Assembly (NCBI GenBank): GCA_044345155.1
Contig: JBIJBP010000001.1
Location: 58,800-122,799 of the forward strand
DNA length: 64,000 nucleotides
Direction: 5' to 3'
Origin: Prosthecobacter sp.
GTDB taxonomy: Bacteria > Verrucomicrobiota > Verrucomicrobiia > Verrucomicrobiales > Verrucomicrobiaceae
Shown here: piece after piece, positions 1 through 64,000 of the stretch
Layout of the letters: every line of letters begins with the position of its first letter
Numbering within the stretch: the stretch's first letter is position 1
The notes under the pieces: generated by a model
Told to the model about the DNA's origin: nothing
Seen by the model: the letters and a program-made list of their open reading frames with translations, nothing else
Databases searched by the model: none
Translations under genes and position numbers: made by a program

Positions 1-746
1 TTCATCTCGGCGCCCTCATCGCCATCCCCTACTCCTACCAGGCGCCGCGCAGCTACGTGCGGGCCAACATCGAGGGCACCCTCAACGTGCTGCAGGCCGC
101 CCTCGAAGAAGGCGCCCGGCGTGTGCTCCACACCTCCACCAGCGAAGTCTACGGCACCGCCCTCTTCGTGCCCATCACGGAGGAGCACCCCCTGCAGGGC
201 CAGTCCCCCTACTCCGCCTCCAAGATCGGCGCGGACAAGATGGCCGAGGCCTTTGCCGCCTCCTTTGAGCTGGAGGTCGTGACAGTGCGCCCCTTCAACA
301 CCTTCGGCCCCCGCCAGAGCATGCGCGCGGTGATCCCCACCATCATCAGCCAGTGCCTGCGTGGAAACGAGGTCCGCCTCGGCGCCGTCAGCCCCACCCG
401 CGACCTCAACTTCGTCCAGAACACGGTCGAGGGCTTCTGCGCGGCAGCCCTCGCCCCGGAGGCCGCCGGCCAGAGCATCAACTTTGGTTCGGGCCGCGAA
501 ATCAGCGTCGGCGACCTCGCCCTTCTCATCGGCAGGATGTGCGGCAAGGAGGTCGAAATCCTTTGTGAACAGGAGCGCCTGCGCCCCGGCAAGAGCGAGG
601 TCGAACGCCTGCTGGCCTGCAACAAAAAGGCCCAGGCCCTGACCGGCTGGACACCGCGCGTCGCTCTTGAGGAGGGCCTGGAAAAGACCATCGCCTGGAT
701 GCAGGAGAACGCCCAACACTACCAGGCCAAAGGCTATGTCGTCTGA
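1..746 (+). CDS. NAD-dependent epimerase/dehydratase (extended SDR), 5'-truncated by the window edge
   Basis: The reading frame is open from base 3 (HLGALIAIPYSYQAPRSYVRANIEGTLNVLQAA...). Catalytic YxxxK is present (YSASKIGADK). TVRPFNTFGPRQ and the C-terminal layout are typical of sugar-nucleotide 4,6-dehydratase/epimerase enzymes. Stop codon at 744-746. Confidence 0.8.
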   Translation, partial: HLGALIAIPYSYQAPRSYVRANIEGTLNVLQAALEEGARRVLHTSTSEVYGTALFVPITEEHPLQGQSPYSASKIGADKMAEAFAASFELEVVTVRPFNTFGPRQSMRAVIPTIISQCLRGNEVRLGAVSPTRDLNFVQNTVEGFCAAALAPEAAGQSINFGSGREISVGDLALLIGRMCGKEVEILCEQERLRPGKSEVERLLACNKKAQALTGWTPRVALEEGLEKTIAWMQENAQHYQAKGYVV

Positions 747-1893
747 GCCCGCCTTCATTCCGCTGAGCGTGCCCCATCTGGCGGGCAACGAATGGACCTA
801 CATCAAGGACTGCCTCGACACCGGCTGGGTGTCCTCCGTGGGTTCTTATGTGACGCGTTTTGAAAACGACCTGGCCGGGGCTGCCGGCACCCGGCACGCC
901 GTGGCCACCAACTGCGGCACCGCCGCGCTGCACGTCTCCATGCTGGTCGCCGGAGTCCGGCCCGGAGACGAGGTGCTGGTCTCGTCGATGACCTTCATCG
1001 CCCCTGTCAATGCGATCCGTTATGCCAATGCCGTACCAGTGCTGGTGGATGCCGAACCCGTGCACTGGCAGATGGATGTCAGCCAGGTGAAGTCCTTCCT
1101 GACCACCGGCTGCGAACGCCGGGCGGACGGTGTTTTCAACCGAACCACGGGACGCAGGGTCTCGGCCATCATACCCGTTCACATCCTCGGCCACCCCGTG
1201 GACATGGATTCCCTCATGGCCCTGGCCGCTGAATTCAACCTGACCGTCATCGAGGACGCCACGGAAAGCCTGGGCAGCCTGTACCGGGGCCGTCCCGTCG
1301 GTGGCATCGGCCACCTGGGCTGCTACAGCTTCAACGGCAACAAGATCATCACCACCGGCGGCGGCGGCATGATCGTCACCAACGACGAAACCCTCGCCCA
1401 AAAGGCGCGCTACCTCACCACTCAGGCCAAGGACGACCCGCAGGAATACATCCATCACGAAGTCGGCTACAACTACCGCCTCACCAACATCCAGGCCGCC
1501 TTCGGCTGCGCCCAGATGGAGGCGCTGGCGGGCCATGTCAGGCGTCGGCGCGAGATCCATGCGCTCTACCGGAAGCGGCTCGCGGGCACTCCGGGGCTGC
1601 AGTTTCAGGCCGAGGCCGAGGGCGTCGTCAGCAACTGCTGGTTGACCACCGTGCGTGTCGCCCCCGCAGCGTTCGGCAGCACCGCCCGCGAGCTTCGCGA
1701 GCGGCTGAAGGCGGCGCGCATCGAGGCCCGTCCGCTCTGGCAGCCCGGCCACCTCTCACCCGCACACCAGGACGCCGTGAAGCTCCCCTGCCCGGTGGCG
1801 GAGGATCTTTTCGAAAACTGCCTTTCCCTGCCCTCCTGCTCGTCCTCCAGCGACGAGGACATCGAACGCGTCTGCGCCGTCATCGCCGGCTGA
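736..1893 (+). CDS. DegT/DnrJ/EryC1/StrS-family PLP-dependent sugar aminotransferase (LegC/PseC-like N-terminus)
   Basis: ATG at 736 gives MSSEPAFIPLSVPHLAGNEWTYIKDCLDTGWVSSVGSYVTRFENDLA. The PLP-lysine context is SFNGNKIITTGGGGMIV. YNYRLTNIQAA is also present. The start overlaps the upstream stop by 11 nt (ATGTCGTCTGA). Confidence 0.9.
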   Translation: MSSEPAFIPLSVPHLAGNEWTYIKDCLDTGWVSSVGSYVTRFENDLAGAAGTRHAVATNCGTAALHVSMLVAGVRPGDEVLVSSMTFIAPVNAIRYANAVPVLVDAEPVHWQMDVSQVKSFLTTGCERRADGVFNRTTGRRVSAIIPVHILGHPVDMDSLMALAAEFNLTVIEDATESLGSLYRGRPVGGIGHLGCYSFNGNKIITTGGGGMIVTNDETLAQKARYLTTQAKDDPQEYIHHEVGYNYRLTNIQAAFGCAQMEALAGHVRRRREIHALYRKRLAGTPGLQFQAEAEGVVSNCWLTTVRVAPAAFGSTARELRERLKAARIEARPLWQPGHLSPAHQDAVKLPCPVAEDLFENCLSLPSCSSSSDEDIERVCAVIAG

Positions 1894-2580
1894 TCACAGC
1901 CGCCGGCGAATTCTTTCCACGTCCTCCATCGTCAGGAGCGAAGCCTTGCGGCGAACCTTGCCTTGATGCTTGTCCAGCAGCCAGTCCCGCCAGCGAGGCC
2001 GCTGGGAGGCGGGAAAACGCACCACGTCGTTGTCCAGCCACACCAGGGCGTCCTCCTCACGCCCGGACCAGAGCACGTTGTCCGGATGCACGTCCAGGTG
2101 CAGCAGCCCTGCATCCAGCATCCTCACCAGGTCGCTAACATACTTTTCAAAAAAAACCTCTCTCCTGCCTCCGGCCGCCTCACGCTCATGGAGGAAGCTG
2201 TTGCCACCGGTCAGGCCTTCCAGAAAGTCCGCGACAAAGATCGAATCGACCCAGGAGAGCAGGTTCCAGTTCCGCAGCCAGCGCCTGGGCTGAGGCACCC
2301 GGATGCCCGCCTCCTGAAGCAGCAGGGCCGACTCATACTCGCGCCGGGCGATGTTCTTCCAGCACATGCGGATGAAGTCCTTGTACTTCAGCCGGTTGAT
2401 GACCTTCACCGCCAGGCTTTCGCGCCCGTCATCCACCTTGTAGAGCATGGCGGAGCGCCGTTTTGACACCAGATCGACCCTGCGAGGATCATCCTTCGGC
2501 GGCAACTGGACACGAAGGTTGAAAAAACCCCGCACCGGCACCGGCAGCTGGAACACATCCTGAGTTGGATCCTGATTCAT
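1894..2580 (-). CDS. Lipopolysaccharide kinase (Kdo/WaaP/InaA)-family protein kinase-like protein
   Basis: 228 aa with an ATG start. Kinase-like catalytic loop LLHLDVHPDNVLW followed by LDND. An upstream lysine sits in LAVKVI. Its stop codon abuts the stop of the convergent aminotransferase gene (1893/1894). Confidence 0.7.
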   Translation of the reverse strand: MNQDPTQDVFQLPVPVRGFFNLRVQLPPKDDPRRVDLVSKRRSAMLYKVDDGRESLAVKVINRLKYKDFIRMCWKNIARREYESALLLQEAGIRVPQPRRWLRNWNLLSWVDSIFVADFLEGLTGGNSFLHEREAAGGRREVFFEKYVSDLVRMLDAGLLHLDVHPDNVLWSGREEDALVWLDNDVVRFPASQRPRWRDWLLDKHQGKVRRKASLLTMEDVERIRRRL

Positions 2581-2720
2581 CTCAGGTTCATCCTAGGCCG
2601 TGTTTGAAAACCTGCCAGCGACGATCCGGCGAAGCAGGACGGCCATCTCGCCCCATGATCAACCGAAGGCCAGCCCCCCAATGAAGGACGCCTGGAAATC
2701 GGAAAAGGCATGCGCTGTCC

Positions 2721-4904
2721 TCACCTCGCGGCCGCTTTTTCAATGAGCTGCAGAAACTCACCCCGATAACCAAGGGCATCCTCTCCCTTGCCTTCACGGG
2801 CCAGCCGCCGGACCAGGTCCCAGCTCAGCTGTCCGGCATGCGGGGATTCGCGCAAGAGCAGTCCAAAGCCTGCCACGGCGGCGGTGAACTTGAATTCCCT
2901 GCCCGCCTTTTCGACAGGCCGCTCATCATCCTTCAGCGCCACTTCAACGAGCCTGCTGACATTCCCCTCGGGCTCCTTGTAGCGCACCTTCACAGTCAGC
3001 GCCTCAAGGCTGCCCGCAGCAGAGCCGGACGGAGAAGGCGGGGCCGCAAGGCGGATTTCCTCAGGCTGATACTTCAACCTGTCCACCAACGGCCTCGTTT
3101 CAGCCCCCGGTGGCAGCCCCGCAGGCACGAGCTCATAAAGCGCCACGACGCTGTGCCCGGCGCCGACATCACCGGCATCCTTGCCGTCGTCATTGAAATC
3201 CTCCTTCGCCAGCAGGCGGTTTTCATAGCCGATCAGACGATACTCACGCACTGCGGCGGGATTGAACTCCACCTGCACCTTCACATCCTTGGCCACGGTC
3301 ACCAGCGTGCCCTGCATCTGCTCCACCAGCACCTTCCTGGCTTCGCTGACGCTGTCGATGAGGGCATACGCGCCGTTGCCCTTGTCGGCCAGGGTTTCCA
3401 GGGTGCGGTCCTTGAGGTTGCCTGAGCCGAAGCCAAGCACGCTCAGGAACACGCCGCTGCGCGCCTGGTCGGCAATGAAGTCCGCCAGCTCCTTGGGATT
3501 GCTGATGCCGACATTGAAATCCCCGTCGGTGCACAGGATGACCCGGTTGACACCGCCCTGGATGAAGCCGGCCACCGCCTGCTCGTAGGCCAGCCTGATT
3601 CCGGCGCTTCCATGCGTGCTTCCCCCGGCATGAAGGCGGTCCACGGCAGCCAGAACCTCCGCCTTTTTCAAGCCGTTCGTAGAAGGCAGCACCACCTCGG
3701 TGCCGCCGGCATAGGTCACCATGGCGACACGGTCCGCCTCGCCCAGCTGTTCCACCAGCATGCGCAGGCTGCGCTGCACCAGGGGCAGCTTGTCCTCGCT
3801 GTTCATCGAACCGGACACATCGACGAGAAACACCAGGTTGCCGGGCCTGCTGCCCGTCGGCACATCGCGTGCCTTCAGATGGATCCTCGCCAGCCTGTGC
3901 TGAGACTGCCAGGGACACGCGGCCATCTCGGCCTTCACCAGGATCGGATGCACGGCATCCAGCGTCGGCCCGGGCTCCGGGGATGGAAAGTAGTTGATCA
4001 GCTCTTCAATCCGCACGGCCTCCCGGGGAGGACGGATGCCCTGGTTGAGGAACCGGCGCACATTCGCGTAAGACGCCGTGTCCACATCGGTGGAAAACGT
4101 GGAGAGCGGTTCGCGGACAACGCTGACAAGGGGGTTTTCGACAACTGGGGAATATTCCTCCGTGCTCCTGGTTTCCCGGCGCATGTGGCTGCCGTGGACC
4201 TCCTCCTTGTCGAGAAGCCCCAGGGAGGTCGTGGAATCAGCTCCTGGTTGAAGCCCCCTGCCAATAGCACCCGAAGCGGCAGGCCCGGCCGCAAGCGTCA
4301 TGGTTTCGGCCATCAGGTTCGACGCTTTCAGAACTGGTGGCGGAGGCGGCGAGGCGGGCCTGGCTGTGGCAGCCAGGGCTGGCACGGCAGCTGGGCTGCC
4401 AGAGGGCTCCGTGAGAAGGATCGAAGCCGCCGATGGAGCCTTCCCCGGCATGGGCGGCGCACCGATGGACTTGGCGACGTCGGAATTGCTGCGCTTCTCT
4501 CCCGAGATCCTGACCACCTCCGACGGGTCCGGCACATGTTCCAGCCCTGCATCGCGAACGGATTGGGAAAGGTGAAGCGCGGCCAGGCTGCCCAGGACTA
4601 TGACCGCCGCAGCGGCGGCCATTGGAATGGCGGGGCGCTGGAACCAGCGCAGGGGGCGTGGCTGGAAGGGGGTGACCATCCTTGGCTGGCCGTTTGACCG
4701 GGCGGCCAGAATCGCAGCCCGCTGGGCAGGCTTCAGGGCCAGGTTCCCGTCCATCAGCTCACGGCTGAGAAAGTCACAGAAGGACCGGGTCGAACGCGCA
4801 TCCTCCTGCGTCTTCGCATCGGTGCCGAGCGCGGCTTCGGCGGCGGCACGGTCTTCCGGGCTGAGTTCATCCAGGGCCCAGGCGGTGAGGTCTTCAGGTT
4901 TCAT
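2721..4904 (-). CDS. Membrane-spanning anti-sigma factor fused to a YfbK-like von Willebrand factor A module
   Basis: 727 aa, starting 25 nt downstream of the ECF sigma gene. The N-terminus is anti-sigma-like (MKPEDLTAWALDELSPEDRAAAEAAL). One TM segment (AIPMAAAAAVIVLGSLAALHL) is followed by a P/A/S linker. Next comes the YfbK N-terminal pattern (LSTFSTDVDTASYANVRRFLNQGIRPP...VRIEELINYF). The VWA MIDAS motif is LVFLVDVSGSM. The C-terminus is DUF3520-like. Confidence 0.8.
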   Translation of the reverse strand: MKPEDLTAWALDELSPEDRAAAEAALGTDAKTQEDARSTRSFCDFLSRELMDGNLALKPAQRAAILAARSNGQPRMVTPFQPRPLRWFQRPAIPMAAAAAVIVLGSLAALHLSQSVRDAGLEHVPDPSEVVRISGEKRSNSDVAKSIGAPPMPGKAPSAASILLTEPSGSPAAVPALAATARPASPPPPPVLKASNLMAETMTLAAGPAASGAIGRGLQPGADSTTSLGLLDKEEVHGSHMRRETRSTEEYSPVVENPLVSVVREPLSTFSTDVDTASYANVRRFLNQGIRPPREAVRIEELINYFPSPEPGPTLDAVHPILVKAEMAACPWQSQHRLARIHLKARDVPTGSRPGNLVFLVDVSGSMNSEDKLPLVQRSLRMLVEQLGEADRVAMVTYAGGTEVVLPSTNGLKKAEVLAAVDRLHAGGSTHGSAGIRLAYEQAVAGFIQGGVNRVILCTDGDFNVGISNPKELADFIADQARSGVFLSVLGFGSGNLKDRTLETLADKGNGAYALIDSVSEARKVLVEQMQGTLVTVAKDVKVQVEFNPAAVREYRLIGYENRLLAKEDFNDDGKDAGDVGAGHSVVALYELVPAGLPPGAETRPLVDRLKYQPEEIRLAAPPSPSGSAAGSLEALTVKVRYKEPEGNVSRLVEVALKDDERPVEKAGREFKFTAAVAGFGLLLRESPHAGQLSWDLVRRLAREGKGEDALGYRGEFLQLIEKAAAR

Positions 4905-4929
4905 GTCTAAAAATAAGTTAGGGGTGTCC

Positions 4930-5484
4930 TTAGTGCGCCGGCACCGGCTGAAGGGGCTGCTCCTGCCGGGCCTCCATCTCCCGCCACTTCTGCCGCAGGG
5001 CCTGCACGCCGTGGTGGATCAGGTAGCCGACGTTGCCGATGCTCGTCTTCATCACCCGGCTCATCTCCTTGTAGTCGAGCCCTGCGATGAACTTCAAGGT
5101 CACCGCCTCCCGCTGACGGGCGGGAAGCTGTTCGATCAGCAGACGCAGCGCGGCGGCGTTCTCCCTGGACTCCATGGCCTCCCCGGGCAGCGCCTCCTCC
5201 GAGCTCTCCAGGTCCAGAACCGCCACCTCCGTGACCACCAGCCGCGCGCGCTTTCGCTGAAAATCGAGCGCCCGGTTTTTGCAGACGGTGAAGAGCCAGG
5301 GGGCCAGCTTCTCCACCTCCGGAAGCCTTTCCTGCTGACTGAGCCGCAGGAAGGTGTCCTGAACCACGTCCCTGGCCTCCTCAAGATCACCCGTAAAATT
5401 CAGGGCGTAGCGGATCAGCGGTCGCTCATAACGCTCCAGGGCAGCGAGGAGAAGGGTTTGGGCTTCGTCGTTCGTGGGCTGCAT
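4930..5484 (-). CDS. ECF-subfamily RNA polymerase sigma-70 factor
   Basis: Region 2 (ARDVVQDTFLRL...WLFTVCKNRALDFQRK) and region 4 HTH (LPARQREAVTLKFIAGLDYKEMSRVMKTSIGNVGYLIHHGVQALR) are present. ATG at 5484 is preferred over the GTG at 5490 used by the ORF track. Confidence 0.9.
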   Translation of the reverse strand: MQPTNDEAQTLLLAALERYERPLIRYALNFTGDLEEARDVVQDTFLRLSQQERLPEVEKLAPWLFTVCKNRALDFQRKRARLVVTEVAVLDLESSEEALPGEAMESRENAAALRLLIEQLPARQREAVTLKFIAGLDYKEMSRVMKTSIGNVGYLIHHGVQALRQKWREMEARQEQPLQPVPAH

Positions 5485-5700
5485 GATCACAGGTCATGAC
5501 GCGGAGATGGCGGCCTTCTTGGGAATGGTCTTCGGCATTTTTCCAGATTCCTTCCTTCGGCACCAGGCTGCCCCTTTTGCACCGAAACTTTTAAAAACCT
5601 GCACGGCTGCCCATCCCCCCACCCCGTGCCTTGGATGTCCTCAGTTGAAAGCGCAGAAAGGGGCCACCGGGGATTTTCGCAACCCAAGGTAGGCTCAATC

Positions 5701-5810
5701 AACCCAAGTAAATTTTATAGAAATTTTAGAAATCCGAAAAATTATCCTTGCCATATAATTTATATTTTATAAAATATTTATGAAAATCGAAATCAAATCG
5801 ATCCACCATT
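5701..5810. promoter_or_regulatory. AT-rich divergent intergenic island with a candidate -10 box, direct repeats and a perfect 16-bp palindrome
   Basis: 24 G/C in 110 nt (about 22% GC, counted by hand) within an otherwise high-GC window. TATAAT at 5754-5759 (+). AAATTTTA at 5710-5717 and 5721-5728, 11 bp apart. ATATTTTATAAAATAT at 5762-5777 is its own reverse complement. Confidence 0.4.
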
Positions 5811-6554
5811 ATGAAGAAGCTCATCCTCCTCCTGAATGACTACCCTTCCACGGGCAAGAGCACTCTCGCCCGTTGCTTCAGCCACTACCTGAACCGCTTC
5901 GGCGTTTCTCACCAGCTCAAAACCCTGGTCGAGGAAACTGAATCGGATGACGATGACAGCCTGCTCGATGCCAGCAGGATCACTCCGCGATCGTTCCTGG
6001 AAATAGTGGACGAAAGTCCCATCACGGTCCTGGAAGTCTCCACCGGCCAGGGAGATTTCTTCGGGAAGTTTTATACCAACCATTCCTTGGAAGCCCTTCT
6101 GGACGAGGCAGGCGTGAGCCTTTCCGTCGTCCTCCCCGTATCCAGCGAGAGTGAGAGCTTTGACTCGGTCATCGAGGCGGCCGAAATCTACTCCGACCAC
6201 GCGGAATACCTGATCGCCCACCTCGTCACCAGCAGTTATGAGGACGACGACAAGGTCTGGGACCGCAGTTATGCCGCCCGGGTCATGGACATGTTCGAAG
6301 CCGTCGAACTGCACATCCCCGAAGTCGGTTTTCAGATCGAACATGACCTCCACGCCCGCCATCTGGAGCTCTCCGAAGTGCTCCTGGACACCTCACTTCA
6401 GGAAAGCCTGGGCAAGGATTTCACCAAATGGCAGGACCGCGTGCTTGGCCAGGTGGAAAGCGCCCGCCAGTACCTGTTTGGCGAAGCTTTCAGGCCGACC
6501 TTGCAGCCCAGGCCGCTGGCCAAGAAAGGCCGGACCAAGGCGCGCAGCCTCTAA
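5811..6554 (+). CDS. Hypothetical acidic protein with a deviant P-loop (ParA/MinD-superfamily-like layout)
   Basis: 247 aa with an ATG start directly after the AT-rich island. The N-terminal strand plus P-loop is KKLILLLNDYPSTGKSTLARCF. The candidate Walker B is PITVLEVSTGQG. The composition is strongly acidic. I recognise no confident family. Confidence 0.55.
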   Translation: MKKLILLLNDYPSTGKSTLARCFSHYLNRFGVSHQLKTLVEETESDDDDSLLDASRITPRSFLEIVDESPITVLEVSTGQGDFFGKFYTNHSLEALLDEAGVSLSVVLPVSSESESFDSVIEAAEIYSDHAEYLIAHLVTSSYEDDDKVWDRSYAARVMDMFEAVELHIPEVGFQIEHDLHARHLELSEVLLDTSLQESLGKDFTKWQDRVLGQVESARQYLFGEAFRPTLQPRPLAKKGRTKARSL

Positions 6555-6714
6555 AGCCCCCTGCACTCATCCACCAAGCCAACTGCGGAGCGGCGTCTGG
6601 ATTTCCCCAGGCGCCGCCCTGCATTGGGTGCCCTGCAAGTTCCTGCTTGTGCATAAAACGTTGCCATGCCAAACACCTCCCGCTCCAAATGGCCGTTGCC
6701 AGCCGTCACCGGCA

Positions 6715-7104
6715 ATGTTAGTGCAGATCATGATGTTATTTCAGCGCTCCAAGCTCTCCAGAGGACTGACGATTCTGGAGTCCCTGGTCGTGCTCTTTAC
6801 CTCGGTTCTCCTGATCATCACCGTTGTCCCCGTAGCCCTCGTGCAGATGGGAATTTACAAGCTGCCCGAACCTGAGATTACCCCCAAGCCGATCATCATC
6901 AATGGCAGGGAGGTGGTCGATAAAAACCCGCAGCCCTCACCGGCTTCAAACCAGGCACCGATGCCTTCACCTGCCTCGCCATCCCCGCTGCCTGCCCCCA
7001 AAGCGCCGGAATCTCCCAAGCCCCCCGTCGCTTCCCAGTCGGACAAGCCCGTGGCTCCTGCAAAGGTGGAACCCTCTCCCGCCAGTGCATCCACCAAGCC
7101 CTGA
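6715..7104 (+). CDS. Prepilin-type N-terminal cleavage/methylation-like protein with a proline-rich C-terminal tail
   Basis: MLVQIMMLFQRSKLSRGLTILESLVVLFTSVLLIITVV has the class III signal pattern G|LTILE with Glu at +5, followed by a hydrophobic helix. The tail is PQPSPASNQAPMPSPASPSPLPAPKAPESPKPP. Alternative ATGs lie at 6730 and 6733. Only the distal part of track ORF 6238..7104 is accepted. Confidence 0.5.
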   Translation: MLVQIMMLFQRSKLSRGLTILESLVVLFTSVLLIITVVPVALVQMGIYKLPEPEITPKPIIINGREVVDKNPQPSPASNQAPMPSPASPSPLPAPKAPESPKPPVASQSDKPVAPAKVEPSPASASTKP

Positions 7105-7240
7105 GCCGGGGGCTTGAAATGCAGGTCCTGGCCCTGAAAAGCGCCGAAAACACATCCTCCGCCTCGGAGTGCCGTCATCGAAGTCAAAGCATGGCATCCT
7201 CGGCCAGCCCTTCGCCTGAAGATGAGCCGCCCCGCCCTTG

Positions 7241-7256
7241 TGGCACTGGCACTGCT
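7241..7256 (+). promoter_or_regulatory. Sigma-54-type -24/-12 promoter-like motif upstream of lepA
   Basis: TGGCACtggcaCTGCT. GG (7242-7243) and GC (7254-7255) have the canonical 12-nt register of TGGCAC-N5-TTGC. The motif lies 61 nt upstream of the lepA ATG in the correct orientation. Confidence 0.35.
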
Positions 7257-7316
7257 TGACCCCTCCCCCCGTCGCGGCTACTAGCTCCGCCCCCAAACCG
7301 CCGCCCGTTTCCCCGG

Positions 7317-9113
7317 ATGCCCATCGAAAACACCCGCAACTTCTCCATCATCGCTCACATCGACCACGGGAAGACCACGCTCTCGGACCGCCTGCTGGAG
7401 TTCACCAAGACGATCACCCAGCGCGAGCAGCAGGCCCAGCTCCTGGATGCGATGGACCTGGAGCGCGAACGCGGCATCACCATCAAGGCGCATCCGGTAT
7501 GCATGTTTTACAAGGCCAAAGACGGCCAGAACTACAAGCTGAACCTGCTCGACACCCCCGGCCATGTGGACTTCAGCTACGAAGTCAGCCGCTCCCTCGC
7601 CGCCTGCGAAGGCGCCCTGCTGCTGATCGACGCCTCCCAGGGCGTGGAGGCCCAGACCGTCGCCAACCTCAACCTGGCGATGCAGCAGAACCTGCACGTC
7701 ATCCCCGTCATCAACAAGGTCGACCTCCCCAGCGCCGACATCGACAAGTGCAAACGCCAGCTTGAGGACATCCTCCAGCTCCCCGCCGATGAAGCCGTGC
7801 CCGCCAGTGCCAAGATGGGCATCGGCATCGAGGACATCCTGGAGGCCATCGTGGCCTACGTTCCCGCGCCCAAGGATCCTGGCGACGGCTATCTGCGCGC
7901 CTCCGTCTTTGACTCCGTTTTCGACGCCTACCGCGGCGTCGTCAGCTACGTCCGCGTCGTCAGCGGCACCATCGTGCGCGGCCAGAAGATCCGCATGATG
8001 TCCACCGGGCTTGACTACGAAATCAAGGACGTCGGCATCTTCCGTCCGAAGATGACCGCCTGCGAGAAGCTCGAGCCCGGAGATGTCGGCTACCTGATCG
8101 CCAACGTGAAGTCCACCGCCGACGTCAAGATCGGCGACACCATCACCGAGAGCAAAAGGCCTGCTCCGCAGCCCCTCCCCGGCTTCAAGGAGATCCATCC
8201 CCTCGTCTTCAGCGGCATCTATCCCGTCAGCACGGATGACTTCGAAGCCCTGAAGCTCGCCGTCGGCAAGCTCCAGATCAACGACGCCGCCTTCACTTTC
8301 ATGAGCGAAAGCTCCGCCGCCCTCGGCTTCGGCTTCCGCTGCGGCTTCCTCGGCCTCCTGCACATGGAGATCGTCCAGGAGCGCCTGCGTCGTGAGTTCA
8401 ACATGGACGTCATCTCGACGTACCCCTCCGTGATCTACGAGGTCCGCAAGACCAACGGCGAGGAGCTCATGGTGGACAACCCCACCTTCCTTCCCAGCGC
8501 CCAGGAGATCGACGAAATCCGCGAACCGATCGTGAAGGTCAACATCATGATCCCGAACGAGCACATCGGGGACATGATGCAGCTCGTCATGGACAAGCGC
8601 GGCCAGGTCAACAACACCGAGACCCTCGACGACCGCCGCGTACTGCTCCACACCGTGATGCCGCTGAACGAAATCCTCGTGGACTTCAACGACAAGCTCA
8701 AGTCCATCACCCGCGGCTACGGCAGCATGGATTATGAACACGCCGGCTACCAGCCCGCCGAACTGGTGAAGATGGACATCCTCATCGCCGGTGATCCCGT
8801 GGACGCCTTCTCCTGCATCGTCCACCGCAGCAAGGCGGAGAGCCGCGGCCGCCAGCTCTGCGGCAAGCTCAAGGAGGTCATCCCCCAGCAGCTCTTCGTC
8901 GTCGCCATCCAGGCCGCCATCGGCGGCAAGATCATCGCCCGCGAAAGCATCAGCGCCCTGCGCAAGGACGTGACCGCCAAGTGCTACGGCGGTGACATCA
9001 CGCGCAAGCGCAAGCTCCTCGAGAAGCAGAAGGAGGGTAAGAAGAAGATGAAGGCCATCGGCAAGGTGAACATCCCCCAGGAAGCCTTCATCGAAGTGCT
9101 CAAGACCAGCTGA
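7317..9113 (+). CDS. lepA: Elongation factor 4 (LepA), translational GTPase
   Basis: 598 aa. NFSIIAHIDHGKTTLSDRLL (G1), LLDTPGHVDFSYEV (G3), INKVDL (G4). The LepA-specific C-terminus includes ...KCYGGDITRKRKLLEKQKEGKKKMKAIGKVNIPQEAF. Confidence 0.97.
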   Translation: MPIENTRNFSIIAHIDHGKTTLSDRLLEFTKTITQREQQAQLLDAMDLERERGITIKAHPVCMFYKAKDGQNYKLNLLDTPGHVDFSYEVSRSLAACEGALLLIDASQGVEAQTVANLNLAMQQNLHVIPVINKVDLPSADIDKCKRQLEDILQLPADEAVPASAKMGIGIEDILEAIVAYVPAPKDPGDGYLRASVFDSVFDAYRGVVSYVRVVSGTIVRGQKIRMMSTGLDYEIKDVGIFRPKMTACEKLEPGDVGYLIANVKSTADVKIGDTITESKRPAPQPLPGFKEIHPLVFSGIYPVSTDDFEALKLAVGKLQINDAAFTFMSESSAALGFGFRCGFLGLLHMEIVQERLRREFNMDVISTYPSVIYEVRKTNGEELMVDNPTFLPSAQEIDEIREPIVKVNIMIPNEHIGDMMQLVMDKRGQVNNTETLDDRRVLLHTVMPLNEILVDFNDKLKSITRGYGSMDYEHAGYQPAELVKMDILIAGDPVDAFSCIVHRSKAESRGRQLCGKLKEVIPQQLFVVAIQAAIGGKIIARESISALRKDVTAKCYGGDITRKRKLLEKQKEGKKKMKAIGKVNIPQEAFIEVLKTS

Positions 9114-9271
9114 CCCGCCACAACTCAAAGGTAGTCTCAGCCGCGCTCTTTGATCCGCCATCAGGACAGACCGCCAAACCCGCCCGCTTCCCAGACGGGG
9201 TTCATGCGCTTTCGCAGAGTGCCAGACTGATCAAACAACGGAGCCCCCCGGGCTTCGCACGTCCGGACAGC

Positions 9272-9844
9272 TTACTGGGCCGAATCCTTCGCCTGCTGCT
9301 GGCTGGCGGTGTCCAGCTTGCTCATCGGATAAGGCACCTCCTGGCCTGTCGCGGGCATGCGCAGGATGACGTTGTCACCCTCGAGCCTGACAAAACCGGC
9401 CTTGATCTTCTTCCCCTCAAAATTCACCCAGGTCATGATCGGAGGCAGTCCGGGCTTGGCCTTGCCTGCATTGTTGACCGGCATCATCTTGCCCCCTGCC
9501 CCATCCAACGCCGCACCTTCCGTGATCCAGGCCCTCAGCTTTTCGATCTCGGCGCTGGAAAGGTTGCCGTCCGGAGGCATGTGCGCCTCATGATTGGGGT
9601 CGGCCACGACGATGAAAAAATGACTCTCCGCCGGGTTCCCCGGCACGATGGCCCCCTTGGGGTTGATGTCCAGCTTCAGGGTCTCCAGGTCGTCAAACAC
9701 ATAGCCGGCCTTCTTTTTCTTCGCCTGCTCGCTGTGGCATTCATAACAGTTCTTCTCGAGGATCGGCGCGATGTCCTTCTTGAAGTCAACCGCAGCGGCG
9801 GAAAGCGTTGAAAGCAGAATGGCGAGGGGGGAGCGAAGCATCAT
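9272..9844 (-). CDS. Secreted c-type cytochrome-domain protein (planctomycete PSCyt1-type) with an SHD1-like C-terminal domain
   Basis: Signal peptide MMLRSPLAILLSTLSAAAV. FKKDIAPILEKNCYECHS carries the CxxCH haem motif in the PSCyt1 context. The C-terminus WVNFEGKKIKAGFVRLEGDNVILRMPATGQEVPYPMSKLDTASQ fits the SLA1-homology (SHD1) pattern. Confidence 0.8.
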   Translation of the reverse strand: MMLRSPLAILLSTLSAAAVDFKKDIAPILEKNCYECHSEQAKKKKAGYVFDDLETLKLDINPKGAIVPGNPAESHFFIVVADPNHEAHMPPDGNLSSAEIEKLRAWITEGAALDGAGGKMMPVNNAGKAKPGLPPIMTWVNFEGKKIKAGFVRLEGDNVILRMPATGQEVPYPMSKLDTASQQQAKDSAQ

Positions 9845-9906
9845 GAATGCGAGGAAGTGAGGGCTCCTGTTCTAACGCCACAAAATGCCGGTCCTTAGTT
9901 TTTGCG

Positions 9907-10860
9907 ATGTTTGTTTCCTCCTTTGCGTCCGTCAGAGGTTTGGAGGACTGTGCAAGACATCAACCCGCCGTGCTCGCCTTCATTGATTCATTCATTCTTC
10001 ATCTGGCCACCGAGCGGGGCCTGTCCGTGAACTACCAGCTCCTGGTCCGCAGAGTCCTGGAGAACCTGGCTTCCTGGCTGAAGGAACGGCACGAAATTGA
10101 AGACGCCGCCAGCGTGACCACGGCACATCTCACCGAACACCTTGGCAGGCGTAAAAAAGACGGTCTGGCGGCCACCAGCGCCCGGGTGGAGCTGGTGGCC
10201 GTGAAGATCTTCTTTCGCTGGCTGGCGGCCCGGGGCAAACGCCAGGGCGACCCCGCTGAAGCCATCCTGCCACCCCGCGTGGAAAAGCACCTTCCCGGCA
10301 GCCTGAACGAAGAAAACGCCAGGCGGCTCGTGGAATCCATCACCGGAGACTCCCCGCTTGACCGTCGTGACCGCGCGATCCTGGAGCTGTTCTACGCCAG
10401 CGGCCTGAGGCTCGCGGAACTGCTCGGTGCCAGGCTGGAAAACCTGAACATGGATGAGGGCTGGATCCGTGTGACCGGCAAGGGCGCCAAGACCAGGCTC
10501 TGTCCCGTCGGGGGCGCCGCCCTTGACGCCCTGCGTTCCTACCTGGATCACGCCCGGCCGGAACTGGTCACCCCAAAGTCGCAAAGCCACCTCTTTCTCT
10601 CCATCCGGGGCACCCACCTGACGGCGGCGCGCATCCGGCAGATCGTCGAAGAACGGGCCCGGGCGGCAGGTTTGTCCATCCACGTTCATCCGCACCTGCT
10701 TCGGCATTCCTTTGCCACGCACCTGCTGAACAACGGCGCCGACCTGCGCGTGATCCAGGAGATGCTCGGACACGCGGACATTTCGACCACGCAGATCTAC
10801 ACGCATGTGGACCAGAAGCGCCTGCGCCAGGTGCACCGGCAGTTTCACCCGCGGGCCTGA
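9907..10860 (+). CDS. xerD: Site-specific tyrosine recombinase XerD
   Basis: Catalytic residues sit in their expected contexts: ASGLRLAELLG (Arg), HLLRHSFATHLL (His-x-x-Arg) and MLGHADISTTQIYTHVDQKRLRQVHRQFHPRA (Tyr, with a XerD-like C-terminus). The ATG at 9907 gives a typical length of about 317 aa. Confidence 0.85.
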   Translation: MFVSSFASVRGLEDCARHQPAVLAFIDSFILHLATERGLSVNYQLLVRRVLENLASWLKERHEIEDAASVTTAHLTEHLGRRKKDGLAATSARVELVAVKIFFRWLAARGKRQGDPAEAILPPRVEKHLPGSLNEENARRLVESITGDSPLDRRDRAILELFYASGLRLAELLGARLENLNMDEGWIRVTGKGAKTRLCPVGGAALDALRSYLDHARPELVTPKSQSHLFLSIRGTHLTAARIRQIVEERARAAGLSIHVHPHLLRHSFATHLLNNGADLRVIQEMLGHADISTTQIYTHVDQKRLRQVHRQFHPRA

Positions 10861-10924
10861 GGTTCCTCACGACCTGGATGCCGCCATGCTTGTGCAATTC
10901 CACCAGCCTGTGCCATTTTGAAGA

Positions 10925-11917
10925 ATGTCCCCGACCTCTCTCTGCCTGTCCTTTGACACCACCGGCCGTCCGGAAGATGTCCTGAAGCTGACCGAACGCT
11001 CCCTGCCCCCCCTCAGCGGCCATGAGGTGCGGGTTCGGATGCGTTATGCGCCCATCAATCCGGCGGACCTCAACTTCATCGAAGGCACCTACGGCCGTGC
11101 GGCTCACCCACCGGCGGTTCCTGGTCATGAAAGCTGTGGTGAAGTCGAGGCCGTCGGCCCTCTGGTCACCTCCCTGAAGAAAGGGGATGTCGTCATCCCT
11201 CTGCTTGGCACCGGCTGCTGGACCCAGCACATGACGGCTGCGGAACAGCACTTTGCCCTGCTGCCGGAATCGATCGATCCCGTTCAGGCCAGCATGCTGC
11301 GCATCAACCCGGTCACGGCCTGGCATCTGCTCACCCAGCATGTGGAGCTGAACGAAGGCGACTGGGTGGTTCAAAACGCCGCCAATTCCGGCGTCGGCAG
11401 GGCCCTGGTCCAGATCGCCCGGAAGCAGGGCCTGCGTACCCTGAACTTCGTCCGCAGGCCGGAGCTTGTGGAGGAGATGTTGGACCTCGGCGCCGATGCC
11501 GTGTTTCTGGATGATGACAACGGCCTTGCCGCCGCGCGGGAATGCCTGAAGGGGAAAGCGGTGCGGCTGGCTGCCAACGCCGTGGGCGGTGACAGCGCAA
11601 TCCGCCTGATGGACCTGCTTGCGCCCGAAGGCATGCTGGTCACCTACGGCGCGATGAGCCGGCGCAGCCTCAAGGTGCCTAACAAATTCCTGATCTTCAA
11701 GAACCTGCGCCTGCACGGCCTGTGGATCACCCGCTGGTTTGAAAAAGCCGGCGCCGATGAACTTTACAAGGCGCTGGAACCCCTGACCCGGATGATCCTG
11801 GATCATGAACTGCACACGGCGGTGGATGAAGTCATCCCGCTCCGCGATTTCCAGCGTGCTCTCGCCAGGGCGGCTGAAGGCGGACGTCGCGGCAAGGTCA
11901 TCCTGGACCTGGCCTGA
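10925..11917 (+). CDS. MDR-family NAD(P)H-dependent oxidoreductase (2-enoyl thioester reductase / quinone oxidoreductase-like)
   Basis: 330 aa. APINPADLNFIEGTYG, PGHESCGEV, and the Rossmann motif NAANSGVGRALVQIARKQGLRTLNFVRR, which is typical of ETR1/MECR-like enzymes. Confidence 0.85.
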   Translation: MSPTSLCLSFDTTGRPEDVLKLTERSLPPLSGHEVRVRMRYAPINPADLNFIEGTYGRAAHPPAVPGHESCGEVEAVGPLVTSLKKGDVVIPLLGTGCWTQHMTAAEQHFALLPESIDPVQASMLRINPVTAWHLLTQHVELNEGDWVVQNAANSGVGRALVQIARKQGLRTLNFVRRPELVEEMLDLGADAVFLDDDNGLAAARECLKGKAVRLAANAVGGDSAIRLMDLLAPEGMLVTYGAMSRRSLKVPNKFLIFKNLRLHGLWITRWFEKAGADELYKALEPLTRMILDHELHTAVDEVIPLRDFQRALARAAEGGRRGKVILDLA

Positions 11918-11974
11918 AAACAGCCCCCTCTCCCGCAGGAAAGTCCGGCTCAACGAAAGAAGGTCTGAAAACAA

Positions 11975-12002
11975 GAACGCCACCCGTCTCCAGGTGGCGT
12001 TC
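11975..12002. terminator. Bidirectional rho-independent terminator between the convergent MDR gene and the giant gene
   Basis: Perfect 10-bp stem GAACGCCACC / GGTGGCGTTC with an 8-nt loop. On the minus strand it is followed by TTGTTTTCAG, and on the plus strand by TGCGTTTG. Confidence 0.6.
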
Positions 12003-12029
12003 TGCGTTTGATCACAATCCTCAGGTCCA

Positions 12030-15000
12030 TCAGTCCTGGCGGCGGCGGCGCATGAAGAGCGCCATCAGGCCGAGGATCATCAGGAGCGCACGTCCCGGCT
12101 CGGGCACCACGACCAGCGTTCCGTAGGTCATGAAGAGCGAAGTGTCCCAGAGGAGGTTGTAGGCGCTGAGGTTCGGCAGCTGAAGGTCGAAGACAGAGGA
12201 GCCGCCGGCATACTGGGTGCTGCCGGCATCAAAGCCAGGAGCCGTCAGGGTGGTCCAGTCGAACAGGTTGAACATATCACCATAGACCGGCGTGTAGGTC
12301 TCGAAGTTGCTGACCACCACACGGCCGTAATGGTTGAGGGCCATGTTACCGGAGACGTTCACGTAGTCGTGGTTGTTGATGGTGCCCTGCGCGCCGTTGA
12401 GGTAGTTCGGAGCGTTGGTGACCAGCCAGCTTGTGGTGCCATCCCACATCGGATCGATCACACCGGCGTTGGCGGTCGAACCATTCAGCTGCATCTGCAC
12501 GCGGTCCACGGTGTTGTTGTTCGGGGAGCCGGTGACCGGGCCCGAAACCGTCAGGTTGCCGTTCACATAGACGTGGCCGATCTGGTTGCCAGCATTGGCG
12601 ATTTCAGGACCGCTGTTGCCGCCAGGTGCCAGGAAGCCGACCTTGGAAACCTCGCCGACATTGTCGCCGATGGTGAACGTGCCGCCTGCGGCATCGATGC
12701 GCGCGGCATTGCCGGCCGAGGCGAAGCTGCTGCCTGCGCTGGAGGTACCGCCGCCGCTGACGCGGCCGTCGAAGACAAAGTTGCCGCTGCTTGCAGTCTT
12801 CGCGGAGACATCAAACTTCGAGGCTGCACCGATGTTCAGCCAGACGGAGTCGGCGATGTTGCCATTGGCACCGATCTTCACGGAACCGCCGTTGGTGAGG
12901 GTGGTGGCACCGTAGTAGGTGTTGACGTTGTTCAGGCTCAGCGTGCCGGTTCCAGCCATGGTCAGAGCCACGTTGTGCTGAATGACGCCGCTGTAGGTGA
13001 AGTCGGAGGTGGTCGTGTTGCCCACCGTCAGGGTCTTCACCGACGTGGACGCGTTGGTGATGAAGCCGCTGGTGACGTTCGCCGTGGTGGCAGGAGTTCC
13101 CGGGTTGGTCAGCACTCCAACAGTCTGGTTCTGGCCATTGAGATCAAGGATGCCGTTGCCGGTGGTGGTCAGCGTCGTGTTGGTCGGCAGGGTGTTGTCC
13201 TTGCCGATCATCAGCTTGCCGCCCTCGACGAAGGTGCCGCCCTCGTAGGTGTTGGTGCCGGAGAGGATCACGGTGTCATAGCCAGCCTTGGTCAGCTTGC
13301 CGGGACCGCTGATCACACCCTTGATCTCAAGCAGGGCGCCGGAGGAGAGGTATTCTTCCATCGGACGATTGTCACCGACCTGCTGGCCCATGTTCAGACC
13401 GGCCATGCCGAGGTAGTAGCGGGAACCGACGAAGGAGTCACCGGCCAGCGTGAAGTTGATGTTGGGGTTGAGGACACGCAGGACACCGCCGCCGTTGACG
13501 CTGATGTTGTCGTCCGTGCGGAGGAAGGCCTCAACGCCGCCGCCGTTCAAGGTCACGTCCACATCGGTGGTCGGCTGATCGGCGGCGATCTGCAGGGTGC
13601 CCTTGCCCAGGTTCAAGGCGCCGCTGCGGGCGTTGTTCACGTTCCAGCGCTCGACGGATCCCTCGTTGTAAACGGTGGTGGAGTTGCTCTGGCTGTAGTT
13701 GGCCACGCCGACTTCGAGCACGCCGTAGCGATTGATGACGAGCGGACCCGTGCCGAGGGAGCCATTGTGGGCCACATGAACGGCACCCTGGTCGATGATG
13801 ACCGGAGCGGTGTAGCCAGCGCTTTCACCACGGACGTAGAGGGTTCCGTCACCCCACTTGGTGAGACGGCCGGTGCCGGTCAGGGAGGCGATGGAGAGGC
13901 CGCTGCTCAGGCCGCCGGTAAGGCTGCCCGCGTTCGTGCCACTGCCACCGGCGATGTGGGTCGGCGTTGCCGTCGTGTCCACATTGAGGATACCGTTGCT
14001 GGTCATGATGAGGTCACCGGCGGAGAGGATGGTGCGCGAGCGGTTGTTGGCCACGCGCAGGTAGGCGTCCATGGTGCCGTTCGTCGGATCGTTGCCAATG
14101 CCGCCCGACTGCTGGATTTCGATGTCCGAGATGCTGTGGACACGGTTGTCGGCGCCTGGATCCCAGTCGATGGTGGCTAAGTCCACGCCCGTGATGCGGC
14201 CGAAGGTGTAGGAGTAGTTCAGCAGTGTGTCGGAGGGCTGGGCGCGCAGATAGAGGGCTCCGGAGCTGGCCTGGCTGCCGTTCAGCACGATGGTGTTGCC
14301 GGCCACGGCATTGCCGCCTGCACCAAACTGGCTGAACCAGAGACCACCTTCGTTCACAACCCAGCCGCCGCTGTAGCCATTGCCGGTGCCGCGGGCCGCG
14401 TCGCTCTGGTCGTTGCCGATGACCAGGATGGCGGTGCCGTATTTTGTGACGGACCCGGCGGTGAGGTTGCCGTTGAACTGAATGTTGCCGCCGGTGTAGA
14501 AGATGGCCTCGTTGGAGCCATCCGCGCCGAACTTCAGGTTCGGGTTGATGGTGAAGGTGTTGGCGGTGGAAACCACGGCACCGATGTCGCTGCCACTGCC
14601 GGTCAGGATGATGGTGGCGCTGTTGTCATTGGCGGTGGCGCTTGGGCTATTGAGGGTGACGTTGCCGCCGCGCAGGGCGAAGATGGAGGTCTCAAAGGCA
14701 CCCATGCTGGTGGTGGCGGTGATGTTGACGACTTCCGTGCCTGCACCAGGACCGGCCGGCATGGCGACCATGGAACCATCAGCAACAGGCACCACACCCG
14801 TGCTGCTGTTGTAGCTGAGGAAGCGATGGGACTGGCCGTCCATGTAATAGCCAGGAAGCATGTTGCTCACGGCCGAAACCGTCGAGACGGCTGGCGCAGT
14901 GGTGAATTTCAACTGCTGCTGGGGTGATCCGGCGGTAAGCGCCGCGCCAAGAGCAACCGTGGTGACCGTGGGTCCAGGGTTGCTGGGGACCACCACCAGG

Positions 15001-18000
15001 GTGCCGCGACCGGTTCCGGCACCTGTGCTGGCAGCAGCACGGTCGATGGAAGCTGCCACAAGGATGGCATCGCCGTTGTTCTGGGAGGCAAGGCCAACAC
15101 GTGATCCGCGGTCAAAGGTGAGGTTGCCGATGGTTTCAGAGTTATCATTGGCACCATCGGTGGCTTCGGCGACGATGCTGGAACCATCAAGCTGGATCGG
15201 AACACCATCCTCCCAGCGATTGGAGCCGGCACCCGTGGCGGTCATGTCCTGGAAGGTCAGGGTGCTGGTCGGATGCAGGCGAAGGTTGTTGTAGAAGTGC
15301 GAGGTGGGGGTCACCGCACTGCGCAGGCTGCCAGTGCCTTCAAAGCGCAGGCCGCCATAGACATCAATGGTGGCGTTGGGGTTGCTGCCAAGAGGCCCTG
15401 CGGTGTCACCCGCCGCCATCGTCGTGTTGAAGCGCAGCGTGGCAGAACGTCCGACCACGGTCTGACCGGTGTAGGTGTTCTGGTTCTGGAAGTAAACAAA
15501 CCCGTTGCTGCCCCAGTTGCCGTTCGGGCCAAGGATGGCCTGAGAGCCGACCTGCACATCCGTAGGACCTCCCACATCGGACAGATTGCCACCGCTCGCG
15601 AGCGCGACGGTCAGGGTATTACCGCTCTGGTGGGAGAAGCGATAGACAGGGTTGGTGCTGGTGCCGCCAATGACGCTGTGGTCCAGGTTGGCAAGGCCAG
15701 GGCTGAGGCTCGGTGCATTGTAGGTGCGGTCACCGTTGGCTCCCAGGTAAAGACGACCGTTGGCCAGCGTGCTGAGGTTCAGGGCGTTGGCGTTGTTGGC
15801 TTCCAGGGCCAGCATGAGCACCTGGTTGGTCTCAGGCGTGTAGGTCTGGATCATGGAGGCATACTGGGCCTGCGTGAAGGCACCCACCGAGCGGAAGACG
15901 GCCGGAGCATACTGCGTGCCAATAAGCCTGATGCCACCAGCACCGACGTTGGCGACGTTGTTGACACGGACGCTGGCACCCGGGTTGACGAAGATCGTTC
16001 CGGAGCCCAGGTGGGCCGTGTTGCTGCTGGCGACACGATTGCCAAAGGCCAGCAGACCAGCGTTCACATAGGTCGGGCCGGTGAGGGTGGTGTTGGCGCT
16101 GTTGACCCACATGGTGCCGACGTTGTTCTTGTTGAACACCACCTGGCCGCCGCCGGTGCTGATGGCGCCGTTCAGGACAAGGTCGGTGGCATTGTTGAAG
16201 TGCGGGCTGCCGAGAAGGGTGGTCGTGCCGGCGAACTCAAGGCCGTAGCTGTTGCCACCGTTCACCGTGAAATACTGCTGGCCGACGGTCAGGTTGCCGA
16301 GCACGACGGTCTTCGTGGTGCCTACGGCGACAAGGCCGGTGCGGTCCACGTTGATGATGGAATTGCCGTTCACAATCACGTTCGGCAGCGTGCCGCCGGT
16401 GCCGATGAAGAGCGTGCGCTCGAGGTTGGTGTCGGCAGCGCCGCCCACGTCGTTGTCCACGCGGAGGTCGAGGGTGCCCTGCATGAGGGTGATGTCACCC
16501 GTGCCGATGCCGCCTGCGGTGATGTTGCTGTTGGCGTTCGCCGCCACGTTGGTGGCCTTGGCAAAGACTTGCAGGGTGCCTCCCTGAAGGACGGTGCCCC
16601 CGCTCCAGTCGTTGAAGTTGGTGACGTTTTGCAGGAACAGGGTGCGGGTGCGGCTGTCGCTCGGCCCCTTGATCAGCATACCTGTGCCCGTGACCTTGCC
16701 CATGAGATAGGCGTCGTTGGCGCCGCCGCTGTAGCCGTTGTCAACAGCGATGGCGGAACGGCCTTTCAGAGTCGTCGTGCCGTTGAACTGGATGCGCCAG
16801 AAGCCAGCGGCGTTGGTGTTGGTCGGACCGAACAGCCTGAGCACCTGGCCGTTGTCCCCTTCATTATTGCCGAAGGTCAGGTTGTTCAGGATCATCGTGC
16901 GGCTGGTGATGGAGCCACCGGCCCTGTCATAGTTGATGGTCGCCACGGAGACGTTGTCACCCAGGACAATGTTGTTGTTGAAGGTGGCGGTGGTTCCAAC
17001 CGTCCAGCTGTCATTTCCGATACGCAGGATGAGCGAGGTGTTATTGCCATCCAGGATGATGTCATTGCCACCCACCTTGGCACCACCCATCTGGGAGGTG
17101 ATGTTGGTGGCGATCGTCTGGGTGTATTGAAGCTGAAGCGCTCCCTGCTGGATGCGGATGTCACCCAGGAAGTTAGGCTGCTCGGAGAGAATCTGGAAGG
17201 TGCCTGCACCCATCTTGGTGATGGAGGACGCACTGATGCGGCCCGAGGTGGTGTTATTGGCCAGGAGACCGACGTTGAGGGTTCCGGCGTTGTAGATGAT
17301 CAGTTCCTTGTCACCGGCTGCGCCCGCCCAGAGGCCACCCTGGATGGTGCGTGTAGCGCCGCTCTGGGCGATGAGACCGCCGCTGTCAATGATGAGGCGG
17401 TTGACGGTGTCAGTGGCCGCCGTGGCGGTAGTCAGGTTCATGTCGGCTTCAAGACGCACCGCGTAGCCGCGGACATCACCACCGTTCATGGTCTGGGTGG
17501 CATTGATGAGCAGGCGGTCGGTGGAGGCGTCCACAAGGGCGGTGTGGGTGGCGGTTCCCTGCACACGACTGAAGCCGGCCAGGGTGAAGCCGAGGTCCGT
17601 GTTATAGGTCAGGAAGTGCTGGTCGGAGGCGCTGACCATCCAGGGCTCAACCATGCCGTTGGTGACGGTGGGGATGGTGCCGCCCGAGGAGATGATCACG
17701 CGTTCATCGGAACCCAACTGGCTGCTGTTATGGATGAACTGCAGGGTGCCGAAGTTCTGGCGGGTGATAGCAGGCGTCTGAAGCTCCGTGCCTCGGCCGA
17801 TGACGCCGCGGACAACTTCGACGCGGTTGGCGCCGCGGCCCACGTTGAGATTACCCACCTTTTCAACGACTTCCACGGCAGGATTGCCCTGGAGGCGCAG
17901 CACGCTGTTGTTCATGTTAAAGGGAGTGGAGTCGCCCCAGCGGCCTTGGGTGGCGGAGGCTGGAAGCACGCCCGAAAGGTTGTCGAGGCGGACCAAGGAC

Positions 18001-21000
18001 CCAGGACGCAGGGTCACGGGGATCGGAGCGCTGGTGTTTGGATTGATCAGGGTGCCCGCCTCGCCGGCAACGTTGAGGCTGCCATAAATCTTGATGTCCG
18101 AGGTGGTCAGAGTGCCGCGGGCTTCCAGCGTGCTGTTGCGGTTGATGAGCGTGGAACCGGTGTAGTTCTGGCCCTGCATCAGGACAATGGTGCCGGTGCC
18201 GTTGGCAAGGTTGCTCATGTCCTGGACGGTCGTCGGCGTTCCAACCACGAGACCCGCGGCCTTGCCGGCGTTGACGTCGGTCAGGATGTTGGAGTTGCCA
18301 TTGCTGCCAAAGAACAGCGTGTTGCCACCCGCGCCAAGACGGTAAGTGTCACCAATGCCAGGAGCCAGGGTGGCTGCATTGTAGGAGCCGTTGGCACCGA
18401 TGCCGTTGGTCGCAGAACCGAGGAACCACATGCCGTCACCGATGCTGCGCATGTCGAGAGCCTTGGTGTAGATCGTGCCAAGCGCCAGGGCGGCGGAGGA
18501 CGGATTGGAGGCCTTCAGGTAGTAGTCCGTGGCGCTGTTCTGAACACCACCGAGGCCGAGGGCGCGCAGGCGGACATCATCAAGCGAGAGGTCGGAGGCC
18601 AGGGAGAAAGCGGCCATCCAGCTCAGGTTGCCGGTGACGTAGATGTTCTGGCCTTCCACGAGGTTGCCCGCGTCGTTGACCTGGAACATGGAGATCGGCC
18701 CCTGGAAGATGTGGCCGGAACCGAACTTGGCCGTGTTGCTGAGCGTCACCTGCCCGCCTTCGAAGCTGCCGAAGTAGTTGCGGCCGCTGGCGCTCAGGAA
18801 GGTGCCGCCGCTGTAGCCGGCGCTGTTGTCGGAGTTGATGTAAAGGGTGCCGCCATTGCTGCGGCGGTTGAAGGTGCCGTTGCCGGTGATCGGACCGTTG
18901 AGGGTCAGCCCGCCGCCGTCCGCCTGGATGATCAGGTCACGCTCGAAAGTGGTGGTGCCGTTGACCCAGATGGAGTCGTTGTTGCCAGTCAGGAAGTAGG
19001 CGTAGGGCGTACCCAGTGCGCCGGCAGCCTCGACATTGTTGATCTGAACCGTCTTCCAACTGCTGTTGGCCAGGAAGGCGCGGTCCACCTGGATACGGCT
19101 GCCAGCGCCGCTAACAAATTGATTGCTGGAAACCGGCAGGCTGGAGCCGAAACGGAAGCTGGTGTCGGCGTAGGTCATGGTCCTCATTCCCAGGGCGGTG
19201 CCGTCACCATCCGTGAGCATGGCCACACCATAGGAGGTGCTGCCGGCGTTCAATTCAATGGTCTGATTGGCCCCCAGGGGGTTGGCACTACCTTCAGAAG
19301 AACGGGCCTGAACAAGACCACCGGAAACCAGCCAGCTGCCGACCTGGTTCTGGTTGGCGCCGCCTGCGGAGTTGTAAAGCACCAGGGTGCTCGAACCGGT
19401 CTTCACCAGGTCCTGACCGGCGGCATTGAACTGTCCGCCCACCCAGAGCGTGCCACCGGCAAGGCGCAGGGTGGCATCATTGTTGATGGTCATGCCGCCA
19501 TAGATCACGGTGCTGCCTTCAACAAAGTTGAGCTGAGGTGCATTGAGCGTCAGGGTGTTGATACCAGCGTTGCGGGTCACGGCGTCAATCTGCGACGTCG
19601 TGTTCAGGGGCAGCAGGACGCCGTTGGCATAGGAAGTGGCGGAAACCGTGACGTTCACACCGTTGGCGGAGTTGCCCCAGCGCAGGTAATCAATGCCATC
19701 GGTCACTTCCGTGAGGTTGGTGGCACCGTTCAGGACAGCCAACCCGTTCAGACGCAGGCGACCGCCTTCGAGGGTCACGTTGCCGGATCCCAGCGAGTTG
19801 ACGGTCTGAGGTTCAAGCCTGCCCAGAGGAGTCGCGTTGCCCGTGGCGTTGGTGACGCGCCCGCTGCGAACGACGGTGCCACCGGAATGATCACTGAAGC
19901 CGTTCAGGAGCAGCGCGCCCGAGCCAGACTTGACCAGGCTCACGGTTCCCGCACCATTCGTGATGCGACCAGACCAAGTGACATCCGCACCGAAGCCGTT
20001 CACGGCGGTCAGGGTGGCGGCTCCCGAGATGTTCGAACGCACCGTGCCGTTGCCGGTCAGGCCTGCGACGGAGATGTTGAGGCCGTTCAGGTCGAAGACG
20101 CCGGCTTCATTGACGTTGAGGGCAAAGTGGCCGAGAAGGTCGCCTGCAGCCGTGTTGCGGAAGCTGTTGTTCACCTGGAAGGCGGCGCCCGTGGAGGCAA
20201 AGCGCATCGTGCCATCCTGGACGCTGACCAGCGGCAGGCGGCTGTTGTTGGTGTTAAGCAGGTTGCCTGTGCCACCGACTTCAAGAACCCCAGGACCGGT
20301 CTTGGTGAAGTCGCGGGCGCTGATGCCACCGGAGATGGAGGAGGCCGCAGCCTGGCCTTCACGCACATAAACGATTGCTTCGGTCAGGGAGGCGCCTGGA
20401 CCGGTGCCAAAGAGGACGGGGGCGCTGAGGCTGACACCGTCAGCTCCGTTCATGATCAGACCGCCGCGGGCGATGCGGATCAGCGTGCTGACATCCGCAG
20501 GGGTGATGTTGGCGGAGGTCCGGAGGGCCTGGACATCGATGTTACCCGCACCAGCGACGTCGGCGACGGAGATGTCGGCGACATTGGCGGAGGCAGTGGC
20601 GGCCAGGGAGGTCACCGTGGTCACATCATGCTCACGAATGCCGGTGGTGGCGTCGTAGCGCGCGAAGTTCGCGTCACCCGGGGTCTGAAGGCGGACGAAG
20701 ACCGAAGGCGTGGTGAGGATGTTGCCGCCACCGGTGGCGGTGTTGGCCGGGGCACCGGCGGTGATCATCAGTCTTTCATTGGTGCCAAGCTCAGCCAGGG
20801 CGGTGGGAACCACATACATCGTGCCCGGGTTCACGCTGGTCAGGGCGGGAGTGTAGCCGGCAGGTGCACCACCACGTGTCAGGGCGGTGGAAAGGGTCAG
20901 CTGGCTGGTGGTGGCACCCTTGTTGAGGGCCACGGCACCGGCACCGGTGTAGGTCAGCGTGGGAACCGCAAGAGCCTGGGCGGAAGCACCGCCGACAAGA

Positions 21001-24000
21001 GCAAGGGCTCCACCGGCAAGGGTCACGGCGCTGGTTGCAAACGGAGTGCCCGTGGTGGCGGTCGTGCCAACGATGCCGCCCAGGGTGTAGCGGCCGACAT
21101 TGCTGTCGAGCACCGGCTGACCACCCAGGGTCAGGGTGGTGATGGTGTTGGCGCTGTTGTTCAGCAGCAGGGTGCCCTCGCCGCTCTTGCTGAGGGTGAA
21201 GGCGCCGGTGGTGGCGGCGCTCAGGGTGACGGTCTTGCCGGATGCCACGTCGATTCCGCTTCCAGCAGCAAGGTTCAGAACGCGGGAGGAGGTGACGCTT
21301 TCCGAGAAGGAGAGCACGCCGCCGTTGAGATTGACGGTGGTGCCTGCGCCCAGGGCGGCGTCAGAGTTCACACGCAGGACGCCTCCGGAGACACGGATGC
21401 CGGTCGTGCTGCTGGTGGCGAAAGTGTTGGCACCCGTGAGGACAAGCATGCCGGGACCGGTCTTGTCGATCAGGACACCGGCGGCTCCAGAGGCGCTCAG
21501 GATGCCGCTGAAGGTAATCGGCGCATGCTGGTTCTGCACGGCGATGGTGCGTGTGCGGAGAGAGGTATCGCTGTTGACATCCAGGCCGCGGGTGAAGGTG
21601 ATGGCCTGGTTGCCGCCGAAGGTCATGCTCGTGTTGGCTGCCACGTTGATGGCATTGAGCGCATTGACGATGGTCACCGAGCCGCCGGTGGACTCAAAGA
21701 GAGTGCCGCGGTTCTGCTCGCCACCGGCAAAAGTCAGGGCACCCGAGCCGAAAGGACCACTGAAGATGGTGGTCGGATTGTTGGCGGGGCCGGTGAAGTA
21801 GCTGGTGCCACCGATTTGAACTCGTGCAGACTGGAAGGTCGTGCCACCCGAGTAGGTGTTGATGCCGTAACCGTTGGAATTACCACCAAAGGTGACCGTA
21901 CCCGAGGGAGCAGGAACGGCGGCGGTGGTGCCGACAGTCAGCGCGCCGGGGCCGCTGATGACGCCCTGGAGGTCGAGACGTCCACCGCGGAAGGCAGCCA
22001 CATCGGCACCGGCGGCACCAACGGTCAGGGTCTGGGCGCTGGCGACCGAGATGCCGCCCAGCATGAGGACGCGGTTCGCAACACCCGTGTCAAACGTGCC
22101 GGTCGTATTGACGATGAGGTCACGTCCGATGGTCATGCGACCGGAGGCGCGCAGGCTGCCGCCGGAGAGGATGATGGCGGAATCGCTGTTGCCCAGCGGA
22201 CCGTCCTGATTGGGAAGGATGTCGCCTGCGGCGAACAGGAAGCCACCGCTCACCTGGGTGAAGCCGTTGTAGGTGTTAACTCCGGTCAGGTGCAGGTTGC
22301 CGGCACCAACCTTGATGACGCTGCTGCCATTGACACCGCTGACCACGCCGCGGACGGCAAAGTTACCGGCGGAAACATTGAAGCTGCGGGTGGCACCGGC
22401 ACCAGTGACATCGCTCAGCTGGAGCGGCCCGCGGAGAACCATGTCACCGGCGTTGTGGCCCATGTCACCCTGCATAACCACGGTGTTGTTGAGCGTGATG
22501 GCGCTGTTGGTGAAGTTGTTGTTGCCGAAGTCGGAGCGGGTGGTGCCGCCGTTGAGGATCAGGCGGCCGTTGCCGAGGGCGAAGTTGTTGCCGATGGCCA
22601 GCACGGAACCCGTGTTGACTCGGACATCACCGACGAGTCCGGTGTTGCGCGTCGAAAGGGCAATGTAGCCGGAGTTGCCGTTGATGAAGGCGGGAGCAGT
22701 CGAGGCAAAGTCACCGGTGGCCGCACCGATTTCAATCGCCACCTGCCCGGCGGTGCCGCCGCTGAAGAGGTTTTCATAAAGCGTCGTGCGACCGTTGCTG
22801 ACGCTGACGGAACCGAAGTTCAGGCCACCCTGGTTGCCGCCGCCACCCAGGAGGTACTTGCCACCTGAGGCCGCACCGAAGGTCGGGGCAAAGTAGTAGG
22901 TTTCGGCCTGCTGCGAGTTGCCAATCCACCATTTGCCGCCAGGAATCGAGGTCATGTTGAGAGGCTGGCTGTAGTAGCCGTAGTCCAGGGAGACCACACC
23001 CGCGAACGCGCCCGAGGAGGAGACCTTCACCTGGCCAGCGGTCGGGGTGCCGGTCGTGATGATCGAAGGCAGGACTCCATTGTGAGCCAGGCCGATGCCG
23101 CCCAGGCCATAGCCGTCGGAAGTCAGATAGACGGCGTTGGAGGCGATGTTGGCGTTGTCGGCGACGCGGAGATGGCCACCAGGCATGATGTTGATGTCAC
23201 CCGTGCTGAACGGAGTGCCGGAACCGCGAACCGTGGAAGCCACGGTGCTGGTCGCCGTTCCCGTCGTGCTGCCCCAGATGGTGGTGCCTCCGGCGTAATC
23301 GTTGGCGGCGTTCATGAGGGTGGTGGCGCCGTTGCCGTACTTGATGAGGCCGCCCGCACCCGTGACAACACCGGCAAGGCTTGTCTGGGAGAAGCCGCTG
23401 AAGGTGCCGTTGATCCTGGCCTCAGGATTCAGAGTGGTCGTTCCGGTCACCCAGATGCCGCTCTGGAGTTCGAGCGTGATGCTGCTGTTGCCCGTCATCG
23501 GGCTGGAACCGGCGGAATTGCCGATGGTCAGATCGGCGATGCGCACATACTGGGCCTGGCCGTTGTTACGCAGGACGGCATCACCCTGGATGTAGATGTC
23601 ACTGGCGAAGTAACCCTGGCCGGACTGCACGTTCGAGGCAATTTCCGTGGCCGTGCCAGCGGGGTTGGCATTGAAGGATTGCAGGTTCAGGGTGCCCGAG
23701 TTGACGATGACATCCTGGCTGTTCAGGACCTGGCCGACCGAGGAAGTGCTGAGGGAATAAGGCACACGGACGTAGGTGGTGCCTTCATGCAGGGTCACCG
23801 GGCCGCCAATGCCCGGGTTGACGCCGTGGATCTGGAGCTGACCAGCTCCGAACTTGGTGAGACCCAGGGCCGCATTCATCTGGGCCTGGATGATGACGGT
23901 GCCGCTGTTGTAAATGAAGGCTTCACCCGCGCCGGCTGCGCCGAAGTTGAGGGTCATCGGGGACACGACACCGGCGGTGATGGCACCCGTCGGGTTGATG

Positions 24001-27000
24001 GTGCCAGCCGTGGCGATCAGGCCACCGCTGTTGAAGGTCATCGTGTTGAAGCTAGCCGTCGGGCTGATGTTCTGGCTGGTGCGCAGGGCATGCATGGTGA
24101 CGTTGGCGCCAAGGGTCTTGGCTGCGGTGGTCACGTCCACAATGTCATTGGAACCGGTGGCGGTGAAGGTGGCACCGGCCAGGATCTGGTTGTAGGAGAT
24201 CTGACCTGCTCCAGGTGTGGCCGAGCTGATCAGGGGCTGGAAGCCGGTGTTGGCGGCCGTCGGGTTGTAACCCACGAAGGAGTGGGTCACACGGTCAACG
24301 ATCCAGGGAGCCACCATGCCGCCATTCGTGGCACCAGAGCCGTTGAGGGTCGTGCCGCTGCGGATGCCAGGGTCGGTGACAGCAACCCCGCCGATGGAAG
24401 TAGCCAGCAGGCGCTCATAGGAAAGCGGGGTGGTGATAGGAATGCCAAGGAAGCCGCTGTTGTAGTTGAGGGTGAGAATGCCAGCCTCAGCACGGGAAAT
24501 GTCACCGACATTCAACTGGGCGGCTGAAGCGGCCGAATTGCGAACCACGGTGATGAGGCCGCGCTTGCGGGCCGTGACATCGCCAATGGTCTCCGTGGTG
24601 GTCATGTTGGCGCCGCCGTCATAGCGGAACTCACCACCGTTCAGGTCGATGCCCACGGTGTCAGCCCAGCGGCCCTGGCCGCCGGCACCAATGAACGGAA
24701 TGGCATTCGTACCATCGGCGTCGTGCAATCCGACCTGGCCGCCCGGGCGCAGGTAGATGTCGTTGTAATGAAGGCCGGTGGCGGGATTGACCATGGATCC
24801 CTGGGCACCGCGGATGCGCAGGGTGCCATAAACTTCAATGTCGCCATCACCCAGAGCGGATTCACCACCAACGCGGCCGCCAATATCGGTGTAGATGCTG
24901 GCCCCCTTGGTGATCTGCGCGCCGCCGGTGAAGTCGTTGGCGTTGCGCATCACCACGATGTTGCCGCCGTTGACAATGACACCAAAAATATTGTTACGCT
25001 GAGGTCCGACCTGGAGGTAATTGTCACCAGTCAGCACGTTATCGGTTCCCGAGAAGGCGAAACTGCTCGTCCCAGGGGCGATGCGATAGACACCCATGGT
25101 AGGATTCCAGGCATCAGGGGCACCGGCACCGAGGGTGGGAGCCACATAGGCGACCTCGCCGTTGAGACCACCGCCGAGGAAGGCGCGACCGTCACCGATC
25201 TCGTTCATGTCCAGGGCCGTCTGGAAGAAAGGCTCGCCGAGTTGAAGGGCGGTGTTGTAAGCGCTGGAGAAGTTGGTCGCGTCGAGAACGCTTGGATTGA
25301 AGTTGCCTTCAATGACCACCGCGCCCAGGGCTCCTGCACGGCTCAGGGTGGTCAGCTTGGTGCCGTCCACGCTGTTGTTGCCGGCGATGCGCAGGGCACC
25401 GTCAGGGAAGATGCGGACAGGACCGGTGCCGAGGGGGGTGCCGCTGGTGGCGAGGACCTGGATGTCACCGCCGATGATGTTGGTGCCGCCGCTGTAGGTG
25501 TTGGCGTTGCCGCCGATGGTGAGGTTACGGATCGTGCCGTCGCCCAGCTTGGTGAGGGTGCCGCCCGAGATGACACCGAAGAGCTCGATGATGCCGCTGG
25601 GGCCGTCACTGTTGGTCTGGAAGGCGGCCTGCGAGCCCATGATGTTCGTGGGGCCGCCAACGCGGAAGCGGTAGTTGTTGCCACCGCTCACCTGGAGGGT
25701 GGTGTTGGACATGTTAAGCACGCCCACCTGCATGATGTTGCCGACGCCGAAACCGCCGTTGCTCAGCGGCGTGCCCCTGTTGACGGTGACAAGGCCGGGA
25801 CCGCGGACGTTGAGGGTCAGGCCGGCGGTGCCGTCCTTGCCAAAGATCGCCACCATGTTGTTGTACTGCTGTCCGTTGCTGCCGTTGATGCCCGTGGTGC
25901 CGTTGCTGAACAGCAGGCCCAGAGTGCCGCCGTAGAGGTTGACATCGCCGGGGGTGATGCCGTTGCCGCCGCCGAGCGCGGTGGTGGAGTTGTTGATGTT
26001 CAGGCCGCCGGTGGTGCCGATGCCGTAGATGTCGGTGCCGCCCGTGTGGGTGTTGACGCCGGCATCCGGCGTGGAGGCAGTGTAGCCGTTGAGGGTGAGG
26101 ACACCGGCACCCTGCTTGATGAGGCGCATGTTGAGCTCAAGGGTGCCGTTGTAGGTGGAGGTGGTCGGCCCTGCGATGTTCAGGGTGGCGGGGGTGCCGG
26201 AGGTGTTTTTGACGGCACCACCAACTCGGGCGACCGCACCGATGAGGCGGTTGTTGGACTCGAGGGTCTCAAAGGAGCCGTTGTAACCGTTAAGGTCGAG
26301 GGCCGCACCACCATTGACGCGAAGGTCGGCGTTCATCGTGCCAAAGACGCCCTGACCACCCAGCTTGAGGGTGCCTGCCTGCACGCTGACAAACGAGGGA
26401 GCCATGGCAGCGCCCTGTAGTTCGAGGCTGCCATTGCCAAACTTGGTGAATGCATTGGATGTGATGTTACCGGAGATGATGGCGCTGGCACCACTCTTCA
26501 CAAAGACCAGGCCTTCACCCGTCGTTCCGGTGCCGGGGGCCGTCGCGGAGGCTGGATCAAAGATCAGGTTGGAGGAGACCGTGTTGGAACCGTTGATCAG
26601 GATGCCGCCCGTCTTCACGTTGTCCACGGCAGCGATGCGCAGGGTGCCGCCAAGAACGTTGGCATTGGTGCGGAAGGCATAGATGCCGTTTTCACCGGTG
26701 AGGTTCTGCTCGGCGCTGATGTCAGCGATGGCATTCGGGAAGGCACCGGACAGGCTGGTGTTCGATGCGCCCGAGTAGGGCTTGAAGCCGTTTGTGGCGT
26801 CGTTTTCCAGGAAGAAGCCGTCGCCTGTCGCGGTGGCACCGATGAGGGAAGGAGCAAAGATGCCGTTGGTAAGCGCCGAAGCGCGGGCCAGGCTGGCGTT
26901 GACCGCATTGGTGGTGATCACACGGGCGGTGTTACTGCCACCAGTGCCGCCCAGCGTGGTTGCCCCCACAAGCTGAAGGACCAGGGTGCCCTGATTTTGA

Positions 27001-30000
27001 CGAATGATGTTGTCGGCATTGAACTCCATGGAGAATCCGGTTCCGCTTCCCATGGCGAGGGTCATGCCGCCGCCATAGTTGTAAGTCGTGGTGCTGGCCT
27101 GGTTCGTGAGGGCGAAGTTGGCCGTGGTGTTGACCGCACGGATCGTGCCGCCCATCATGTCAATGAAGGTATTGTCACTGGCCGTGGTGGTGCTGTTGGT
27201 CCAGGGGGATGCATTGGCAAACTGCCAGACACCATTGACCATGGCAAAGCCGCGCATGGTGTTGGTGCCGGTGGTGATCAGGGTGCCCGGACCGGTCTTG
27301 AAGCCGTAGTCCAGTTCCGTTCCCTGGGTGAAGGCACCGTTCATGGTGAAGGTGTTGCCGGCAGTGATGTCAATGCCACCGCTGGTGTTGGTGTTGCCGT
27401 TGTTGTTGAAGACGGCACCACGGTTGGTGCTGCCGGTGAAATTGATGCGCGTCGTGCCGCCCATGTAGCGGGTGTTGGTGCCAGCACCACCAAGGAGCTG
27501 ATCGCCGCCATAGCTGAACTGGCTGGTGGTGGCAGGATCTCCCAGGGCGAGCTGATTGTTCACCTGCAGGACACCATCCGCCACAAAGAGGCCAATGACG
27601 GAATTTTGCCCGTTCAGAATCATCGTGCCGAGGCCGCGCTTCATCAGTGAGTTGCCACCATCAATCACCGAGGAGGCATCCTGGGTCAGGGTCAGGCCGC
27701 CAGCGATGTCGAAGTAACCGTTGCTGCCATGGACGTGGTAGTTGCGGGAGGTGGTGAAGGAGTTTTCCCAGACAGCAATACCGCCATTCACCATGTTGAT
27801 CAGGCTGGTCTGGCCCCAGTCGCTGTCCTGGTTGACGCCAATCAGACCGCCCGCAAGGGTGGTAGAACCGGTGTAGGTGTTGACACCGTTGAAGAACAGG
27901 GTGCCGAGGCCGCCTTTGACGAAGTGATTGCCAGAACCGCCGACGCCATCGGTGATGCCTCCGTCGATCCAGACCATGCCGGCGTTGTTGACGTCACCAC
28001 CGGTCTGATCGGTGCCGATGTTGAAGGTGCGGACGACTCCGGTTGAGCCCGGTGCCAGGGCAAGCGTGCCGCCCAGACGCACATCATAAGCAATGTTCTC
28101 CATCTGCAGCGTACTATCCGCGGTGAAGACCATGTTGTTGCTGATGGTCTGCGGCACAATCGCACGGTTTTGAGCGCTCGCGGAGTCCACACGGAAGGAG
28201 CCACCCGCGAGAGTGATGTCTCCGGTGCCGGCCAGGGCGTCACGGGCGCTCAAGCGCACGGAAACACCGGGGTTGAAAACAGTGCCGCCCGTATGAGCCT
28301 GGAGGACGTCAAACTGAACAACACCACCGCTGTTGTTCACCGTCTGGTCGGCACGGCTTGATTCACCGGTCATGGAGATGCCGGTGATGATCGAGTTGCC
28401 ACCCGCCAAGGGAACCGCCACGCGGAAGGTGCCCTGTTGGGTGCCGAGGAGGTATCGGTTGCCGGAAGCCGGAGCAAGATCGCCCGTGAAGATGCCGGTG
28501 TAACCCAGGGCAGCACCAAGGTAAACATCCCCTCCCCAGTTGGTGGCGAGGGCGGCGAGATCAATGTCCTGGCTGAAGCCCACGGCCCCCAGACCGAGAC
28601 CACCCGCCCAGGGAGCGGTGGTGTTGATGGCAAAGGACGGAAGTGCGGTCATCGGATCTCCCACATACAGCATGCCGATGCCGGAGATGCCGCCACGGTC
28701 AGAGTTGATGGTGAGCTGGCCGGAGCTGAGGTTGTTGCTGCTTGCCAGGGTGATGGCTGCGCCCGGATTCAGGGTGATGGCACCCGTGCCGAAGGGGGCC
28801 GAACCGGTATTGAGGCTGGTCATGCTGCCGGCATAGCTGGTGATGGCACCGCTGTAGCCTGAGGAATCCCCTGTGACGATGAGCCTCTCGTTGTAGAACT
28901 TGTCAAACCTGCCCGTGCCTGCAATGCCACCATTGAGCTGAATAGGATGCTGAATGGAGAACTGAGCGTCATTGTTCAGCGTGAGTGTTCCATAAACGGT
29001 GGTGATGTTGCCACCTGCTTGGTTTTGCACACGGACCTGCGTGGGAGCGGTGCTGCCGACCCGAGGCTCAACGACAAGGTTGTTGAAGCCGGAGGCGCCG
29101 ACGTTGACGTTGCCGATACGGGCGTCATCTTTGATGATCAGGTTGTTCTGATAACGGGAGCTGCCGGACTGGAGGTAAACGGAACCACCCCAGATGTTCA
29201 CATCCTTGGCCGTCGCATCCGTGGGCAGGCCTGCGGCGCCCTGGCTGAGCCGGGTTTCACCTGCGTTGAGGTTAAGCGGGCCGGAGAAGGTGTTCTGGCC
29301 GGTCAGGGAGAGGACGCCGTCGCCAAAGCGGGTGATGCCAGCGGAGCCGGTCAGCACGCCGCTCAGAGTGATGATACCGGCAGTGCCGCCTGTCGTCGCC
29401 GCATAGATCATGCCTTCCTGGGAGCCGAAACCGAAGTTGGTGGTGTGGGTGATGCCATTGTTGGCGGTGTGCGCCAGGAAAAGGCCCGCACCCTGGCCGA
29501 CGCCGGCGGCGGCGCCCAGCGTCATTGCGCTGGAGGCGTTGAAGGTGTTGGTGTTGGCGGTGGATCGAATGCGCAGGGCCTGCACGCTGGCACCGGCGCC
29601 GGTGTAGGCCGTGGCGTCGAAATTGACGAGGGAACCTGTGGTGGCCGCTGTAAAGGTGTTGTTCAGGGTGAAGGCGGCACTGGTGAGACCGTGGGTGGAG
29701 TCATAGGTCGCGAACAACGGCGTGCCGGCATCATTCAAGTTCGCGCCACCCCAGATCGCGATGTTGGCCCCGATCATGCCATTGTTCACCGTGGGTGCGC
29801 CGGTGCTGATGATCAGCTTCTGGGTGCCTGCGGAGGTGCCCAGGGTCGTCGCCGTGTTGGCGATGTTACGAATGTTCAGGGTGCCGTTGCCGGTGCGGGT
29901 GAGACTGTTCAGCGTCAGGGTTGTCAGCCTGCTCGCGGTGGTGCCGTCCGTGTCCACGCTGATTGTGTTGCCACCGGCATAGGTGAGTTGATCGATGGCC

Positions 30001-32000
30001 TGCGAGGAGACCGTGGCGGCGCCACCATCACCCAGAAGACGCAGGGTGGAGGAAGTGAGAGAGATGTCTGTGGACGGGTCGAGGCGCTGATTGGTGTTGG
30101 TGGTGACCACACCCGAATTGTCCAGGAGCAGGCTGCTGCCGCCGAAAAGCGTGAAACTGGTGTTGCCAAACTTGGCGGCAGTGGCGGCGGCATTGGCATC
30201 CGTGGTGATGGCTCCACCCAAAGCAGTGACCGGGCCCGTTCCAAGAGGTGTCGTGACAGCCCCGTTGATGTTAACAGTGACACCGCGGTTGACGATGACG
30301 TTGCCAGTGGTGGCGTTGTCCGTGCGGATGGAGACGGTGCCGCCGGTCATCTGCATGATGGCGGTACCGTTAAAAACCATGGGATTGGCGTTGTCATAGC
30401 CAAAGATCAGGTTGGCTGTGGAAGCAGGACCTCCCAGACGATTGCTTGTTCCGGAAATGATCAGCGTGTTGCCGACAGGAGTGCTTGCCGAGTTGGCAGA
30501 AGAAGTCAGACGAATGGAGTTGTCACTGGAAGGAAGCAAAACCCCTTGAAAGGTTTGATCAGCACCGATGACGTTCGTCAGCCAGACTCGGTTGCCATCA
30601 CCTGCGTTACCAACCTTGCTCAGGTCAATGTCGTTGGTGACAGTTCCATCAATCGCCAGCGCAAGACCTGCAACGGGCACGTTCACGGCCACGTTATTGA
30701 CAGCATCGATGACACCATAATTCTGAGTGATGCCAACCGCGCCGACCGAATATCGCGAGGTGCCGAGCTGGCCGGCGAACACAAGGCCTTTCGTGCTGAC
30801 GGCATCCAGGGTAGCCTTGTTTTCCACCACCAGGACACCGCCGTTCACATAGGTGGTACCCGCACCCAGATTGGCACCGGCGCCCAGGCGAAGGATGCCG
30901 TTCTTGATCGCCGTCACGCCGTCATACGTGTTTGCAGTGTTGCTGACGAGCAGACGTCCGAGACCTTCTTTGACAAGCGAGCGGCTGGCCAGGCCGTCAT
31001 CAATGACACCGGCCAGAGTGAGCTGCGCGCTGCTTGGGAAGAACACGTTGGTCTGGCCGTTCAGGGAGGTCGTACCGGCGACACGAAGGCCGTAGCTGTT
31101 GCCACCCGTGGTCTGCAGCAAGCCGCCGTTCATCACGAGTTCGTTCAGCTCAAAGGTGTTTCCGGTGTTTGCACCAGACACGAAATTGGTATCGGTGTTG
31201 ATGTTGACAGCCCCCTGCACGGTGACCTTGTTATTGCCCTGCACCTGGATGGTGCCGTTGTTGCCCGTGCCGTTGTTGCGGAGCTGAAGAATGGTGCGGT
31301 CCAGCGCACCGGAGCCGTTCAGGGTGATGCCCCCGGTGCCCGTGCCCAGGTTGATTGTCGCGCCGTTGGCACCACCGATGGCCAGGGTGCCGAGATTCAG
31401 CACATAATCCCCGGAATAACCGGTCAGCGTGCCATTGATACGAACCTGACCCGCACCGTTCTTGATGATGTCGCCACTGCCAGTCACCACCACCTGGGCG
31501 TTAGAGGCACCGTTGATGTCAATCGTGCCCGTGTAGGCGTTCAGATCCGTGTTGCTGTTCAGCGTCAGCGGCGTCTGGAAGTTGTTGGTGGAGTTGTTGT
31601 AGAGATTGATGAAGGCGTTGCCTGCGCCACCGCTGTCCATGATCAGGGCATTGGTTCCAGTGAAGGTGTAAGCACTGCCACCCAAAATGTCACCGACACG
31701 CATGCCGCCCAGAGTGATTGGAGCATTCAGGGTAACGGTGCGCGCGGCCGTGATTTCATTTCGGAATACGGCGATGTCGCCCGCTGCATTTGGAATCACT
31801 CCAAGGTCCCAGTTAGCCGGCGTGCCGGTCCAGTTGCCGTTGCCGTTCAGAATCCAGGTTCCCGTGGCGCCGTTGACCTGCACGCTCCAGAGGGCGAATT
31901 GCACAAGCAGAACGGAAGAAATCGCCTTTTTCCAAACGGGGCGACGTAGCTGCTGGATGACGGAATCCTGGCGGAGCTTGTTCGGGTTGCTGGTTTTCAT
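12030..32000 (-). CDS. Giant (6,656 aa) secreted PATR-repeat (autotransporter-associated beta-strand repeat) protein with a PEP-CTERM sorting signal
   Basis: Uninterrupted 19,971-nt ORF. The N-terminus has a basic region then a hydrophobic segment (WKKAISSVLLVQFALWSVQVNGATG). PATR-like units recur, e.g. LTKLGDGTIRNLTIGGNANTYSGGTNI, LTKAGYDTVILSGTNTYEGGTFVEGGKL, LVKSGSGALLLNGFSDHSGGTVV, VNTYTGSTTLAGG. The composition is rich in G/T/N/A/S, as expected for a beta-helix. The C-terminus VPEPGRALLMILGLMALFMRRRRQD has PEP, a TM segment and an Arg cluster. Confidence 0.9.
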   Translation of the reverse strand: MKTSNPNKLRQDSVIQQLRRPVWKKAISSVLLVQFALWSVQVNGATGTWILNGNGNWTGTPANWDLGVIPNAAGDIAVFRNEITAARTVTLNAPITLGGMRVGDILGGSAYTFTGTNALIMDSGGAGNAFINLYNNSTNNFQTPLTLNSNTDLNAYTGTIDINGASNAQVVVTGSGDIIKNGAGQVRINGTLTGYSGDYVLNLGTLAIGGANGATINLGTGTGGITLNGSGALDRTILQLRNNGTGNNGTIQVQGNNKVTVQGAVNINTDTNFVSGANTGNTFELNELVMNGGLLQTTGGNSYGLRVAGTTSLNGQTNVFFPSSAQLTLAGVIDDGLASRSLVKEGLGRLLVSNTANTYDGVTAIKNGILRLGAGANLGAGTTYVNGGVLVVENKATLDAVSTKGLVFAGQLGTSRYSVGAVGITQNYGVIDAVNNVAVNVPVAGLALAIDGTVTNDIDLSKVGNAGDGNRVWLTNVIGADQTFQGVLLPSSDNSIRLTSSANSASTPVGNTLIISGTSNRLGGPASTANLIFGYDNANPMVFNGTAIMQMTGGTVSIRTDNATTGNVIVNRGVTVNINGAVTTPLGTGPVTALGGAITTDANAAATAAKFGNTSFTLFGGSSLLLDNSGVVTTNTNQRLDPSTDISLTSSTLRLLGDGGAATVSSQAIDQLTYAGGNTISVDTDGTTASRLTTLTLNSLTRTGNGTLNIRNIANTATTLGTSAGTQKLIISTGAPTVNNGMIGANIAIWGGANLNDAGTPLFATYDSTHGLTSAAFTLNNTFTAATTGSLVNFDATAYTGAGASVQALRIRSTANTNTFNASSAMTLGAAAGVGQGAGLFLAHTANNGITHTTNFGFGSQEGMIYAATTGGTAGIITLSGVLTGSAGITRFGDGVLSLTGQNTFSGPLNLNAGETRLSQGAAGLPTDATAKDVNIWGGSVYLQSGSSRYQNNLIIKDDARIGNVNVGASGFNNLVVEPRVGSTAPTQVRVQNQAGGNITTVYGTLTLNNDAQFSIQHPIQLNGGIAGTGRFDKFYNERLIVTGDSSGYSGAITSYAGSMTSLNTGSAPFGTGAITLNPGAAITLASSNNLSSGQLTINSDRGGISGIGMLYVGDPMTALPSFAINTTAPWAGGLGLGAVGFSQDIDLAALATNWGGDVYLGAALGYTGIFTGDLAPASGNRYLLGTQQGTFRVAVPLAGGNSIITGISMTGESSRADQTVNNSGGVVQFDVLQAHTGGTVFNPGVSVRLSARDALAGTGDITLAGGSFRVDSASAQNRAIVPQTISNNMVFTADSTLQMENIAYDVRLGGTLALAPGSTGVVRTFNIGTDQTGGDVNNAGMVWIDGGITDGVGGSGNHFVKGGLGTLFFNGVNTYTGSTTLAGGLIGVNQDSDWGQTSLINMVNGGIAVWENSFTTSRNYHVHGSNGYFDIAGGLTLTQDASSVIDGGNSLMKRGLGTMILNGQNSVIGLFVADGVLQVNNQLALGDPATTSQFSYGGDQLLGGAGTNTRYMGGTTRINFTGSTNRGAVFNNNGNTNTSGGIDITAGNTFTMNGAFTQGTELDYGFKTGPGTLITTGTNTMRGFAMVNGVWQFANASPWTNSTTTASDNTFIDMMGGTIRAVNTTANFALTNQASTTTYNYGGGMTLAMGSGTGFSMEFNADNIIRQNQGTLVLQLVGATTLGGTGGSNTARVITTNAVNASLARASALTNGIFAPSLIGATATGDGFFLENDATNGFKPYSGASNTSLSGAFPNAIADISAEQNLTGENGIYAFRTNANVLGGTLRIAAVDNVKTGGILINGSNTVSSNLIFDPASATAPGTGTTGEGLVFVKSGASAIISGNITSNAFTKFGNGSLELQGAAMAPSFVSVQAGTLKLGGQGVFGTMNADLRVNGGAALDLNGYNGSFETLESNNRLIGAVARVGGAVKNTSGTPATLNIAGPTTSTYNGTLELNMRLIKQGAGVLTLNGYTASTPDAGVNTHTGGTDIYGIGTTGGLNINNSTTALGGGNGITPGDVNLYGGTLGLLFSNGTTGINGSNGQQYNNMVAIFGKDGTAGLTLNVRGPGLVTVNRGTPLSNGGFGVGNIMQVGVLNMSNTTLQVSGGNNYRFRVGGPTNIMGSQAAFQTNSDGPSGIIELFGVISGGTLTKLGDGTIRNLTIGGNANTYSGGTNIIGGDIQVLATSGTPLGTGPVRIFPDGALRIAGNNSVDGTKLTTLSRAGALGAVVIEGNFNPSVLDATNFSSAYNTALQLGEPFFQTALDMNEIGDGRAFLGGGLNGEVAYVAPTLGAGAPDAWNPTMGVYRIAPGTSSFAFSGTDNVLTGDNYLQVGPQRNNIFGVIVNGGNIVVMRNANDFTGGAQITKGASIYTDIGGRVGGESALGDGDIEVYGTLRIRGAQGSMVNPATGLHYNDIYLRPGGQVGLHDADGTNAIPFIGAGGQGRWADTVGIDLNGGEFRYDGGANMTTTETIGDVTARKRGLITVVRNSAASAAQLNVGDISRAEAGILTLNYNSGFLGIPITTPLSYERLLATSIGGVAVTDPGIRSGTTLNGSGATNGGMVAPWIVDRVTHSFVGYNPTAANTGFQPLISSATPGAGQISYNQILAGATFTATGSNDIVDVTTAAKTLGANVTMHALRTSQNISPTASFNTMTFNSGGLIATAGTINPTGAITAGVVSPMTLNFGAAGAGEAFIYNSGTVIIQAQMNAALGLTKFGAGQLQIHGVNPGIGGPVTLHEGTTYVRVPYSLSTSSVGQVLNSQDVIVNSGTLNLQSFNANPAGTATEIASNVQSGQGYFASDIYIQGDAVLRNNGQAQYVRIADLTIGNSAGSSPMTGNSSITLELQSGIWVTGTTTLNPEARINGTFSGFSQTSLAGVVTGAGGLIKYGNGATTLMNAANDYAGGTTIWGSTTGTATSTVASTVRGSGTPFSTGDINIMPGGHLRVADNANIASNAVYLTSDGYGLGGIGLAHNGVLPSIITTGTPTAGQVKVSSSGAFAGVVSLDYGYYSQPLNMTSIPGGKWWIGNSQQAETYYFAPTFGAASGGKYLLGGGGNQGGLNFGSVSVSNGRTTLYENLFSGGTAGQVAIEIGAATGDFASTAPAFINGNSGYIALSTRNTGLVGDVRVNTGSVLAIGNNFALGNGRLILNGGTTRSDFGNNNFTNSAITLNNTVVMQGDMGHNAGDMVLRGPLQLSDVTGAGATRSFNVSAGNFAVRGVVSGVNGSSVIKVGAGNLHLTGVNTYNGFTQVSGGFLFAAGDILPNQDGPLGNSDSAIILSGGSLRASGRMTIGRDLIVNTTGTFDTGVANRVLMLGGISVASAQTLTVGAAGADVAAFRGGRLDLQGVISGPGALTVGTTAAVPAPSGTVTFGGNSNGYGINTYSGGTTFQSARVQIGGTSYFTGPANNPTTIFSGPFGSGALTFAGGEQNRGTLFESTGGSVTIVNALNAINVAANTSMTFGGNQAITFTRGLDVNSDTSLRTRTIAVQNQHAPITFSGILSASGAAGVLIDKTGPGMLVLTGANTFATSSTTGIRVSGGVLRVNSDAALGAGTTVNLNGGVLSFSESVTSSRVLNLAAGSGIDVASGKTVTLSAATTGAFTLSKSGEGTLLLNNSANTITTLTLGGQPVLDSNVGRYTLGGIVGTTATTGTPFATSAVTLAGGALALVGGASAQALAVPTLTYTGAGAVALNKGATTSQLTLSTALTRGGAPAGYTPALTSVNPGTMYVVPTALAELGTNERLMITAGAPANTATGGGNILTTPSVFVRLQTPGDANFARYDATTGIREHDVTTVTSLAATASANVADISVADVAGAGNIDVQALRTSANITPADVSTLIRIARGGLIMNGADGVSLSAPVLFGTGPGASLTEAIVYVREGQAAASSISGGISARDFTKTGPGVLEVGGTGNLLNTNNSRLPLVSVQDGTMRFASTGAAFQVNNSFRNTAAGDLLGHFALNVNEAGVFDLNGLNISVAGLTGNGTVRSNISGAATLTAVNGFGADVTWSGRITNGAGTVSLVKSGSGALLLNGFSDHSGGTVVRSGRVTNATGNATPLGRLEPQTVNSLGSGNVTLEGGRLRLNGLAVLNGATNLTEVTDGIDYLRWGNSANGVNVTVSATSYANGVLLPLNTTSQIDAVTRNAGINTLTLNAPQLNFVEGSTVIYGGMTINNDATLRLAGGTLWVGGQFNAAGQDLVKTGSSTLVLYNSAGGANQNQVGSWLVSGGLVQARSSEGSANPLGANQTIELNAGSTSYGVAMLTDGDGTALGMRTMTYADTSFRFGSSLPVSSNQFVSGAGSRIQVDRAFLANSSWKTVQINNVEAAGALGTPYAYFLTGNNDSIWVNGTTTFERDLIIQADGGGLTLNGPITGNGTFNRRSNGGTLYINSDNSAGYSGGTFLSASGRNYFGSFEGGQVTLSNTAKFGSGHIFQGPISMFQVNDAGNLVEGQNIYVTGNLSWMAAFSLASDLSLDDVRLRALGLGGVQNSATDYYLKASNPSSAALALGTIYTKALDMRSIGDGMWFLGSATNGIGANGSYNAATLAPGIGDTYRLGAGGNTLFFGSNGNSNILTDVNAGKAAGLVVGTPTTVQDMSNLANGTGTIVLMQGQNYTGSTLINRNSTLEARGTLTTSDIKIYGSLNVAGEAGTLINPNTSAPIPVTLRPGSLVRLDNLSGVLPASATQGRWGDSTPFNMNNSVLRLQGNPAVEVVEKVGNLNVGRGANRVEVVRGVIGRGTELQTPAITRQNFGTLQFIHNSSQLGSDERVIISSGGTIPTVTNGMVEPWMVSASDQHFLTYNTDLGFTLAGFSRVQGTATHTALVDASTDRLLINATQTMNGGDVRGYAVRLEADMNLTTATAATDTVNRLIIDSGGLIAQSGATRTIQGGLWAGAAGDKELIIYNAGTLNVGLLANNTTSGRISASSITKMGAGTFQILSEQPNFLGDIRIQQGALQLQYTQTIATNITSQMGGAKVGGNDIILDGNNTSLILRIGNDSWTVGTTATFNNNIVLGDNVSVATINYDRAGGSITSRTMILNNLTFGNNEGDNGQVLRLFGPTNTNAAGFWRIQFNGTTTLKGRSAIAVDNGYSGGANDAYLMGKVTGTGMLIKGPSDSRTRTLFLQNVTNFNDWSGGTVLQGGTLQVFAKATNVAANANSNITAGGIGTGDITLMQGTLDLRVDNDVGGAADTNLERTLFIGTGGTLPNVIVNGNSIINVDRTGLVAVGTTKTVVLGNLTVGQQYFTVNGGNSYGLEFAGTTTLLGSPHFNNATDLVLNGAISTGGGQVVFNKNNVGTMWVNSANTTLTGPTYVNAGLLAFGNRVASSNTAHLGSGTIFVNPGASVRVNNVANVGAGGIRLIGTQYAPAVFRSVGAFTQAQYASMIQTYTPETNQVLMLALEANNANALNLSTLANGRLYLGANGDRTYNAPSLSPGLANLDHSVIGGTSTNPVYRFSHQSGNTLTVALASGGNLSDVGGPTDVQVGSQAILGPNGNWGSNGFVYFQNQNTYTGQTVVGRSATLRFNTTMAAGDTAGPLGSNPNATIDVYGGLRFEGTGSLRSAVTPTSHFYNNLRLHPTSTLTFQDMTATGAGSNRWEDGVPIQLDGSSIVAEATDGANDNSETIGNLTFDRGSRVGLASQNNGDAILVAASIDRAAASTGAGTGRGTLVVVPSNPGPTVTTVALGAALTAGSPQQQLKFTTAPAVSTVSAVSNMLPGYYMDGQSHRFLSYNSSTGVVPVADGSMVAMPAGPGAGTEVVNITATTSMGAFETSIFALRGGNVTLNSPSATANDNSATIILTGSGSDIGAVVSTANTFTINPNLKFGADGSNEAIFYTGGNIQFNGNLTAGSVTKYGTAILVIGNDQSDAARGTGNGYSGGWVVNEGGLWFSQFGAGGNAVAGNTIVLNGSQASSGALYLRAQPSDTLLNYSYTFGRITGVDLATIDWDPGADNRVHSISDIEIQQSGGIGNDPTNGTMDAYLRVANNRSRTILSAGDLIMTSNGILNVDTTATPTHIAGGSGTNAGSLTGGLSSGLSIASLTGTGRLTKWGDGTLYVRGESAGYTAPVIIDQGAVHVAHNGSLGTGPLVINRYGVLEVGVANYSQSNSTTVYNEGSVERWNVNNARSGALNLGKGTLQIAADQPTTDVDVTLNGGGVEAFLRTDDNISVNGGGVLRVLNPNINFTLAGDSFVGSRYYLGMAGLNMGQQVGDNRPMEEYLSSGALLEIKGVISGPGKLTKAGYDTVILSGTNTYEGGTFVEGGKLMIGKDNTLPTNTTLTTTGNGILDLNGQNQTVGVLTNPGTPATTANVTSGFITNASTSVKTLTVGNTTTSDFTYSGVIQHNVALTMAGTGTLSLNNVNTYYGATTLTNGGSVKIGANGNIADSVWLNIGAASKFDVSAKTASSGNFVFDGRVSGGGTSSAGSSFASAGNAARIDAAGGTFTIGDNVGEVSKVGFLAPGGNSGPEIANAGNQIGHVYVNGNLTVSGPVTGSPNNNTVDRVQMQLNGSTANAGVIDPMWDGTTSWLVTNAPNYLNGAQGTINNHDYVNVSGNMALNHYGRVVVSNFETYTPVYGDMFNLFDWTTLTAPGFDAGSTQYAGGSSVFDLQLPNLSAYNLLWDTSLFMTYGTLVVVPEPGRALLMILGLMALFMRRRRQD

Positions 32001-32539
32001 AGGGAGAAAATTCGAATTGAAACCTGTGACTAAAAGTGGGCGATTCTGCGAAAGAGGAAAAATTACCGATTATTTGAAAAATAAACCAACCGGCAGGAAA
32101 CGCGACAAATCCGCCTGCCTTCATCAATCGGCGGACAGTTTGCCTCCAAGACGTAAAGTTGGTTATTCGTTCTCATATTGGCTTGGAATTCAAGGCGTAA
32201 CATAAAGCATCGCAACAACACACCCGTGACGAAAACGAGTCGTCTGGCTTAGCGCGGGCTGGTTGGTTGATGCTAAGATGGTTGGCCACTTTTGAGGTTG
32301 AGGCCTCGATGTAAACACGGCCCCCCCTTTTTAGCCAAGAAAAAAAACTCTTTGGCACGCAAATTTAATAACCCATACACACCAAGGATCCTTAGTCTCT
32401 TGATCCGATGAAAATGAGCCTCTTACCCCTTCATGCGTGGGTGGCGACAAGCAGTCCAAGAATAGATGATCCAACCCTCGCTGGGGGTGCCCTCGACGTT
32501 AGAATCAGGATTGATTCTCAAATATGATAAAGATGACTC

Positions 32540-33856
32540 TCAGGCAAGACTGAGCGCTCCACCTTCACACAACTCCACCTTTCCGAAGGTCTTCAGCTCA
32601 TGCCCCATCGCCCCGGCAACGGACATCCAAAGCCGGTTGTGAGCAGCCTTGTCGAATTTCAGGCTTCGACCCATCTTGAATCCAAACCCGCCGCCGATCA
32701 TCACATACGGAATGTTGTCCAGGGTGTGCGTGTTCCCCTTCCCCAGCTCGTTGGTCCAGACCAGCAGGGTGTTGTCGAGCATGGAGCCGTCCCCTGCGGG
32801 CTCGGGGGTTTCGCTCAGCCGCTTCGCCAGATAAGCGAACTCACCGGCGAACCAGGTGTTGATCTTTTTCAGCTTCTCGTAGCTGTCCTTCTTGTCGTCA
32901 GGATCATGGGAAAGGCTGTGATGCCCCTCCTCCACCCCCAGCCAGCGCATCTGGGCCATGCCGACGCTGCGCATGTACTGAAGCGTGGCCACGCGGGCCA
33001 TGTCGTTGGACAGGGAGTTCACCAGCAGGTCGATCTGGATACGGCTGATCTGTGGCGTATTGTCGTTCACCAGCTCGATGCTCGGATCCACGGCAGGCAC
33101 GGGATGAATGAGGCTGCCTGCCTTGTCAGCCTCGGCCAGGTCCTGCTCCAGGCTGCGGACCAGGGTCATGTGCTGGTCCAGAAGAGCCTTGTCACGGGAG
33201 CTGAGCTTTGAAGAAACACGCTTCAGGTCCTCGCGCACGTCATCGAGGATGCTGACGAGGCTCTCCTTGTCCTTCATTCTTCCATAGACCTTCTTCAGCA
33301 CCTGGTGCGGGTCGTCGATGGGAGCCACGGGCTGGTTTGCCCCGGCGTAGCTCATGCGCGTCCATGGGTCGGCGCGATCGGGCACGGCAACGCCAAACTC
33401 CAGGGAGCCAAAACGGGTCTTCGTCTCCTTGCGGGACTGGAGGAAGTTCTTGATCTCCTGGTCGATGGAAATATTGCTGGCCCAGCCCGCCGGATTTCCA
33501 CCGCCGCCCATGATGTTGCCCTTCATGAGCTCGTCACAGGTCAGCAGGCAGCTCATGCCGCGCATGTGGCTGTCACCGTCGCCGCGGACCTTGTTGGCGA
33601 TGCCGTGCAGGATGAGCATCCGCTTCCTGAAGGGCTCAAGCGGCTGGAGGATCGACTTGAAGCTGAACTCTCCACCCTCCTGATCAGGCCAGAACTCGTC
33701 CGGCAGGGTGCCGTTGGGCGAGAACATGATGACCAGCCGCTGGCGCTTCTGGGGAGCAGGCGCCCCGGTGATGCTGGGCAGGCCGGAAAGAAACGGGAGG
33801 GCTGCGGCGGAGATGCCGAGGTCACGCAGGAACTGGCGGCGGTCGAGATGCTTCAT
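32540..33856 (-). CDS. DUF1552-family protein with a twin-arginine signal
   Basis: 438 aa. MKHLDRRQFLRDLGISAAALPFLSG is a Tat-type signal. The GHHSLSHDPDDK (HxxSHH-like) motif and the overall layout match the PVC DUF1552 family. Confidence 0.88.
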   Translation of the reverse strand: MKHLDRRQFLRDLGISAAALPFLSGLPSITGAPAPQKRQRLVIMFSPNGTLPDEFWPDQEGGEFSFKSILQPLEPFRKRMLILHGIANKVRGDGDSHMRGMSCLLTCDELMKGNIMGGGGNPAGWASNISIDQEIKNFLQSRKETKTRFGSLEFGVAVPDRADPWTRMSYAGANQPVAPIDDPHQVLKKVYGRMKDKESLVSILDDVREDLKRVSSKLSSRDKALLDQHMTLVRSLEQDLAEADKAGSLIHPVPAVDPSIELVNDNTPQISRIQIDLLVNSLSNDMARVATLQYMRSVGMAQMRWLGVEEGHHSLSHDPDDKKDSYEKLKKINTWFAGEFAYLAKRLSETPEPAGDGSMLDNTLLVWTNELGKGNTHTLDNIPYVMIGGGFGFKMGRSLKFDKAAHNRLWMSVAGAMGHELKTFGKVELCEGGALSLA

Positions 33857-34207
33857 GGGGGGATGGTGTTACGCTACGTCTGCCGGACCGAGGTCTTGCG
33901 TCAAATCATGACCCGGTTCCGTCCTTCGCCAGGCAATGAAGCTTGAGCCAGCAGACTAGAGATCATGCCTTCCCTTCCCCAACCTTCCTGCATCGCCCTT
34001 TGCCTCCTCGGCATCATGACCAGCCCCGTTGCAGAAACCCGCAGGTGGTCAGCAGTCACATCCGCCGCCTTGCCGGCGAAGGCCATCACTGGCGCAAGCT
34101 AAAGTGACAATGGGGTTCTGGCTCCGGGGATGGATCGTCAGAAGGGGCGGAAAAGCTTCGAAGCAGGCGACGGTGCCGAAACAGCAGTCCTGAAAAGTCT
34201 AAAAAAC

Positions 34208-34223
34208 TGGCACGGCACCTGCT
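34208..34223 (+). promoter_or_regulatory. Sigma-54 (-24/-12) promoter candidate for the ammonium transporter gene
   Basis: TGGCACggcacCTGCT, with GG at 34209-34210 and GC at 34221-34222 in the canonical register. It lies 77 nt upstream of the amt ATG. Nitrogen-regulated amt genes are classical sigma-54/NtrC targets. Confidence 0.5.
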
Positions 34224-34299
34224 TACCGATATGGGTCCGAGGTCGTTGCAGACCACCCACTGCAGCGGCTCAAGCAACCAACCACATTCCCAACCAACC

Positions 34300-35643
34300 A
34301 TGACCCACCCTGCGCTCCTGCGTCGCGGGCGTGGTGCCACGCCGTTCCTTGCGGTGTGCGCCGCGCTTTGCTGTGCCTCCGTCACCCCGTCGTTGCACGC
34401 CGCCGAAACCGCCCCCTCCACCCTCCAGAGCGGTGACACCGCCTGGCTGCTCACCTCGACGGCCCTCGTGCTGTTCATGATGATCCCCGGCCTTGCGCTC
34501 TTCTACGCCGGCCTCGTGCGCTCCAAGAACGTGCTTTCCATCTTCATGCAGTGCTTCGCGCTGACGGCGGTGCTCAGCCTGGTCTGGCTGGCCTGCGGCT
34601 ACTCGCTCAGCTTCACCGGTGACAGCGGCTTCATCGGCACGCTGGAAAAGTCCTTCCTGCGGGGCGTCACGCCGGCCAGCACCTATGCGGCCTATCCAAA
34701 CATTCCGGAGCCGCTCTGGTTCGCCTACCAGATGATGTTCTTCCTGATCACCCCGGGCCTCTTCATCGGCGCCTTTGCCGAGCGCATGAAGTTCAGCGCC
34801 ATCATGGTGTTCAGCATCTTCTGGAGCCTGCTCGTTTATGCGCCCACCTGCTGGGGCGTGTGGCACAAGATGGAGTTCTTCGGCCTGACCAACGTCATCG
34901 ACCTCGCGGGAGGCATCGTGGTGCACATCACCGCCGGTGTCGCCGCCCTGGTGGCCTGCATCATGGTCGGCCCGCGCCGCGGCCATCCTCACACGCAGAT
35001 GATGCCGCACAACCTGCCCTTCACCATCGCCGGAGCCGGCATGCTGTGGGTCGGCTGGTTCGGCTTCAACGGCGGCAGCCAGGTGGCGGCCAATGGCAGC
35101 GCCGCGATGACCGTGGTGGTCACGCACCTCTCCGCCAGCTCCGCCTGTGTCATCTGGTCGCTCATTGAAAAGATCAAGGTTGGCAAGCCCAGCGCCCTGG
35201 GCATCGCCACCGGCTCCATCGCCGGCCTCGCCGCCATCACCCCCGCGTCCGGCAAGGTCGGCCCGGTGGGTGCCGTCTGCATCGGCGGCCTGAGCGCGCT
35301 CGTCTGCTGGTTCTTCTGCGCGAAGGTGAAGCATGCCTTCAAGTATGACGACTCCCTGGACGTCTTTGGCGTGCACGGTGTCGGCGGCTTCGTCGGCACG
35401 GTGCTCGTCGCCATCTTCGCCTCCCCCGCCTTCGGCGGCATGGGCTACGCCGAGGGCGTGACCATGGGCGGGCAGCTCGTCACCCAGCTGCTGGCCTCGC
35501 TCTACACGATCCTGCTTTCCGGCGTCGTCAGCTTCGTGCTGCTGAAGATCATCGCCATGACCATCGGCCTGCGCGTTGACGCCGACCAGGAGAACCAGGG
35601 CCTCGACCTCGCCGAACATGGCGAGTCCGGCTACAACGCCTGA
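34300..35643 (+). CDS. amt: Ammonium transporter (Amt family) with a cleavable N-terminal signal peptide
   Basis: MTHPALLRRGRGATPFLAVCAALCCASVTPSLHAAETA, then DTAWLLTSTALVLFMMIPGLALFYAGLVRSKN, DLAGGIVVHITAG, GWFGFNGGS and LDVFGVHGVGGFVGT (twin-His and other Amt signatures). The ATG at 34300 is preferred over 34231. Confidence 0.93.
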   Translation: MTHPALLRRGRGATPFLAVCAALCCASVTPSLHAAETAPSTLQSGDTAWLLTSTALVLFMMIPGLALFYAGLVRSKNVLSIFMQCFALTAVLSLVWLACGYSLSFTGDSGFIGTLEKSFLRGVTPASTYAAYPNIPEPLWFAYQMMFFLITPGLFIGAFAERMKFSAIMVFSIFWSLLVYAPTCWGVWHKMEFFGLTNVIDLAGGIVVHITAGVAALVACIMVGPRRGHPHTQMMPHNLPFTIAGAGMLWVGWFGFNGGSQVAANGSAAMTVVVTHLSASSACVIWSLIEKIKVGKPSALGIATGSIAGLAAITPASGKVGPVGAVCIGGLSALVCWFFCAKVKHAFKYDDSLDVFGVHGVGGFVGTVLVAIFASPAFGGMGYAEGVTMGGQLVTQLLASLYTILLSGVVSFVLLKIIAMTIGLRVDADQENQGLDLAEHGESGYNA

Positions 35644-35685
35644 AGTCAGGCAGCCCTCCGGGGCTGCCATCCGGAACACTCGGAG

Positions 35686-35716
35686 AGGCCGGGACAGGTT
35701 CATGCCTGCCCGGCCT
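35686..35716 (+). terminator. Candidate intrinsic terminator after amt
   Basis: AGGCCGGG(a)CAGG ttcatg CCTGCCCGGCCT forms a 12-bp stem with one bulge, followed by TTCA. The U-tract is short. A second 8-bp GC hairpin lies at 35649-35668. Confidence 0.4.
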
Positions 35717-35774
35717 TTCACCTGATGGCAGCACCGTTGACTCACGATCAGCGACCTGCCCTGAGGCGCGGGCC

Positions 35775-38099
35775 TTACTTCACCTCCGCGGCCACAAGGG
35801 CGATCTCGGTCATCAGCCTCTGGATGCTGCACTGGTTCGCCGCAAAGTCCTTCTGGAGCGTGTCGAGCGTGGTGGCTCCGTAGGCGGCCGGCTCCTGCTT
35901 GACCAGATGGTGGAACAGGTGGCGGATGAAGGCGCGGTGCCCGCCGGGGTTGCCGGAGACGTAGTTCACGATGTCGCGCGGACCGCTGAGCCGAACCAGA
36001 TGGCCCTCGTGCGTGGTGAACTCGCTCACCGGATTGACAGGCTTGTTGTTATCCTTGGTGCGCCAGCGGCCCACGGCGTCGAAGTTCTCCAGGCTGAAGC
36101 CGAGCGGATTGATCATGCTGTGGCAGCTCATGCAGGCGCCGCTGCGGGTGAGCTCCGTGATCTTTTCACGCATGGTGAGCTTCGGATTGAAGTGGCTGTC
36201 CTCGAACACCACCGCCTTCTTCGGCGGCTTGAGCGACATGCCGACGATGTTGCGGGTGAGGAAGACGCCGCGATGCACCGGCGAGGACTGCCTTGAATAG
36301 GCCAGCGAGGCAAGGAGGTAGGGATGCGTGACCACGCCGGCGCGCTGCTTCGGGTCGAAGGCGACGCGCTGGAAGGCCTCGCCGGCGACCGGCCTGCCGT
36401 AAAACCTGCCGAGGCGCTCGTTGAGCAGGAGATAGTCCGCCTGCAGGAGCTCGCGGTAGTCTGACTTTCCGTTCCACACGACCTCGTCGATGAACTGGAA
36501 CAGCGACTCGCGCAGGTCGGCGAGCAGTTCCGGCGTGAAGTCGGGGAAGGCCTTGGGGTCCTTGCTGGTGACCTCGGCGCGCTCAAGTTCCAGCCAGTGG
36601 TGGAAGAAGCCGTGCAGCTTGGCCTTCGCGCGGGCGTCGGCCAGCATTCGGGAGGCCTCGGCGCGAACCTGGTCGCGGGTGCGCAACCTTCCCTGGGCAG
36701 CCGCCTGCAGGAGCTTCCTGTCAGGAATGGAGTCCCAAAGCGTCAGCGCCAGGCTGGCAGCCCTGTCATAATCATCCAACGGCCCGGCTCCGGGCAGGCC
36801 GGGATAGAGAAACTGCGGTGACTTGAGCGCCAGCATGACCACGCGTTTCACCGCCGTCTCCGGCGTCTTCGCGGCCTTGAACTGCGGCTCGATCAGCAGC
36901 CTTTTCAAATCATCACCAGGGGTGCGGCGGAAGGCGGCCTCCACAAAGGCCTCGGCGAAACTGCGCAGCTTCTCCGTGCGGTCCGCAGCCCCGGGCTTGG
37001 TCTGGGCGAGTTCGTCGATGTTGGCCACCACATGCTCGGCGGTTGCGATGGCGGCGTCGGTCACCGCCTGATCCCAGTCCTTGGAGATCGTCGTGCCACG
37101 CGGATAACCGCCGCTGCTGTCATCGGCGGGAAAGCTGTTGCTGACGATCATCATCTCGCGCGGCCGGTCCGTGCGCAGGGCGCCGGCGGGGATGATCTCC
37201 CTGACTCCATGAGGCGGCTTCCACCACAGCTCGATGGAGGATGACTTCTCCTTGAACTTGAAGTGCTCCAGCACCAGCCGGTAGGCGCGTCCGCCGACGA
37301 GATAAATCGTCCTCTTCTCCTCGCGAACCTCCGGCCCGGCGCTCACCCAGCCATCAATCAGCGCATCACCGTCGGAGGTGTCGTTGATCCACAGGCGGAA
37401 GCCGTTTTCCGATTTCACGGCAAACTCGTAAAGGCCTGTCTCGCGGGCGACGACGGAGCCGTCGAAGCGGTTCTGAAACTGCTCGGCCTCCAGCGTCTCC
37501 TTCACCGGGCTGTCCGGCCCCCATTGGAAGTCGACGACGGGCTCCACCTTTTCGATGGTTTTGTTAGGCCGCTTGGCCTTGATGCCCTTTTCCGGCGTGG
37601 TGTCCACGGGCTTCTCTCCAGGCTTGGGCAGCTCAACGCCGCGGTAGGTGGCCTTCAACCCCTGCTCGGTCCCGACGGGACGGTCGAAGCCGGGCCCCAT
37701 GCGGAAGCGTCCGACCACGTCCATGACGCTGTTGCGGAACTTCTCCGTCGTGAGGCGCGCAAGGTCCCTGGTCGGAGGGTTGCTGCGAGCCTGGGCCTCG
37801 GGCGAATAGAAGGCGTCGTGGATGTACTCGGCGATGAGCCTGGAATCCCCGGGCGTGCTCTTGTCCGGGTCATCCTCCGGCATCGTGCGGTCGATCTGGC
37901 GCGCCAGGGCCTCAACGTTCTTCTCGCCGGTCAGCGCCTCGTCGTATTCATCCTCCACGCCCTGGCCGCGGTCGCCATGGCAGTCGGCGCAGAGCTTTTG
38001 GTACAGCGGTTTTCCGGGATGCTCGGCGGGAGCGGCCGACGCGGGCTCCAGAATCAGGAGCACTCCCAGGAACAGGAATTGGGAACGGATCGAAAACAT
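35775..38099 (-). CDS. PVC-type multidomain cytochrome-domain protein (PSCyt + PA14-like + DUF1595/DUF1592/DUF1588/DUF1585 family)
   Basis: 774 aa with a signal peptide. CADCHGDRG is a haem c motif. The PA14-like block is FDGSVVARETGLYEFAVKSENGFRLWIND...YRLVLEHFKFKEKSSSIELWWKPPHG. The C-terminus ACMSCHSMINPLGFSLENFDAVGRWR is typical of the DUF1588/1585 end of these proteins. Confidence 0.88.
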   Translation of the reverse strand: MFSIRSQFLFLGVLLILEPASAAPAEHPGKPLYQKLCADCHGDRGQGVEDEYDEALTGEKNVEALARQIDRTMPEDDPDKSTPGDSRLIAEYIHDAFYSPEAQARSNPPTRDLARLTTEKFRNSVMDVVGRFRMGPGFDRPVGTEQGLKATYRGVELPKPGEKPVDTTPEKGIKAKRPNKTIEKVEPVVDFQWGPDSPVKETLEAEQFQNRFDGSVVARETGLYEFAVKSENGFRLWINDTSDGDALIDGWVSAGPEVREEKRTIYLVGGRAYRLVLEHFKFKEKSSSIELWWKPPHGVREIIPAGALRTDRPREMMIVSNSFPADDSSGGYPRGTTISKDWDQAVTDAAIATAEHVVANIDELAQTKPGAADRTEKLRSFAEAFVEAAFRRTPGDDLKRLLIEPQFKAAKTPETAVKRVVMLALKSPQFLYPGLPGAGPLDDYDRAASLALTLWDSIPDRKLLQAAAQGRLRTRDQVRAEASRMLADARAKAKLHGFFHHWLELERAEVTSKDPKAFPDFTPELLADLRESLFQFIDEVVWNGKSDYRELLQADYLLLNERLGRFYGRPVAGEAFQRVAFDPKQRAGVVTHPYLLASLAYSRQSSPVHRGVFLTRNIVGMSLKPPKKAVVFEDSHFNPKLTMREKITELTRSGACMSCHSMINPLGFSLENFDAVGRWRTKDNNKPVNPVSEFTTHEGHLVRLSGPRDIVNYVSGNPGGHRAFIRHLFHHLVKQEPAAYGATTLDTLQKDFAANQCSIQRLMTEIALVAAEVK

Positions 38100-38232
38100 G
38101 GGGGGAATGTTTCGTGAAGGCGCGTGTTACGGTGCGCCGGGGAGGACTACCTGCCGTGAAACGCAGGTCTTTCCACCTTTTTCAGCCTGATGGTGCTGCC
38201 GCATGGCGTCCAGGCTCAGCCAGGGTGGCTGC

Positions 38233-40725
38233 TCAGCGTGAATAGGACGGATACTTGTCCTTCAGCAGCTTGCGGAATTCACCCGCCTTGGCGGCCTGGC
38301 CGCTCTTCTCCAGAGCAACGGCCGCCTTGTCGAGGGATTCGGGCGTGATCTCGTCATCGTCAAAGAACTGGGCGGGGATCATGAACTTGCCTGCGGCGGC
38401 GGTGAATTTTGCACCGGCGGCGGCCCCCTGGCCGGAGGCGGTGAGCTTGTCCCCCAGAGCCATGAGGATGTCCCCCTGGAGGATGAGCAGCAAGGCCTGC
38501 GGCTTGCCGTCCTTGGCGAAGGCCAGGCCTTCCTGCACCACCGCCTCGGCCTCGTCAAACTTGCCGAGACCGAGCAGCGCCCTGCCCTTGGTGAGAAGGC
38601 CCCGGGCCTTGGGCGCCCCGTCGGGGGTGACCTTGAGGAAGTGGTCCGTGGACTTGACGCTGCTTTCGTAATCCCTGGTCTCCAGGAAGGCCATTCCCAG
38701 GTAGCTCCAGACACGCGGGTCGGTGTTCTCCGGCGCGTCCGGCGTGGCGGCGATGGCAAGGTACTGGGCCGCACGCGGGTAGTTCTTTTGGTTATAATAG
38801 GTGAGGCCGAGCCAGGTGAGCACGTTGGGCGGGATGTTGCCGGCGGCGTTCGCCCGGCGGTAGTCGTCGATCGCCTTGCCCAGCGCCTCGACGTTCTGCT
38901 GAACATACTGAGCCTGGATGATCATCAGGCTGGCCTGGTCCAGATAGGTCTTGCGGTCGGTGTCGACGGCCTTCGTGAGCGCCTTCACGGCAGCATCCCA
39001 CTGCTGGAGCGAGTAATGGGCGCGGCCGATGCCAAACCAGGCCTGGCCGGCGGCGGGGCTTCTGGGAAACTTGTTCACCAGCAGGTCAAAGGCGGCGATG
39101 GTGGCCTTGAAGTCGCGCTGCTCGGAGGCGATCAAGCCCATCTGCAGGTAGGCCAGTTCGGCGGCCTCGGAGTTCGGGTGCTCCTCGGCGACCTTCTTGA
39201 AATCGGTCATGGCGTTCAGCGTGTCCTTGGCCTCGCGGTAGGCAAGGCCGCGGCGGGCCAGCGCCCTGGCGGTGAGTTCATGACCGCGGTTCTCATGGAT
39301 GAACTGGGTGAACGCCAGGATGGCATCCTGCGCCCGGCCTGCCTCGGCCAGGGCCCAGGCCTTGTTGAACAACGTGCCCGGCTGGAGCTTCGCCGGCAGC
39401 TTCTCAATCTTCACCTCGGCAAAGCTGGCCGCCGCATCGGCATACTTCTGGCGGTTGAAATAATGATCGGCGCGGATCAGGCGCGCGAGGTTGAGAAGCT
39501 CATGATCAGCGTGACTGTCGGCGTTCTTGGTGATGAAGGCCGTGGCGAACTCGGCCAGGTCCTTGTCATCGAGGAGGTAGAAGCAGTAGAGCTTCCAGTA
39601 GCCGGCCTCGAAGGCCGCGTCCGTGCCTGCGGAGCCCTGCTCCACCAGGAGGTAGGTCTCGACAGCGCGGGCGTAGCTCTTTTTCATGCGGAAGGCGTTG
39701 CCGACCATGAGCAGCATCTTCGGCCTTGTGTCGCCTTCGGGAAGCACGCCGGCGTTGGCGTTGTAGTTGTTGATGACGCCGTCATAATCGCCCTTGGCAA
39801 ACAGCGCCTGAACCACGCCAACCAGGGCGATGCCACGATTCGCCGCGCTGGTTTCAGGCAGCTTGAGGGCACGTTCGAAAAGCGGCACGGCCTCCTCCGG
39901 CCTGCCCAGCTCGGCCTGGAGCACCGCCGCCTTCACCGCCGCCTCGGAGACGATGGCGTTGTCCTTGCTGGACTGAAGCAGCTCCGTGAACAACGGCAGC
40001 GCCTCCGCCTTCTTGTCCTCGGCCAGGTAGAGGGTGCCCAGGCTGAGCAGCGTCGCCTCGCGATAGGGGTTGTCCGTCTTCACCGCCAGCACGGCATTCA
40101 AGGCGGCCGACTGCCTCTTGCTGTCGCCGAGCATCTGATAGGCGCGGGCCTTGTTGAAGCTGGCGGCCAGCCGCACCTGAGGAAGGGGGCTCTTGGATTC
40201 GCAAAGGGCGAACAGGCGGGCCGACTGGTCAAAGTCACGTGCATTGAAGCGCATCGCGCCGAGGCGGTAGGCGGCAGACGGCGCACCCTCACTGTTCGGA
40301 TAGCGGTTCACCACCTCCTCATAGTAGGTTTCCGCCACCTTGAGCTGGTCGAGCTTCATGTAGCACTCGCCGATGCGAAACAACGATGCCGGCACGTGAC
40401 GTCCCGAGGGATAGGTCTGGAGATACTGCCCGAAGGACTGGGAGGCCATGCTCCACTCGCCACGGTCATAGGCGAGAGTGGCATAATCAAAAAGGTCTTC
40501 ATCAGGCCCTCTTGGGCGAGCGGGCTGGGCGGGACGTGTTTCACTGGGACCGACCGGAATGGCCTTGGGCACCGGACGTTCATCATCCTCGACGGGGACG
40601 GCCCGCGGCGCGTTCTGCGCGGGCAGCAGGCAGGGAACGGCGGCAAGGACCAGCACGGCCAGGGCGGCCAGCGGCAGGGTGTTCAAGGGACGAAACATGG
40701 GCGTCTGGGACGTGGCTGGGCTCAT
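38233..40725 (-). CDS. Large periplasmic tetratricopeptide-repeat (TPR) protein
   Basis: 830 aa with a signal/anchor (LPLAALAVLVLAAVPCLLPAQ). TPR-like A/Y/G-patterned helices recur throughout (e.g. YYEEVVNRYPNSEGAPSAAYRLG, YbgF-like). It starts 6 nt after the exbD-like stop. An alternative ATG lies at 40698. Confidence 0.85.
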   Translation of the reverse strand: MSPATSQTPMFRPLNTLPLAALAVLVLAAVPCLLPAQNAPRAVPVEDDERPVPKAIPVGPSETRPAQPARPRGPDEDLFDYATLAYDRGEWSMASQSFGQYLQTYPSGRHVPASLFRIGECYMKLDQLKVAETYYEEVVNRYPNSEGAPSAAYRLGAMRFNARDFDQSARLFALCESKSPLPQVRLAASFNKARAYQMLGDSKRQSAALNAVLAVKTDNPYREATLLSLGTLYLAEDKKAEALPLFTELLQSSKDNAIVSEAAVKAAVLQAELGRPEEAVPLFERALKLPETSAANRGIALVGVVQALFAKGDYDGVINNYNANAGVLPEGDTRPKMLLMVGNAFRMKKSYARAVETYLLVEQGSAGTDAAFEAGYWKLYCFYLLDDKDLAEFATAFITKNADSHADHELLNLARLIRADHYFNRQKYADAAASFAEVKIEKLPAKLQPGTLFNKAWALAEAGRAQDAILAFTQFIHENRGHELTARALARRGLAYREAKDTLNAMTDFKKVAEEHPNSEAAELAYLQMGLIASEQRDFKATIAAFDLLVNKFPRSPAAGQAWFGIGRAHYSLQQWDAAVKALTKAVDTDRKTYLDQASLMIIQAQYVQQNVEALGKAIDDYRRANAAGNIPPNVLTWLGLTYYNQKNYPRAAQYLAIAATPDAPENTDPRVWSYLGMAFLETRDYESSVKSTDHFLKVTPDGAPKARGLLTKGRALLGLGKFDEAEAVVQEGLAFAKDGKPQALLLILQGDILMALGDKLTASGQGAAAGAKFTAAAGKFMIPAQFFDDDEITPESLDKAAVALEKSGQAAKAGEFRKLLKDKYPSYSR

Positions 40726-40731
40726 GTCACT

Positions 40732-41172
40732 TCAAGGCTTTTTGGGGGCTTCCGCCGCCTCGGGCCTGCGGGTGGCGAAGGCGATGTTCCAGATGCCGGC
40801 CTTCTGGCAGATGTTCAGCACGTTGACCACGAACTTGTAGTCAGCCACCTCGTCGCCGCGCAGGATCACCGCCTGGTCCTTGTAGACCGTCACGATGTTC
40901 TTCAGCTTCACCAGGAGTTCCTCCTCGGAAAGCTCCTGGCCGTTCACGATGATCTCTCCCTGGGTCTTGATGTTGATGATGATCTCCCCGACGTTGCGCG
41001 ACTCCTTCTCCTTGCCCTCGTCAGCGGCGGGCACGCTGATGTCCATCACCTGCTCATTCTTCGCATAGTGGGAGGTCACGGCGAAAAAGATCACCAGCAA
41101 GAACAGCACGTCCACCAGCGGCGCGAGCTGCATCGGCGTGGGCTCGATGGAATGTTGTTTGCGGAAGTTCAT
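40732..41172 (-). CDS. exbD: ExbD/TolR-family biopolymer transport protein
   Basis: 146 aa. PMQLAPLVDVLFLLVIFFAVTS contains the TM segment with the conserved Asp. The periplasmic domain includes ...AVILRGDEVADYKFVVNVLNICQKAGI. Confidence 0.85.
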   Translation of the reverse strand: MNFRKQHSIEPTPMQLAPLVDVLFLLVIFFAVTSHYAKNEQVMDISVPAADEGKEKESRNVGEIIINIKTQGEIIVNGQELSEEELLVKLKNIVTVYKDQAVILRGDEVADYKFVVNVLNICQKAGIWNIAFATRRPEAAEAPKKP

Positions 41173-41190
41173 GGAGCTTCAGTCGGTTGC

Positions 41191-42015
41191 TCACTCGGGA
41201 CGTCCGGCGGCGGCGCGGGCGGCGCGCTTGTACTGGACGGCCAGCAGGGCCATGATGTGGGTGGTCGCGGCCTCCATCTCCGAAATCAGGCGGTTCACCT
41301 TGCCGCGGAAGATCGCGTAAAAAATGAGGGCCGGGATGCCGATGACCAGGCCTGAGGCCGTGCAAAGCAGCGCCTCGGAGACGCCCTGGGCCAGCCCGAG
41401 CTGGTTGCTGCCGCCATACTGGGTGTTGGAGATCTCATGGAAGGTGGTGATCATGCCCAGGGTGGTTCCGAGCAGGCCGAGCATCGGGGCCACCGCGCCG
41501 ACGTCCCCGAGGTAGGCGATGCGCGCCAGCAGCAGGCTGGACTGGCGGTTGCCCTCGGCCTCCGTGACCTCCTTCACCTCCTCGAAGCTGGCGGTGGGGT
41601 TGCGCGTGGCGAAATCCAGCGTCTTGGCGGTGATGCGCGCGATGCACTCGTTGCGCCGGTTGCACACGGCCAGCAGGCCCAGGTAGTCCTGCTTGCGGAT
41701 CAGGGCGTCCGCCGAGTTCATGAAAGCGTCGCTCACCACCGTGCCCTGCCTGACGGTGAAGGAAAACAGCACGATGAAGAAGGCCGTCACCATCGACAAG
41801 CCGATCAAGGGATAGGCCATCACGCCCGTGCGTTCGACAAAGCCGTCCAGAGTCAGCGCGGCGGCATAAGGATTGTCGGCGGGAGATGGGGCGGAGGCGG
41901 CCGCCGCAGGAGCCTGTGTGACGGCGGGGGGACTGTCCTGCGCCGCCACCCCGGCGGTCATCCAGGCAGACAAAACCGCGATCAAGGCGAGGACAGGGAG
42001 TTTTCGTGCGGACAT
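41191..42015 (-). CDS. exbB: MotA/TolQ/ExbB proton-channel family protein with an N-terminal periplasmic extension
   Basis: 274 aa. It has a signal peptide and three TM helices. GAVAPMLGLLGTTLGMITTF...ALLCTASGLVIGIPALIFYAIF is the ExbB/TolQ signature region. Confidence 0.85.
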   Translation of the reverse strand: MSARKLPVLALIAVLSAWMTAGVAAQDSPPAVTQAPAAAASAPSPADNPYAAALTLDGFVERTGVMAYPLIGLSMVTAFFIVLFSFTVRQGTVVSDAFMNSADALIRKQDYLGLLAVCNRRNECIARITAKTLDFATRNPTASFEEVKEVTEAEGNRQSSLLLARIAYLGDVGAVAPMLGLLGTTLGMITTFHEISNTQYGGSNQLGLAQGVSEALLCTASGLVIGIPALIFYAIFRGKVNRLISEMEAATTHIMALLAVQYKRAARAAAGRPE

Positions 42016-42123
42016 GCGGGCGCGACAGTAGGCGCTCGTTCCTGCCTTGCAAGGAGGGAGACAGAATCTGCCACTGGCCCCTGGACGCCGCTGATCCGCC
42101 CGGCATCATGGGGGCCATCCTCC

Positions 42124-43572
42124 ATGAAAAATGCCTCCCCCGCCCTTGTGCTTGCCCTGCTGCTTGCCGCAGGCCTGGCTGCGGGGCTGGTTCTTTCCCA
42201 ACGAAAAGTGCCGTCACCTCCGGCGGCAGGTGCTGCCACGGAACAGGATTCCGCCGATGACCTGCGCAGGCAGATCTCCATCCTCGAAGGCCAGGTGGAA
42301 TACCTTCAGGGACAGGTGGGCGCGCTTCAGGATGAAAACTCCCAGCTGCTGCAGAAGCTGGGCACGCTCGGCATGAAGGGCGTGGCGAAGATCGAGCCCG
42401 TGCCAGCCCCCGACGACGCGCCTCCGGATTTTGTCGGGCTCGGCCTGGACCTGATGAAGTTCCGCAACATCCAGGCCCTGCCGATCCCCACCACCGGGGC
42501 AAGCCGTGAAAACGTGGAACAGGCGATCCTGCGCTGGCTGCGGCTGCAGCAGCCTGGCGACGAAGGGCCGAAGTTCGCTCTGGCCCTGACGGCGCTTGGG
42601 TGGATCGAAAAGCCGGTGGACCCCCTGCCGCTCCAGGCGGCGGTGCTCGCCCGCCAGCTCGGAGGCTGGTATGACCGCGAATCCGGCACGCTGCTGGTGG
42701 AGGATGACAAGCCCGTGCCTGGCATGCCCGCTCCAGACCGGCCGATGGCGGTCGCCTTCGGGCAGCTGCTGCGGGAATTCGGCAACGTGCTGTTTCCCGA
42801 CGCCGCCAGGTCCGCCCTGAGCACCGACGAGCGCATCGCCCGGATGGCGCTGATCACCGGCGACGCCGCATTAACACGTTTTTTGTTCAGCATCCAGAAC
42901 CCCGTGCCGCGCAGCGGCAACGACCTGCCCGTGGAGGACCCTGATCATCCGCTGAACCAGGTGCCCATGCCCGTCTATCTCAAGGAGCTGGCCCTGTTCC
43001 CCTTCGCACGGGGCTTTGAATTCGCCCAGGCCCTGCATGGCGCCGGTGAGTTTGCGCAGCTGAACGCCTCCTACTCATCCCCCCCCGCCTCCTGCGCGGA
43101 GGTGATCGAGCCCGAACGCCTGCTCGACGCCGCAAGGCTGCCGCCCGCCAGGGTTGAACTCGCCAGTCCGGAGATCGGCGGCCAGAAACCCTATTTTGAC
43201 GACCGTCTCGGCCGCTTTGCCATCTTCACCGCCCTGCGTGCCTACAACAGTGACGAAGAGGCCGGGCTTGGCGCCCGTGGCTGGAAGGGCGACAGGCTGC
43301 TGGCCTACGCCTCGCCTGACCATGATCGTGACCACGCCCTCTGGCAGACGCTCTGGCTCACCCGTGAGGATGCCCTGGCGTTCTTCAAGGCCATGCATGC
43401 CTGCCTGCTCCAGCGCTATGACGCGAAACCTTCCTCCGAAGAACCCGGACGCACCGTGCTGCAGGCACTGAACCGGCATGTTCGGCTGGTGATCAACCGC
43501 GACGGCCTGGGCGTCCGGCTGGTGGATGCTGCGACGTCCGGCTTCGCGGACGCAGCCGTTCAGGCTCCATAA
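42124..43572 (+). CDS. Hypothetical membrane-anchored coiled-coil protein
   Basis: ATG at 42124 gives MKNASPALVLALLLAAGLAAGLVLSQ, a signal anchor. A heptad region follows (DDLRRQISILEGQVEYLQGQVGALQDENSQLLQKL), then about 380 aa I cannot assign. The upstream 229 codons of track ORF 41437..43572 are antisense to exbB and are not accepted. Confidence 0.6.
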   Translation: MKNASPALVLALLLAAGLAAGLVLSQRKVPSPPAAGAATEQDSADDLRRQISILEGQVEYLQGQVGALQDENSQLLQKLGTLGMKGVAKIEPVPAPDDAPPDFVGLGLDLMKFRNIQALPIPTTGASRENVEQAILRWLRLQQPGDEGPKFALALTALGWIEKPVDPLPLQAAVLARQLGGWYDRESGTLLVEDDKPVPGMPAPDRPMAVAFGQLLREFGNVLFPDAARSALSTDERIARMALITGDAALTRFLFSIQNPVPRSGNDLPVEDPDHPLNQVPMPVYLKELALFPFARGFEFAQALHGAGEFAQLNASYSSPPASCAEVIEPERLLDAARLPPARVELASPEIGGQKPYFDDRLGRFAIFTALRAYNSDEEAGLGARGWKGDRLLAYASPDHDRDHALWQTLWLTREDALAFFKAMHACLLQRYDAKPSSEEPGRTVLQALNRHVRLVINRDGLGVRLVDAATSGFADAAVQAP

Positions 43573-45671
43573 CCATCGGCAGCAGCCCAGGGATCCACGG
43601 AACGCAGCTGCTTCGACTCCAGCTCGCGGTAGACATCTGGAAGATCAAACGCCGCAAGCACGCCGAAGGGCATCACGGCGTAGGGCCACTGGCAGTCCTC
43701 ATGAACCGCAAGCTCATGAAACGAGACCAGCGCGTTCTTCAGCGTCACCCGTGAAACATCGCCGCTGAGCACCGCCGCAAGCGCCGCAGGCAGCGCCCCC
43801 CAGCCGCGCCCTGCCAGATGGATCTCTTCATGCCCCGCCTGCTTCAGCACCTGGATCACCCGGAGCACGTCCAGTGTTCGCCCGCCCAGCAGCGGCTGGT
43901 CGAGCATGTGGCCGTAGGCGGCATAAAAGTAGTGGCTGCCGTAGGGACGCAAAAATTGGTTCGCGCCACAGGTGTCGGGCTGGGATTCACCGATGCCGCG
44001 AACATCACAGGCAAAGAAGGCGGCGTCCGTGTCAGCCGCGAGCAGCTCCTGCACCAGCGGCTCGTCACGCAGCTCGGCGTCCGCCGACCGGTGCGAGACA
44101 TAGAGCACGGCGCGCTTCAGTCCTCGAGGCAGCCGCGATGTCAGGGCCTCATCGCTGAGGCGTGTCACCAGCGCATGGATGCCAGGCTGGGTTTCCACCG
44201 CATAGGCGCAGTAGCCCTTCGCCGGATACCTGCGCCCGCCGACGCTGCGCAGGATGCGGTAGTCCGGCGCGTCCACGGGCATTTCCGGCAGCCGCAGCAC
44301 CTCGCGCACCGCGGAGGCGAGCGCGGCACCCTCCAGCGGGCGCCTCGTCCTCGCCAGGGACTCCGCCTTCTCACGCGTGAAGCTCATGAGGGTCTTCGAT
44401 CCCATCCGCGCCACCTGCCCCTCGGGCGTGCAGCGCAACGCGTCCTCAGCCTCCATTTGCATCGTTGGTTCGGCAGCATGCGCGGCGACGCCGGCGGCCC
44501 TGCCGAAAAAACGGTACATGGCCTCGCGATTCGCCAGGGTGTAGCCGTGCGGGTCGGGGCCGACATGGAGCTGGATGTTGTCCGGGCTGCCGAGAAGCGT
44601 GTAGAGCCTCTTCAGCCAGGCATGGGTCTCGGCGGAGCCGCGTGCGTCAAAGTAGTCCTTCTCCTGGGCCATGATGATCACCGGCTTCGGGGCCATCGCG
44701 GCGAGGAAGTCGCCATGGTCCAGGCCGTGGGCGAGCACATGCGGCGGGCACTGCTCGCAGTCCTGGGGCAGCTCGTTTTCAGCATCGCGGCGGAAGGTGG
44801 TCACGAAGCAGGACGGAGCCGCCATGGTGAAGCGGGGCTCCAGGCCGCAGAGCCAGGTCGTCTGCGTGCCGCCGCCGGAGTTGCCGGTGACACCGAGATG
44901 GTTCACGTCGATCTCGGGCCGCGTGACCAGGTAATCGAGGGCACGGATCGCATCCCAGGCGAACCAGGCGCCCAGGAACTCGCCCACCAGCGACTGGGGA
45001 TTGCCCATCTGGTTGTGCTCGGAGGTGCCGCCGCCGAGGCGGGAACCCAGCTTTTCATTGAGGTATTGAAAGCGCTCGCCCTGGCCCACAGGATCCACCA
45101 GGAAGCAGGCCATGCCCTGGCGGGCGAGCCCCTGCGCAAAACTTTGGTAGGCCGTCTCCGCCTTGCCGTTGAGCGAATGGCCGCAGACGCCGATGACGCC
45201 CGGCACTTTTCGACCGGGCGCCTCGGGCAGGTAGAGGTTGCCCGTGACCAGGTAGCCGGGCCGGCTTTCAAGCACGATGTTTTCAATGCGCAGGCCGTCA
45301 CGCTGAAGAACCCGTGTCACCTTCGCGTTCAGCGGAGTCTTCTCCGGCATCGGGCCGAAGCATTCCCGGATGCGCCTCCGGACCTCCTTCACATAGGCCT
45401 CCGCATCCTCCCGGGTCTTCAGTGCGGCGCGGCGTTCATGGCCCCTGGCCTCGGCGGCGCGGACCTCCGTGACCAGCCAGTCCTGAAGCATCCTTGGAAA
45501 GCGGTTCAAGGCAGGCAGGGGCGCGGCTGAAGCAACGCCCGAAGATGCTGCGGCTCCCTGGGCCCTGGCACCCGCAGGCCCCGTCAGAGGCAGCGCCACG
45601 CCCAGCGAAGCCAGGCTGATGTTCTGAAGAAACTGACGGCGGTCTGGACTGGAGGCAGGGTTCATGGGCAT
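43560..45671 (-). CDS. Tat-exported tandem alpha/beta-hydrolase-fold protein (acetyl-xylan-esterase / Abhydrolase-like)
   Basis: ATG at 45671 gives MPMNPASSPDRRQFLQNISLASLGVAL, a Tat motif. The first domain has the nucleophile elbow GVTGNSGGG, preceded by GVCGHS and FLVDPVGQGER. The C-terminal half repeats the fold, but its elbow reads LAGRGWGA with no Ser. Confidence 0.78.
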   Translation of the reverse strand: MPMNPASSPDRRQFLQNISLASLGVALPLTGPAGARAQGAAASSGVASAAPLPALNRFPRMLQDWLVTEVRAAEARGHERRAALKTREDAEAYVKEVRRRIRECFGPMPEKTPLNAKVTRVLQRDGLRIENIVLESRPGYLVTGNLYLPEAPGRKVPGVIGVCGHSLNGKAETAYQSFAQGLARQGMACFLVDPVGQGERFQYLNEKLGSRLGGGTSEHNQMGNPQSLVGEFLGAWFAWDAIRALDYLVTRPEIDVNHLGVTGNSGGGTQTTWLCGLEPRFTMAAPSCFVTTFRRDAENELPQDCEQCPPHVLAHGLDHGDFLAAMAPKPVIIMAQEKDYFDARGSAETHAWLKRLYTLLGSPDNIQLHVGPDPHGYTLANREAMYRFFGRAAGVAAHAAEPTMQMEAEDALRCTPEGQVARMGSKTLMSFTREKAESLARTRRPLEGAALASAVREVLRLPEMPVDAPDYRILRSVGGRRYPAKGYCAYAVETQPGIHALVTRLSDEALTSRLPRGLKRAVLYVSHRSADAELRDEPLVQELLAADTDAAFFACDVRGIGESQPDTCGANQFLRPYGSHYFYAAYGHMLDQPLLGGRTLDVLRVIQVLKQAGHEEIHLAGRGWGALPAALAAVLSGDVSRVTLKNALVSFHELAVHEDCQWPYAVMPFGVLAAFDLPDVYRELESKQLRSVDPWAAADGYGA

Positions 45672-45827
45672 GGCGGCCTGGGGATACCCGGCATGACCAC
45701 GTTTTCTTTCCTCTTCCCGCCGTCGGTGAGGGGAGCCGGGCACGAGAAAGTCACCGCCAATCCTCTTGCGCCGATTTTGCCGCGCTCGTAGCTTTGGCAT
45801 CCCACGTCCTCCCGATCCCACGTCCAA

Positions 45828-46823
45828 ATGCTCATCCGCACGACAGCACATGCCCGCGCCGGCCTGGTGGGCAACCCCTCCGATGGTTATTTTGGCAAGA
45901 CGATCTCGTTCATCATCAGGAACTACGGCGCCGAGGTGACCCTGTTTGAATCCCCCGAGCTGACGATCGAGCCTAACGAAAGGGATCACTCCGTGTTCGG
46001 CGGCATCGAGGCCCTGGCGCGCGATGTCCGCCAGCATGGCTACTACGGCGGCATCCGCCTGCTGAAGGCGAGCGTGAAGCGCTTCTTCGACTACTGCACC
46101 AAAAACGGACTGCCGCTGCATGGGCGCAACTTCACCCTGCGCTACCGCAGCAACATCCCGCCGCAGGTTGGCATGGCGGGAAGCAGCGCCATCATCACCG
46201 CCTGCTGGCGCGCCCTCATCCAGTTCTACCAGGTGGACATCCCCAGGCACCTGCTGCCCAGCCTCGTGCTGAGCGTGGAGAATGACGAGCTAGGCATCCC
46301 CGCAGGACTGCAGGACCGCGTCATCCAGGCCTACGAGGGAGTCGTGTTCATGGATTTCAACCGCGCCCATGTCGAAAAGCTCGGCTACGGCATCTATGAG
46401 GAGCTGGACCCAGCCCTGCTCCCCAATGTGTATGTCGCCTTCACCAACAAGCTCAGCGAGGGCACCGAGGTCTTCCACAATGACATCCGGGGCCGCTGGA
46501 ACCGGGGCGAACGTGACGTCGTCAGCGCGATGTACCAGTGGGCCAACCTCGCCCAGCGCGTGCGCGACATGCTCCTCGAAGGCCGCGGCCGGGAGATCGG
46601 ACCGCTGCTGAACGAAAACTTCGACCTCCGGCGCCGGCTTTACAAGATCAGCCAGGGCAACATCGACATGGTCGAGACCGCCCGCGACTGCGGCGCCAGC
46701 GCCAAGTTCACCGGCAGCGGAGGGGCCATAGTCGGCACCTATGAGGACGACGCCATGTTTGAAAGGCTGCGCACGGCCCTGGAGCCGCAGCAGGTGACCG
46801 TGATCAAGCCTCAGGTCGTCTGA
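45828..46823 (+). CDS. GHMP-family sugar kinase (glucuronokinase/heptose-kinase-like)
   Basis: 331 aa. The GHMP motif II is SNIPPQVGMAGSSAIITA. The C-terminal motif is AKFTGSGGAIVG. Confidence 0.8.
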   Translation: MLIRTTAHARAGLVGNPSDGYFGKTISFIIRNYGAEVTLFESPELTIEPNERDHSVFGGIEALARDVRQHGYYGGIRLLKASVKRFFDYCTKNGLPLHGRNFTLRYRSNIPPQVGMAGSSAIITACWRALIQFYQVDIPRHLLPSLVLSVENDELGIPAGLQDRVIQAYEGVVFMDFNRAHVEKLGYGIYEELDPALLPNVYVAFTNKLSEGTEVFHNDIRGRWNRGERDVVSAMYQWANLAQRVRDMLLEGRGREIGPLLNENFDLRRRLYKISQGNIDMVETARDCGASAKFTGSGGAIVGTYEDDAMFERLRTALEPQQVTVIKPQVV

Positions 46824-46909
46824 GCCTGCGGCGGCCGCCGCCGCGCCCATTCTCTCCTTGCACGGCGGCGAACGCCGCGCCATCTCAGGCGAACCCGCCT
46901 GTCACCACC

Positions 46910-49319
<2,410 letters not shown>

Positions 49320-49346
49320 CACGCACCCCCTTCCTCCATAAAAAAC

Positions 49347-49383
49347 AGGCCGCCGGTGAGGAACAAACCTTCACCGGCGGCCT
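49347..49383. terminator. Bidirectional rho-independent terminator between convergent pyrG and purA
   Basis: AGGCCGCCGGTGA...TCACCGGCGGCCT forms a perfect 13-bp stem, extendable to 15 bp. It is flanked by AAAAAAC on the left (U-tract for purA on the minus strand) and TGTCTTG on the right. Confidence 0.7.
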
Positions 49384-49415
49384 TGTCTTGAGTCAGGAGA
49401 AATAAAATGGGGGCC

Positions 49416-50687
49416 TTACGCCACCAGGGTCTGCTCACGGGCGGGACCGACACCAAGCAGGCTGACGCGCGCCTTGGTCAGTTCCTCGACACGCTTCAGG
49501 TAGGCCTTCGCAAGGGGCGGCAGGTCGGCAAAGCTCTTGATGCCGCTCAGGTCCTGCTTCCAGCCCTGGTGCGTTTCATAGATGGGTTCGCAGGCCTCGA
49601 TGTCCTCCACCGTGCTGGGCGGATAGTGGATGACTTCGCCGCGCAGACGATAAGAGGTGCAGATCTGAACCTCGTCGAGACCATCGAGGCCGTCCAGGTT
49701 GGTGATCGCCAGTTCATCGGCGCCGTTGATCATGACCGCATAGCGGACCAGGACCGCATCCAGCCAGCCGCAGCGGCGGGCGCGCCCGGTGGTGGCGCCG
49801 AACTCACGGCCCATGTTGTGCAGCATGTCGCCGATGGAGTCGTTTTCCGTGACGAAGGGGCCGCTGCCGACGCGGGTGGTGTAGGCCTTGCAGACCGCGA
49901 CGACCTTGTCGATCATCCGTGGCGGCACGCCGGAACCGGTGCAGGCGCCGCCCGTGGTGGTGTTCGAGCTGGTCACGAACGGATAGGTGCCGTGGTCGAT
50001 GTCGAGGTAGGTGCCCTGGGCGCCTTCAAACAACAGGCTCTTGCCGGCCTGGATCGCCTCATGGCAGACCACGGCCGTGTTGGTGATGTGCGGGGCAAGT
50101 TCCTTCGCGGCGGCGAGGATCTTCTCCACGGTCTCCTCCACGGGAACGGCCTCAATGCCGGCGGCGACGATGAATTCGTTGTTCGCCACAATGCGGTCAC
50201 GAAGCTCAGTCGCGAGCTTGTCAGGGCGGGTCAGCAGGATGGCCCGCAGGCCGTTGCGCTCCACCTTGTCAGCGTAGGCAGGGCCGATGCCGCGTCCGGT
50301 GGTGCCGATGGCCTTGGCTCCACGGCGCGCCTCACGGGCGCGGTCGAGGGCCTTGTGGTAGGGCATCACCAGGTGACAGGTTTCACTGATCCTCAGGTTC
50401 TGGGCGGTGATCTTCACACCCTGGCCGCGCAGCTTGGCCATCTCCTCGAGAAGCCCGATGGGGTCCAGCACGACGCCGTTGCCGATGACGCACAGCTTTT
50501 CCTCCCAGAGGATGCCGCTGGGGATGAGGTGCAGGATGTACTTCTGACCGTTGCTGATGACGGTGTGACCGGCATTGCTGCCGCCTGCCGCGCGCACGAC
50601 GACATCGGTTTTCTCCGTCAGGAAATCGACGATCTTGCCTTTTCCTTCATCGCCCCACTGGGCGCCGACTACGATGATATTGGACAT
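49416..50687 (-). CDS. purA: Adenylosuccinate synthase
   Basis: MSNIIVVGAQWGDEGKGKIVD, GTTGRGIGPAY, and ...GWLD.... The ATG at 50687 gives the canonical N-terminus; the track start at 50705 adds 6 aa. Confidence 0.97.
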   Translation of the reverse strand: MSNIIVVGAQWGDEGKGKIVDFLTEKTDVVVRAAGGSNAGHTVISNGQKYILHLIPSGILWEEKLCVIGNGVVLDPIGLLEEMAKLRGQGVKITAQNLRISETCHLVMPYHKALDRAREARRGAKAIGTTGRGIGPAYADKVERNGLRAILLTRPDKLATELRDRIVANNEFIVAAGIEAVPVEETVEKILAAAKELAPHITNTAVVCHEAIQAGKSLLFEGAQGTYLDIDHGTYPFVTSSNTTTGGACTGSGVPPRMIDKVVAVCKAYTTRVGSGPFVTENDSIGDMLHNMGREFGATTGRARRCGWLDAVLVRYAVMINGADELAITNLDGLDGLDEVQICTSYRLRGEVIHYPPSTVEDIEACEPIYETHQGWKQDLSGIKSFADLPPLAKAYLKRVEELTKARVSLLGVGPAREQTLVA

Positions 50688-50789
50688 TTCTGGAGGGGGC
50701 GGCACGACGCCGCAGTTTGGGGGTTGGGGGGAAAAAGAAAGCTGCCGGCCGGTCGGGCCGACAGCGGAAATCCGGCCTCGTTCACCGCA

Positions 50790-51287
50790 TTATTCGGAGA
50801 GGTTCAGGAAGGTAAACACCGCGTAGCCGCAGGCTCCGAGGGCGATCAGGGCCAGGGCATAGAGCGGGGCATAGCCATTGCTCTTGGGCTTGGGCTTCGC
50901 GCCAAATCCGGAACGTCGGGACTTGTCGATGGGCGTGGCGCCATAGCCGGTGTGGGAGACGCTCTGCGACGCAGGAACATAGGCTGCGGCCTCCTCGGCC
51001 TGATCACCGAAGAAAATCACCTCGAGGTGGCCGATGTTGAAGGAGCCACCGTTCGCCATTTCCAGGCTCTCCACACGCTGGCCGGCCACGGAGGTGCCGT
51101 TGGTGGAGCCCAGGTCGTTGAACACCCAGCCGGCTCCGTCAAAGACGAATTCGCCATGATGGCTGGAGATCGACTCATGGGCGAGGACGATGGAGTTGTC
51201 GTCGGCACGGCCCAGTGTCAGGCGCTCAGCACTGAGTTCGACCTCGCCGCTCTGGCCTTCGGGGGTGATGAATTGGATTTTTGCCAT
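50790..51287 (-). CDS. FHA-domain protein with a C-terminal transmembrane anchor
   Basis: ATG at 51287. LTLGRADDNSIVLAHESISSHHGEFVFDGAGWVFNDLGSTNGTSVAG is a canonical FHA core (G-R...S-x-x-H...N-G). The C-terminal helix is APLYALALIALGACGYAVFTFL. Confidence 0.8.
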   Translation of the reverse strand: MAKIQFITPEGQSGEVELSAERLTLGRADDNSIVLAHESISSHHGEFVFDGAGWVFNDLGSTNGTSVAGQRVESLEMANGGSFNIGHLEVIFFGDQAEEAAAYVPASQSVSHTGYGATPIDKSRRSGFGAKPKPKSNGYAPLYALALIALGACGYAVFTFLNLSE

Positions 51288-51396
51288 AAAACAGACCGGT
51301 GATTTAACAGCGGCCCGGGGCGGTGGCAAGGTGGAATCCATCCTTGAGAATCCCTCCCCCACGGGCGAAGAAGGCCGCCCCCTTCCCGCCCAGCTC

Positions 51397-53019
51397 ATGT
51401 CCGCCGCCTCCGAAGTCGCCCGCCGCCGCACCTTTGCCATCATCTCCCACCCGGATGCCGGCAAGACCACGCTCACGGAAAAACTGCTCCTCTACGGCGG
51501 GGCCGTCCAGCTCGCCGGCAGCGTCACCGCCCGCAAAAACCAGCGCGCCACCACCTCCGACTGGATGGAACTGGAGAAGCAGCGCGGCATCTCCGTCAGC
51601 TCCACGGTCCTGCAGTTTGAATACAAGGACGCCGTCATCAACCTGCTCGACACCCCCGGCCACAAGGACTTCTCCGAGGACACCTACCGAGTGCTCACCG
51701 CCGTGGACGCCGCCGTGATGGTGATCGACGCCGGCAAAGGCATCGAGTCCCAGACCCTGAAGCTCTTTGAAGTCTGCCGCCGCCGCGGCGTGCCCATCTT
51801 CACCTTCATGAACAAGCTGGACCGCCCGGCGCGCCCGCCGCTGGAACTGCTCGACGAGCTGGAGCGCGTGCTCGGCATCGCCTCCTGCCCGATGAACTGG
51901 CCCCTGGGCGACGGCGTGGACTTCAAGGGCATCTTTGACCGTCAGACCAACCAGGTGCACCTCTTCGAGCGCACCGTCGGCGGCATGTTCCGCGCTCCGG
52001 TCAATGTGAAGGGCATCGAGGATGACAGCGTGCGCAACGCCCTGCCGCCCCTGGTCTACGCCCGTGTTTGCGAGGAGCTGGAGCTTCTCGATGGCGTCGG
52101 CGCAAACTACTCGCTGGAAAAGGTCCGCCGGGGCGAAATCACTCCCGTCTTCTACGGCAGCGCCATGAACAACTTCGGCGTCCAGCTCATGCTCGACGGC
52201 TTCCTCTCCATGGCCCCGCCACCCGCCCCACGTTTGGTCGGCGAACGCATCATCGAGCCCGACGACGAGGCCTTCTCCGGCTTCGTCTTCAAGATCCAGG
52301 CGAACATGAACCCGCGTCACCGCGACCATGTGGCCTTCATCCGAATCGTCAGCGGCTGCTTCCAGCGCGACATGACCGCCACCAACACGCGCACGGGCGC
52401 CAAGCTGCGCCTTGGCAACTCCCAGCGTCTCTTCGCTCAGGAGCGTGAGACCGTGAACGAAGCCTGGGCGGGCGACGTCGTGGGCCTGGTGGGCAACTAC
52501 GGCTTCCAGATCGGCGACACGCTGTCCGAGGATCCGACAATCAAGTACGATGAAATGCCGCGCTTCGCCCCGGAGTGCTTCGCCTACCTGCACAACGAAA
52601 ACACCGCCAAGTTCAAGCGCTTCCGCGACGGCCTCGACCAGCTCCTCAAGGAGGGCGTGGCCCAGCCCTTCGAACTGCCTGACGCCGTCGTCCGCATTCC
52701 GCTGTTGGGTGCCGTAGGCCCGCTGCAGTTCGACGTGCTGAAGTATCGTCTGGAAACCGAATACAGCGCCGAGGTGCGGCTGGAGTTCGCCCCCTGGACC
52801 ATCGTCCGCTGGCTGAAGGAAAAGAACCCCGAGGACGCCCCCAAGCCCGCCCGCGGCCAGACCACCAAGCCGCGTCCCAACCTCGCCGCCAGCTACGACA
52901 CCACCCTCGCCCTCGATGCCTTCGGCAACTGGGTCGCGCTCTTCAGCGACAAGGTCAGCGCCGGTTATTTCGAAAGCAAGAATTCAGAGAAGTTTGAGAT
53001 CAGTCCGTATCCTTTCTGA
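51397..53019 (+). CDS. prfC: Peptide chain release factor 3
   Basis: RRRTFAIISHPDAGKTTLTEKLLLYGGAVQLAGSV, LLDTPGHKDFSEDT, and MNKLDR. 540 aa from the ATG at 51397. Confidence 0.95.
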   Translation: MSAASEVARRRTFAIISHPDAGKTTLTEKLLLYGGAVQLAGSVTARKNQRATTSDWMELEKQRGISVSSTVLQFEYKDAVINLLDTPGHKDFSEDTYRVLTAVDAAVMVIDAGKGIESQTLKLFEVCRRRGVPIFTFMNKLDRPARPPLELLDELERVLGIASCPMNWPLGDGVDFKGIFDRQTNQVHLFERTVGGMFRAPVNVKGIEDDSVRNALPPLVYARVCEELELLDGVGANYSLEKVRRGEITPVFYGSAMNNFGVQLMLDGFLSMAPPPAPRLVGERIIEPDDEAFSGFVFKIQANMNPRHRDHVAFIRIVSGCFQRDMTATNTRTGAKLRLGNSQRLFAQERETVNEAWAGDVVGLVGNYGFQIGDTLSEDPTIKYDEMPRFAPECFAYLHNENTAKFKRFRDGLDQLLKEGVAQPFELPDAVVRIPLLGAVGPLQFDVLKYRLETEYSAEVRLEFAPWTIVRWLKEKNPEDAPKPARGQTTKPRPNLAASYDTTLALDAFGNWVALFSDKVSAGYFESKNSEKFEISPYPF

Positions 53020-53791
53020 GCACCAGCACGATGTCAGCGTAGCTGTCATCAAGCCGGCGCGGCTCATGAATGTCGTAGGTGAAGTCGTAGCATTCGACGA
53101 GCTGGAGTGACGGCACCTTGCGCAGCAGGGCGCGCATCTGGGCGGCGTTGTAGGTACGGAACTGCCAGTTCGTCTCCTGGGTGTGAGTGCGGCCGGCGTG
53201 GGTGATCTGAAGCCGGGTGCGCAGCTTCTCCAGACGCGTTTGGGGATCGGCCGCCCAGGTGTGGGTGTTGCAGACGACGCGGATGCCGTCGCGCTCGGCC
53301 TTCCAGCGTTCATGCTCCTCCGCCGCCCGGGTGTAATCGGTGAGGTGCACGCCCAGCACAAAAAGCCCGCCGGGCTTCAGGCAGCTAGCCACACGGCGCA
53401 GACAGGCGGCGGCATCACGCTCGGTTTGAAGATACTTGAAGCTGCTGACCAGGCAGTGGGCGAGGTCAAAAAGCTGCGGCTTCGGCAATTCAAAACTCTG
53501 CATCCAGTCCTCCCAGAGCCGGGCCTTCATGCCGGCATTTTTCAGACGGTTGCTGGCGAAGTCGAGCATGCGCGGATTGCCGTCGAAACCGGCCACCTTC
53601 CAGCCGCGCCGGGCCATTTCGAGCACCAACCTGCCGCTGCCGCAGGCGGGCTCCAAAAGCTGACGCGAACGACCGCCAGGTCCATGCCTGGCAAACACGT
53701 CCTCAAGGAACGCACCTTCTTTCGGCGTGTCCGCGTCGAAGATGATGTCGTAATAAAGCGGCGTGTCGTACCAGTCGCGCTGTTCGGTCAT
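53000..53791 (-). CDS. Class I SAM-dependent methyltransferase
   Basis: 263 aa. Motif I is LLEPACGSGRLVLEMARRGWKVAGFD. Its 3' end overlaps the prfC 3' end by 20 nt (convergent). Confidence 0.85.
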   Translation of the reverse strand: MTEQRDWYDTPLYYDIIFDADTPKEGAFLEDVFARHGPGGRSRQLLEPACGSGRLVLEMARRGWKVAGFDGNPRMLDFASNRLKNAGMKARLWEDWMQSFELPKPQLFDLAHCLVSSFKYLQTERDAAACLRRVASCLKPGGLFVLGVHLTDYTRAAEEHERWKAERDGIRVVCNTHTWAADPQTRLEKLRTRLQITHAGRTHTQETNWQFRTYNAAQMRALLRKVPSLQLVECYDFTYDIHEPRRLDDSYADIVLVLRKDTD

Positions 53792-53832
53792 ACGGCTAGA
53801 ACGTGCGGTCCACGGCCTTTGTCAACGTCACC

Positions 53833-54324
53833 TCAGCGGCGCACACGCAGCACACGGCCGGTACGCGGATCGTAGATGCCGGTGGTGCCGGGCGGCACAT
53901 AACCGCCCTGATAGACGTTGTTGTAAGTGGGGGCTGGCCCCAGGCTCTGGCCCGGCACCACCGGGATCTGCTGGTTGCCGATGTGGACCTCCTCGATCAC
54001 ACCTCCCGTGCTGCGATAGACGCCGGACTCGGAGCTGCGCCCCAGGATGTCCTGCTCACTGCGATGATACATCACCTGGGCATCAGGCATGGCATCACGC
54101 TGCTGACGTGCCTGGCGAAGTCGGTAGGCGCTGGAGGTTTCCCCCGGCTGGATGCGGGTCGCGGCATCCTGGGCCGAGATGCCTGAAGCACTGCCCGGCT
54201 GTGGGTAGCTGTAAGAGCCGGGTTTTACCCGGGACGGTTTTCTGGAAGAGACGGCTCCATCCTCGGGTGGCACCACGCAGGCCTGAAGCAGGAGGCAGAG
54301 GACGGGAAAAAGGCGGGCCTTCAT
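53833..54324 (-). CDS. Hypothetical lipoprotein
   Basis: The ATG at 54324 gives MKARLFPVLCLLLQAC, a lipobox (LLQA|C). The remainder is G/P/S/Y-rich with no recognisable domain. It lies 54 nt downstream of mglA on the same strand. Confidence 0.6.
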   Translation of the reverse strand: MKARLFPVLCLLLQACVVPPEDGAVSSRKPSRVKPGSYSYPQPGSASGISAQDAATRIQPGETSSAYRLRQARQQRDAMPDAQVMYHRSEQDILGRSSESGVYRSTGGVIEEVHIGNQQIPVVPGQSLGPAPTYNNVYQGGYVPPGTTGIYDPRTGRVLRVRR

Positions 54325-54378
54325 GCCTGAATCATGGCAGAACACCGGAGGCCTGGGAAGCCTTCTTTCCAGGCCTGA

Positions 54379-55011
54379 TCAGGCAGCGATCACATCACGC
54401 AGGACTTCGCGATGCTGCTCACGAGCCTCCTGGAAGCGGGCGACGACGGCCTGCGTGATGGCGTTCAGCGTGGCCAGCACGTTGCGGCCGTTCTTGGCGT
54501 CCGCCTCAAAGCTGAGGTGCGGCACCGGCCGGTTGTTGAGCAGGAATTCGAGGTATTCCACCGGAGCAGAATTCGGCAGGTCACGCTTGTTGTATTGAAG
54601 CACGAGCGGCAGCCGGTCCAGACTGGAGCCGTTCAGGCGGAGGTTGGCCTCCAGGGCCTGAAAAGCATGCACGTTGTCGCGCTGGCGGTCCATCTGACTG
54701 TCGGCGACAAACACAACCCCATCCGCCTGCCTCAGCACAAGCTGCAGCGTGGCGTTGTAGGTGACCTGGCCGGGGACAGTGTAGAGATGAAAGCTGGTGC
54801 GGTAGCCTGGGATGGCCTGGCTTTCCACAGCGAGGAAGTCAAAGAACAGCGTCCGGTCCTGTGCGGTGGAAAGGCTGACGAGGTCACCCCTGCCCTGCGG
54901 GTCAAGCCGTGCGTGGATCTGACGCAGGTTCGTGGTCTTTCCGCTCAGCGGAGTCCCGCAGTAAACGATTTTAAAGCGCACAGTGCGCTCCTGGGCGTCG
55001 ATGGCCGGCAT
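54379..55011 (-). CDS. mglA: MglA-family Ras-like small GTPase
   Basis: 210 aa. RFKIVYCGTPLSGKTTNLRQI (P-loop), LVSLSTAQDRTLFFDFL (MglA switch I with the intrinsic Arg), FHLYTVPGQVTYNA (switch II Gln), VVFVADSQ, and LVLQYNKRDLP (G4). From memory it aligns along its length with Myxococcus MglA. Confidence 0.9.
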   Translation of the reverse strand: MPAIDAQERTVRFKIVYCGTPLSGKTTNLRQIHARLDPQGRGDLVSLSTAQDRTLFFDFLAVESQAIPGYRTSFHLYTVPGQVTYNATLQLVLRQADGVVFVADSQMDRQRDNVHAFQALEANLRLNGSSLDRLPLVLQYNKRDLPNSAPVEYLEFLLNNRPVPHLSFEADAKNGRNVLATLNAITQAVVARFQEAREQHREVLRDVIAA

Positions 55012-55012
55012 G

Positions 55013-57679
55013 TCAGGAAACCATGCGGGAAAGCTCCCTGGCGATCAAGGTAATCTTATCCCTCAGGCCAAGGGTGGGTTCGGCATCGTGCAGGACACCC
55101 AGAATGGCCCGGTCTGGAAAGCAGAAGGTCATCAGTCGGTCGCCGGAGTTCATCGTGAAGGTCTCGGCACCATCGATGCCGATCAGCGGGGCGAGTGTTC
55201 TAAGGTGCTGGGCGAGCTGGGTCGCCTGCTTTTGGAACTCACGGGCCTGCGGCTTGTGGGCGCCGACATGCGAGATGGCCCTGCCGTCATGCAGGCAGAC
55301 GCAGGCGGCGATGCCCGGCAGCCTGCAAGTAAGCTCCACCACCTTCTGCGGTTCCAGGTCTGAGTCGGTGTCCAGCAGGGCGCGAAGCACGATCTGATCA
55401 GGATCCGCGTCATGGGCCTGCACCCCGACATTCGAAGAACTGCCGTTGGCAGCTGCACGGGGCAGCGGAGGAGGCGAGGGTTTCCGAGGACGCGGCGGCT
55501 CTTCCTCCACCGGCACCGGCGGCAGCACTTCATCAAATTTCGGCGCGATGAAGGGACGGGTGGCAGGTGACGCCACCCAGCCCCGATCAGGTTCAGCAGG
55601 CTCGTCCAGAAGGGGCTTTACTGTAGGTAGCTCGATGAGCGGCGCCTCCTTAGCCAGAGGGAAAACCGGAGACTCACCCACTGCGCTGGTGACCGCCGCT
55701 TCGTTCCAGCTTGCAGTGGAGCTGGAGACGCGGCCCAGCAGTTGATCACTGCCAAATCCATCGCCGCAGGATCTTCCCTCCTCGGCAGCCTGGGACGTGT
55801 TTCCGGAGGCTGGCGTCAACAGGGACGGAACCGGGACCGCCATCGGAACTTCCTGCTGCATCGGGCTGCCGGCCATGAAGTCCTGGAGCTTGGAAGCCGG
55901 AGGCGTTCCCATACCAGCGCCAAAGGGAGATGCGGCTGATGCCGCAGGAACCGAGAACGGATCCTTGGCGGCGGGTGCAAACAGCGGCTTCGAGGCAGTG
56001 GAGGGCACCAGAAAGGGCGAGGGTGACTCGTTTTCAACTGCCTGCGGGGAAAACACGGGGCCTGGTGCCGCAGGACTCAGCGGCATCGACGGCTGCGGCG
56101 GCGTGAAAGATGTTGGAGGCGCGGAGGGCTCGACCCTCATCGCTCCACCCGTAGGAGTCCCGAAGGTAGGCGCAGGCTTGGGAGCGGCATTGAGGGAACC
56201 GGTTCCGAGGTTGGTCAGGCTCGGCAGGGAGGGCGGGGCGTTGTTGCCGGCAAGGGCCTGCTGAAGAACCCCTGGATCAACCCTTAGCTGAAAGTCGCGT
56301 TTGGCCGTGTTCAATACGTTGCGGAAACCCACGTCCGTGATGCCGTCCACGAGCAGGCCAAGCTCAGCCAGCGGGTTTGGTGAAAGCGCCAGATCCCTCA
56401 CCACCTGGGACGGCAGAGCCGTGGTGATCCAGCCAGGCACCACCATGGGATCAAAACCAAGCTCGGCGACACTGTATCCCTTCAACAAACCTGCCATGGC
56501 GACTCTGACCATTCCGCCTCCCATGGCTAGGGAAGGAGCAGAAGCGGCCGTTCCAAAAGTTGGCAGGCCAGGGTCAGCGGCAGGACCAGGACCGGCGGAG
56601 GAAACGGCAGAAGCAGGCGAGGCTTCCATCCCGGAAGGGTCGACGGGAATCGCTTTGCCGCCAAACACAGCGGCAAAAGGAGAACCTGCCGTCGGGGGCT
56701 GTGGATTTGGAGTTTCCTGTCTGGAAGACGAAGCCGGGACAAAAGGCGAGGCGGGCACAGGCGCCTGCTGAAAAGGCGACGCAGATTGCTGCACGGAACG
56801 CTGAGGCTGGACGATTGCAGGCTCCACCGGAGGGGCGGCAAAAGGAGACGCCGGCGGCGCGGCCTGCATCGGTGGATTTGTTCCTGCCCCCACTGCAAAT
56901 GGGCTCATGGGAAAAGCCGCCGCCGTTCCATGCACCATGCCGGGCAGAGCCACGTCAGGCGAAACCATCTGACCGACATCCGCAAGCGCTGGAGGAGGCC
57001 CCTGTCTTTTCGGAGGCAGCAGTGTTCCTGTTCCAGTCGGAGCATCGGCGGATGCAAACGGCAGGGCGGCAGGGGTGGCTGCAGAGGCTTCAGAAGGCAT
57101 GGGCGCCATCATGAACGGAGAACCGTTGACCAAAGACTGGGGTGCCGCTGCCTGCAGCTCGGCAACGCCGCCTCTGGAGGCAGCGATCAGATGGGGAAGC
57201 TTTGAAGCCGGAAGAGGCACCAATCGCTGATCCTGGGGTGACACTGGCGTTTGAAACAGCGCCGGACACACCCGGTAGATTTCAAAAACCGGCACGGCGG
57301 CACGACCGCTGCGCAAAGCCTCATCGATCACCTGGCCGGAAACCGCCACGGGATGGTCCGGAGGCAAGGCGCCCGTCCTGGCGAGTTCAGGAGGCAGCTG
57401 CGGCATCACATCACCCACGGTCAACGGAACAGTTGCCGGGCTGGCGGACGACACCGAAAAGGGAGAACCTGACACAGGGCTGGCCACCGCCTGCTCTCCG
57501 GGAGAAGCCTTGAAAAGCGGTCCCCCAAACGGACTGACGGCGTTAAGCGGAAGGGCGGCTTGCATGATGGCGGTAGGCAGGACAGCCGGGCTCGTGCCAG
57601 CGGGATCCACCACAGCGCTGCCAGCCTGCTGAGCGGCCTCGTGGCTGTTTGGAAACATGGTGCGGAACGAAAAGCTCAT
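55013..57679 (-). CDS. 888-aa protein: Pro/Ala/Ser-rich, SPF-motif-bearing N-terminal region plus a C-terminal Roadblock/LC7 (MglB-like) domain
   Basis: The last ~125 aa are DQIVLRALLDTDSDLEPQKVVELTCRLPGIAACVCLHDGRAISHVGAH...GIDGAETFTMNSGDRLMTFCFPDRAILGVLHDAEPTLGLRDKITLIARELSRMVS. This follows the Roadblock/LC7 alpha-beta-alpha pattern of MglB. Its stop is separated from the mglA ATG by 1 nt (TGAcATG). Upstream are about 750 aa of low-complexity P/A/S sequence with ten exact SPF tripeptides. Confidence 0.72.
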   Translation of the reverse strand: MSFSFRTMFPNSHEAAQQAGSAVVDPAGTSPAVLPTAIMQAALPLNAVSPFGGPLFKASPGEQAVASPVSGSPFSVSSASPATVPLTVGDVMPQLPPELARTGALPPDHPVAVSGQVIDEALRSGRAAVPVFEIYRVCPALFQTPVSPQDQRLVPLPASKLPHLIAASRGGVAELQAAAPQSLVNGSPFMMAPMPSEASAATPAALPFASADAPTGTGTLLPPKRQGPPPALADVGQMVSPDVALPGMVHGTAAAFPMSPFAVGAGTNPPMQAAPPASPFAAPPVEPAIVQPQRSVQQSASPFQQAPVPASPFVPASSSRQETPNPQPPTAGSPFAAVFGGKAIPVDPSGMEASPASAVSSAGPGPAADPGLPTFGTAASAPSLAMGGGMVRVAMAGLLKGYSVAELGFDPMVVPGWITTALPSQVVRDLALSPNPLAELGLLVDGITDVGFRNVLNTAKRDFQLRVDPGVLQQALAGNNAPPSLPSLTNLGTGSLNAAPKPAPTFGTPTGGAMRVEPSAPPTSFTPPQPSMPLSPAAPGPVFSPQAVENESPSPFLVPSTASKPLFAPAAKDPFSVPAASAASPFGAGMGTPPASKLQDFMAGSPMQQEVPMAVPVPSLLTPASGNTSQAAEEGRSCGDGFGSDQLLGRVSSSTASWNEAAVTSAVGESPVFPLAKEAPLIELPTVKPLLDEPAEPDRGWVASPATRPFIAPKFDEVLPPVPVEEEPPRPRKPSPPPLPRAAANGSSSNVGVQAHDADPDQIVLRALLDTDSDLEPQKVVELTCRLPGIAACVCLHDGRAISHVGAHKPQAREFQKQATQLAQHLRTLAPLIGIDGAETFTMNSGDRLMTFCFPDRAILGVLHDAEPTLGLRDKITLIARELSRMVS

Positions 57680-57887
57680 GGAGCAATCAATCGGAGTCGC
57701 ACGCCCCTGGGTTAGGAGGAAGGTTCTAAACAGGCGCCTGCGGGTAAACTGAAGCGGTTATATTTAACTTTAAATAAATATCAGTATACCTTAAGTCGAG
57801 TCTTTTCTTTGCCCCTCCGCCCTCTTTGCCAACGATTTGACAAGGGCCTCCATGCTCAAAGACGCGGTGTTTTCAGATCCCTACCGT

Positions 57888-60503
57888 TCAGGGCACCAGA
57901 CTGGCATCCCAAGTCCACAGCGGTGTGACAGCGGCAGCCTCCACCCAGCCGCGCAGGTTTTCCGGGGATCCGGGGATTTCGACATAGAGCCAGGGGCCGC
58001 GTGTTTCCAGCGTGCGCACCTGGCTGCCAGGCGGCAGGGAGATCACGGAGCCGCTGGTCACTGTGGCACCAGTATAGGAGTTCACATCAGGCAGGGTGAC
58101 GATGCTGATGTCCTTTACCCGGTCGGGCCCCAGGGGGCGCAAAGCGGCAAAGGTGGACGCCGGGATGATGATGACCAGCCCGATGACACTGGCCACAACC
58201 GGCCAGGAAGACCTGCGGCCGTCGCCGGCAAACACACGCCAGGCCAGGGAGAGGAAAATGAGCCAGACACCAGAGGCCGCGAGGATGAGCCATTCGTTGG
58301 TGCTCAGGTAAAAGCTGGCCAGACGCAGCGGAGATGATTCTCCAAAGCTCAGGTAGCGCGTCCTTTCATGGATGTGGCGAAGGTTCTGCTTCAGTTCGGC
58401 ATTCCTTCCATCGAGAAGCTGGGCGCGCTGATACCAAAGCGCTGCCCGCCCCATGTCACCCTGCCGGTAACGGGCGTGGCCGATGATCTGAAACACCTCC
58501 GCACTGAGGTGCGGTGGCTTCTTTTTCGTCAGCGACTCGGCAAGGTACTGGGCACGGGTGAAGTTGCCCTTCTCGATTTCGGCGACGGCTTGCTGATAGA
58601 CCTCGTCCGGACTTGCTGCGGTCGCCTTCGGAGCCTCGGCAGCCGGCATCGAACCATTCACGAGCAGCAGCGATGTCAGCAGCAAGAGGCTCAGCCGGGA
58701 GAGCGTCTGCCGGAAAAGGGCGGCCAGGGTGCCCAGCATTTCGCGGCGCTCGGCATGCGGCAGGGCAGGCCCGTGGGTTACGGAAAAGTTGGTTGCCTGA
58801 TAGCGGTCAAGAATGTCCTTCAAAGGCCCGGGAGGCACCGGACGACCTGACTGCGCCACCTGGATAAACTGGGCAGCGCCTCTTAGAAACTCCTGATCAT
58901 CCGCACGGGACGCATGAGATTCAAAGGCTTCCCAGGCAACCCGAAGTTCACCGGCACGGCCGGCAAGACGGGATTCCCGGCGGCGGCGCACCACCGCCAG
59001 GGCACAGGCGAACGCAAAGAGCGCCACGGGGGCTCCCTGCAGCGTCCAGAAGCTGCCGCTGCGCAGAAGCAGCGTGCCTGTTGGCGCGAGCCAGCGGGAT
59101 CTGGCGGGAGGCCGGACCAGAATGTCAGTGATGTCTGCCTGAGGATCTGCCACAGGGGGTGGGGCGACTGGCGTTTCGGAGACAGCCTGGGCGCCAGCGG
59201 CACCGGCCGACTCTGCGGCGGCCTTCACCGGAGCGGGCTTCATGTTCAAGGGAATGGGCTCGGTGCGCAGCGTCACGTATTTTTTCTGGGAGGGGCTGAA
59301 GTAGTTCAGCTCAAAGGCGGGCACACTGGCATGAACCGCCTCGGGGACGATCACCTGCGTGTAACCGATCTTGCGCTCAACCGTCGGCGTCTGGTTCTGA
59401 TCCATCGGCCCCTCGATGACAAAGCGCTTGGCAGGGTAGATCTTCCAGCCTCCGGCCGAGACCAGGGCGGGTGTGTTCAGCGCATCAAAGTTTCCAGCAC
59501 CGGCAACCACGAGGTCGACCGAAACGGGGTCGCCGACCGTCAGATCCGTGGGTGAGGCCGAGGCGTTCATCTGGAATTCACCGACGGCTCCGCTGAAGCT
59601 GGCGGGCCTGCCTTCAGACGGAAGCGGCAGCACCTTCAGCGTCACCTGCTGGCTCTTGACCTCCAGCTTTCTCGGCTCGGACATACCTGGGAAGAAACCT
59701 GGCGGGAAGTTCTGCCCGAAGCCAGGAGGGAAAGCTCCGCGCTGCTGACCTTCCATCGGCACCTCGACGAGCAGTTCAAGGTTGGCGGGGCCGACCTTCA
59801 GTTCTCCGGTACGGAGCGAGGAAAGCGTGCTGCGGAAGGTCAGCACATAGTAACCGATGCCGTCGATGACTGTGCTCGACTGCTCATTGGTCTGAGGGAA
59901 GCGGGCGATGGCGAAGTCGCTTTTTTCCATCTCAATCAGCCCCAGCCTGCGAAGCTGCACCTGACGGGGCACATAAAGGCTGACGTTCACCGGCACGACC
60001 TCGCCCTGATAGATCTCCTTCTTGCCCAGCTCAATTTGAAGGATCGGCCGGTTGGCGTCATCCTGGGAAGGATCCTGGTCATTTTTTGGGAAGGCCCCGC
60101 CGCCATTTTCGACGGTGAGCTTGACCTCGTTGGTGGTCAGGTTCTGGCCGTCAACAACCACCGTCTGGGGCGGAATGACAAACTCTCCTGGCTCGGTCGC
60201 CGTGATGCCCCAGGAAAGCTGGATGGAGACGCTCTGACGTCCGTTGATGATCTGGATCTGCTGGGAGGTGCTGACCCCGCTGGTCTGGCCGATCTGCAGA
60301 GGAAAGCGCAGGTTCGGCACGCTGTTCACCTTGCCGTCCTGGACGGTGATGACGTAGTTGATCACCTGGTTGGGGCGGGCGGTGGAGGGCTGCACATAGG
60401 CGCGGATCGTGGCGCCCTGCGCCAGGGAGGAAACGAACAGCACCAGCAGCACGGCCAGCCGGCCGGGAAGCGGGATCGGGAAATGGAAGTCTGCGAAATT
60501 CAT
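57888..60503 (-). CDS. BatD-like oxygen-tolerance protein fused to a BatE-like TPR + SH3 C-terminal module
   Basis: 871 aa. The N-terminal half fits the BatD pattern (IRAYVQPSTARPNQVINYVITVQDG...ATEPGEFVIPPQTVVVDGQNLTTNEVKLTV, repeated Ig-like blocks). TM helices and a TPR segment follow (IEKGNFTRAQYLAESL...GHARYRQGDMGRAALWYQRAQLLD). The end is SH3b-like (GSQVRTLETRGPWLYVEIPGSPENLRGWV). Confidence 0.78.
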   Translation of the reverse strand: MNFADFHFPIPLPGRLAVLLVLFVSSLAQGATIRAYVQPSTARPNQVINYVITVQDGKVNSVPNLRFPLQIGQTSGVSTSQQIQIINGRQSVSIQLSWGITATEPGEFVIPPQTVVVDGQNLTTNEVKLTVENGGGAFPKNDQDPSQDDANRPILQIELGKKEIYQGEVVPVNVSLYVPRQVQLRRLGLIEMEKSDFAIARFPQTNEQSSTVIDGIGYYVLTFRSTLSSLRTGELKVGPANLELLVEVPMEGQQRGAFPPGFGQNFPPGFFPGMSEPRKLEVKSQQVTLKVLPLPSEGRPASFSGAVGEFQMNASASPTDLTVGDPVSVDLVVAGAGNFDALNTPALVSAGGWKIYPAKRFVIEGPMDQNQTPTVERKIGYTQVIVPEAVHASVPAFELNYFSPSQKKYVTLRTEPIPLNMKPAPVKAAAESAGAAGAQAVSETPVAPPPVADPQADITDILVRPPARSRWLAPTGTLLLRSGSFWTLQGAPVALFAFACALAVVRRRRESRLAGRAGELRVAWEAFESHASRADDQEFLRGAAQFIQVAQSGRPVPPGPLKDILDRYQATNFSVTHGPALPHAERREMLGTLAALFRQTLSRLSLLLLTSLLLVNGSMPAAEAPKATAASPDEVYQQAVAEIEKGNFTRAQYLAESLTKKKPPHLSAEVFQIIGHARYRQGDMGRAALWYQRAQLLDGRNAELKQNLRHIHERTRYLSFGESSPLRLASFYLSTNEWLILAASGVWLIFLSLAWRVFAGDGRRSSWPVVASVIGLVIIIPASTFAALRPLGPDRVKDISIVTLPDVNSYTGATVTSGSVISLPPGSQVRTLETRGPWLYVEIPGSPENLRGWVEAAAVTPLWTWDASLVP

Positions 60504-60524
60504 GAATGCTCCGGGGTTTGACGC

Positions 60525-62504
60525 CTACCAGTCCTTGCCCCGCACGGGTTCATCACGGGGCCGGACGATCATGGCCTTCTTCTGGTCATCGGCATAGGTG
60601 CGGAGGAAGGAGCGGGCCTCATTGCGGCTGAAACCGGTGGCATCGTTCTGCTGGTTCTCAGCCATCTCGGCCTCACGGCGTTCACGGGCTGCACGAGCTT
60701 CGGGTGTCTCGTCACGACCACCCTCGCCAGCCTGGAGCTGCCCTTCCTTGTCGTGCTCCTTGCCCTCGCCTTCCCCCTCCTCCTCGCCGTCCTTTTTGCC
60801 AAGGCTTTCCTTGCGGGACTTGTCCTCCTCACCTTCGCCCTCGCCTTCCTCATCGCCGTTGTCGCCCTCCTGCTCGTCACCTTCCTCACCCTTCTGGCCT
60901 TTTTCGCCCTTCTGGCCCTTCTGACCTTTTTTCTTGTCGCCCTTGTTCCCTTTGCCGCCCTGCTGTTGCTGCTGGTTCATCTGCTGCTGCAGATCATCAA
61001 GGCGCTTCTGGACGAAGTCACGGTTCTCACGGACCTCCTTGTTGTCGGGATCAATCGCCAGCGAGGCGTCAAAATGCCTCACGCTGTCACGCCAGGCTTT
61101 CAGCGTGAACTTGGGCTGCTTCGCCAGCGCCTTGTCTCCCTGATCATAGAGGCTGTGAGCCAGGCCGCGATGAGCCTGATTCTGAACCTTGTCATCAGGG
61201 CTTTCCAGCGCCTGGCTGTACCCGGCGACCGCCCTGTCATAGTCCTTGAGCTGAAAGGCCGAGGCGGCCATGCCATAGGCGAAAAGAGGCTTTTGTTGGG
61301 CGCCCGAAGACTGCTTGAGCAATTCCTCGTAACGCTTGACGGCATGATCGAACTCGCCGCGTTTGTAGGCCTCGTGGGCCTCGATGGATTCGGCGTTTTT
61401 CTTTGAACCCAGCACGGATCCGAGGAAGCCTGAATCGGCGGCTCCGGCATCGGGCACAAGCAGCAGGGAGGCCAGCAGGGCGAAGACGGACGGGGTCACG
61501 GGTGTTTTCATGCGGGCGGCGGGTCGGATGATCCAGGCGGCGAAAAGTAACAGCACTCCAATAGACAGCGGCCAGTAAAAACGCTCAATCGGCTTCACGA
61601 TTTCACGGGCGGCGTTGGTCTGGGCCTGAAGGCTGGCAACCAGGCTGCGGACCACGTCGGCCGCCAGCCCCTGCGAACCCAGCCTCAGATAGCGACCGCG
61701 GGTGACGGCGGCGATCTCCTGCAGCGGCTGCGGCTCCAGCCGGGACTTCACGACGTTGCCTTCGCGGTCACGCACAAAATCGCCCGAGCGGTCTGGATCC
61801 GGGTCGGGAATCAGGGCGCCACCCTCGGTGCCCACTCCGACGGTGAGCACCAGGATGTTCTTCTTGGCCGCCTGCTGCGCATAAGCGCTGATCTCGCTGT
61901 CTGGCTCGCCGCCATCACTGAACAGGATCAGGCCATGATTCCTGGCAGGGCTCTTTTCAAAGGTCTCGATGGCGAGCTTCAATGCACGTCCAAGCTCACT
62001 GCCGCCACGGGGGACCGATGTGAAATCAATCGACTGAATGGCCTCCACCACGGCGTCATGATCGGTCGTAAGCGGTGCCTGGAGGTAGGCGTTGCCGGCG
62101 AAGGCGATCAGCCCGACACGGTCATCCTTGAGGGACAGCATCAGGTCCTGGGCGGCAAGCTTGGCGCGCGTCAGGCGGTCGGGAACGACATCGTTGGCGA
62201 GCATGGAGCGCGAGCTGTCGATGGCGATGATGACATTCCGCCCCGACTCCTGCTGCACCACCTTATCCTCATCCCACCAGGGCCTGGCCAGGGCGATGAT
62301 GAAGCAGGCGAGGGCCAGGATCTGGAAGGCGAAGATGAGCCAGGAGCGGCCGCTGGAGACGCCGGAAACCAGGGCGTCGCGCAACCGTGGCGCGGCGAAG
62401 GCCGCCTGAACCTTCCGTGCACGCCAGTCCGCCCAGGCCTTGAAGCCTGCAAGGACAGGCAGGGCAAGAAGCCAGTAGAGGATCTTGGGTGCGAGGAAGG
62501 ACAT
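60525..62504 (-). CDS. BatB-like VWA membrane protein fused to a BatC-like TPR region and a charged low-complexity tail
   Basis: 659 aa. Two N-terminal TM helices. VWA MIDAS is NVIIAIDSSRSM. TPR helices include HEAYKRGEFDHAVKRYEELL and FQLKDYDRAVAGYSQALE. The tail is QQQQQGGKGNKGDKKKGQKGQKGEKGQKGEEGDEQEGDNGDEEGEGEGEEDK. Confidence 0.85.
   Translation of the reverse strand: MSFLAPKILYWLLALPVLAGFKAWADWRARKVQAAFAAPRLRDALVSGVSSGRSWLIFAFQILALACFIIALARPWWDEDKVVQQESGRNVIIAIDSSRSMLANDVVPDRLTRAKLAAQDLMLSLKDDRVGLIAFAGNAYLQAPLTTDHDAVVEAIQSIDFTSVPRGGSELGRALKLAIETFEKSPARNHGLILFSDGGEPDSEISAYAQQAAKKNILVLTVGVGTEGGALIPDPDPDRSGDFVRDREGNVVKSRLEPQPLQEIAAVTRGRYLRLGSQGLAADVVRSLVASLQAQTNAAREIVKPIERFYWPLSIGVLLLFAAWIIRPAARMKTPVTPSVFALLASLLLVPDAGAADSGFLGSVLGSKKNAESIEAHEAYKRGEFDHAVKRYEELLKQSSGAQQKPLFAYGMAASAFQLKDYDRAVAGYSQALESPDDKVQNQAHRGLAHSLYDQGDKALAKQPKFTLKAWRDSVRHFDASLAIDPDNKEVRENRDFVQKRLDDLQQQMNQQQQQGGKGNKGDKKKGQKGQKGEKGQKGEEGDEQEGDNGDEEGEGEGEEDKSRKESLGKKDGEEEGEGEGKEHDKEGQLQAGEGGRDETPEARAARERREAEMAENQQNDATGFSRNEARSFLRTYADDQKKAMIVRPRDEPVRGKDW
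60890..60961 (-). repeat. Imperfect 9-bp (three-codon) tandem repeat inside the BatB/C-like gene
   Basis: Plus-strand units are CCCTTCTGG / CCTTTTTCG / CCCTTCTGG / CCCTTCTGA / CCTTTTTTC / TTGTCGCCC / TTGTTCCCT / TTGCCGCCC. On the coding strand they encode the (K-G-x)n stretch GGKGNKGDKKKGQKGQKGEKGQKG. Confidence 0.65.
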
Positions 62505-62505
62505 G

Positions 62506-63531
62506 TCAGGTGGCCACGGCCATCGGGGCCGCGTTCAGGAAGGTGAAGCGCAGGAGCAGGGCCAGCCCGAGCAGTGAAGCGGCGGCGGCCAGCGGATAGA
62601 AGAAGAGCTCCTCGGTCTCGGAGATGGTGCGCTTCTTGATCTCCTTCTTCTCAAGCTTGTCGATGGTCTCGAAGATGTCGGCAAGGGCGCTGAGGTCCTG
62701 AGCCATGTAAAATGACCCGCCGCCGATGTTCGCCACGGCCTGGAGGGTGGCTTCGTCAAACTCCTGGCGTCCACTGGTGATGACGCGGCCGTTGGGCAGT
62801 GGGATCATGTGAACCCCGGGCGTGCCGATGGCGATGGTGTAAATCTTGATGCCTAGGGTGGCTCCCAGCTTGGCGGCGTCCTGGGGGCTGAGCTTGCCGC
62901 TGTTGTTGGCGCCGTCGGTCAGCAGGATGATGACCTTGCTGGGCACGGTCTCCTTGTCGAGGCGGCGGGCGGCGGCGGCGAGTCCGGAGCCGATGGCCGT
63001 GCCGTCCTCCATGACGCCGGTCTGGACGCGTTCCAGGTTTGACTCCAGCCACTCGCGGTCGAGCGTCATCGGGCAGGGATAATACGGAGCGCCGGCAAAG
63101 GCCACGATGCCGATGCGGTCCGACTTGCGACCGCGGATGAAGTCACGCATCACGCGCTTCGCCGCCGTCAGCCGGTTCACCGGACTGCCACCGATGTAGA
63201 AGTCCTCGATGAGCATCGAGAGCGAAACATCGACGGTGAGGCAGATGGCGATGCCCTCAGTGTTCTCCTCGTCGTGCGAGATGACCTTCTGCGGCCTGGC
63301 GAGCGCGATGATGGCGCAGGCAAGGCTGAGGAGGACAAGCCCGAGGGTGAAGCCGCCACGGGCACTGCGGGTGCGGACGCCCATCTCACGCAGCACGAAG
63401 GCGGTGGAAAAGGCGATCGCAGGCGCCTTCCCGGTCCGCCCACGCCACCAGGCCATGACGGGCAGGAGAAGGAGCAGGAGGAGCCACTCGGGCCGGCCGA
63501 AGATCAGGCTGGGCAGGAAGGGGATGCTCAT
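62506..63531 (-). CDS. BatA-like VWA-domain membrane protein
   Basis: 341 aa. N-terminal TM helices (WLLLLLLLPVMAWW). VWA MIDAS is ICLTVDVSLSM. There is a C-terminal TM helix. Its stop lies 1 nt from the BatB/C start, and its start overlaps the DUF4381 stop (ATGA). Confidence 0.85.
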   Translation of the reverse strand: MSIPFLPSLIFGRPEWLLLLLLLPVMAWWRGRTGKAPAIAFSTAFVLREMGVRTRSARGGFTLGLVLLSLACAIIALARPQKVISHDEENTEGIAICLTVDVSLSMLIEDFYIGGSPVNRLTAAKRVMRDFIRGRKSDRIGIVAFAGAPYYPCPMTLDREWLESNLERVQTGVMEDGTAIGSGLAAAARRLDKETVPSKVIILLTDGANNSGKLSPQDAAKLGATLGIKIYTIAIGTPGVHMIPLPNGRVITSGRQEFDEATLQAVANIGGGSFYMAQDLSALADIFETIDKLEKKEIKKRTISETEELFFYPLAAAASLLGLALLLRFTFLNAAPMAVAT

Positions 63532-64000
63532 GAACGGTCCTCCTCAAGGTGCGAGATGGCCTTTTGCACGAGCGCTGCCGCCTGCTGCTGGTCCGCCGGC
63601 AAGGGGGCGAAGGCAAGCTGGTCCCAGAGCTCGGCCAGGGGGGCGTACCTTTGCAGCCGCGGCGAGGTCGCCGGCATGGCTCCGTGGATAAACAATTCGT
63701 TCGTCGTGCGGAACGGAGCGGGGATCTTGTAGCGGTCGTAAAAATAAATGCGCAGCGTCTCGGAGACGTCGGCGGCGGTCCTGGCGGGAGGCTGCTGCGA
63801 GGCTTTCGCCAGAATGTCACGCAGGCGGTTCATCGCGGCGGTGTAGGGTTTCTTCATGGGCGGCGGCGAGGTCCTCGCGGGACGCATCAGCAGCCAGAAG
63901 ACAAGCCCCAGCAGAATGATCACCAGGCCTCCAGCCGAGGCATAGACCCACCATTCAGGACCAGAGGTCACCAGGGCGGGGTCCGGCAGCTCAGGATGAG
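63528..64000 (-). CDS. DUF4381-family membrane protein, 5' end beyond the window
   Basis: The frame stays open to the window edge (...HPELPDPALVTSGPEWWVYASAGGLVIILLGLVFWLLMR). The proline-rich segment, W-W and single TM helix fit the DUF4381 proteins found upstream of batA in MoxR-DUF58-Bat operons. Confidence 0.7.
   Translation of the reverse strand, partial: HPELPDPALVTSGPEWWVYASAGGLVIILLGLVFWLLMRPARTSPPPMKKPYTAAMNRLRDILAKASQQPPARTAADVSETLRIYFYDRYKIPAPFRTTNELFIHGAMPATSPRLQRYAPLAELWDQLAFAPLPADQQQAAALVQKAISHLEEDRS

Follow-up and report, generated by a model that had tools for sequence, protein, structure and literature searches.

To our knowledge, the MglA/MglB pair is the best-understood small-GTPase polarity switch of bacteria, and nearly all work on it concerns the motile Myxococcus, Bdellovibrio, and Thermus. 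RomR, a scaffold of modular build, positions the regulators of MglA and contains a long disordered linker rich in Pro. The features that define Group 1 MglA proteins were set out by Wuichet and Sogaard-Andersen (2014; PMC4316618), and the same study describes MglB as a single-domain protein of about 129-179 aa and notes that in Response_reg-Roadblock fusions the C-terminal MglB-like region goes undetected by the Pfam Robl_LC7 model. Binding of MglA by the MglB dimer is asymmetric, the two protomers differing in role, and Arg98 of MglB contributes to GAP activity (PMC11016934). MglC, a paralogue of MglB, docks MglB through the scaffold RomR (PMC12719032). The locus described here, from a 64-kb stretch of DNA that was analysed as a whole (the window), is a real lineage-specific variant of the MglA/MglB module, whose mechanism we infer below. 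A literature search found no publication describing a partner of MglA of such length, in agreement with a preliminary description made from the sequence, which had taken the long form to be uncharacterised.

The MglA GTPase and its junction with the long gene

The two genes and their junction are located as follows.

54379..55011, minus strand: mglA, encoding a 210-aa Group 1 MglA-type small GTPase (phmmer against the PDB, BLASTP, and motif survey)
55013..57679, minus strand: gene for the long protein, with an 888-aa product (ORF call; stop codon at 55013-55015)
55009..55016, minus strand: junction TGAcATG, comprising the stop codon of the long gene, 1 nt, and the ATG of mglA (read from the sequence)

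The long gene lies upstream of mglA with a spacing of 1 nt, the junction sequence being tccTGAcATGccg; both reading frames and their tight coupling had been proposed in the preliminary description and are borne out. The gaps between the genes, which are approximate, lie between −1 and +6 nt at 17 of the 18 loci of the window's subclade and at 14-110 nt in groups outside it.

Searches of the PDB by phmmer with the 210-aa product gave M. xanthus MglA (6h17/5ymx) at E=4e-51 over residues 4-200 and Thermus MglA (3t12) at E=2e-49, the two matches together spanning residues 3-200; the product is 46% identical to M. xanthus MglA by BLASTP. It carries STAQDRTLFFDF, YTVPGQ (switch II), and NKRD (G4), the motifs on which it had first been recognized as an MglA, an identification that the searches uphold. 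The DRT of switch I, in the segment DRTLFFD, represents the intrinsic Arg finger and the adjoining Thr (equivalents of Arg53-Thr54); it is invariant among the coupled MglAs (78 of 78) and present in 119 of the 120 top homologues, and TVPGQ takes the place of DxxGQ in the window MglA and in 120/120 homologues. The G1 (GxxxxGKT) and G4 ([NT]KxD) consensus sequences appear as GTPLSGKT and NKRD. Group 1 MglA genes have an MglB-family gene no more than 4 genes away, and here a gene for a Roadblock-fold protein lies 1 nt upstream. By its sequence, the window GTPase is a Group 1 MglA of the Myxococcus/Thermus type.

Alignment of the P-loop with that of M. xanthus MglA (GTPLSGKT over GPGLCGKT) replaces Pro20 by Thr and Gly21 by Pro, which confirms the Pro first suggested at the position of Ras Gly12 and MglA Gly21. 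This Pro sets the G1 motif apart from those of the characterised Group 1 proteins. Pro21 is found in 77/78 coupled MglAs and also in distant MglAs, and in relatives it co-occurs with a canonical short MglB. The engineered G12P form of Ras keeps its intrinsic GTPase activity and resists GAP (PMC6662853). Bdellovibrio bacteriovorus MglA has Ser21 and is without an MglB, and a survey cited in the same work found that Ala or Ser at this position accompanies the absence of MglB (PMC3983030); the presence of Pro21 together with Roadblock partners runs counter to this published association of a non-Gly residue at position 21 with loss of MglB. Of the earlier suggestion that the Pro might alter hydrolysis, the residue itself is real, but it is clade-wide; since the equivalents of the catalytic residues Arg53 and Gln82 are invariant alongside it and canonical MglB accompanies it, the sequences argue that Pro21 MglA retains hydrolysis and is not a locked GTPase.

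Architecture of the long protein and the fold of its C-terminal domain

The long protein consists of an N-terminal motif, domain A, a linker, domain B, a second linker, and a Roadblock domain.

57650..57679, minus strand: N-terminal motif MSFSFRTMFP (tabulated N-termini of full-length members)
57152..57427, minus strand: domain A, residues ~85-176 (conservation; AlphaFold2 pLDDT 85-92)
56519..57151, minus strand: linker 1, residues ~177-387 (pLDDT 30-40; predicted disordered)
56240..56518, minus strand: domain B, residues ~388-480 (conservation; AlphaFold2 pLDDT ~90)
55418..56239, minus strand: linker 2, residues ~481-754 (composition and poor conservation)
55016..55417, minus strand: domain C, residues 755-888, a divergent Roadblock/LC7 domain (AlphaFold2 and Foldseek)

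There are 176 homologues of the 888-aa protein, the best being 79% identical over its full length, and the family has 152 full-length A-B-C members with a median of 937 aa; the architecture is kept in distant members. The full protein has no match in Pfam (including Robl_LC7 at E<=0.1) or NCBIfam. The family pattern at the N terminus, M[SG]FSFR[ST][LM]F, is also kept in a short form from a relative (L026), and conservation of this motif supports the annotated ATG as the true start of the long gene. One UniRef entry among the homologues is named Roadblock/LAMTOR2 domain-containing.

Domain A is a small α/β domain with the core motif FEIYRVCPALFQTPVSPQDxR..PLPAsKLP and an identity to the query of 0.65-0.84 per 20-residue block; it has no Pfam match and no significant Foldseek match in the PDB (best E=2). 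Domain B is likewise a conserved small α/β domain, with the core motifs ELGFDP..VP.WI and DGITDVGFRN.L, and has no Foldseek match in the PDB and no relation to domains A or C by hhalign. The linkers are 45-51% Pro/Ala/Ser and poorly conserved in sequence. Linker 1, with a Pro/Ala/Ser fraction of 0.51, contains repeated (A/G)SPF motifs, and linker 2, whose length varies among family members between 83 and 511 aa, has further SPF/DPF motifs. In all, the 888-aa protein has 10 SPF motifs compared with 0.53 expected (maximum of 4 in 2000 shuffles), and the median for 113 homologues is 11. The preliminary description had treated some 750 aa as probably disordered, which holds for the linkers, but two domains of ~90 aa within this region are predicted to fold at pLDDT 85-92.

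Domains A and B exceed most of the long protein in conservation and are without a Pfam or Foldseek assignment, which would suit an effector rather than a regulator: MglA-GTP would bind the long protein through A, B, or the Roadblock domain and trigger assembly of a structure, with the SPF-rich linkers bringing in further components. SgmX and AglZ (named in PMC12719032) are precedents for large scaffold effectors of MglA and are encoded elsewhere. However, known MglA effectors are not encoded beside mglA (PMC4316618), and Roadblock domains in GTPase systems serve as platforms for regulators, so that an effector role is judged very unlikely.

Residues 755-888 are confidently predicted to have a Roadblock/LC7 fold. 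The AlphaFold2 model of residues 749-888 (pLDDT 84.2, pTM 0.80) has the topology a-b-b-a-b-b-b-a, which contains the a-b-b-a-b-b-b order of the Roadblock/LC7 fold; an extra helix (760-768) is followed by a1 (777-785), b1-b2 (790-805), a2 (810-829), b3-b5 (840-864), and a3 (870-887). The top 50 Foldseek matches in the PDB are all Roadblock/LC7 proteins with a probability of 1.00 and TM scores of up to 0.78; the best is LAMTOR2 (1veu_B, 4.9e-6), and others include a Streptomyces protein (3kye), M. xanthus MglB (6hjm/6izw/6h5b), and Thermus MglB (3t1r/1j3w), the named matches having TM scores of 0.6-0.73. In sequence, residues 757-888 have no match in Pfam, including PF03259 (Robl_LC7), or NCBIfam even at E<=10, and domain C has none among PDB sequences as a single sequence or as a profile. 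The Roadblock domain that had been proposed for the C-terminal ~125 aa stands as a predicted fold and is invisible to these sequence searches. The 492 representatives of domain C among 1.84 billion proteins are nearly always at the C terminus of long proteins.

Similarity of domain C to M. xanthus MglB is marginal (hhalign E=0.006-0.013, Prob 3-7%, 48 columns; profile score of 10 bits), with in-register core matches, LAPLIG/LAKLIG and PTLGL/TSLGL, in what is a weak alignment. There is no similarity to M. xanthus MglC (7ct3; hhalign E=0.65, profile score of 0.6 bits), and domain C appears marginally nearer to MglB than to MglC. The contact and GAP residues of M. xanthus MglB (A64/G68, which we take to be the positions needed for MglA binding, and Asn37/Arg98) are as a set not conserved in domain C, the underlying alignment being weak: in the hhalign register, A64 and G68 correspond to variable Q/T positions, and the equivalent of Arg98 is Arg in only 4/19 subclade members and variable elsewhere. 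At 888 aa, and with domains A and B in addition, the long protein also lies outside the single-domain size range of MglB.

Gene order in relatives and the short MglB

The preliminary description had called for a survey of mglA neighbourhoods in relatives. Of 80 Verrucomicrobiaceae genome loci surveyed, 78 have mglA as the next gene downstream of the long form, and three distant loci, from metagenomes or MAGs, show the same adjacency. As the flanking genes are conserved only among the closest relatives, the conserved unit is the long gene/mglA operon. In 61/83 loci, including the three most distant, mglA is directly followed by a short third gene (118-170 aa), the product of which is clearly MglB-like, scoring 40.5 bits on M. 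xanthus MglB with a profile and giving Prob 89% and E=2.3e-6 over 103 columns by hhalign. The usual order in the wider family is long Roadblock protein, mglA, and short canonical mglB. Because the short protein is far more MglB-like, the classical mglB is the gene downstream of mglA, and the upstream gene is more than the oversized MglB, in the classical mglB-mglA order, for which it was first taken. Because the short MglB is present in most relatives, including the most distant, the long protein is best regarded as a second, divergent MglB-like Roadblock partner, a paralogue, and the two would have coexisted ancestrally. The short mglB is reduced in one group (G2) and missing at the locus in the window's subclade, and neither it nor any Roadblock gene besides the long one is found in the whole 64-kb window; at this locus, canonical MglB would have been lost stepwise in one subclade.

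These observations bear on the reading that the 888-aa protein is an orthologous MglB GAP with an N-terminal extension, which would stimulate hydrolysis by MglA as M. xanthus MglB does, a dimer of which acts on one MglA-GTP. The Roadblock fold, for which MglB is one of the best structural matches, the mglB-mglA gene order with its 1-nt junction, the weak in-register match to the MglB core, and the lack of a further Roadblock gene in the window agree with it. However, most relatives have the separate short protein (40.5 bits compared with 10 bits), the equivalents of A64/G68 and Arg98 are not conserved in the weak alignment, and Robl_LC7 is not matched in Pfam. We consider an enlarged GAP unlikely.

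The occurrence of two Roadblock proteins per MglA module in most relatives parallels MglB and MglC of M. xanthus, and the long Pro-rich scaffold resembles the Pro-rich linker of RomR. The Roadblock domain may then be an MglC-like adaptor that binds the short MglB or another polarity factor, rather than MglA, and brings it to the place that the N-terminal scaffold marks out, as MglC docks MglB via RomR (PMC12719032); loss of the MglA-contact residues of MglB from domain C, as far as the weak alignment can be read, is in keeping with this. Where the locus has no short MglB, as in the window's lineage, the client would be an MglB whose gene has moved elsewhere, or the long protein would be a leftover with partial redundancy. 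The absence of sequence similarity to MglC speaks against an adaptor, as does the strong conservation of the long gene and its tight coupling to mglA precisely in the subclade that has no short mglB at the locus, which makes MglB hard to accept as its sole client. An adaptor role is judged distinctly improbable.

Reduction of the short MglB and its absence from the window's subclade could also mean that this lineage is losing the system and that the remaining two genes have little function. In L026 and L027, two close relatives that are syntenic with L009, both mglA and the A-B region of the long gene are lost, which indicates that the module is dispensable in some lineages. Nevertheless, the MglAs of the window's subclade share 82-100% identity and do not vary in their catalytic motifs, and the ORFs of the long gene are intact (880-1090 aa) with strongly conserved domains. 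These features indicate purifying selection, and decay is extremely unlikely.

Proposed role and comparison with known systems

The explanation we favour, which we give about an even chance of being correct, is a Verrucomicrobiaceae-specific MglA switch in which the Roadblock domain of the long scaffold is a docking platform for MglA, tethered by domains A and B and the SPF linkers. The Roadblock domain would dimerize with itself or, in relatives, perhaps with the short MglB, and the dimer would dock MglA, for which the asymmetric docking of MglA by the MglB dimer provides a model by analogy. Through domains A and B and its multivalent SPF linkers, the long protein would anchor this platform at a site in the cell or connect it with further partners. 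It would be the only candidate regulator of MglA that the locus encodes in the window's lineage, where GTP hydrolysis may proceed via the Roadblock domain, through intrinsic activity (as in Ras G12P), or both. The case for a scaffold is made solely from architecture, since neither domain A nor domain B matches a known fold. Counting against the explanation are the marginal sequence similarity of domain C to MglB, the variability of the positions weakly aligned with A64/G68 and Arg98 of MglB, and the loss of mglA and the A-B region from two close relatives.

A bolder version, which strikes us as rather improbable, would make the long protein a self-organizing polarity hub that unites in one polypeptide the roles that Myxococcus divides among MglB, MglC, and RomR, and that in the window's lineage has wholly replaced canonical MglB. 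The hub would gather into clusters or condensates at some site in the cell by means of two new binding domains and ~10 multivalent SPF motifs, the latter lying in disordered linkers of an FG-like kind. Its divergent Roadblock domain, as a dimer, would bind and control an MglA that is by nature similar to a G12P form, and the hub would determine where a polar structure is placed. Hosts of the Prosthecobacter type are prosthecate and not known to be motile. A role for the locus in positioning a prostheca or surface organelle had been raised at the outset, but nothing links the module to one: pilus, gliding, and Rom genes are absent from the 64-kb window, and no Frz, Rom, or motility genes lie near the mglA/long-gene locus.

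What the locus draws attention to is a family of Verrucomicrobia that retains a Group 1 MglA with Pro21 and yet has Roadblock partners, together with a large, conserved, unannotated scaffold having a cryptic Roadblock domain and two domains that match no PDB fold. The locus is a natural experiment on the tethering of a Roadblock platform and on whether a GAP role passes to a divergent paralogue, and the two conserved domains and the repeated SPF motif are new material for characterization. Because the functional claims are all inferences, its value lies in these leads rather than in a demonstrated new mechanism.

The module resembles the MglA/MglB systems of M. xanthus and T. thermophilus (6izw, 6h5b, 3t12) in its Group 1 MglA, which bears an Arg finger of its own together with TVPGQ and NKRD, and in the gene for a Roadblock-fold partner immediately upstream, to which relatives add a short MglB-like protein. 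It differs from them in the Gly21 to Pro and Pro20 to Thr replacements, in a partner of 888 aa that has two extra domains, long disordered linkers, and a barely MglB-like sequence, and in the position of the short mglB, which in relatives is downstream of mglA rather than upstream and at the window's locus is absent. H-Ras G12P (PDB 1jah; PMC6662853) has Pro at the equivalent P-loop position but was made by engineering, in a GTPase that depends on an Arg finger supplied in trans; MglA, unlike Ras, carries its own Arg, so the consequences of the Pro may differ. The MglA of Bdellovibrio is also a Group 1 protein with a natural substitution at the Gly21 (Ras Gly12) position, whereas Pro21 occurs here alongside Roadblock partners and, in most relatives, canonical MglB as well.

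Among Roadblock proteins, MglC (PDB 7ct3) is similarly a second, highly divergent member in an MglA module and has been proposed to be a docking adaptor rather than the main GAP, but it binds MglB and RomR, has no GAP activity, and consists of one 120-aa domain with its gene at a distance from mglA, whereas the Roadblock domain here is fused to a ~750-aa scaffold beside mglA. The Response_reg-Roadblock fusions (PMC4316618) are likewise multidomain proteins with a C-terminal MglB-like region missed by Robl_LC7; they have an N-terminal receiver domain in place of the two new domains and SPF-rich linkers. The long protein shares with RomR the character of a Pro-rich disordered scaffold, a comparison that is functional only, since it has no receiver domain or Glu-rich tail, no homology was detected, and RomR carries no fused Roadblock domain. 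Finally, LAMTOR2, the best structural match, belongs to Ragulator/LAMTOR, in which scaffold-tethered Roadblock dimers form platforms for the Rag GTPases; that system is eukaryotic, unrelated in sequence, and acts on another GTPase family, and the likeness is one of a tethered Roadblock platform.

The GTPase and its position 21

The gene pair lies on the minus strand, and both reading frames were found as the preliminary description had given them, with a junction (TGAcATG) that leaves 1 nt between the stop codon of the long gene and the start codon of mglA.

55013-57679, minus strand: the long gene, an 888-aa ORF
54379-55011, minus strand: mglA, a 210-aa ORF

The assignment of the second product as an MglA-type GTPase is also upheld. 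In a search of PDB sequences, it matched Myxococcus xanthus MglA with E=4e-51 over residues 4-200 (46% identity) and Thermus MglA with E=2e-49, and Arf-like proteins at about 1e-4 or worse. It contains an Arg beside the G2 Thr (DRT), TVPGQ in G3, and NKRD in G4; Wuichet and Sogaard-Andersen defined Group 1 MglA by the G2-adjacent Arg, TVPGQ, and the G4 motif, and found no Group 1 MglA in Verrucomicrobia (PMC4316618). These motifs place the window GTPase in Group 1.

When the P-loop, GTPLSGKT, is aligned over GPGLCGKT, a Pro falls at the position of MglA Gly21 (Ras Gly12), as previously proposed. Pro21 is not confined to one gene, being present in 111 of the top 120 homologues of the window MglA, in 77 of the 78 MglAs that adjoin the long gene in the genome loci listed, and in three distant coupled MglAs (GSPMSGKT, GTPVGGKT, and GTPMGGKT). 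The G21V substitution reduces hydrolysis by MglA (PMC3000849), and G12P is the sole non-transforming substitution of Gly12 in H-Ras, being GAP-resistant with its intrinsic GTPase activity kept (PMC6662853). Neither the DRT nor the PGQ motif varies across the surveyed MglA sets (best homologues, coupled, and distant), which argues that GTP hydrolysis is still under selection; that the module is decaying is highly improbable.

The long protein and its Roadblock domain

The 888-aa protein has no match in Pfam or NCBIfam. The homologues, all hypothetical proteins, are 800-1260 aa long and come from Prosthecobacter, Brevifollis, and further Verrucomicrobiaceae; a UniRef entry for one of them is labelled Roadblock/LAMTOR2 domain-containing. 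An N-terminal motif, M[SG]FSFR[ST][LM]F, is conserved in the family and supports the annotated start codon. Conservation mapping delineates three blocks, A (~81-173), B (~388-480), and C (~755-888), separated by linkers of low conservation; no relatedness among the blocks is detectable with hhalign. In an AlphaFold2 model of residues 76-482, domains A (85-176) and B (388-480) are folded (pLDDT 85-92) and pLDDT is 30-40 in the 214-residue linker that joins them, so that the ~750-aa disordered region of the preliminary description survives as linkers but not as a whole. Neither A nor B has a Pfam match or a significant Foldseek fold match in the PDB (best E=2). The linkers are 45-51% Pro, Ala, and Ser, and the protein contains ten SPF motifs compared with 0.53 expected (maximum of 4 in 2000 shuffles); the median among homologues is 11 (range 4-20, n=113). 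M. xanthus MglB has the sequence GSPFAE in its disordered C-terminal tail (PDB 6h5b_B, residues ~141-146); the (A/G)SPF of that tail is the motif repeated about ten times in the linkers, a likeness that may be coincidence.

Block C gave no match in Pfam or NCBIfam, and searches of PDB sequences by phmmer and with an 11-sequence profile were likewise empty. The AlphaFold2 model of block C (pLDDT 84.2, pTM 0.80) has the topology a-b-b-a-b-b-b-a, and its best 50 Foldseek matches in the PDB are all Roadblock/LC7 proteins, including LAMTOR2, a Streptomyces Roadblock protein, the MglBs of M. xanthus and Thermus, and Asgard Roadblock proteins. Since the sequence searches were empty and only the fold comparison was positive, it is by predicted structure that domain C belongs to the Roadblock fold class; the C-terminal Roadblock/LC7 domain suggested earlier is thus recovered as a fold but not as a sequence match.

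Comparison of block C with MglB by hhalign gave E=0.006 over 48 columns (profile score 10 bits), and in this weak alignment the equivalents of MglB Ala64/Gly68 and Arg98 are not conserved. Comparison with MglC gave E=0.65 and 0.6 bits, i.e. no sequence relatedness, and an MglC orthologue was rejected on these values. MglC is a paralogue that docks MglB via RomR (PMC12719032); a corresponding role of the long protein, as an MglC-like adaptor for MglB, is quite unlikely in view of the same values. Because it escapes the Pfam model and departs from MglB in size and in the contact residues, domain C is assigned to neither MglB nor MglC.

An exhaustive profile search found block C in 492 representatives, nearly always at the C terminus of long proteins, and the order A-B-C is kept in full-length members, distant ones included. 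P0241, a protein of 5013 aa and the top match among these representatives, was rejected as an unrelated surface protein and a repeat-driven false positive; it is rich in Thr, Ser, Ile, and Asn, has tandem Ig-like repeats, and matched just 35 profile positions, 40 times over. Two loci, L026 and L027, are syntenic with L009, sharing its upstream gene (97% identity) with panB downstream; mglA has been lost from them, as has the A-B region of the long gene. They encode a short form of 356-365 aa (7326-8423 in L026) in which an SPF-rich linker connects the N-terminal motif to the Roadblock domain; it appears to be a deletion derivative of the long gene.

The operon, its neighbours, and the short mglB gene

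A genome scan for the long gene gave at least 80 loci, those listed being all from Verrucomicrobiaceae; one, from Prosthecobacter sp. Bin_70R (L001), shares ~99% identity with the window over the matched domain. In 78 of the 80 listed loci, mglA lies directly 3' of the long gene, and it does so also in three distant members; in one of these, the third gene matches Robl_LC7 weakly. The gap between the two genes is approximately -1 to +6 nt in 17 of the 18 loci of the window's subclade (L001-L017 and L080), where the long gene abuts mglA, and 14-110 nt in the other groups. The G+C content of the gene-pair region is the same as that of its surroundings, and a promoter and terminator scan was uninformative, its counts not exceeding those of shuffles. 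Other features of the window are as follows.

57888-63971, minus strand: Bat-type (aerotolerance-like) operon (DUF4381, BatA-VWA, BatA-VWA-TPR, BatD-TPR)
53833-54345, minus strand: 170-aa ORF, low in complexity apart from a lipoprotein-like signal (LLLQAC)
12030-32000, minus strand: giant ORF of 6656 aa, its sole Pfam matches being PATR (passenger-associated transport) repeats
9847-10860, plus strand: tyrosine recombinase (Phage_integrase and SAM-like N-terminal domain)
9272-9844, 32540-33856, and 35775-38099, minus strand: planctomycete-type domains PSCyt1, DUF1552/HXXSHH, and PSD4/PSCyt3/PSD5 with PA14

The Bat-type operon is directly upstream of the long gene on the same strand, 208 nt away, an arrangement not kept outside the closest relatives. 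The 170-aa ORF, 33 nt 3' of mglA, has no Pfam match, is present only in L001-L003, and occupies the place of the short mglB of relatives, to which it is unrelated. As the Bat genes on the 5' side and the lipoprotein-like ORF and a methyltransferase on the 3' side are common only to the three closest loci, they lie outside the conserved unit, and a functional tie to any of them was rejected. No pilus, gliding, Frz, or Rom genes were found in the window. The 6656-aa ORF, most of which has no Pfam domain match, looks from its repeats like a giant autotransporter-type surface protein; the recombinase is just ahead of it. The planctomycete-type domains fit a PVC-group genome.

A systematic check revealed a gene of 118-170 aa immediately 3' of mglA in 58 loci, and the profile of its product has a match in 61 of 83. 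This profile scores 40.5 bits with M. xanthus MglB (hhalign Prob 89%, E=2.3e-6, 103 columns) and 1.5 bits with MglC, and one member is named roadblock/LC7 domain-containing protein by NCBI; by profile comparison the short protein is clearly MglB-like. The usual operon is therefore long Roadblock protein, mglA, short mglB. Given this gene order and the much greater distance of block C from MglB, the long protein is a second, divergent MglB-like paralogue, and the preliminary description of it as an oversized MglB is abandoned. That it functions as a plain enlarged MglB GAP is likewise unlikely, with 10 bits for block C as opposed to 40.5 for the short protein and with the Ala64/Gly68 and Arg98 equivalents unconserved in the weak alignment. 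All the short MglBs of relatives (for example, L056 4368-4766 and L020 9090-9446) have the conserved C-terminal motif (S)LxDALHAxPAW, ending in AP in a group with a reduced gene; this motif may correspond to the C-terminal helix through which M. xanthus MglB binds MglA allosterically.

No short mglB was found within 8 kb on either side in the subclade or in the 64 kb of the window, and in an intermediate group (L018-L025 and L072) the gene is reduced to ~118-156 aa. Because distant outgroups have three genes, parsimony favours a loss of the short mglB in the lineage of the window. A shared-word search for relocated copies, which may miss some, gave 11 matches, none from subclade genomes. Regain of an MglB-like Arg98 by the subclade after this loss was rejected, Arg being present in only 4 of 19 members.

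Possible role and comparison with known systems

In Myxococcus, the MglB dimer binds a single MglA in an asymmetric manner: about 77% of the interface comes from one protomer, which also provides the C-terminal helix that promotes exchange, and the other contributes Asn37 and Arg98 toward GAP activity (PMC11016934). By analogy, the long protein could be a tethered Roadblock platform that docks MglA, a reading to which we give about an even chance. Its C-terminal domain would dimerize, either with itself or, in relatives, possibly with the short MglB, and the dimer would dock MglA, with the complex anchored or concentrated by domains A and B together with the multivalent SPF linkers. The locus encodes no other candidate regulator of MglA in the window's lineage, and hydrolysis may depend also on the intrinsic activity of MglA, as in Ras G12P. 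That the long protein instead has an effector role is very unlikely.

The literature search found no paper on Prosthecobacter MglA or on long Roadblock partners, in agreement with the earlier view that such a form is undescribed. For specialists, the interest of the system is in the occurrence of Pro21 alongside MglB, in a putative cryptic Roadblock scaffold with two new domains, and in the canonical GAP having apparently been lost in steps. The only known multidomain MglB-like proteins are fusions with a receiver domain (PMC4316618); the long protein is likewise multidomain but has domains A and B and SPF linkers instead. In an earlier survey, Ala or Ser at position 21 accompanied the absence of MglB, and Bdellovibrio MglA has Ser21 and no MglB (PMC3983030), whereas here Pro21 coexists with MglB in the relatives.
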